In this document: piece by piece, positions 1-34,925 of the stretch
How the letters are laid out: the number at the start of each line of letters is the position of its first letter
Numbering within the stretch: position 1 is the first letter of the stretch
Source of the DNA: Coleofasciculus chthonoplastes F2-STO-03
Lineage (GTDB): Bacteria > Cyanobacteriota > Cyanobacteriia > Cyanobacteriales > Coleofasciculaceae
Direction: 5' to 3'
Length of the DNA stretch: 34,925 nt
Assembly (NCBI GenBank): GCA_040222015.1
Contig: JAVJWO010000172.1
Span: 1 to 34,925 of the forward strand
Notes under the pieces: generated by a model
The model's input: only the letters and a program-made list of their open reading frames with translations
Databases searched by the model: none
Told to the model about the DNA's origin: nothing
Translations under genes and position numbers: made by a program

Positions 1-24
1 CAATACTTGCTGACAACCGTACAA
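1..24 (-). CDS. tnpB: First 8 codons of a probable TnpB (RNA-guided nuclease family)
   Basis: Translates MYGCQQVL, which I recall as a typical N-terminus of cyanobacterial IS605 TnpB. It has a good RBS. Only 8 residues are visible. Confidence 0.6.
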
Positions 25-159
25 GAATACTACCTCCCTGTAATGGGTTTTATTATATCACTTGAGGAGGTTATTGCGGGATAAATCCCCCTGTCTTCAC
101 GACTTGCTCGGTTTCATCCCTCGGATGAATCGCGAGGGAACCTGCACCATCGCTTTTCT
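1..159 (-). mobile_element. Left end of an IS200/IS605-family (tnpB-only type) element, running off the window
   Basis: On the minus strand the host gene ends in TTAC (163-160). It is followed by a subterminal hairpin (CCCTCG 118-123 / CGAGGG 133-138), a TATAAT, a GGGAGG RBS and a TTG start at 24. Confidence 0.7.
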
Positions 160-350
160 GTAAATTCATCAACGGTCTTTTGGTCAACTAGACCAGCTGG
201 ACTAATCAACCCTACGGTATCGCCAAGATTCAGGCGTCGTGGTTTGAGAAGGGGTAGGGGGTTTGCCGTTACAGGGACTTGGGTTGCCAACAGCGTCAGT
301 CCCAAGAGTTTAAGCAAGGTACGGCGATTACCGGAAAAGGGTTGGCTCAA
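160..350 (-). pseudogene. Tat-exported LD-carboxypeptidase (S66 family), 5' part, interrupted by the IS
   Basis: Twin-arginine signal NRRTLLKLLG, then KPRRLNLGDTVGLISPAG, the typical S66 N-terminus. Similarity stops at the TTAC junction. Confidence 0.75.
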
Positions 351-569
351 TGGTCAGTCCCGGAAAACTACAATAGACAACGTGAAAAATCGCTTGGAGT
401 ACCAAGCTGGGAAAAAGAGCTAGAATTGACTTACTTGAATCATCTCTAAATATCAAGCAATAATAATAGAGATATAGCATCTGCCAGATTTTGGTCAACT
501 CACCGACGCTCTAGCATTACACTCCCGAACCGGGATTGATGCTTGGGTGGTGTCACCAGCGTGCGATCG

Positions 570-1290
570 GTACAGAAACGATTATTTTTTGTATCCGATT
601 AACCACAGACATTTGAGCTGACGGTGCTGAGTCTGACTCGTTGAACAGCATCTGCCGGTAAAATTCACGATAGCCAGTCAACAACTCCAACAATTCAGCC
701 ATTCCACCCAGAGACATGGCAATTGCTTCAGGCTATGGTAGGGAAAGATACTCTTTCTCTCGATTTGGAGGTGATCAATCATTCCCTGGAACATGCCTCA
801 GGTTAATGGCATCCATGCTACACCTATCCTCAACAGACGTATAGAGACTCGATTCATGAACCGCGCCTTACTTTGTGAAGACGCGGATTGGCAGAGGGAA
901 CCTGTCAGTAGAGACCTTCCATGGACGGTCTGTACATGAATAGGGCATGAGTTGGTAAGGGGTAATCACTGCTGAACGCTTCTCTAGTTCAGCTTAAATG
1001 TAGGAACCCAGAATCTCTCTTGACTGGGTGAATCCAGGACACACCCTCCTGAGCCTGGGAAGGATCTGCTGAGGGTGGGAACTCCCGCGAAACCGTTGAT
1101 GAAATTGACAGGTTGAAGTCATGGGATTTTAGGAACTAGGAAAATCTACCCGTTTCGTCAGATGCTACAACAGATAAGCAAGTATGGTGATCCCATGGCA
1201 GCACTGGCGCAGTTTTGCCAGCTAGAGGCTGAGTATCAACGGGTCACATCAATTTTACAGACCCCAAGACGGCAATATCAGCATTCTTAA
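570..1290 (+). pseudogene. Possible heavily degraded receiver/Hpt remnant
   Basis: Broken frames give NDYFLYPIN (receiver end-like), PETWQLLQAMVGKD..LEVINHSLEHA (708-806) and QLEAEYQRVTSILQ (~1220-1260), which resemble Hpt first and last helices. Confidence 0.3.
908..935. repeat. GTAG-headed REP-like palindrome
   Basis: gtagagaccttccatggacggtctgtac, an imperfect inverted repeat. Confidence 0.65.
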
Positions 1291-1292
1291 GG

Positions 1293-2300
1293 ATGAAATT
1301 AGTTTCTTTGCTCGAAGAACCACCAGAACCACCAACCATTTTGGTGGTTGATGATGACCAGTTTATACGAGAACTTTTACGCCGAGTTATGGAAAAAGAA
1401 GGCTATAAAGTTGTTGAAGCAACCAACGGCGAACAGGGTTTGGACGTCTATCAGCGTCTTAAACCGCATCTGGTCATGCTAGACGCCCTGATGCCGGTCA
1501 TGGATGGTTTTACCTGTTGCAAACACTTACAAAAACTCTCAGACGAAGACGAGACATCACCCGATAGCGAACATTTGGAGGCTCAAGGGTTACAGGGAGT
1601 TTCCCAAACGCCGGTGTTAATGATTACCAATCTGGATGATCCAGAATCCGTTGACCGCGCCTTTGCCGTTGGTGCTACTGACTATATCACCAAACCGATT
1701 CACTTAGCCGTTTTGCGTCAACGAGTACGGCGTTTAATTCAACAGTTTCAGCTTTATCAACAACTTGAACAAGCCAATCGAGAGTTACAACGTTTAGCCA
1801 CATTAGATGGACTAACGGGTGTAGCCAATCGCCGTCGGTTTGATCAATACCTTGATGATGAGTGGTGGCGCATGATTCGAGAAGAGTCGCCCTTGTCTCT
1901 GATTCTATGTGATATCGACTTTTTCAAGAAATATAATGATACCTACGGTCATCAAGCCGGTGACGCCTGTTTGCGAAGGGTAGCTGATGCTTTGCGTTTT
2001 TGTGCCAAACGTTCTGTGGATTTAGTAGCTCGCTATGGCGGTGAAGAGTTTGCGATTGTGTTACCCAATACCACCACGATTGGTGCATCTCTAGTGGCTG
2101 AAGAATTACGCAGTTTGGTTCATGGTTTAAAGATTACCCATACGGCTTCAGCCGTCAGTGAATATGTCACCCTCAGTTTAGGTGTTGCCAGTCTTTATCC
2201 TGAGCCTGATACTCCACCAGCTAAGCTAGTTGCTGAAGCGGATATGGCTTTGTATCAAGCGAAAGCCTCTGGGCGTAATCGATATGTGGCGAAAGTTTGA
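1293..2300 (+). CDS. Response regulator receiver + GGDEF diguanylate cyclase (PleD/WspR-like)
   Basis: ILVVDDD, MLDALMPVMDG, DYITKP; DGLTG..NRR; RxxD I-site (RSVD) and RYGGEEF. Confidence 0.95.
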   Translation: MKLVSLLEEPPEPPTILVVDDDQFIRELLRRVMEKEGYKVVEATNGEQGLDVYQRLKPHLVMLDALMPVMDGFTCCKHLQKLSDEDETSPDSEHLEAQGLQGVSQTPVLMITNLDDPESVDRAFAVGATDYITKPIHLAVLRQRVRRLIQQFQLYQQLEQANRELQRLATLDGLTGVANRRRFDQYLDDEWWRMIREESPLSLILCDIDFFKKYNDTYGHQAGDACLRRVADALRFCAKRSVDLVARYGGEEFAIVLPNTTTIGASLVAEELRSLVHGLKITHTASAVSEYVTLSLGVASLYPEPDTPPAKLVAEADMALYQAKASGRNRYVAKV

Positions 2301-2517
2301 ATCGTTATTTATCATTTGTCATTTGTCTTAGTAAGAGTTTGAGGGCTATTTACACAATTTAATAGAGTTGAGTTTATTTCCACCAACTTACATGGCGTAG
2401 CACGTTGTCAATAGGAAACTTGAGTGTAGGGGGTGGTATGCTGCTGCTTAAATATCGTAGGATTGCCAATATTGTGTACATGCCAATCCCCAAAACAGAT
2501 AATCGCGAAGAACCATT

Positions 2518-3438
2518 ATGACGACTACGGTCAACCCAACACCCCGATTAGCCTCGCGCTTGGTTAATGGAATCCTTGCCATTAAACCTTTAGCTAATTT
2601 AGCCAAGCAGCAAGCTCGTAAGATGATTGTAAAGCGAGCGGAAAAAATTGGCGTACCTTGGACGAAACAGGTCAATGAGTTACGTTCTCTCGACTGGGAT
2701 AGTTATCTGAATCAAGTCCAAAACCCCCAGTTAACCTACCCGGATTATTATTTGCGTCCCTTCCATGCTTATGACCAGGGAAATCTTCAGTGGGATGCTG
2801 CGTTTGAACACGAAGTAGCGGCTTATGCTGTTCATGCCAATCTCTATCCTGAAGATAGGCTTCAAGGAGACGCGAAACTGCGACAGAGTTACCATGAGTT
2901 GGTGCAACAGCACGTTGCAACTGAGCCGCAAGATATTGTGGATCTGGGCTGTGGTGTGGGGATGAGTACCTTTGCCCTACAACAGATTTATCCCCAGGCA
3001 ACTATGACGGGTGTAGACTTATCGCCTTATTTTCTAGCTGTTGCCGAATATAAGTCCAAACAGCATCATACAGAAATTAACTGGAAACACGCGGCGGCTG
3101 AAGCGACAGGTTTACCGGATGCTTCCTATGATTTAGTCTCTATCTTCTTGGTATTCCACGAATTACCCCAAACGGCGGCAAAGGCAATCCTACGGGAGGC
3201 ACGGCGGTTATTACGTCCTGGTGGCTATCTTACCCTGATGGATATGAATCCTCAGTCTCAGGTGTATGCGACGATGCCAGCTTACGTTTTTACCTTATTC
3301 AAAAGCACTGAGCCTTACTTTGACGACTATTTTACCTTGAATATTGAGCAAGCGATCGCGGAAGCAGGATTCCAGCCACCAACTATCAAGCCGAATAGTC
3401 CCCGCCATCGGACAATCATTACCCAAGTCGAGACGTAG
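2518..3438 (+). CDS. Class I SAM-dependent methyltransferase
   Basis: IVDLGCGVG, GVDLSP, FHELP and RLLRPGG motifs. Confidence 0.92.
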   Translation: MTTTVNPTPRLASRLVNGILAIKPLANLAKQQARKMIVKRAEKIGVPWTKQVNELRSLDWDSYLNQVQNPQLTYPDYYLRPFHAYDQGNLQWDAAFEHEVAAYAVHANLYPEDRLQGDAKLRQSYHELVQQHVATEPQDIVDLGCGVGMSTFALQQIYPQATMTGVDLSPYFLAVAEYKSKQHHTEINWKHAAAEATGLPDASYDLVSIFLVFHELPQTAAKAILREARRLLRPGGYLTLMDMNPQSQVYATMPAYVFTLFKSTEPYFDDYFTLNIEQAIAEAGFQPPTIKPNSPRHRTIITQVET

Positions 3439-3454
3439 CACGCTACGTCTGAAC
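3427..3454. repeat. REP-like palindrome overlapping the methyltransferase stop codon
   Basis: gtcgAGACGTAGCacGCTACGTCTgaac. Confidence 0.7.
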
Positions 3455-3590
3455 CACCTACTCGTAGCAAAACTTAACATAAACCAATACTCGACATTCT
3501 TTCGAGGAGATCCCCGTCTCTGATAGACTTTTAGACTGGGGACAGTAAATAACACCAGGGAAAAACTAAGCAGTTGAGAGGAAAAGCTTC

Positions 3591-4631
3591 GTGCTAGAAA
3601 CTACGCTAGGACTAGAAATTATTGAAGTTGTCGAACAGGCAGCACTTGCCTCTGCCAAATGGATGGGCAAAGGGGATAAGAACACCGCTGACCATGTGGC
3701 AGTCGAAGCCATGCGGGAGCGGATGAACAACATTCACATGCGGGGTCGCATCGTGATTGGCGAAGGGGAGCGAGATGAAGCCCCGATGCTGTATATCGGT
3801 GAACAAGTGGGCATCTGTAACCAACCGGATGCGAAGAACTTTTGTAATCCCGATGAACTGATTGAAGTCGATATTGCCGTTGACCCTTGTGAAGGGACGA
3901 ACTTGGTGGCTTATGGGCAACCCGGTTCAATGGCGGTGCTAGCCATTTCTGAGAAGGGAGGGCTGTTTGCTGCACCTGACTTTTACATGAAAAAGCTAGC
4001 TGCGCCTCCTGCGGCTAAAAATCATGTCGATATCAATAAATCGGCAACAGAGAACCTGCAAATTCTCTCCGAGTGTCTGGATCGCGCAATTGAGGAACTT
4101 GTGGTCGTCGTAATGAAGCGCGATCGCCACAAAGGACTGATTGAGGAAATCCGCTCGGCTGGTGCGAGAGTTCGGCTAATTAGTGACGGAGATGTCTCTG
4201 CGGCTCTCTCTTGTGCCTTTTCCGGGACAAATATTCATGCTCTGATGGGTATTGGTGCTGCACCCGAAGGCGTTATCTCTGCTGCGGCGATGCGCTGTTT
4301 AGGAGGACATTTCCAAGGTCAGCTAATTTATGACCCAGCAACTGTACAGACGGGTTTGATTGGTGAAAGCAAAGAGGGGAACCTAGAGCGGCTCAAAGAA
4401 ATGGACATTCACGACCCTGATAAGGTCTACAATACTCATGAGCTAGCTTCGGGTGACACCGTGCTATTTGCCGCTTGTGGGATTACGCCGGGTACTTTGA
4501 TGGAAGGGGTACGACTCTTCCACGGGGGGGCACGGACTCAAAGTCTGGTTATTTCCACCCAGTCGAAGACGGCTCGATTTGTGGATACTGTCCATCTGTT
4601 TGATCAACCGAAGACCCTGCAACTGCGATAA
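3591..4631 (+). CDS. glpX: Class II fructose-1,6-/sedoheptulose-1,7-bisphosphatase
   Basis: [34 protein letters not shown] and GIGAAPEGV motifs. Confidence 0.98.
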
Positions 4632-4923
4632 ATACTGTAAATTTATCCATTGTTTGTTGCAGGATTTCTCCGCCTCGAATTCTAGTCATCGAGAGCAGAG
4701 AAAAGCGTTAAAGCCAGAGTATAAGCAATGATAATGCTACTTACTCTGGCTTAGCGTTGATTAACGGGCAAATCGATTTCCCCCAGGTAAAAAATTTCAT
4801 CTCTGAATCTGTGAACTTATGCCCAATTGTTCATCCCGTTCAGAAAAATTTCTCAATTTTCTTTATCTTTAAATACAAGCCTGATAGTTGACCCAACCCA
4901 ACGACAGAGATTTGGAGAACACA

Positions 4924-6210
4924 ATGAATATTGCAGTCGTAGGTTTAAGCCACAAAACAGCGCCCGTTGAAGTCCGGGAAAAACTAAGCATTCCCGAAGC
5001 CCAAATAGAAGGGGCGGTGCAACAACTCTGTAGCTACCCCCATGTTCAAGAAGTGGCGATCCTCAGTACCTGCAATCGCCTAGAAATTTATATTGTGGCG
5101 GCGGAAACGGAAAAGGGTGTTCGTGAAGTCAGTCAGTTCCTGTCGGATAACTCTCATGTACCCCTGCATCAATTACGCCCCCATTTGTTTATTTTGTTAC
5201 ATCAGGATGCGGTGATGCACCTGATGCGCGTCGCAGCGGGACTTGATAGTCTAGTCCTAGGCGAAGGGCAAATCTTATCTCAAGTGAAGCATACCCACAA
5301 AATCGGTCAGCAATATAAGGGAATTGGACGCCTGTTGAATCGACTGTTTAAACAAGCGATTACCGCCGGAAAGCGAGTCCGCACGGAAACCAGCATTGGT
5401 ACCGGGGCGGTTTCGATTAGTTCGGCGGCGGTGGAACTCGCCCAGATGGAAGTGCAAAACTTGGCGGCTTACCGAGTAGCAATTATCGGGGCTGGGAAGA
5501 TGTCGCGTTTGTTAGTGCAGCACCTGCTTTCTAAAGGGGCTGAGTCAATCGCCATTATCAATCGCTCAACTCGACGGGCGGAAGAGTTGACAAAGAAGTT
5601 TGAGAATGCTCCGATAACGGTACATCCTTTATCTGAAATGATGGAGGTAATTCCGGAGTCGGATATGGTGTTTACGAGTACCAGTGCGACGGAACCGATT
5701 CTGAATCGGGCTAAACTGGAAGACCATCTTGATCCCAATCGCTCCTTAATGCTATTTGATATTTCCGTACCGCGTAATGTGGATGCTGATGTCAATGAAC
5801 TTGAACAGGTTCAAGCCTTTAATGTGGACGACTTAAAAGCAGTGGTGGCGCAAAATACCGAAAGCCGCCGTCAGATGGCAATGGAAGCGGAAAACTTACT
5901 GGAACAAGAGGTAGAAGCGTTTGAGATTTGGTGGCGATCGCTAGAAACCGTGAGTACTATTAGTAGTCTACGGGAGAAAGTCGAAGGTATCCGGGAACAG
6001 GAATTAGAAAAAGCCCTATCTCGCTTAGGTTCAGAGTTTGCCGATAAACATCAAGAAATCATCGAAGCGCTGACACGGGGAATTGTCAATAAAATCCTCC
6101 ATGATCCGATGGTGCAGTTAAGGGCGCAGCAGGATATTGAAGCCAGACGCCAAGCGATGCAGACGCTGCAAACGCTGTTTAATTTAGAGATTGAAGAACA
6201 GTTTGGTTAA
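4924..6210 (+). CDS. hemA: Glutamyl-tRNA reductase
   Basis: [34 protein letters not shown] and DISVPRNV. The ATG at 4924 is preferred over the TTG at 4888. Confidence 0.98.
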
Positions 6211-6232
6211 GCGTTAGACCTGAATAAAATGG

Positions 6233-6272
6233 GGAGGGGGATACTGAGTAAATATCCTTCCTCTCTTTTTTT
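6233..6272 (+). terminator. Probable intrinsic terminator after hemA
   Basis: Imperfect stem gaggggGATA...TATCcttcctc followed by a T run. Confidence 0.55.
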
Positions 6273-6380
6273 AGGATAGCTAGTGCAAGAAATAAAAAAC
6301 TATACAAAATAGCGAGCGAGACGCCAATCCATTCATTTTATAATGGATTACCCACATCTTTCTTGACAATTATTCACCTC

Positions 6381-6449
6381 TGTAGGGGCGACCCGCTTAG
6401 CCTAATTAAAAACCCCAGTCCACTCAAGTAGCTCGGGTCGCCCTCCACA
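6381..6449. repeat. GTAGGGGCG REP-like inverted repeat
   Basis: tgtaggggcgacccg ... cgggtcgccctccaca. Confidence 0.8.
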
Positions 6450-6740
6450 CTTTCTAATGCCGTCGATCCCATCACCCGTTGCGGGTTGCTAAAGGATTCG
6501 CTGGTATCATAGTCTACAATCATCCGGCTGGCGCGATCGCTCTTGCTCCAAATAATCGCCTGATCACGACTCACGTCACCACTATCCACCCCGTAAGGGG
6601 TTTGTGGACGGATTTTATCTGAGGTGATCATCCCCGGTGCTGTACTCTGGGCTAATCCTGATTTCGATAACAGGTTAGCGGTGATCAATCCACCACTGGT
6701 TAAGGCGGAGGTAACCAGGAAGCGGCGACGGGTGATGAGT
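6450..6740 (-). pseudogene. phoD: PhoD-family alkaline phosphatase, N-terminal fragment
   Basis: Tat signal ITRRRFLV, then PYGVDSGDV..QAIIWSKSDRASRMIVDYDTSESF. It is cut at the REP and has no canonical start upstream of the RR motif. Confidence 0.8.
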
Positions 6741-6868
6741 GACTGATTTTTCCCTGCCCTAGATAAAAATGATGCCCCAAATGTGAACAGTAGAGCAAAT
6801 AATTCAATTAAACCTCAGCGTTGATGACTAGACAAAACAGACAAAAGTCTTTGTTCATCAGAGGTTCA

Positions 6869-6912
6869 GCTTGTTTGCGCCGTTGGTAAAGCTTGGTTGC
6901 GCCGTTGGTAAA
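6869..6912. promoter_or_regulatory. 22-bp tandem repeat upstream of phoD, possibly Pho-box-like
   Basis: gcttgtttgcgccgttggtaaa / gcttggttgcgccgttggtaaa. On the minus strand ATTTACCA, CTTTACCA and CTGAACCT recur at 22-bp spacing. Confidence 0.35.
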
Positions 6913-7337
6913 TTTACGATTGAATGTCCTCATGTTAAGCGCTTTTTTGTTAGAGAGTGAGTATCGCCTCTATAATTAACATGGTAGGCATCTGGCTCCC
7001 CGGAGTCAGGTGAGCCGACTCTAACGTGCAGTGTTTCCAGAAACGTGTCGGGTAAGCCAGAGTTATAAGACCTCAAACTGATCGAACGACAGTTATCGGT
7101 CAAGGTTATTTTTGAAAAGAAACAAGAATAGCTGATTCGTCGGGAAACTTCCTGTCGGTGAATTAGCGACTATCTTGGAAAAAATAAACAATGAACTCAG
7201 GTTCGATTGCCAGATAAAGAATAAGACAAGTTAGTGGGGTGCTGTTTTCAAGGCGATAGTTAATTAGACTTGTCTAAAAATTAGTCAAAGACCCTTTGAA
7301 TCGTGGGTTGACGTGTAATTTCTGGACGTGTCTAGTG

Positions 7338-9311
7338 ATGAAGAAAAATTCAACAGGGGCGCTGACAAAAACGATGGTGTCGGGTTCTCAAGACGCTTGG
7401 GACAATAAACCTCTAGGCGGACGCTATCACGTTATGGAAAAGCTAGGGGTCGGAGGGTTTGGTCAAACCTTCTTGGCGCGGGATATGCATTTGCCCGGTC
7501 ATCCCCAATGCGTCGTTAAAAAATTAAAACCTCAAGTGAGCGATGATGATGAGGAGGGGCTGCAAACGGCGAGACGCCTCTTCCAAACGGAAGCTCAAGT
7601 CCTCTATCGACTGGGTAATCATGAGCAGATTCCCCGGCTTTTGGCTCATTTTGAGGAAAATCACGAATTTTATCTGGCTCAGGAATATATTCAAGGACAA
7701 CCCTTAAGTAAAGAGATAGACTCTCATCTGACGTGGTCACAGGAAAAAGTGCTATCCCTCCTGCAAGATATATTGCAGGTACTAACATTTGTCCATCAAC
7801 AAAATGTGATCCACCGGGATATCAAGCCAGCTAATTTGATTCACCGCGCCGCTGATGGCAGAATTGTGCTGATTGATTTTGGTGCGGTGAAACAGGTTAG
7901 ATGTGAGTCGCTGAATCCGGAAACAGCGCTGACCAATGTGACGATTTCTATCGGCACTAAGGGATATATGCCCAATGAACAACTGGCAGGAAAACCTCGC
8001 TATAGTAGTGATGTTTATGCGGTGGGGATTATTGGGATTCAGTTATTAACGGGAATTCATCCCAAACATATTAAAGAAGACTCCGATACGGGTGAACTCA
8101 ACTGGCGCAAATATGCCAAGCAGATTAGTCCAGAATTTGGGGAAATTTTGGATAAGATGGTGCGCTATGATTTTCGCGATCGCTACTCGACAGCAGAAGA
8201 AACCCTACTAGCATTCCAGAGTTTACCCGCACCATTATTGGAGTCGGCGTCACCCCCCCAACCGTTAGCCCCTGAGTGTGAATTGCCGCCCCTGGTTGAT
8301 CCCCAAGCGCCGACGGATCAGGAAAGTCAAAATTTCCCCGATGATTCAGCCGAGACTCAGGCGTGGGAGGCGACACCAACGGAATCAACGCTGATTGAAA
8401 TCGAGGAGTCGAATAGCGAATCGTCCGCTAGTCAAACCCAAGACACCGGACGCACCCAAACCTCTCAGCCCACCCCGGCTCAGACGGATGCTACCGTATC
8501 CCTAAGTCAACCTCAGGACGTTGAACCAACCGCAACGGTGTCAACTGCAGCCAGAAGCCATGGATTTCGGCAATGGTTGATGCAGCCTTGGACAATTGCC
8601 ACGATCGCGATCGCGGTTAGTTCCACGGTTGCTGTCACCCTGATTCTACTCCCCTCTCAATTGAGCCAGAAGTCTCAAGTTGAGGATGTCCCGGTGGAAA
8701 GCCCAAGCCCAACTCCTTCTCCTTCTCCCTCGCCAACCCCCGAACCCACGGCTGAATCCTTGCTCGCCGAAGCCGAAGACTTAAGAAAAGCTGGAGACTA
8801 TGAGGAAGCAATTGAGGTTTACAATCAGGCGATCGAACTCCAATCTGACTTAGCCCCTGCTTATTGGGGACGGTGCGAGAGTCTCAATCAATTAGGACAG
8901 CCTGAACAAGCCCTAGTCTCTTGTAATGACGCCCTCGCCTACCAATCCGATTATGCCGAAGCCTTAGTCAGCAAAGCCGATGCCCTACGCCAACAAAACC
9001 AGATTATAGACGCCTTGCGACTGTATGGACGGGTAGCGGAATACTATCCCGATTTTGCCCGAGGTTGGATTCGCTATGGCATAGCACTGCAAGGGGTGGG
9101 ACGTTCCGCTGAGGCGGTTCAAGCGTTAGACAAAGCGATTGAATTGGATCGGAACTCCGCCGATGCTTGGGCAACTCGCGGTGAGGCGCTCATGGCGTTA
9201 GGGCGCACCACGGAAGCGATTCCTTCTCTGGATAAAGCCCTGCAACTCGAACCCGATCATGAAAAAGCTGCCAGCCTGCGTGAAAAGGCGAGGGAAACAC
9301 TAGGGCGTTAG
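7338..9311 (+). CDS. Hanks-type Ser/Thr kinase with a TM helix and C-terminal TPRs
   Basis: GVGGFG, VVKKL, HRDIKPAN, DFG and GTKGY; hydrophobic PWTIATIAIAVSSTVAVTLILL; PS/PT linker; TPR helices. Start uncertain (7296, 7338 or 7374). Confidence 0.93.
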   Translation: MKKNSTGALTKTMVSGSQDAWDNKPLGGRYHVMEKLGVGGFGQTFLARDMHLPGHPQCVVKKLKPQVSDDDEEGLQTARRLFQTEAQVLYRLGNHEQIPRLLAHFEENHEFYLAQEYIQGQPLSKEIDSHLTWSQEKVLSLLQDILQVLTFVHQQNVIHRDIKPANLIHRAADGRIVLIDFGAVKQVRCESLNPETALTNVTISIGTKGYMPNEQLAGKPRYSSDVYAVGIIGIQLLTGIHPKHIKEDSDTGELNWRKYAKQISPEFGEILDKMVRYDFRDRYSTAEETLLAFQSLPAPLLESASPPQPLAPECELPPLVDPQAPTDQESQNFPDDSAETQAWEATPTESTLIEIEESNSESSASQTQDTGRTQTSQPTPAQTDATVSLSQPQDVEPTATVSTAARSHGFRQWLMQPWTIATIAIAVSSTVAVTLILLPSQLSQKSQVEDVPVESPSPTPSPSPSPTPEPTAESLLAEAEDLRKAGDYEEAIEVYNQAIELQSDLAPAYWGRCESLNQLGQPEQALVSCNDALAYQSDYAEALVSKADALRQQNQIIDALRLYGRVAEYYPDFARGWIRYGIALQGVGRSAEAVQALDKAIELDRNSADAWATRGEALMALGRTTEAIPSLDKALQLEPDHEKAASLREKARETLGR

Positions 9312-9312
9312 A

Positions 9313-12300
9313 ATCATACTATTAGGTGAAGAAGGTGATGGAAAAACCTGGAGTGCTGCATCGTGGCTGTGTCACCGAATCAAAACTGATCAGCAATTCC
9401 CTCCAGTTTTGTTCTTATCATCAACGAATGTCGATAGTAATGAACCAGAGACTTTATTGTCGGGATTTCTTTCTAGCCCTCGCCGCTTTCCTGTTTGGCA
9501 GCAAGAGCAATGGAACAAGCGGATAGCTCGGTGGACACAGAGAGATACCAGTCACGCTCCTATATTTATTTTAGTCCTTGATGGTATTAACGAGCGACGG
9601 GATTGTAACTGGTGGCGGACACTCCTTGAGAAACTTATGGGACAGCCGTGGGGTAATCAAGTGGCTGTTTTGATTACCTGCCGTTCGGCTTATTGGCAGC
9701 GAAACTTTGAGCCACTGGGTTATATACAAGCGGATAAGTATGAGTTGCCTGCTTATAGCGATCGCGAATTACAAGAAGCTCTAGATTATTATAATCTACG
9801 GCGTTCAGATATTCAAGCTCTCCTACCTCTTATTCGTAAGCCCCGCTACTTTTATCTAACGGTTAAATATCGCGAACGTATTGAAGAAAGCGGAGATGTA
9901 ACCATTGCTCGTCTTATTTATGAAGATTGGCGAGATCGATTGGAGATAAAGCGAGACATTCCATTAAATGATCAGTCGTTTCAATCGTGTATTCGATATT
10001 TAGCTGCTAAATACCAAGATGGAAGCAAATATGTCACGGAACAGGATATTGGTAACGCCTTACCTTTATCTAGCGATAAGCTAACCATACTAGAAGAACT
10101 GCGAACGGGTGGAATTCTGGAAAATAAAAGAGGAAAATATAAAGTTAATGAACAGTTTTTAAGATATGGCTTCGCTCTACTGCTAATTGATGAACTCGAA
10201 GAAGAGAGTGAAAATCAAGAGCAAGACTTAACAGATGTTATTGCTAAATGGCTTGAGCCACAAGCTGAGATGGATATCGAGGCGGCTATTTGTGGGTTGG
10301 CAACGCTTTACGCCTTACATTTACGTGATTATCCAAGAGAGGCGAAGTTTGCACTTTTACAGATATTAGTCAATAGTCAGAATCCCGGACCAACCGTAGA
10401 AACAGAGTTTATTGCCTATTTACCGATTGAACCACAACTCTATATTGACCTTGCCGAAATAGTATGGTCGGATTCTCGTGAAAATGTATGGGGTCAAGAA
10501 CTGCTAATGCGGTCTTTTTTGCGTTGGCGTGAATCACCAAAAGTTATATCTGAACTCCACTCAGCCTTTGAAAGTTGGTTGGGATTTGTTCATCTCTACG
10601 GATTTTCGTGGCAACGGTGCAATTCAAGACAAAGGGCTGAAGAAATCAAGCAGGAAATTTGTAATCGCATTGGAGAACAACTCGAACCTGGACAAGAATT
10701 TACCCTGGGTGAGTACAGATTCACGGCTATCAAAGATGATGGGTTACTGCGTCTTGGACGAGTCGCACTGGCTGTCATCTCGCACCTACCACGCGGTAAT
10801 TTTATACATATCATTGCTACAGGATGTTTGGCTGAAGCAATAATGGGAGAACCCGATAAGTATAACCTTTTTGCTTGGCTTTTCCGTACTGCGTCGGCAT
10901 CAGTTTGGATAGCAGTTAAGGATGAAGTTGAACAGCTTCTCGAAGTCAATCATATCGTGGCTCAACAGGCGGCTTATCGACTCCTTTCCTTTGAGGGTAG
11001 TCCAGACGCTTATCAATTGCAGCAAAGTTTGCCACAGGATTTATTTCCGCCTCATTCGATTCTTGAAGAATACAAAGAAGATCCCTGTACTTCTGGGTTT
11101 CAATGGACTCAATCTGACTGTGAAACTTGCCTGACTAGAGAAGATATCACCCTCGAACAAATCGCTAGACAAATCAAGGAACATTGTATTAATCCAAACT
11201 TATCAGTTCCCAGTGATTTAGGACAACGTCTTGCGCCATTAACTGAAACTATATCTATCCAACAAGTAGTAATTAATCTTGGTCAAACTATAGATGATGT
11301 CAAACTTAAGGATTATGAACCAGCGCTCTGTGCTTATGCCCCAAACGCTATAGCCGAGTTAGTGCGACGTATTACTCGCCAAATCGATGAACGTGAAGAC
11401 TTTGAATTACGGCAACTGAGTATAAGACTAAAAAAATATGCACTTATTTTTGGCACGGAAGAACAGGATAGTATATATCGTGCTTGGACTCGTCTACAGG
11501 ATAGAGCAGACTCATGGAATGAAGCTGAAAAATATGCTGAAAGTTTACTGTTTAGGTTAGTTTTGAAAAATCATGATGCTGAGGAGCAACTTGTCTCCCT
11601 CCTGAGGCGACATGAAAAATCAGAAAACTTAGTATCTCATGAAAAGTTATTTCTTCAAGTTACAAATTGGGATAGTGTACGCACGTACTTTCAATTTAAT
11701 TTAAATACTATAAGTATTCAGCGTATACTCTGGTTTATATCGATTCACCCAGAAAACCTGCCACAAGACATTCTCCATCAGCAAATAGTTCCCTTGTTAG
11801 CTCATGAGGATAGTCTTGTGCGTTTGCATATTCTACGAATTCTGTATTTCCGAAAAGACAAAACAGCCATTGAAACAGTTGTTGATAGTAAATGGACTTA
11901 TAACACCAATAATAGCGACGTAGAAAACCAATGGGGTAGCTTGTTACTGGGTAAGTATGCCACTTCTTTGCCATATTCAGAGTTAAGCCATCGTATCCAT
12001 CCAATTTATTTAGGATATGCTGTTCAATGTCGAGGTATGAACAAGCATGAGGTTAGTCAGTATGCAGAAGATATTCAACTTATTTGGTCAAGCTTCACTC
12101 AAGAAAGACCTGATTTACTTCCGAGTGATATTTCTCTTTCAGTCACAGCGAGTCTTGGGGAAGATGACGATATTGAGATGAGTTATTGGAGTGCTTCATC
12201 TAAAAATTCTTCTTCTCCGTCATTAAGAATATTCAGTAGAGGTGCGGCTTGGGGAGGAATTGGCAAAGGCAATATTCAAGACTGGGTAGAAAGAATGAAG

Positions 12301-13293
12301 CAAAATATACAAGAAATGACGTCGCCAAATCCTGACCAATATTACCAAAAACAATGGCAAGCTGCACAAGAGACAGTTAGAAAACAAGAAAATGATGGAA
12401 ATTTTTGGTTTGCTAAACGCTTTTTTCCTCATGCTTTAGAGCAAATTTTGAGTGAACGTTCAGATTTGGTGGAACAGTGGCTCCAAGCCATATTTACCGA
12501 CGATATCGAAAAGATACAACAGTTACATCTAGTTAGTTCGTTTTACGAAGCCCTCTGCGAAGTTTTACTAAAACAACCGAACCCCGACAAAGGGATACAG
12601 TTATATTGGCAACTTCAAAAGCTAGAGAGGAGAATTGGGATTGAGGATAAGCATTCTGGGTTTGAATTCCTTGATTATGCCTTGTTTCAATCTCCTTGCG
12701 TAGATTCTACAAAACAGGCTTGGAGAACCAAGTTAGAACAATGTAAAACTGACAGAGAATTGTTAGAACTAGCTATTCTGGCTCAGTCCGGAAATGGTCG
12801 TGATTGGCTTTGGTTAAATATTGAATCAGGAATTCAATCACTAGCCCCTATTGAAAAGTCTCGTGTGATCACATTATTGGCATTTATACAAGAATCGAAA
12901 GCTGGCGAATGGCTGAATTCGCTGGTGCAAGAACAACCCGATACCTGGCTCAAAAAATTAGCGGAGATATCCCATCACCGTTGGCAAAAGAATAATTGGG
13001 CGATACACTGGTTCTGTCAGTTTATCAATGCTGATGATGATGTGATATCTTGGACATCATTTCGCTTATTTTTGCGTTGTGTCGATAGTCGTTTTTGGGT
13101 TTGGCGAGATCAGGTTAAAGCTGAAGGTTCTGTCAGCACGTTTAACCAAAAGCGTCGCCAATTCCTAGAGGATAATTTAGAAACCATCAAACATAGGATA
13201 CAAAAAAACGAGGAACCATTAGAAAAGAATTATTTGGGACATAAGATATTATTTGGTCAAGCTTTTCCTTGGATGTCAGATCCACTCCAGTAG
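9313..13293 (+). CDS. STAND-class (NACHT/Avs-like) P-loop NTPase with a long helical C-terminal region, apparently 5'-truncated
   Basis: The frame is open from 9304. It contains IILLGEEGDGKT (Walker A, upstream of the called TTG at 9409), ILVLDGINE (Walker B), VLITCR (sensor-1) and LIRKP. It is AT-richer than its neighbours. Confidence 0.75.
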   Translation: MILLGEEGDGKTWSAASWLCHRIKTDQQFPPVLFLSSTNVDSNEPETLLSGFLSSPRRFPVWQQEQWNKRIARWTQRDTSHAPIFILVLDGINERRDCNWWRTLLEKLMGQPWGNQVAVLITCRSAYWQRNFEPLGYIQADKYELPAYSDRELQEALDYYNLRRSDIQALLPLIRKPRYFYLTVKYRERIEESGDVTIARLIYEDWRDRLEIKRDIPLNDQSFQSCIRYLAAKYQDGSKYVTEQDIGNALPLSSDKLTILEELRTGGILENKRGKYKVNEQFLRYGFALLLIDELEEESENQEQDLTDVIAKWLEPQAEMDIEAAICGLATLYALHLRDYPREAKFALLQILVNSQNPGPTVETEFIAYLPIEPQLYIDLAEIVWSDSRENVWGQELLMRSFLRWRESPKVISELHSAFESWLGFVHLYGFSWQRCNSRQRAEEIKQEICNRIGEQLEPGQEFTLGEYRFTAIKDDGLLRLGRVALAVISHLPRGNFIHIIATGCLAEAIMGEPDKYNLFAWLFRTASASVWIAVKDEVEQLLEVNHIVAQQAAYRLLSFEGSPDAYQLQQSLPQDLFPPHSILEEYKEDPCTSGFQWTQSDCETCLTREDITLEQIARQIKEHCINPNLSVPSDLGQRLAPLTETISIQQVVINLGQTIDDVKLKDYEPALCAYAPNAIAELVRRITRQIDEREDFELRQLSIRLKKYALIFGTEEQDSIYRAWTRLQDRADSWNEAEKYAESLLFRLVLKNHDAEEQLVSLLRRHEKSENLVSHEKLFLQVTNWDSVRTYFQFNLNTISIQRILWFISIHPENLPQDILHQQIVPLLAHEDSLVRLHILRILYFRKDKTAIETVVDSKWTYNTNNSDVENQWGSLLLGKYATSLPYSELSHRIHPIYLGYAVQCRGMNKHEVSQYAEDIQLIWSSFTQERPDLLPSDISLSVTASLGEDDDIEMSYWSASSKNSSSPSLRIFSRGAAWGGIGKGNIQDWVERMKQNIQEMTSPNPDQYYQKQWQAAQETVRKQENDGNFWFAKRFFPHALEQILSERSDLVEQWLQAIFTDDIEKIQQLHLVSSFYEALCEVLLKQPNPDKGIQLYWQLQKLERRIGIEDKHSGFEFLDYALFQSPCVDSTKQAWRTKLEQCKTDRELLELAILAQSGNGRDWLWLNIESGIQSLAPIEKSRVITLLAFIQESKAGEWLNSLVQEQPDTWLKKLAEISHHRWQKNNWAIHWFCQFINADDDVISWTSFRLFLRCVDSRFWVWRDQVKAEGSVSTFNQKRRQFLEDNLETIKHRIQKNEEPLEKNYLGHKILFGQAFPWMSDPLQ

Positions 13294-13306
13294 GATAGTA
13301 GCATAC

Positions 13307-13568
13307 CTAATTTAGTCGATTAGCATTACATCCAGGAACCGTAGGGGCGCACGCTCCGTGCGCCCATCAAACTGTAAAATCTATCCCATAATTTTATTCA
13401 GAACGGTGCGTTACGCTTTGCTAACGCACCCTACTGGCTAATTGAGTAGATTAGCATTACATCGATAAACCGTAGGGGCGCACGCTCCGTGCGCCCATAA
13501 AACCATAAAATCTATTCCATAATTTTAGTATTCAGAACGGTGCGTTACGCTTCGCTAACGCACCCTAC
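13307..13568. repeat. Two ~131-bp tandem units, each with a pair of convergent REP hairpins (BIME-like)
   Basis: Units 13307-13434 and 13438-13568 each carry gtaggggcgcacgctccgtgcgccc and ggtgcgttacgcttYgctaacgcaccctac. Confidence 0.88.
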
Positions 13569-13701
13569 AATTGGCTTAAAATGGTGCAGATAAGGGTAAA
13601 ATCTAGCTGTAAACATTCAACGCTAGGACAGGTTTTGTTGATCAATTATCGGTTACAATCTTTGCTAACGGCGTCAACCTGCCTCAACGGGATTGATTAG
13701 T

Positions 13702-14712
13702 TTAAGGTATGAATTTGGATGTCTCAGCGGCTTGAATCTCCTGTGCTACGGCGGCTAACACCGCATCATGAATCGCCCCATTACTGGCAATAATCCCCTG
13801 ATTGTTGAACAGTTTAGTTCCACAGGCAAAGTCTAAGGGTTTACCATACATATCGGTGACTCGTCCCCCGGCTTCTTCCAAGACAACGACACCAGCGGCA
13901 TGATCCCATATATTTTGCCGTTTTGAGGACTCCAGGGGAAACGGTAAGCGGATGTAGAGATCGGCTTCCCCTCGGGCAATAATGCCGTATTTGACCATGG
14001 AATCAATCTGGAGGGAAGGGGTGATAAAACCAAGGGATTGAGTGATAGCGGCTTGCAATTCGGGGTTCCCATGAGACGATTCTACACTTTGGACTAATCG
14101 GAGAGACTCGATGCGATCGCATTCATTGACACGGATTGTCTGAGGTTGATCTCCAGCTAAGGGGATTAAGGTGGTTCCTTGTCCTTTGACACCGACAAAC
14201 AGAACGCCGCGATCGCCATCCGGTTGATTGGGATGAATGGGAATCGCCGGACATCCTAATACCCCCAGTTTCACTTCACCGTCTTCAATTAACGCTAAGG
14301 CGATCGCGTAATTTTCACCTCGGACATAACCTTTTGTCCCATCAATCGGATCAACAGTCCAATAGCGATCTGCCACTTGACCCGTACCCCGATCAATCCA
14401 GGTGATAATGGTTTCCGGTGTAGCCTCAGCAATCTGGTGTTTAACATAATGAGTCACCCCTGTCAACTGTTGCGTCATCGCCGGTTGTCGCAACAAGCTA
14501 GAGTTTTCCTCACCCACGATGGGATCACCGGGAAACGCCTCGGCTAATACCCGACATATAACCGCTTGTGTGCCAAAATCAGCCACAGTCACCGGAGAGC
14601 GATCGGGTTTGGTTAGGGTTAAGGAACCCTCTTCCTGACGCACTTGTTCACATAATTGAGCCGCAGCCGTTACAGCTTGGATGGCAATTTGTTTTTCTCG
14701 CTGGTAGGACAT
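13702..14712 (-). CDS. 3'(2'),5'-bisphosphate nucleotidase (HAL2-like, inositol monophosphatase family)
   Basis: SPVTVAD, IVGEE, WTVDPIDGTKG and IWDHAAG motifs. Confidence 0.92.
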   Translation of the reverse strand: MSYQREKQIAIQAVTAAAQLCEQVRQEEGSLTLTKPDRSPVTVADFGTQAVICRVLAEAFPGDPIVGEENSSLLRQPAMTQQLTGVTHYVKHQIAEATPETIITWIDRGTGQVADRYWTVDPIDGTKGYVRGENYAIALALIEDGEVKLGVLGCPAIPIHPNQPDGDRGVLFVGVKGQGTTLIPLAGDQPQTIRVNECDRIESLRLVQSVESSHGNPELQAAITQSLGFITPSLQIDSMVKYGIIARGEADLYIRLPFPLESSKRQNIWDHAAGVVVLEEAGGRVTDMYGKPLDFACGTKLFNNQGIIASNGAIHDAVLAAVAQEIQAAETSKFIP

Positions 14713-14787
14713 GGTTTATGCTGAGTTCCTATCTTGACCCCGTTAGTATAGAGGTTGTTTGCTCAATTAAGGTTAAGGTATCAATCG

Positions 14788-15945
14788 TTATCGTTCCATT
14801 CCCTGAGCCTCTTGACTAGAACTGTCAGAATCAGCATCGGTATTAGAAGCGATAGCCAAAGTATTCTGGGATTTTTTTTCGTTCAAAGGATTGGAGAAAA
14901 AATCTCCCGTCTGAGGCGGTAACGTGGGGTCAAGTACAATTTCCGCCAAACTTTTCACCACACCCGTCACCGGAATCGCCAGAATGACGCCCAAGATGCC
15001 GCCAATTTTAGCCCCCAACAACAAAGACGTTAGAATAATCACAGGCGATAAACCAGTTAAATTGCCCATAATTCGCGGAGCAATTATATTATCTTTGACC
15101 TGTTGCAAGGCGACAGATACTCCCAAGACTTCCAAGGCTAGCCACCAATCAATAAAGGCGACGACAATGACCACGGTAGCAATTCCCAGAGTGGCGCCGA
15201 CAAAGGGAATAATCTCCATGAAGCCGATAAAAACAGCAAACAGCAGAAAAAATGGCACTTGTAATAAACGGAAGCCCAAGGTTAATGTTGTTGCCATAAA
15301 CAACCCTAGTAAGAGTTGACCTGATACAAACCGCTGAAGATTGCGTCGCAGTGCTTGAGTTAATCCATAACGGATTTTGGCAGAGACAATACTGGTAAGA
15401 CCGCGCCATAGTCGTTCACCATCAATGAGCATATAAAACGAAAGGACGAGGACTAAAATTAAGTCTATAAACCAGTTAAATGTCCCCACAACCAAGCCCA
15501 AACCCGTTGACGCGATCGCTTCGGCTTGAGCTTGGATACGTGCCAACAGTTGAGATCCTAAAATTCGCACATCAAAGGGCAGATTATGTTCCAAACTCCA
15601 CGTTTGAAAATCCACCAATTGCTGTTGACCTTGTTCGAGTAATTCTGGGAAACGAATCACTAATTGCCGTCCTTGATTAAATACGGGTGGTGCTAGCGTG
15701 AGGGCAATTAAAACAACAAAAACCGCAGCGACTAAATAAACCAAAATCGCCGCCACTGTTCGAGGTAAGAAGGGTCGCAGTACCCGAACGGCATAGTCGA
15801 GCAAAAATGCAATCAGAGACGCTGTGAGCAAAATACTAATGATTTCGCCCACATAACTCAGCGCACTCAGCGTGACCCAACCTGTTACTAACACCAGCAA
15901 CCATGTGATTAGAACTTTTTGAATCGGTGAAAATATAGAATTCAT
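14788..15945 (-). CDS. AI-2E family transporter
   Basis: Multi-TM protein with EIIPFVG and QQVKDNIIAPRIMG..GLSP. Probable ATG at 15945. Confidence 0.9.
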   Translation of the reverse strand: MNSIFSPIQKVLITWLLVLVTGWVTLSALSYVGEIISILLTASLIAFLLDYAVRVLRPFLPRTVAAILVYLVAAVFVVLIALTLAPPVFNQGRQLVIRFPELLEQGQQQLVDFQTWSLEHNLPFDVRILGSQLLARIQAQAEAIASTGLGLVVGTFNWFIDLILVLVLSFYMLIDGERLWRGLTSIVSAKIRYGLTQALRRNLQRFVSGQLLLGLFMATTLTLGFRLLQVPFFLLFAVFIGFMEIIPFVGATLGIATVVIVVAFIDWWLALEVLGVSVALQQVKDNIIAPRIMGNLTGLSPVIILTSLLLGAKIGGILGVILAIPVTGVVKSLAEIVLDPTLPPQTGDFFSNPLNEKKSQNTLAIASNTDADSDSSSQEAQGMER

Positions 15946-16786
15946 CGTAGTTTTCTGGTTAGCAAAACCTGGCATCCACCTTAAAGAGTTTAACTTGAGA
16001 CGATAGAATTGCAAACGGGTACACGTTTGTGGGTGTCATGACCCCAATACCCTAGTTCCAGTGGTTAGGAACTTAGGCGGGTCAACAAGACTTTTGGTTT
16101 CCCGCCAGCCGCATTCTCTCCCTAAGGTGAGTGTGGGATAGTTGACTATCATCACGTCGCCATTGAGTAAAATAAGACTCCAAACTTAGGGTAGCAGGTT
16201 AGCGATCAATTTTCAGGTCTAACTGGAGTTCATAACCTTCCTGGTGCTGTATGAGAGATTTTCTCACCTAATGAGATTGTCAACGAATCTAGGTAGAGAG
16301 ATAATTAAGTGGAGAAATGTGGGGAAGGTTTGCTCCATTTATAACTTAAGTGGGTCATGCTTAAGATGGATGACTTTAGGAGTAGATTGTGATGGAAGTT
16401 TTAAATCCAAATTATTTGGCGGCATAGAACTAAGTTCAATGATCTCGAAAATCGGGGTTATTTACTCCAAGGGATAATTTATTTGTTACCCTAATCAATA
16501 GATGAAGTTGGATAGAGCGGCTTGACTGTAGCGACTAGTACCCCTAGGCGGAAGTCAGGAGTCATGTATAGACTCAATATCTGGCATCTGCCAAAGTTCT
16601 GTTGTCATGCCTAGGTACAACTGATTTGAAGGGTTGGTAAATTTACGCCATGCTGTGCTAAGGAACAAAAGAGTGCCATTGATACTGAATCGGGTTAAAT
16701 CTCTAATGAGTTGAGGGCTGAATTAAGTCTATGCTATAAATAGAGTCTTTGAATGAAATCTTATTGGGTGGAGTAGATCGAGTAGA

Positions 16787-17185
16787 ATGAAACAAGTGGG
16801 AACTCATCTGGTCGTTGACGCATGGGAAGCGCCTGAAGACCTTCTCAATGATCCTGAGGGAATTCGCCGCGCCTTAATTGATGCGATTTCTGTTGGAGAA
16901 GGCACTCTAATTGATTTATGTGTACACCAGTTTAGTCCCCACGGAGTCACGGCGACAGCGACATTGGCGGAGTCTCATATTGCCATCCATACCTGGCCCG
17001 AACATGGCTATTTTGCCGCTGATTTATTTTTTTGCGGCTGCGGTAAGCCAAAGGAAGCCATGAAACTGCTACAAAAAGCGCTCCAAGCTAAGCAGGTGCG
17101 AATGAGAGAAATTGTACGCGGTTTTGAGAATATGCCGGAAATTCAGGAGCGAATCGAAGAGTCAGTCTATCAGATGGTGAGTTGA
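16787..17185 (+). CDS. speD: S-adenosylmethionine decarboxylase proenzyme (pyruvoyl-dependent)
   Basis: GTHLVVD, FSPHGVT, LAESHIAIHTWPE and FFCG. Confidence 0.9.
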   Translation: MKQVGTHLVVDAWEAPEDLLNDPEGIRRALIDAISVGEGTLIDLCVHQFSPHGVTATATLAESHIAIHTWPEHGYFAADLFFCGCGKPKEAMKLLQKALQAKQVRMREIVRGFENMPEIQERIEESVYQMVS

Positions 17186-17263
17186 AATCCTCCCCTAATA
17201 TACCTAATTAGGGCTTAGTGGGGGATTACGAGGTTAGGTAGATTCACCCGGGAGGAAAAAATC

Positions 17264-17566
17264 ATGTTCGAGACAATTATTGTGTTTGTCTTGGGTTTGA
17301 CCCCTCCACTGCTTTCGATATGGGTGATGCATAGAACAAAGGAACAAGCGCAAATCCGGTTAAGAAACTCGATTCAAGCATCAACAACGGCTAGGGTACT
17401 GCCAAGAAATTCATTACCGCCTGATCAATATTATCTGGAAGGCGTTGGTTATTTAATTGGTGATATTACCTGTCGATTTAATGCTCGTTCGGCTTATATC
17501 CGCTGTGCAGTTAATCCGTCAGGTCTTTGTGATAACTGTTGCGACTACCAACCCAGGGAATCTTAA
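17264..17566 (+). CDS. Conserved cyanobacterial small membrane protein (DUF6464-like)
   Basis: N-terminal TM, then IGDITCRFNARSAYIRCAVNPSGLCDNC. Confidence 0.75.
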   Translation: MFETIIVFVLGLTPPLLSIWVMHRTKEQAQIRLRNSIQASTTARVLPRNSLPPDQYYLEGVGYLIGDITCRFNARSAYIRCAVNPSGLCDNCCDYQPRES

Positions 17567-17591
17567 GGTAAAACACACAACCTGTTGATTG

Positions 17592-17654
17592 GTAGGGGCG
17601 GGTTTAGGGATTAACCTTCCTTATTTCTTTTAACTGAACTACAAAACCCGCCCT
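17592..17654. repeat. GTAGGGGCGGGTTT REP-like inverted repeat between convergent genes
   Basis: gtaggggcgggttt ... aaacccgccct. Confidence 0.8.
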
Positions 17655-17674
17655 GATCCCCAGATAAATTGGAT

Positions 17675-18520
17675 TCAAGGTTTCTCGCGAAAATAAGCGG
17701 TAGCCAATTGAGTGATGTCTTGAATTTCACTAAAATCAGGACTCTGAATTTGACTATCCATTCCTAGCCAGAGGAGATATTCAATATTACCCGCAGGACC
17801 GGTAATAGGTGACCAGGTTAAGCCTTGATAGACCCAACCTAAATTCTGGGCAGCTGGTAAAATTTGTGCGATCGCGCCAGCCTGATCCTTAGGATCGCGC
17901 ACTACGCCTTTTTTGCCAACCCGTTCTCGTCCCACTTCAAACTGTGGCTTCACCAGTAACACCACCTCACGCGGCGCTTGTAGCAGGTTCCACAAGGCTT
18001 CTAGGATTTTTTTCAGGGAAATAAACGACACATCGACAACTCCTAAATCTGGATAAATTTCCTCCTTGTCTTCCTCGTCTATTCCGAGGGGTTCTCCATA
18101 TAAATCAGCAGGTTGCAAATAGCGTAAATTCGTGCGTTCCTTCAAAATCACCCGGTGATCATTTCGCAATGTCCAAGCAACTTGTCCATACCCCACATCA
18201 ACACCGTAAACCCGTTTTGCTCCCTTTTGCAGTAAGCAGTCGGTAAAGCCTCCCGTGGAAATACCGCCATCTAAGCAAATACGTCCGGCTACCGCTATAC
18301 CAAACTCGTCTAAGGCTTTGACTAACTTTTCCCCACCTCTAGAAACATAAGGGGATTTTTGATTAATTTTAATCTCGGCGGTTGTCTCTATTTCAGTTCC
18401 CGGTTTATCCACAAGCTGCTGATTAACTCGCACTTCTCCCGCCCGAATCAGCCGTTGTGCCTGTTGTCGGGATTCGCATAAGTTAAGGTCTACTAATAAG
18501 GTATCTAGTCGTTGTTTCAA
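17675..18520 (-). CDS. tlyA: TlyA-family rRNA methyltransferase
   Basis: S4 domain RLD, YVSRGGEKL, STGGFTDCLLQ, DVSFISL and LVKPQFE. Confidence 0.95.
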   Translation of the reverse strand: MKQRLDTLLVDLNLCESRQQAQRLIRAGEVRVNQQLVDKPGTEIETTAEIKINQKSPYVSRGGEKLVKALDEFGIAVAGRICLDGGISTGGFTDCLLQKGAKRVYGVDVGYGQVAWTLRNDHRVILKERTNLRYLQPADLYGEPLGIDEEDKEEIYPDLGVVDVSFISLKKILEALWNLLQAPREVVLLVKPQFEVGRERVGKKGVVRDPKDQAGAIAQILPAAQNLGWVYQGLTWSPITGPAGNIEYLLWLGMDSQIQSPDFSEIQDITQLATAYFREKP

Positions 18521-18585
18521 GCGTCTAATCGATCAACAGATAAATTTACCCTATTATCATAAGTAGTCGGACAAAAGTAAAGTTA

Positions 18586-18788
18586 ACCTGAAGTTCCCCC
18601 CGTCCAGATGTACTACAGGGGGCTAAACATTTTGATTTTGACAAGGTAACAGAACCGACTCCTGTACAAAGGAAGGCTTTGGATTTATTGGGCGTCAGCC
18701 TGATTTGTACCCAGTGAATCTCCAAGTAAAATCGCCCTAAGCCAAGAGATGCATACAGTGTGGCGATTTGTCAAAGGGTAACTTCAGT
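18586..18788 (+). mobile_element. Internally deleted IS1634-like element (MITE-sized)
   Basis: Terminal inverted repeats cCTGAAGTTcccc / gggtAACTTCAGt. Internal codons 18637-18717 read FDKVTEPTPVQRKALDLLGVSLICTQ*, like an IS1634 transposase C-terminus. Confidence 0.7.
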
Positions 18789-18849
18789 TTCACAGTGCGA
18801 TCGCGCTTTCTTCACGATACCCTTAAAGGTGCTATTTCGACTTGCGTTT

Positions 18850-19022
18850 TGACTTGGGCGGAATGTTTTAAACAACAATGGCAATATATTGAAACAGCAG
18901 CAGAAAAAATAGGATGCCTCGATAAAATTCACATCTGGCCAGATCCAGAACTAAGAGGTTACATAGAGGATTATAAGATAGAAAAATGGCTCTACAAGCC
19001 TACCATAGAAGAATGGAGGTAA
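18850..19022 (+). pseudogene. Orphan 3' gene fragment of unknown family
   Basis: The protein-like tail WAECFKQQWQYIE..IHIWPDPELRGY is AT-rich. The called start lies inside the IS end. Confidence 0.35.
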
Positions 19023-19064
19023 TTTCACCCGTCAGATGGTCGATGAAAGTTCAAACAACTCCGA

Positions 19065-20771
19065 TTAGTCTTTAACCCCAGCCAAGGATTCTTTGATCTG
19101 CCAGGTTTTGTCCTGAGAAAGTTCCAGCAAAGACTGATGGTAATTTGTCAACGTCGAACGATGTCCCACACTTAAAAATGTCGTCCCTTTCGCCTGCAAA
19201 TGGTGATATAACCGTTCCTCATTCCCCAGATCCAAGGCACTGGTCGCTTCGTCCAGAATAGCGTACTTGGGTTGGTTGAGCAGTAACCGGGCAAAGGTTA
19301 ACCGTTGTTGTTCGCCCAAGGAGAGGACATCTGCCCAATCCTGTTGGGCATCAAACCCGCCAAACCGTTCATCTAAACCCGCTAAGTTCACCTGTTCTAA
19401 AACTTGCTGCAACTGTTGCTCCTCAACTTCAAGGTGGGTGTTAGGATAGAGCAATTGATCGCGGAGAGTACCCAGCACCATATAAGGACGCTGGGGCAAA
19501 AATAGAATCTGATCAGCTTCAGGACGAATAATCGTACCCTTACCAGAATCCCATAATCCCGCGATCGCGCGTAACAGTGAACTCTTGCCACAACCACTGG
19601 GTCCCATGACTAAAAGTCCTTCTCCAGCCGATAACTCTATTGACAAATCTTCCACCAACGTCCGTTGATAATTAGGCGTTTGCAGGCTCAGGTGTTCAAC
19701 TGCCAACCGATCTGCCTCAACCCTCTGAATCTTTGGTTGCTCGTCCGATACCTGGGTTGCTTCTGTCTGCTCTAAAAACTCGGCAAAGGTATAGAGACGG
19801 TTAATTCCAGCGCCAAAGGTGGTTAATTGCTGGAAGCGGGCAACGACAACATTGAGGGAGAAGAAGACGCGGATAAAGGCTCCCTGCGCCTCAGACACTT
19901 TACCCACCTCCATAACTCCTGCAAAAATCGCCGGGGCGACAACTAGGGCAGGTAGGATGAAGGGGATGAACTCATAGGCATTGGTGAGAATATTTAAATT
20001 CAACTCCCAAACCAGCAACCGTTTGACATTTTCAAACACATCAAAAAACCGCTGCTTAACCTGATTCGACTCCTGCTCTTCCCCCTGATAAAACGCGATC
20101 GCTTCGGCATTTTCCCGAATTCGCACCAAGCTAAAGCGGAGATTCGCTTCCCTTTTAAGTTGTTCAAAGTTGAGTCGCACCAGGGGCTTACCAAATACCA
20201 TAGTTGTCACCAGCGTTCCGATTAGAGCATACAGCACCAGAAAAAACACCAGGGGTTTAGAAATGCCCCAGAGTACACTGCTAAACGCAATCACCGACAG
20301 CACCGACTCCACCAACACTAGCAAAAAGGTGAGAGACTCCTGGGTAAAACTCCTGACATCCTCGGCAATCCGCTGATCTGGGTTATCAATCTCGGTTGTA
20401 CCAATATGCAGGTTGTAATAGGCGCGATGGCGAAAATAGTTATCCACAAATCGATGGGTGAGCCATTTGCGCCATTGCAGGCTGAGGCGATCGCGCAGAT
20501 AGGTGTAGCCTGCCAATAGAGGTGCATAAATCACTAGCACACCGATGAAAATAATCACCGTTTGCCAGAAGCGGGCTTCATCCTGGGCGGAAAGGGCTGA
20601 GATTAATACCCCTCGCTTGTTATTGAGTAGAACACTTAATCCCGTATGGGCGAGCAGAAATAGCACCACACTCAGGAGTAACCCTCTGGCAAGCCATTTC
20701 TCATCCCCTAACCAGTAGGATTTGGCGATCGTCCAGAATTGCTGGAGTACATTGAAATTCAATCGATCCAT
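19065..20771 (-). CDS. ABCD/YddA-type fused ABC transporter permease-ATPase
   Basis: IDNPDQRI, GPSGCGKS, FLPQRPY, LSLGEQQR, ILDEATSALD and SVGHR. Probable ATG at 20771. Confidence 0.93.
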   Translation of the reverse strand: MDRLNFNVLQQFWTIAKSYWLGDEKWLARGLLLSVVLFLLAHTGLSVLLNNKRGVLISALSAQDEARFWQTVIIFIGVLVIYAPLLAGYTYLRDRLSLQWRKWLTHRFVDNYFRHRAYYNLHIGTTEIDNPDQRIAEDVRSFTQESLTFLLVLVESVLSVIAFSSVLWGISKPLVFFLVLYALIGTLVTTMVFGKPLVRLNFEQLKREANLRFSLVRIRENAEAIAFYQGEEQESNQVKQRFFDVFENVKRLLVWELNLNILTNAYEFIPFILPALVVAPAIFAGVMEVGKVSEAQGAFIRVFFSLNVVVARFQQLTTFGAGINRLYTFAEFLEQTEATQVSDEQPKIQRVEADRLAVEHLSLQTPNYQRTLVEDLSIELSAGEGLLVMGPSGCGKSSLLRAIAGLWDSGKGTIIRPEADQILFLPQRPYMVLGTLRDQLLYPNTHLEVEEQQLQQVLEQVNLAGLDERFGGFDAQQDWADVLSLGEQQRLTFARLLLNQPKYAILDEATSALDLGNEERLYHHLQAKGTTFLSVGHRSTLTNYHQSLLELSQDKTWQIKESLAGVKD

Positions 20772-20881
20772 CGGCTTGTTTGGGTGACAACTCGGTTTAC
20801 TCGAAGACAATCACTAACGGCAAACTTGGGTAAAATCTGCTCAAATATGGGTATAACTCATCTCTAAGCAATTGTTAAATT

Positions 20882-21298
20882 ATGCTACAAATTTCTAATA
20901 CTGTGAGTATTCCAGAGGAGGAGATTGACATGAGTGCGATGCGCTCTCAAGGGGCAGGGGGGCAAAACGTGAATAAAGTGGCGAGTGCTATTCACCTGCG
21001 CTTTGATATCCAGGCTTCCTCGCTGCCCGATCGCTACAAAGATCGGCTGTTGAAGCGTTCCGATCAGCGTATTACCAAAGACGGGGTGATTATTATTAAA
21101 GCCCAGGAACACCGCAGCCAACAGCAGAATCGGGAAGAAGCGCGGCTGCGACTGCGAGAGTTGATTAAGAGTGCGATCGCACTTCCCAAACGCCGTAAAA
21201 GGAGCAAGCCCACTCGAAGTTCTCAACGGAAACGTCTAGATAGCAAAAATAGGCGATCGCATATCAAAGCGATGCGACGAAAGGTAACGGATGAATAA
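20882..21298 (+). CDS. arfB: Alternative ribosome rescue peptidyl-tRNA hydrolase
   Basis: GAGGQNVNKV, RSQQQNR and a basic C-terminal tail. Confidence 0.95.
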   Translation: MLQISNTVSIPEEEIDMSAMRSQGAGGQNVNKVASAIHLRFDIQASSLPDRYKDRLLKRSDQRITKDGVIIIKAQEHRSQQQNREEARLRLRELIKSAIALPKRRKRSKPTRSSQRKRLDSKNRRSHIKAMRRKVTDE

Positions 21299-21392
21299 TC
21301 TTGATTTGGATTTGTCGGAGATAATTGACCCGTTAAAAATCGTCTGGCAAGCCATCCTTTTTCACATCGTAAATCACCAATCGGACTTGATA

Positions 21393-22064
21393 TTACAACA
21401 ATCCCCGATAATGAATAAACACTAAAATAGCCGCCCAGGAACCCAAGGCGACTTTGACGGCAACTAAAATATTGAGCAGAGGGATAATCCCACCACTAAG
21501 CAGTGTGCCTAAATTTCCATGGGGTAACTCGACTCCAGCCAGAGTGATCACGGCGAGGACAATGAAAACCAGAACCGAAACCTTCTCCCATTTAGAAGCG
21601 TGCCAACGCTTATAGATTCCCTGCATCCACTCCGTTGATGAGGTAATCGCCACCAAACCGATCGCGGTTCCCCCAGCTACCCCAGCGGCAAACCCACCAC
21701 CAGGGCTAAGATGTCCCCGAATCGCTAATTCGATACCCACCAACGCGGAAATGGTTGCTCCCAGACGCGCCAAAATCATCGAGGGTTGATCGCTAAATTG
21801 ATAGACAGTACAGAACGGCTTTTCATCCGCCAGCAGAAACCGCACCCCCATAATCGCGATCGTAAATACAACCACTTCAAAGATCGTGTCATACAACCGA
21901 TTCCGGAAAATGATACCCGAAACGGTATTCGATACCCCACTATCTTGGACAATGGCTTCGACGATAGAGATATCCGACAAATCCGGTGCCGAATTGGACA
22001 TATTGGGCGTGATTAGGAATATGACGTACAGCGCTATCCCCGCTGCAATGTAAACCCATTTCAT
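21393..22064 (-). CDS. mrpB: Mrp Na+/H+ antiporter subunit B
   Basis: RLYDTIFE and GHLSPGGGFAAG. Confidence 0.9.
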   Translation of the reverse strand: MKWVYIAAGIALYVIFLITPNMSNSAPDLSDISIVEAIVQDSGVSNTVSGIIFRNRLYDTIFEVVVFTIAIMGVRFLLADEKPFCTVYQFSDQPSMILARLGATISALVGIELAIRGHLSPGGGFAAGVAGGTAIGLVAITSSTEWMQGIYKRWHASKWEKVSVLVFIVLAVITLAGVELPHGNLGTLLSGGIIPLLNILVAVKVALGSWAAILVFIHYRGLL

Positions 22065-22669
22065 TAATGTTCCTCTCCTGAATCTGGTGTATTGATATAG
22101 GTTAAATGTGTCGCGGGTGACGACAGTTCGGTTCGCATGATGTCATAGAGGCGTTGAACCCGAGTCGCGGTGTGATAAGATGGCGTCTCAGACTCTGGTA
22201 CTGTTGGGTCTTGAGGCTCTAGTTTGGCTTGATGCGATCGCATACAGGTGGCATGAATTTCTTTCTCCATCAGCGCCCGATGCAACGCCTGCTGATCCGT
22301 GTACGGGACTACCTCGACACGCATATAATGTTTGCTAAAAATGCTGCGTAAATCATCCATCAGTTCCCCAAAATGCCGCTCAACTTCGTTCGTAGTCGGC
22401 GCTTTAGCGCCACTCTCTTCAAGTACACCCAGACGCAGGGTTAAGGATGAACGCACCGCCACCGCATACAGCGTAATCGCCAGCATAGTACCCACCAAGG
22501 CTTCAGTCAACGCCACATCCGCCGCGCCCAAAACTGCATAAACCAATGCCGCCACTGCTCCCAAAATACCCCGAATCACCAAAGCATGGTAAGGATTCAC
22601 CTGAAAAACTAACATACAGGCAGCCAAAGGCAGCAGCGCAATAATCACATAAATATCACTCTGATTCAT
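22064..22669 (-). CDS. Mrp antiporter DUF4040-domain subunit (MrpA C-terminal/MrpB-like)
   Basis: LGAADVALTEALVG, operon position; probable ATG at 22669. Confidence 0.85.
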   Translation of the reverse strand: MNQSDIYVIIALLPLAACMLVFQVNPYHALVIRGILGAVAALVYAVLGAADVALTEALVGTMLAITLYAVAVRSSLTLRLGVLEESGAKAPTTNEVERHFGELMDDLRSIFSKHYMRVEVVPYTDQQALHRALMEKEIHATCMRSHQAKLEPQDPTVPESETPSYHTATRVQRLYDIMRTELSSPATHLTYINTPDSGEEH

Positions 22670-22946
22670 AGTCAAACTCCTCCCCACTACTCGAACAATA
22701 TGCCAACACATACCCCAGCACCGTATTCCAAATCGCCAACGAAATAATGGCGAGGATCAATAGGGGCCATTCACTGGGTATTTTTAGCAACAATCCGACG
22801 ATAATACTCATTGAACCCAGAGTATCTGCCACCGAAAGAGTATGCAGTTTAAAGAGTACAGATCGGTGACCAATCAACGGAAAGGTTCCCCAAAACCAGA
22901 AGACAATTCCTAACCCGATACAGATATAACTAAGCACGTTGATCAT
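22656..22946 (-). CDS. mrpG: Mrp antiporter subunit G
   Basis: KLHTLSVADTLG; probable ATG at 22946. Confidence 0.85.
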   Translation of the reverse strand: MINVLSYICIGLGIVFWFWGTFPLIGHRSVLFKLHTLSVADTLGSMSIIVGLLLKIPSEWPLLILAIISLAIWNTVLGYVLAYCSSSGEEFDYESE

Positions 22947-23211
22947 AGTAGGACTCTTTCGCTGAATCATTGATTCGTTTAAGGATATGTGCCAACAACA
23001 TTAATCCGGCATTCCCCACACTCAGGATAATTACCCCGACAACTCCGATCATCCAGTCATCCCGTATGACAGAAACAACCAGAATCATAATTGAGGTTTT
23101 GGTGGCAATACTGGCAAATGCCAACATTTTTTGCCAAATATCATCATCCTGCCATGCCTCATACATGGGGATAAGTAACGCCAAAATCATGCTAATTAAA
23201 ATCCACTTCAT
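22930..23211 (-). CDS. mrpF: Mrp antiporter subunit F
   Basis: Small 3-TM protein overlapping mrpE and mrpG. Confidence 0.75.
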   Translation of the reverse strand: MKWILISMILALLIPMYEAWQDDDIWQKMLAFASIATKTSIMILVVSVIRDDWMIGVVGVIILSVGNAGLMLLAHILKRINDSAKESYYDQRA

Positions 23212-23597
23212 ATTCGTTTCCTCCGGCTAATTCTGTGAACTTCATACGACCCTTCCTCGTGGTATTTCAAAACAATGGTTTTGGGTGTAAACGTAATTAA
23301 AAATATATCGAGAAAAATCAGTCCGGGTGTACGCTGGGGTTTGACTCGTTCCATAATTACATCTTCGTACTTATGAGGACGGAGCATAATTTCAAATGCC
23401 TCAAAATACGCCTGGGGAATCGCCACAAGTACCTCACCCAAAACTCGCAACCAATCCTTTAAGGATTCCGGAGTTTTGGGGCGTCCCGGCAAAAGAAAGG
23501 CAATGGCGATGCCAATGATGATATTTGGTACACTCAGACTAGCGGTGAGCAAAAACCAGATGGTTAATCGCAATATCAAATTCAGATGTCCAATCAT
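23208..23597 (-). CDS. mrpE: Mrp antiporter subunit E
   Basis: ITFTPKT motif followed by a conserved VH. Confidence 0.88.
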   Translation of the reverse strand: MIGHLNLILRLTIWFLLTASLSVPNIIIGIAIAFLLPGRPKTPESLKDWLRVLGEVLVAIPQAYFEAFEIMLRPHKYEDVIMERVKPQRTPGLIFLDIFLITFTPKTIVLKYHEEGSYEVHRISRRKRI

Positions 23598-23599
23598 AT

Positions 23600-23648
23600 T
23601 TTGTCATTTGTCCTTTGTCATTTGTCCTTCGTCATTTGTCCTTCGTCA
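23600..23648. repeat. Heptamer tandem repeat (STRR type), 7 units
   Basis: TTYGTCM x7, ending 2 nt upstream of the mrpE start. Confidence 0.9.
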
Positions 23649-23714
23649 CTGTGGGGACAATAGCTAGAATAAAATTGACAACATACATTTTTCTACTTAT
23701 AGCGCCAAGACAAT

Positions 23715-25148
23715 TCAAGCGAATACCATTCCGAACAGCAACAGCAACATTAAACTCATCAGCCCAATCAGATGATCGAATTGCTCAAGCATACGAGGGA
23801 GTTTGATGGCAAGTCGTTTGAAAATCAAAAAGTATGCCAACCATCCGAGTGCGATAGTTGCCAGTTGTTTCACGATATTCTTAACTGTATACGCCTCGTA
23901 ATACACAACATTTGATAAAATTAAACCCCCGATTAATATGATCATTGCTAACCAGAAACCGGGCTTTACATTTCCCTCTCCTTGTGGGTTGTGAGGCAGA
24001 AAAATTAATTTGGCAAAGGATATTGCCGTTCCCAAAGCCGCAATATTCATGCCAATCACTTGCCAGTCCAAAAGATTTTCCATCGTCAAAGCCTTTGCTC
24101 CAAAACCCGATAATAAGGGAAAGCCGGAGATAGAGAAACTAGCGATGACTAGGGCAATCCAAATCGAGGTATTAATCGGCTTATGATCCAGTTCTTTGAG
24201 GTTACGGCTAGGTAAGGTTCCCGCTATTAAGAACAGCGCTGATTTAACTAACCCGTGGGTTAGCGCATAAAAGCCACCAAATTTGGGTACAGCTAGGACA
24301 AAGCCTAACTGCGAAATCGTGTGAAATGCCAACATTCGTTTGCTATCTTTTTCAAAGACGGCATAACCGACTCCTAGCACCGCTGTGCCTAAGCCGAAGA
24401 GTCTGACAATGGGATCAATCTCTGGCACCATCAAAGCAAAGCGCATCAGGGGAAACACCCCGGCTTTTACCACAACCCCCGATAGCAACGCCGACACCGG
24501 TGTCTCGGATTCCGAGTGGGTTAAGGGTAACCACAATCCCGATACAAAGATACCCCCCTTACTCAACAGTCCCAGAAAAATCAAGGCAATTGCCTCGATG
24601 GGAGCATTGCTTAAACCCTCATAAGCAAAAGAAGAATTCGCCTGATACACCAACGCCGCACCCATCAGATAAAACAGCATTGCTACATTGCTGAACAACA
24701 GATAGCGCAACGCCACCCAAATCGAACGATTCGTTCGGGGATAGGCAATTAACAGAAATGCGGCAATACCAATGACCTCTAACGCCACGTATAAGCTGAT
24801 GAAATCGGCACAGACAAAGGCGGCATTAACACAGCCATGTAAAATAATCATCTGTGTATAAAAAAAAGCCGTCTTATTGGTGTGCCAACAATAGAGGATA
24901 ACGGCGGTTGTGACTAGGGCATTGGTCAGTATAAAAAAACCGCTCAATTCGTCAGCGATTAAGGTAACGCCGAAACTATCCAATAATTCCAGGGTTAATG
25001 GCGATTTAGCCATAAATAGCTGCGATGCATATCCAGCCGAAACCAGGGCGACGCCCAGTGCGAGATATCGGTCAAGTTTAGGGAACAGATAAATGCTGAA
25101 CCCCACAAACATCGGTAGTGCGATCCAGACAATCGTCAATGTACTCAT
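23715..25148 (-). CDS. mrpD: Mrp antiporter subunit D (NuoM/N-like)
   Basis: SLYVALE, WLPLTH, SALLSGVVVKAG, KRMLAFHTISQLG and HGLVKSALF. Confidence 0.92.
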   Translation of the reverse strand: MSTLTIVWIALPMFVGFSIYLFPKLDRYLALGVALVSAGYASQLFMAKSPLTLELLDSFGVTLIADELSGFFILTNALVTTAVILYCWHTNKTAFFYTQMIILHGCVNAAFVCADFISLYVALEVIGIAAFLLIAYPRTNRSIWVALRYLLFSNVAMLFYLMGAALVYQANSSFAYEGLSNAPIEAIALIFLGLLSKGGIFVSGLWLPLTHSESETPVSALLSGVVVKAGVFPLMRFALMVPEIDPIVRLFGLGTAVLGVGYAVFEKDSKRMLAFHTISQLGFVLAVPKFGGFYALTHGLVKSALFLIAGTLPSRNLKELDHKPINTSIWIALVIASFSISGFPLLSGFGAKALTMENLLDWQVIGMNIAALGTAISFAKLIFLPHNPQGEGNVKPGFWLAMIILIGGLILSNVVYYEAYTVKNIVKQLATIALGWLAYFLIFKRLAIKLPRMLEQFDHLIGLMSLMLLLLFGMVFA

Positions 25149-25507
25149 GGGGTATTGTGCTTCTCAATCTCGCTGCTTTCTAAGGTGGGATGATCCCGTG
25201 CTAGCTTCATCACACCGACTAGCATCAGCGCTTGAATCGAAAAGCCGATCACAATTGCGGTTAAGATCACCGCTTGAGGAACTGGATCAGAATAAGCGCC
25301 ATTTTCGATGTTGGCAATAATCCCCTTTTCGACGGAAATAATCGGTGTAAACAAGGCTTCTCCTTTGCGTGATGCGATCAGCACGTAATAGGCAATAACC
25401 CCCGTACTCATCACATCCATAGAGATGATCTTCATCACCAGATTTTTTTTCAGGATGATGCCGAAAAATCCGCACAGGATGGTGGCAAATATGCAGGCTT
25501 CTAACAC
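25145..25507 (-). CDS. mrpC: Mrp antiporter subunit C
   Basis: KNLVMKII and DPVPQAVILTAIVIG. Probable GTG start at 25507. Confidence 0.92.
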   Translation of the reverse strand: MLEACIFATILCGFFGIILKKNLVMKIISMDVMSTGVIAYYVLIASRKGEALFTPIISVEKGIIANIENGAYSDPVPQAVILTAIVIGFSIQALMLVGVMKLARDHPTLESSEIEKHNTP

Positions 25508-25676
25508 GGGTATGCTGTCCTGGAAAAAGGTGCTAAAACATTTATAGCACGTTTTAATAGTGCTAACCAAGGCAGACACTATTGAAAAGTGTCAATGCCA
25601 ACCATAGACTCATACCACACCAACGGATTGATTGGAACAGGGGCAATGATGATTAGTCATTCGTCATACTCAAGGG

Positions 25677-26045
25677 AGCGAGCTGCACAAGTGGCTACCG
25701 TGCTCACGAAACCTGACTATGTAACTGAACTTAAGAATCAAGGTGTATTTGAGTTAGTTAATAATGATTTCCAACCCGCTTTGTCAAAAGAACAACTTAA
25801 GTATACAGTGCTGTGTTGTGGAGGATATGATTTCAAGAAGTCTCTTCAAGTTATTAATGGAATAGATGACCCAGAGCTTCAAGAAAAACTTAAGTGGTTT
25901 GTCACAACGGCAATGTGGTCGTATTCGGGAACGCAGGATTTTGATAATGACTCAAAATTTGCAACCTTCTTGATATACAACCTCGAAGACGACACTAAAA
26001 CCTACGTAAACGGGGATTTCCCTCCTTCATTTATTACTGTTTCAG
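25677..26045 (+). pseudogene. Internal fragment of an alpha/beta hydrolase (HSL-like esterase)
   Basis: AAQVATVLTKPDY, VLCCGGYD, MWSYSGTQDF and YVNGDFPPSFITV resemble the segment between the GDSAG nucleophile and the catalytic Asp, and both of those are absent. Confidence 0.55.
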
Positions 26046-26120
26046 CAAATATTTTGCTTTTATTGTGGTATATTTTTTGAAAATGAAAACCCCCTGCTTT
26101 TGAAGGGGGACGGGAGGGGG

Positions 26121-26180
26121 CTCTATAAGGGAAGAAGGGGCTCTATAAGGGAAGAGGGGGCTCTAAAAAGGGAAAAGGGT
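26121..26180. repeat. 20-bp tandem repeat, 3 units
   Basis: ctctataagggaagaagggg / ctctataagggaagaggggg / ctctaaaaagggaaaagggt. Confidence 0.85.
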
Positions 26181-26279
26181 GATCGGAAGGGGAATCTACT
26201 GTGAGATGGGAGGGAAATCCAGAAAGGACAAATAACATAAGAATAAAGTTTTGCGCTAGCGTGAGAAGAGAAACATCTA

Positions 26280-27614
26280 TTGCTTCTGTTCCCTGTGCTG
26301 CTAAATAAACGTCCTATTCTATTTACGGGTTTCGTTGCTTGCCTCGTGGGTGTGTTAACCGCCTGCGCCAACAGTCCCACCGGTCAATCCTTAGAACGTT
26401 CTTTAGCCGTAGATCCCAAACTGGAGGATAATGGCTCAGTTTTGGGGAGTCAAACGAATGAACAAACATCTTCGGCGCAATTACCAGAGGATTTCCCTAC
26501 CGTAATTCCCCGCTATCCCGATGCTCAATTACAGAACGTTGAACCCTTAACTCGTTCAGATGCCCAAGGTCAACGTACCATCTGGTCATCCACTGACCCT
26601 AGTAATGATATTCAAGCATTTTACCGCAGAGCATTTGAATCAGGCAGTTGGCAGGTTATTTCTGCACCGAATCAGGACGGGACGAATTCCTTTGTTGTGC
26701 GTCGCAATGATTTACAAGTTAGGGTTTCTATTCCCACGGATAATGCTCCTAGCGATACGGAAGAAACCCAAACCGAGACAGAGACTGACCCAAATAATAC
26801 AACGTTTGAAATTCAGTACATCGGCAGCAGTACCGAGACAGCAGCACCGTCAGATGCTTCAGAATCTTCAGAGAAAGCAACGGAAACTCCTGAATCCGTT
26901 GATTCAGCATCTGGCAAAGAGCAAAACTTCACGGATTTCAATAACGTTCCGCCCGGATTGCGTCAGTATGTCGAAGACTTAGCCGCCTTAGGTGTTATCA
27001 CGCCTGACGCTTCTAGTGCTAACAATAAATCAGAGGAGAATAGTACATCATTTGCCGCCAACAAAATCATTACTCGCCGTCAGTATGCCCATTGGCTGAT
27101 TGATACCAATAATCGAATTTATGAGAATCGTCCAGGAGAACAAATCCGTTTAGCCTCAGAAACCACTCAACCCGCGTTCCAAGATGTGCCAGCCAGTGAC
27201 CCAGATTTTGGCGCAATTCAGGGATTAGCAGAAGCAGGGTTAATTCCTAGTCCTTTGAGTGGTAATTCAACCGAGGTTCTTTTCCGCCCTGATGCACCCC
27301 TAACACGGGAAAGTCTTGTTTTATGGAAAGTTCCCCTAGACACTCGTCAGGCGTTACCTTCAGCGTCTCTGGATGCAGTGCAGCAAACTTGGGGGTTTCA
27401 AGATGCTGGCAAGATTGATCCGAAAGCAGTGCGGGCAGTTTTGGCAGATTTTCAGAATGGGGAACAATCGATTATCCGTCGCGTTTTTGGGTACACCACT
27501 CTCTTTCAACCGCAAAAACCAGTCACACAAGCGGAAGCCGCCGCCGCCCTTTGGTATTTTGGTTCTCAGGGTGAGGGAATATCGGCTAGTGAGGTTCTCC
27601 AGCAATCGAACTAG
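26280..27614 (+). CDS. S-layer homology (SLH) domain lipoprotein
   Basis: Lipobox LTAC; SLH-like FQDVP, FRPDAPLTRE and FQPQKPVTQAEAAA. Confidence 0.85.
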   Translation: MLLFPVLLNKRPILFTGFVACLVGVLTACANSPTGQSLERSLAVDPKLEDNGSVLGSQTNEQTSSAQLPEDFPTVIPRYPDAQLQNVEPLTRSDAQGQRTIWSSTDPSNDIQAFYRRAFESGSWQVISAPNQDGTNSFVVRRNDLQVRVSIPTDNAPSDTEETQTETETDPNNTTFEIQYIGSSTETAAPSDASESSEKATETPESVDSASGKEQNFTDFNNVPPGLRQYVEDLAALGVITPDASSANNKSEENSTSFAANKIITRRQYAHWLIDTNNRIYENRPGEQIRLASETTQPAFQDVPASDPDFGAIQGLAEAGLIPSPLSGNSTEVLFRPDAPLTRESLVLWKVPLDTRQALPSASLDAVQQTWGFQDAGKIDPKAVRAVLADFQNGEQSIIRRVFGYTTLFQPQKPVTQAEAAAALWYFGSQGEGISASEVLQQSN

Positions 27615-27620
27615 AAAGAG

Positions 27621-27712
27621 TTTTGAGTGTTCCAGAGGCGTCATGGTTCGTCTGTAGGGGTGGGTTTAACGATTATCGTTTCGGGTTTACCCAGATTCAA
27701 CTAAACCTGCCC
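27621..27712 (+). repeat. 92-bp direct repeat, copy 1 (contains a REP at 27654-27712)
   Basis: 79/92 identical to 29921-30012 by ungapped hand alignment. Confidence 0.85.
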
Positions 27713-27729
27713 GAACCGAGTAATATGTA

Positions 27730-27944
27730 GGGTCTGCTAAATAAGTTTTGTGGTGAGGGGAGGGAACTGCTTAACAGGGAACAGGGAACAGTTTCAACCC
27801 CCGGTTGGGGGAAGATTCTGCGCTCGAGGAGGTGAAAATCCAAGGATGCAAGAGCGTAAGGGTGTAAAAACCTTGCACTTGTTGGGTTAAAAAATGGCTT
27901 TAAAACCTTGTATAGTATAGCTTTCCGATTCATTCAGCAAGCCC
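27730..27944. mobile_element. 215-bp MITE with terminal inverted repeats and a target duplication
   Basis: Ends GGGTCTGCTAAAT / ATTCAGCAAGCCC, flanked on both sides by TATGTA (27724-27729 and 27945-27950). Confidence 0.8.
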
Positions 27945-27947
27945 TAT

Positions 27948-28009
27948 GTAGGGGCGGGTTTTACTACTATCCTTTTTGACCTCACCCAAATGTAACTAAA
28001 CCCGCCCCT
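27948..28009. repeat. GTAGGGGCGGGTTT REP-like inverted repeat
   Basis: gtaggggcgggttt ... aaacccgcccct. Confidence 0.8.
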
Positions 28010-28064
28010 GTTTCAATGGCTTTTCACCAAAAGAAACCCAGTTTCTTGACCGATGTCCTAGGAT

Positions 28065-29837
28065 TCAAACATTTACCCGCATCTGAGAAAAACGGATAAA
28101 CTTAGCCATAAGTTTGCGTTTCTGGAACGGGGATTTTTTAGTCAATAGAGTCTGAAATAGGGTTAAACCCCGCTTCTGCCATTCCTGGGCTGCTGTGTCT
28201 TGGTTTAAACCCAATAAGATGCGAATCAGGTTTTGTAGAACCTCTAAATGCCATTCAGGATAGGTGTCTGGGGTCAAGATAATCAAGGCTTGGTGATATT
28301 CAACTACGGCTTTCTGCCAATACTCCTGGTAATTTTGTTGGTACTTTCCTTCCTGATAGTGGGCATTTCCTATTGCTTGATGTAATCGTCCCCAACCTTC
28401 GGGGTGAGTGTCTTGGCGACAATGGTTTAAGCCTTGCTGATACGATAACAATTCCCCTCGATAACCGTATTGAGTCTCAATGGGATTAGATCCGATTGGG
28501 GAGACATGGGGAAATTGTAACGGTACAACAGCCGCCGCTTCGGGGTTATAGTTCCAGGAATTTCCAAGGACAATTCCTCGGTTTATCCAAGCTTGGTGCA
28601 AATCGGGTTTAATTTGAATCGCTTGATCAAACGATGCGATCGCCTGTTCATAGTCTCCTAACCGAAACAGCGCTACACCCCGGTTATGGCAAGCGTTGTG
28701 GAAGTCAGAGTTGATTTGAATCGCTTGATCATAATTCGCGATCGCCTGTTCATATTCCCTTAACTCGGCTAGCGCTACCCCCCGGTTGTTCCAAGCGTCG
28801 TGGAAGTCAGAGTTGATTTGAATCGCTTGGTGATAATTCGCGATCGCCTCTTGCTTCTCTCCTAAATCTGACAGCGCATTACCCCGATTCGTCCAAGCTT
28901 GGTAAAAGTCGGGTTTGATTTGAATCGCTTGATCATAACTCGCGATCGCCTGTTCATATTCTTCTAACTTCACCAATGCATTTCCACGGTTGTACCAATA
29001 TTTGTGGTTATCAGATTTTAGTTCAATGGCTTTATCAAAAGATACCAGCGCTTTTTCCTTTTCCCCTAACTTCGCCAATACATTCCCCCGATTTTGCCAA
29101 ACTTCGTGATTATCGGGTTTTATTTCAATGGCTTTATCAAAAGATGTCAGCGCCTGTTCATATTCCCCTAACTTCACCAAGGCATCACCCCGATTTTGCC
29201 AAACTTCGTGATTATCGGGTTTTAGTTCAATGGCTTTGTCAAAAGATACCAGCGCTTTTTCCTTTTCCCCTAACTTCGCCAATACATTCCCCCGATTTTG
29301 CCAAGCTTCGTGGTTATCGGATTGGATTTCAATGGCTTTATCAAAGGATGTGATAGCACTGAGAAAATTATGATCTGCAAATTGCTGATTCCCTCGATTC
29401 AACCATACTTCTGCTTCATCAGTTTCTGCATTTTCGCTTTTTCTCTCGTCTTCTTCACTTTTCCCCGCAGGTTTCGCCAATAAATCCCTGCCAATATCTG
29501 CGGCAATTTCCCCCAATTCCCCACACCCCAATCGACTCAATTGTAGCAACTGCCAAGCTAACCGATGATCCGCCTCTGGCAATTGCTGCAACTGCTGCCC
29601 ATACTCCAGCAGCCATGCTCTAAAATAGCGATCGTTGATCCGATGTCCCAAATGTTGCGATACCTGTTCTGGGTTCCATCCCTGACTCACTCCAGTTAGC
29701 AGTTGCTCAAATAGCTGCTGATAGTCTGCATCACTGAGACGTTGAAGTTTTACCCGTCGATGTCTTCTCCGTTTAACGCAGGGTGGTAAGATTGGCTGAA
29801 TCAGACGCACTAGCCACCGCCAAAACCGCTTAACCAT
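28065..29837 (-). CDS. Tetratricopeptide repeat protein, possibly C-terminally truncated
   Basis: About 9 tandem 34-aa TPRs (W.NRG..L..LG...EA...FD.AI) encoded by near-identical 102-bp units. Confidence 0.9.
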   Translation of the reverse strand: MVKRFWRWLVRLIQPILPPCVKRRRHRRVKLQRLSDADYQQLFEQLLTGVSQGWNPEQVSQHLGHRINDRYFRAWLLEYGQQLQQLPEADHRLAWQLLQLSRLGCGELGEIAADIGRDLLAKPAGKSEEDERKSENAETDEAEVWLNRGNQQFADHNFLSAITSFDKAIEIQSDNHEAWQNRGNVLAKLGEKEKALVSFDKAIELKPDNHEVWQNRGDALVKLGEYEQALTSFDKAIEIKPDNHEVWQNRGNVLAKLGEKEKALVSFDKAIELKSDNHKYWYNRGNALVKLEEYEQAIASYDQAIQIKPDFYQAWTNRGNALSDLGEKQEAIANYHQAIQINSDFHDAWNNRGVALAELREYEQAIANYDQAIQINSDFHNACHNRGVALFRLGDYEQAIASFDQAIQIKPDLHQAWINRGIVLGNSWNYNPEAAAVVPLQFPHVSPIGSNPIETQYGYRGELLSYQQGLNHCRQDTHPEGWGRLHQAIGNAHYQEGKYQQNYQEYWQKAVVEYHQALIILTPDTYPEWHLEVLQNLIRILLGLNQDTAAQEWQKRGLTLFQTLLTKKSPFQKRKLMAKFIRFSQMRVNV

Positions 29838-29920
29838 CTGTTTTTTATAAAAAGGTTTATTTTACCTTATCGTATTTTAATTCAGGGCTTCGTGCCACCC
29901 AGCCATGAAACCAGAAAAAA

Positions 29921-30012
29921 TTTTGAGTGTTTCAGACGCGCTATAGTTCGTCTGTAGGGGCGGGTTTCACTATTATCGTTTCAGGTTTACCCAAATGCGA
30001 CTAAACCCGCCC
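29921..30012 (+). repeat. 92-bp direct repeat, copy 2 (contains a REP from 29954)
   Basis: Matches 27621-27712, exactly 2300 bp away. Confidence 0.85.
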
Positions 30013-30077
30013 CCGTCTTAGTGGTGTGGCACATTCCAACATCAATAATTTATTCCATTTTATTGGTACTGACTTTT

Positions 30078-30106
30078 GTTGGGTTTCCTACGTCAACCCA
30101 ACCTAC
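30078..30106 (-). repeat. GTAGGTTGGGTT REP-like hairpin
   Basis: gttgggtttcctacgtcaacccaacctac. Confidence 0.7.
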
Positions 30107-30171
30107 AGCTATCCGACTATTAGATATCACGTCACTTTAAATTATTAACTAAAAGCTGAATAATACATTAT

Positions 30172-31851
30172 CTACCGACGGGTCATTTTCTCTAATTTTT
30201 CCTTCACCGCCAATTGAACTAACGAATACAACAAAACAACAAACCAAAACCCTGACAACGTAAACGCGGCAATTGCCCACCCCGTATGGGGCACTAATAA
30301 TAATACTGTTCCCGCCAATAATGCAAACCCCGTTAAACAGGCATAAATCAAACTCTTAATCGCCAAATGAATCCGTTTCAATGCGCGATCGCTCTCCAGG
30401 GAACGCACCCTTACTTGCAGTTCCCCTTGCTCAATTCGGGCTTCTAAACGGCGGATTAACAGTTCCGTGGAACTGGGTTTATTTAACCTATAGGTAATAA
30501 AATCCCTGGCTTGTTTTGCCAGTTCTTTCACCACATCTCCCCGCCCTTTGGAAACGGTTAAATTTTTGACAAAGGGTTGACTGGCGGCTAATAAGTTATA
30601 CTCTGGATTTAAAGCCCGGGCAATCCCATCCAACGTGGTTAACGATTTTAAAATAAACGTCATTTGTGCAGGTAAACGAAACGGTTGCTGCTCAAACATC
30701 ACATACAACTCATTCCCCAATGCTTCAAATTCCCGCACATCGATTGGCTTTTCCCGGAAGCGCTCTAAAATAAACCCGACTAAGCGTTTAACTGGGGTCA
30801 TATCCGGTTGCCGTTCAAGTAACCCCATATAGGTTAAGGTATTCACCACCTCATCGGTATCTTTCCGCAAAACGGCAAAAAAGGTCTTAATCATTTGGTC
30901 TCTGGCAATGGATTTTACCTCCGCCATCGTGCCAAAATCATAGAAAATAATACTGCCGTCCTGATCAACTGCCATATTCCCTGGATGTGGATCGGTCTGA
31001 AAAAAGCCGTCTTCTAATAACTGTTTCAGATAACAACAAATTCCTCGCTGAATCACTTCATTGGTGTTGATTTCACAGGCTTCCAGGGTTTGCCGATCAT
31101 CAATCTTGATACCGGGCATATATTCTAATGTGAGTACCTTCTTAGTCGTATATCGCCAATAAACCGTCGGCACCATAATCCCCGGATAATTATTGAAATT
31201 TTCCCGAAACCGATCGGCATTTTTACCTTCTTGGATATAGTCTACTTCTTGATAGAGTAAATCAAAAAATTCGCGATAAATTGCCTCAAGTTTATACTTC
31301 CTTACCCAAGGCAAATACCGATTAGCAAATCGCACCAATTCGTGTATAATTTTAAAATCTAAATTAAAAAGTCGTTCAATCCTCGGACGCTGCACCTTCA
31401 CCACCACATCTTCTCCGGTGTGCAGCCGTGCTTTGTGAACTTGACCCAAACTAGCCGATGCCAGGGGAAAGGGGTCAAACTCCCGATATAATGCATGAAT
31501 AGATTGACCCAGTTCGACTTCAATTACTGCGATCGCTTCCGCCCCACTAAATGCCGGCACCCGATCCTGTAAATGCGCCAATGCCTCGATGTACTCTAAG
31601 GGCAGTAAATCAGCACGAGTCGAGAGTGCTTGCCCAATCTTAATAAACGTTGGACCTAAATCCAGCAACGCCCCCACCAGCCATTGGGCGCGGCGGTTCC
31701 GGTGATTGGGCGTATCATTAGCAATGGTTTTGTCCCACCATAAATAGAACATAAACTTCGCCGCCGACCGAAAAATGTCAATCTGGCGGGCGAGGGGGGA
31801 ATACTTTCGTCGTTGCCAACGGGGTGGCTTGGGCTTAGCCTTAGTCAGCAT
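30172..31851 (-). CDS. ABC1/AarF/UbiB-family atypical kinase
   Basis: LGPTFIKIGQ, ASLGQVH, VKVQRP, DPHPGN and YDFG. Probable ATG at 31851. Confidence 0.93.
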   Translation of the reverse strand: MLTKAKPKPPRWQRRKYSPLARQIDIFRSAAKFMFYLWWDKTIANDTPNHRNRRAQWLVGALLDLGPTFIKIGQALSTRADLLPLEYIEALAHLQDRVPAFSGAEAIAVIEVELGQSIHALYREFDPFPLASASLGQVHKARLHTGEDVVVKVQRPRIERLFNLDFKIIHELVRFANRYLPWVRKYKLEAIYREFFDLLYQEVDYIQEGKNADRFRENFNNYPGIMVPTVYWRYTTKKVLTLEYMPGIKIDDRQTLEACEINTNEVIQRGICCYLKQLLEDGFFQTDPHPGNMAVDQDGSIIFYDFGTMAEVKSIARDQMIKTFFAVLRKDTDEVVNTLTYMGLLERQPDMTPVKRLVGFILERFREKPIDVREFEALGNELYVMFEQQPFRLPAQMTFILKSLTTLDGIARALNPEYNLLAASQPFVKNLTVSKGRGDVVKELAKQARDFITYRLNKPSSTELLIRRLEARIEQGELQVRVRSLESDRALKRIHLAIKSLIYACLTGFALLAGTVLLLVPHTGWAIAAFTLSGFWFVVLLYSLVQLAVKEKLEKMTRR

Positions 31852-31909
31852 TCTGCCTTTTGCATCTGATGAATGAGGGAACAGGAGCGAGAAACTCTGG
31901 GTCTCCTCT

Positions 31910-32778
31910 TTAATACTGTACGGTTTTATGGCAGAAGAGGCTTGATTCGCTAACTTCGGATTGACGCACCAACCCTGTAGGTTCAAATCGGGAGATTCCT
32001 GAAGTCTCAATTGGAGTATTTGCCCAATCCGCGATCGCAACCGGTTCAGGCGTCTGTTTCCAAGCCTTTTGGCATAAGCCAGAGTCGGATAACCCGAAGG
32101 ATTGATGGAGTAATCCTTGGGATTTTAGCTGAACTGATTGATCAAGCATAGGGGTACACCATTCAGCGACAACTTTAACCTCAATTGGTGGCTGATGCTT
32201 GACATTTTTATCCGGTTGATATATAGCAGGATTATCCTTAAACAGCAGTAGCCAACCCCGATCTGCCTGAAGTGCTTGAGTGGTACTGGCAACCACTTGT
32301 GCCATTGTTTCATCGAGATTGCGATCGCTCTGGATAAACTGACTGAATGGGGAAAGTAGCGTCTGGTATCGTTTAGACCGATCTACCTGCTGGGTAAGCT
32401 GAACGTGAGCGATGGCAACGGCTACAGATTCAGCCACCTCACTTAATCGTTGTTTTTCCGGCGTTGAGGTTGTCGCCCTGAGTAGCCCTCGCCATACCAT
32501 AATCCCATCTGGGGAATTGCCATTGGGCATAAGTCAACGTTGTCGGTTGGGTTGAAAAACGAAACCCAATTCGCTTGGTTAGCTTGAACATTTTGTGCCA
32601 ACCTGACATGCTCCCTTGCTATTTCTGGGGAAAATGCTGCAATTAAGCAACAATCAACCTGAAATGCCTCACCTAATACCTGGGCAATACTCGCCAATAA
32701 CGTCTGTGGATTGGGACTAGCAATGATAATTGAAATAATCTGTTGTCCCAGGGGACTAGATGAAGGCGGGTAATGCAT
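31910..32778 (-). pseudogene. Frameshifted, truncated GAF-domain sensor gene
   Basis: Two overlapping frames give LLASIAQVLGEAFQVDCCLI, then VAVAIAHVQL..QALQADRGWLLL..VVAEW. No output domain follows. Confidence 0.65.
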
Positions 32779-32823
32779 GATAACTAATTCTCGAAAACTT
32801 TGACTTTATGTGATACTTTTGAA

Positions 32824-32844
32824 AAAGTGGAACGTTTCCACTTT
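32824..32844. promoter_or_regulatory. Perfect palindrome, candidate operator
   Basis: AAAGTGGAA-cgt-TTCCACTTT, about 46 bp upstream of the GAF gene start. Confidence 0.4.
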
Positions 32845-33203
32845 CTATTCGATGGCTATTCCATTGGTCAAAACCTCTATAAGTTGTTGTTCGACTCAAC
32901 CCATCAGCTACTTGTAGATGGAATAGACAAAGGGACAAAGCTTACTGGTTGAGCAGCTTTTGTCCTGTGGCGGTAGTTTATGGTTGCCGTTTGCCAAAAA
33001 GTTCATTTCGTCAAAGTTTTGAACAACCATGAGTGAATACCTCTATGCTCCTAGGTGAGAACGGCGGCAACAGTTTTCGCGAAGACATATCCGACGTTTC
33101 ACATGCTTTCCCCAAGTGCTACAAGGCTTAGGGATTAATTTTCGGATTAGTCTTCAGACATCAGTGACGTGCGCTTCGCGCAGGGTGTAGGGGCTAGTCT
33201 CCT

Positions 33204-33279
33204 CCCCTACACCCCACACCCCCACACCCCTACACCCCACACCCCCACACCCCTACACCCCACACCCCCACACCCCTAC
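33204..33279. repeat. C-rich tandem repeat (3 x 23 bp + 7 bp)
   Basis: cccctacaccccacacccccaca x3, preceded by an inverted copy gggtgtagggg at 33183. Confidence 0.92.
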
Positions 33280-33369
33280 CTGACAGGTGTAGGTTTTTTA
33301 CTTTAGGGTGGGGACAAGACAAGGAGGACAAGGAAGGAAAGTAGACCAGGAAGAGAAGAATTGTATAGT

Positions 33370-34543
33370 TCAAGACGTATTTAGGGAAAAAGATTGTCGT
33401 GGAAATAAACCATTCAAGGAAATACCTTTGCCACAAATTAAATCGGCAATAATGTTAATTAATCCTTGTAAAAAACAAGAGATATTCCTTTCTTTTCTTC
33501 TCGAAGCTGATTTGGAATTTATCCGAGAATTCGGCTTAGTTTTATCGTTGAACTGTTTTGATAGATGTTGCTGTTTTTCACTCCCTAAAGTTACTGCCCA
33601 AAGTGTTGCTATTGCCATAGCTAACCAAATTCTTTCGGCTCGATCTGGTTCTCTTAAACGAGTTTTATGCCACTGCCATCCATCACTTTTTATATCTCGA
33701 TAACTTGATTCAATCCAAGAACGTAAACCATACCAAAAGCTTTGAGCTTGTGTTGGTTCTAAGTCGGTAACAATCAACCAGGGTTCTTTATATCCTTCAT
33801 CCCAACGTGCTAATAAAGTACATTCAAGAGAATGGTTCTTGAAACAAGTAACATAACCTGACCACTGTGTTCCTGTTTTTGGGGCAACTGTATCTAAACA
33901 TCTCCATTCCGGATCACATCTAAGTTGATAGTGTCCTTGGTGATTAATTCTTAAAAAAGGATGCCAATTTAAGGAACAAATTGTCTCAAATAGCCAGTCA
34001 GCATATAGTCCCCTATCCGCTAATACGATTACTTGCCAATAGTTGGGAACTACATCCTTGACATAGTGAAAAATATGAAGCCAATGAGGTTTCCAAGAAC
34101 CTTTTTCTGTACCTTTAACAATTTTCCATGCTACGGGAATGCCACAACCTTGATAAAGAACATGAAGGGAAAGAACAGTAAAATTCTGACCAATATTAGT
34201 TGCATCTATTGCTAAGGCTAGACACTTGTCTTCAGACTTCCATAAACTGAGAATCCACTTGAGTAAAGGGGCTCTCGCATTGGCTGACATCTAACTCTCT
34301 TCGCTTTTCTCCTTTCTTTCCTTTACTATCTTGATACCATTCTTTCAGTCTTTGTCTGACTGTATTGCTTTTTTCTCCATTGATTTTAGCGATAAATTCT
34401 GAAACTCGGGTCAGACTACTTGAACCTGTCATCACCATGCCAAAGCTCCAAGTGGCTAAACCGATTACTTCAGGCAAAGATAAATGAGAAAAATGAGAGG
34501 AGACAATTTTTGACCAGTCTTTTAAATGTTTATTTCTTAACAT
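33370..34543 (-). mobile_element. IS4-family DDE transposase with one frameshift (~34275)
   Basis: LAIDAT, VLADRG and YGLRSWIESSYRDIK (YREK signature). The N-terminus is in a second frame. Low GC. Confidence 0.9.
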
Positions 34544-34546
34544 AGC

Positions 34547-34925
34547 TCAACCAATTAACCAATTTTCTGGATGATTAATCATCTTGACTAATCCGCTTAA
34601 AATTTGATTATATGTATGATATATTTTTCTCCCTTGCTCCGTTGATATATACTCACATTTAACAGCAAATTTCAGCCAAACCTGCGTTTCAGCACTTTCG
34701 GCTTCACAATCATTTAACTTAGCCAGAAACGATGCTTTATACCTTCTTTTTCTCCACGCTTCTGCTAAGTTAGCACACACAGCACTTGCTGGAACGTCTA
34801 ATTTGGTCAGTTAGAGAATATCTTTCTTCTAGGGGAAATTGCGCAAGATATTTCAAAAATAGTCATGGCTGCATCAAACGCTTTTTGATAGATAATAAGA
34901 TCTTCATGAGTTTTTATGTTTTTTT
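34547..34925 (-). pseudogene. Four-helix-bundle protein (23S IVP/TIGR02436-like) with two frameshifts; start is off the window
   Basis: Three frames join as HEDLIIYQKAF..FEIS / FPLEERYSLTDQIRRSS / VCANLAEAWRKRRY..ESAETQVWL. Confidence 0.85.

Follow-up and report, generated by a model that had tools for sequence, protein, structure and literature searches.

We analysed a window of 34,925 nucleotides (the whole stretch of DNA, contig JAVJWO010000172.1 of Coleofasciculus chthonoplastes F2-STO-03) and found that it very probably carries the remnant of a single-gene antiphage receptor of the Avs-like kind, a copy that was beheaded recently and most likely no longer functions; its effector is missing through deletion and not by design. 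The deletion, the domain folds, the variety of heads and the neighbouring genes are documented below; antiphage activity, mechanism and loss of function are what we infer. The features are as follows.

7296..9311, + strand: Ser/Thr kinase-membrane helix-TPR gene (Pfam Pkinase, TPR), a conserved flank outside the system
9312..9319, + strand: 8-nt spacer from the kinase side, giving non-native in-frame ATC/ATA codons (run X1 contig)
9319..9320, no strand: deletion junction, seemingly blunt, at which about 255 codons and upstream DNA are lost
9320..13293, + strand: truncated nuclease-STAND-sensor gene, 5' end missing, no internal stop or frameshift
9320..10401, + strand: residual STAND module (partial NBD, helical and winged-helix domains), from the model of a full-length allele
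9325..9348, + strand: Walker A GEEGDGKT, the commonest form in the family (exact motif in 43/98 full-length representatives)
9565..9684, + strand: what we take, by analogy with STAND NTPases, to be Walker B (LVLDGINE) and a sensor-1-like LITCR; columns invariant or nearly so
10402..13290, + strand: alpha-solenoid sensor, about 960 aa, its start placed by three TIR fusions
11572..12471, + strand: sensor block swapped between alleles (aa 757-1056), from the identity pattern
13307..13568, no strand: two units of a GTAG-led palindromic, REP-like repeat (direct and inverted repeats)
13702..14712, - strand: inositol monophosphatase-family gene (Pfam), conserved right flank, following the site in 4/7 congener loci

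Frame and composition of the truncated gene

The frame is open over 9304-13290 (1,329 codons) and closed by a stop codon at 13291-13293. In the ORF list it begins at TTG 9409, and, as the original prediction had claimed, a Walker A is hidden upstream of that TTG, LDGINE and LITCR follow it, and the frame runs on without a stop. The frame is also open from 9304 as claimed, but 9304-9319 comprise the end of the kinase gene and 8 spacer bases, and gene-derived sequence begins at 9320. The earliest in-frame ATG (9637) lies 3' of both Walker A and Walker B. The window protein matched Pfam NACHT (PF05729) at aa 4-133 (E 2.6e-6), marginally above the cut-off (27.8 versus 26.7 bits).

The predicted AT-richness was borne out: the GC content of the gene is 40.5%, compared with 45.4% for the genome, and just 3.5% of 1,827 genome tiles of the same size are equally low. 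The count of one HIP1 site (9758) was correct, but it is a weak sign, as tiles contain 3.1 sites on average and 21% contain one or none; HIP1 scarcity was accordingly rejected as a mark of transfer, not being significant against the tile distribution. The proposed PADLOC check gave no family-level match, the window protein having 0 matches in PADLOC-DB 2.0.0 (full-length profiles of Avs1-5). For the whole protein, every cluster returned by the protein atlas was unnamed, a single-sequence search of the PDB gave no useful match, and neither the phage collection searched nor a single-protein scan of genome contigs yielded a match.

Deletion junction

Positions 9320-13293 correspond to the 3' 84% of a nuclease-STAND-sensor gene of ~1,570 aa. 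A deletion joined the eighth base after the kinase stop directly to the second codon ahead of Walker A; lost with it are the start codon along with upstream DNA, the nuclease and the NBD segment N-terminal to Walker A. This missing NBD part (residues ~187-256 of an intact allele) is alignable with NACHT structures and includes the invariant Q220, R234 and W244. In other words, the window copy has no N-terminal effector fused to its NTPase, and its nucleotide-binding domain is incomplete. Since the DNA-cutting front end is lost, the copy is probably dead in this genome.

A break at 9320 was observed in three of four sequencing runs. In contigs of runs X1, X3 and X5, the match begins at 9320, and the DNA before it (1,043, 288 and 1,125 nt, respectively) differs from the window; we infer that it encodes the nuclease head. 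The X1 contig additionally tracks the window up to 9319 and then differs for 48 letters. The match of run X2 spans only 8477-9175. An exact 28-nt pattern from the junction side had no match in metagenome contigs. Within the whole assembly (genome 99.99% complete), we found no second family copy and no free head, and a free head acting as a partner from elsewhere in the genome was therefore rejected. A kinase-STAND fusion by frameshift was also rejected: it needs a +1 shift at the kinase stop, where no recognised slippery site was seen by eye, the membrane helix of the kinase precedes its TPRs, and the join is a deletion.

The 3.97 kb of the remnant gene contain no stop or frameshift. Private changes at conserved sites numbered 3/20 in the remnant, compared with 7/66 and 5/82 in intact alleles, and by this measure no relaxed selection after the deletion was detected. 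As these changes are not clearly in excess and the frame is unbroken, the decay seen is limited to the deletion.

Intact alleles and the nuclease head

Close strains carry full-length alleles (P0152, P0251, P0254, P0280, P0154 and P0155) that are 82-96% identical to the remnant from the junction to the end and have about 250 extra N-terminal residues. One intact allele has the accession WP_446348539.1. The head of an intact allele has a fold resembling those of AspBHI (Z 11.3, rmsd 3.1, 135 aligned) and MspJI, with D48 and E62 invariant and K64 nearly so. The expected NLR-like STAND fold was recovered by Foldseek and by structure alignment of intact-allele models: the full-length model aligns with NLRP9, NLRP3 and NOD2 over residues about 187-620, and NACHT structures align from residue about 187-195. 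On these models, the intact gene is an Mrr-like PD-(D/E)xK nuclease joined to a NACHT-like STAND NTPase and an alpha-solenoid sensor.

In the intact receptor, by analogy with Avs4 and Avs7, the sensor would bind a phage protein, the NTPase would then swap ADP for ATP and oligomerise, and the nuclease heads would cut DNA, so that cell death would precede phage maturation.

No conserved headless form was found among 240 homologues, and Walker A lies at residue 200 or later in 222 of the 240 having a Walker A match. The only homologue called from just before Walker A, P0021/P0278, was rejected as a natural headless protein, being a frameshifted full-length gene. In nine further proteins Walker A precedes residue 150, and these look like partial calls.

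Sensor region

The sensor model (aa 401-1329, 929 aa) is almost wholly helical (pLDDT 88.7, pTM 0.89), and its helical C-terminus extends beyond the 400 aa or more taken to mark a sensor. The matches listed for it were generic HEAT/ARM structures only, the best being importins and HEAT proteins (Z 9-10, TM <0.3). Solved chains of Avs2, Avs3, Avs4 and Avs5 were absent from the matches listed, an absence that does not exclude likeness. Pfam found no NACHT-associated C-terminal domain in this region, and all protein atlas scores for the sensor were <0.9. In the swapped block, identity falls to 53-71% against P0152/P0251, compared with 85-100% elsewhere, and is 77-88% against P0155; P0152 and P0280 represent the two block types. 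Three TIR-sensor fusions (P0101, P0114 and P0132) lack the NTPase.

These observations permit a tentative idea, which we regard as possible: the 960-aa sensor might be an uncharacterised, portable phage-protein receptor with a new trigger, carried behind a STAND module with nuclease, TIR, CHAT, trypsin or EAD10 heads or by an NTPase-free TIR; exchange of the 300-residue block between strains of one cyanobacterial genus might retune recognition, with the gene being lost repeatedly at one repeat-rich site.

Distribution, heads and neighbours of the family

The family was found in many phyla, with a patchy spread; among representatives clustered at 50% identity, 1,001 proteins reached E 0.001 or better, a number that includes some more distant STANDs. 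The N-terminal domains of homologues, whose tabulation had been proposed, are swapped among 98 full-length representatives: nuclease 81, TIR 11, CHAT 4, trypsin 1 and unassigned 1. EAD10 heads also occur. By heads and folds, the family has the predicted effector-STAND-sensor build of Avs-like proteins, with defence-type effectors.

Defence marks within 3.5 kb were present at 16/36 family loci and at 1/20 (leniently 3/20) random stretches (Fisher p 0.002 (0.04)), using a mark list compiled after the first batch of loci was seen and control stretches from one genome. This agrees with the suggested defence association. The neighbours include Lamassu-type, TIR, SIR2 and Hachiman genes, and at two loci (L055 and L087) the family gene is inserted inside type I restriction operons. 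The remaining 20/36 loci have mobile-element marks only (11/36) or no mark (9/36). NCBIfam and PADLOC gave no family-level match beyond single domains. In a literature search with most subscription journals outside its scope, we found no paper naming the family and no antiphage test of it.

The site in congeners

The kinase gene, with a hydrophobic 19-mer at aa 434, is conserved in 7/7 congener loci at 88-95% DNA identity, ending at 9311. No terminator was found between it and the remnant, and read-through transcription is therefore possible; RNA runs contained just 5-6% of the sequence words. The 12-nt core of the GTAG-led repeat, which is presumably of the REP type, has about 107 copies in the genome; Rfam had no match in window positions 9000-14000, this repeat included. 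Two of eight congeners keep remnants at the same site, and these scraps differ and are plainly decayed. Given these remnants, sequence comparison indicates that the gene is an old resident of the site. Horizontal acquisition fits the family but not a recent arrival here. The site lies between housekeeping-type genes with no defence island around it.

Alternative explanations

The original prediction allowed either a lost effector or signalling in trans. The former was found, as a recent deletion; the latter is unlikely because the deletion also took the start codon and the NBD segment ahead of the P-loop, and the genome has no partner copy or free head. A headless gene whose translation continues, with ribosomes reinitiating after the kinase stop at ATC 9313 or ATA 9316, and whose product serves as a trans sensor or phage-protein-binding decoy would be favoured by the intact frame, the missing terminator, the hydrophobic residues that the spacer supplies for the strand preceding Walker A, and the whole, well-modelled sensor. 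We nevertheless consider it quite improbable: no canonical start precedes Walker A, the deleted segment held three invariant residues, a second family member or free head is lacking, none of the 240 homologues is a conserved headless form, and the other scraps at this site plainly reflect decay. Still less credible is an assembly error in a strain that keeps the whole gene. The extra DNA at the junction point in three other runs would suit such an error, as would the match of run X2, which stops short of the junction. On the other hand, a Logan protein identical to aa 112-1329 lies on a contig of 11,011 nt, the exact length that the repeat-bounded stretch 2357-13367 has without the head, so a second assembly crosses the join and assembly error is probably not the cause. 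Moreover, the rest of the assembly contains no head, and the join has no shared repeat for an assembler to collapse.

The family could also comprise STAND signalling or other conflict proteins, acting for instance against plasmids or in multicellular self-recognition. The want of a PADLOC or NCBIfam family match, the 20 loci without a defence mark and the EAD10 and CHAT heads are compatible with such a role, but nuclease or TIR heads on 92/98 representatives, the insertions within restriction operons, the defence neighbours, and effectors of the kind by which STAND clades were called defensive (PMC13581612) make it unlikely. We retain the beheaded antiphage receptor as the most probable explanation of the window copy.

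This copy matters little for its genome, and a pseudogene annotation fits it, not that of an effector-less sensor. The family, spread over many phyla and missed by PADLOC and NCBIfam, matters more. Natural alleles differing mainly in one sensor block are a ready pair for mapping specificity, the NTPase-free TIR fusions raise the question of effector switching without a STAND module, and the site preserves a history, within one genus, of a costly defence gene being gained, exchanging alleles and being lost on three separate occasions.

Comparison with known systems

Avs4 of E. coli (PDB 8dgf, a portal sensor) resembles the family in its Mrr-like head, STAND, helical sensor and similar length, unlike the headless window copy. 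Foldseek ranked it top for residues 1-711 of an intact allele (E 3e-12, TM 0.34), and it aligned by VIA with Z 11.8 (rmsd 13.9, 410 aligned); however, its profile matched none of 32 family proteins, its PDB chain had no sequence match, and it is absent among the sensor-model matches listed. By sequence, the closest NTPase is that of Avs2 (PDB 9o4e, a terminase sensor; family profile positions 251-407, E 5e-5). Among 31 homologues, PADLOC matched Avs2 weakly in 5 and Avs1b in 1, in the trypsin head only; the likeness to Avs2 ends at the NTPase, leaving the sensor unmatched.

The bNACHT proteins (Kibby et al., 10.1101/2022.07.19.500537) share a NACHT-type module, variable N-terminal effectors and abundance in cyanobacteria with the family, and the bNACHT25 head is described there as Mrr-like; in contrast, the Pfam NACHT match is marginal here and the sensor has no NACHT-associated C-terminal Pfam domain.

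Avs7-24 and 90 sensor clusters (Lee et al. 2026, PMC13581612), compared by description, have the same effector-STAND-helical sensor (at least 400 aa) order with swapped heads. A search of seven data files of that study, mostly source data, for six accessions, a motif and five organism names gave no match, and none of its named organisms appears either in the 80 genome loci listed (of 89) or in 22 relatives of a member from the Alphaproteobacteria, a weak comparison. In all 13 new Avs families, killing was lost when the effectors were deleted or mutated (PMC13581612). Avs16 (E66/K68) and Avs21 (E69/K71) have an N-terminal E-x-K nuclease motif (PMC13581612) like E62/K64 here, and Avs7 shares its sensor with the STAND-free Dsr1 (PMC13581612), as the family shares its own with TIR fusions. 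The family may well belong to one of these 90 sensor clusters.

Reading frame and predicted folds of the window gene

We examined the frame of the window gene (9320–13293, plus strand), which is open from 9304 to the stop at 13291–13293 (1,329 codons); the ORF list starts it only at TTG 9409. The original prediction of an open frame and a hidden Walker A motif ahead of this TTG was confirmed (GEEGDGKT at 9325–9348). NACHT was the sole Pfam domain in the protein (aa 4–133, barely over the cut-off), and neither NCBIfam nor PADLOC, the latter proposed as a check in that prediction, returned a match. The predicted AT-richness was also borne out by a GC content of 40.5%, in the lowest 3.5% among 1,827 genome tiles. 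The single HIP1 (a cyanobacterial repeat motif) had been counted correctly but is unremarkable, since 21% of the tiles likewise have at most one. The flanking genes encode a kinase-TPR protein and an inositol monophosphatase-family protein (Pfam), and a defence-type Pfam family was found in none of the 27 other window proteins scanned. Other features of the window were as follows:

21393–25579, minus strand: Mrp/Mnh sodium-proton antiporter gene cluster (Pfam)
28636–28942: four HIP1 in a TPR gene, spaced exactly 102 nt, equal to the gene's 34-codon repeat
33370–34290: DDE transposase close to the contig end, among the 27 proteins scanned (Pfam)

We modelled the first 711 aa of P0152, an intact allele (pLDDT 88.8). 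Its N-terminal effector, or head, matched AF1548 (Z 12.3, rmsd 3.4, 138 aligned), AspBHI (Z 11.3, rmsd 3.1, 135 aligned) and MspJI (Z 11.1, rmsd 3.2, 138 aligned), and among 51 sequences the nuclease residues D48 and E62 were invariant and K64 nearly so. The STAND fold anticipated from the sequence was recovered behind the head: this module matched NLRP9 (Z 13.2, rmsd 11.9, 343 aligned), the alignments to NLRP9, NLRP3 and NOD2 begin at residue ~187–195, and the top Foldseek match of the 711 aa was Avs4, an antiphage STAND receptor (E 3e-12, TM 0.34). The sensor model (window protein aa 401–1329) is an alpha-solenoid (pLDDT 88.7, pTM 0.89) whose listed matches were generic importin/HEAT structures (TM <0.3, Z ≤9.7).

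Deletion of the head and fate of the truncated copy

Full-length alleles 82–96% identical to the window protein include P0280, encoded on a 7.8-Mb contig, as well as P0152, P0251 and further ones whose sources name them Coleofasciculus. In three of the four sequencing runs compared with the window, contig matching begins at exactly 9320, preceded by non-window DNA (X1, 1,043 nt; X3, 288 nt; X5, 1,125 nt); the X2 contig stops short of the junction. A kinase contig from X1 tracks the window up to 9319 and then diverges, and the two sides abut with zero overlap. Because the head needs only ~760 nt of coding sequence, upstream non-coding DNA was presumably deleted with it. In addition, one X5 contig (depth 8.6) is one base short at window position 11692, which would shift the frame of that population's allele.

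An assembly error at 9319/9320 would mimic such a deletion. However, the 11,011-nt contig that encodes a Logan protein identical to aa 112–1329 is exactly as long as the window's repeat-bounded stretch 2357–13367; the join is therefore probably real, and the head was found nowhere else in the genome, so that we regard such an error as highly improbable. The Logan contig is probably a second assembly of the same strain's reads and not another strain. Consequently, the predicted absence of an effector held, by deletion, whereas the suggested signalling in trans was not supported, as neither a free head nor a second family member was found in the window's genome.

A headless protein might nevertheless be translated and have a role: no stop or frameshift occurs within the gene, and private changes at conserved sites are in no clear excess (3/20), which we attribute to a recent deletion. 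However, P0152 residues 1–256 are absent, comprising the nuclease, the linker and the pre-P-loop part of the nucleotide-binding domain, with the invariant Q220, R234 and W244. In STAND proteins the pre-P-loop part contributes to holding the nucleotide base. The earliest in-frame ATG (9637) lies beyond both Walker motifs, and ATC 9313 and ATA 9316 are codons derived from the spacer behind the kinase stop. No promoter-like site was found ahead of the gene and no terminator behind the kinase. Of the 240 homologues in which Walker A was matched, 222 have the motif at residue 200 or later and 10 before residue 150. A single homologue called from just before Walker A, considered as a natural headless form, was rejected because its head is present in another frame. 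In a family member at L127 (3215–7599), a frameshift beside an A-run divides the gene directly ahead of Walker A, identically in two metagenome contigs, which may reflect a pseudogene or phase variation. A role for the headless protein thus appears unlikely. Given the missing head, the lack of a normal start, the clipped NTPase and the abolition of killing by effector removal or mutation in 13 of 13 new Avs families, as described in PMC13581612, the window copy is very likely a defective representative of an already known type of system and should do nothing.

Site history and allele mosaicism

We compared the site behind the kinase stop (9311) among congeners, and similarity stops at this codon in 7/7 loci.

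Content of the site in Coleofasciculus congeners
G008: empty behind the kinase stop
L017 (G001): last ~15 codons of the gene only, just behind the kinase stop
L014 (G004): ~70 internal codons, just behind the kinase stop, flanked by REP-like repeats
G007, G005: two-component cluster (labelled by eye)
G002: transposase-like insert (labelled by eye)
G003: other genes (labelled by eye)

Different scraps remain at one site; therefore, the gene already occupied it when these species diverged, and three losses followed whose ends differ. At window 13307–13568 lie two units of a palindromic repeat that is GTAG-led and whose core has ~107 genomic copies. Related repeats flank the congener remnants, and such repeats may drive deletions.

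Sensor block aa 757–1056 (window 11572–12471) is 53–71% identical to P0152/P0251, compared with 85–100% elsewhere, and 77–88% identical to P0155; P0280 has the window's block type (overall identity 95.8%). Judged from these identities, a 300-codon block has been exchanged among the alleles of close strains, making them mosaic. The block is the gene's AT-richest part and overlaps HEAT-like repeats and the sensor model's sole low-confidence loop.

Distribution and defence neighbourhood of the family

Among the 1.84 billion representatives searched, 1,001 matched (E 0.001 or better), of which the 150 listed were analyzed. Most long homologues in this list have 1,500–1,600 aa, and the window protein aligns with them from about residue 250 of the homologue. 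The N-terminal domains proved variable, as anticipated: the 98 listed proteins with at least 1,400 aa and a Walker A match carry 81 Mrr-like nuclease heads (80 by clustering and one, which had been mis-cut, by visual inspection), 11 TIR, 4 CHAT, 1 trypsin and 1 unassigned. EAD10 heads also occur in the family. In P0101, P0114 and P0132, TIR is joined directly to the sensor without an NTPase (32–35% identity to P0152 residues 619–1568). The family alignment, used to scan genomes, detected 89 relatives; the 80 listed include cyanobacteria, Chloroflexota, Desulfobacterota, Acidobacteriota, alpha-, beta- and gammaproteobacteria and others. Twelve plasmid records and none of the phage records searched matched, and when 51 other genomes of the host's family were scanned, a clear piece of the gene was present in just one congener. 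The distribution is thus wide and patchy.

For the proposed defence association, 238 proteins within 3.5 kb were scanned at 36 of the 80 listed loci, picked for long flanks (5 ORFs were dropped as fragments of the family gene itself). Restriction-modification, toxin-antitoxin, TIR, SIR2, Lamassu-type, TPR-S, Schlafen or KAP marks were present at 16 loci, mobile-element marks alone at 11 and neither at 9. Of 20 stretches of 8 kb drawn at random from the window's genome, 1 had a defence mark, or 3 on a lenient reading, with Uma2 excluded (Fisher P = 0.002 or 0.04). This enrichment is support, not proof, because the mark list was drawn up after the first batch had been seen and a single genome served as control. 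A role of the family other than antiphage defence seems unlikely. Individual loci included family members within type I restriction-modification operons, downstream of hsdM and hsdS (L055, L087; that of L087 precedes hsdR) and, in the window's own genome, consecutive Trypco1, trypsin-EAD9, EAD9-inactive STAND and AAA genes (L119, 5049–7999).

Comparison with known systems

The interest rests mostly on the family and less on the window copy. Searches of PADLOC 2.0.0 (32 proteins) and NCBIfam 20.0 (25 proteins) gave single-domain matches only. The best model for the intact gene is the Avs7 and Avs4 scheme, as outlined in PMC13581612: by analogy, the protein would rest with ADP bound, and target binding by the sensor would be followed by exchange of ADP for ATP, oligomerisation and DNA cleavage. 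This kind of system is already known, and the family may belong to Avs7-24 or to the 90 sensor clusters of that paper.
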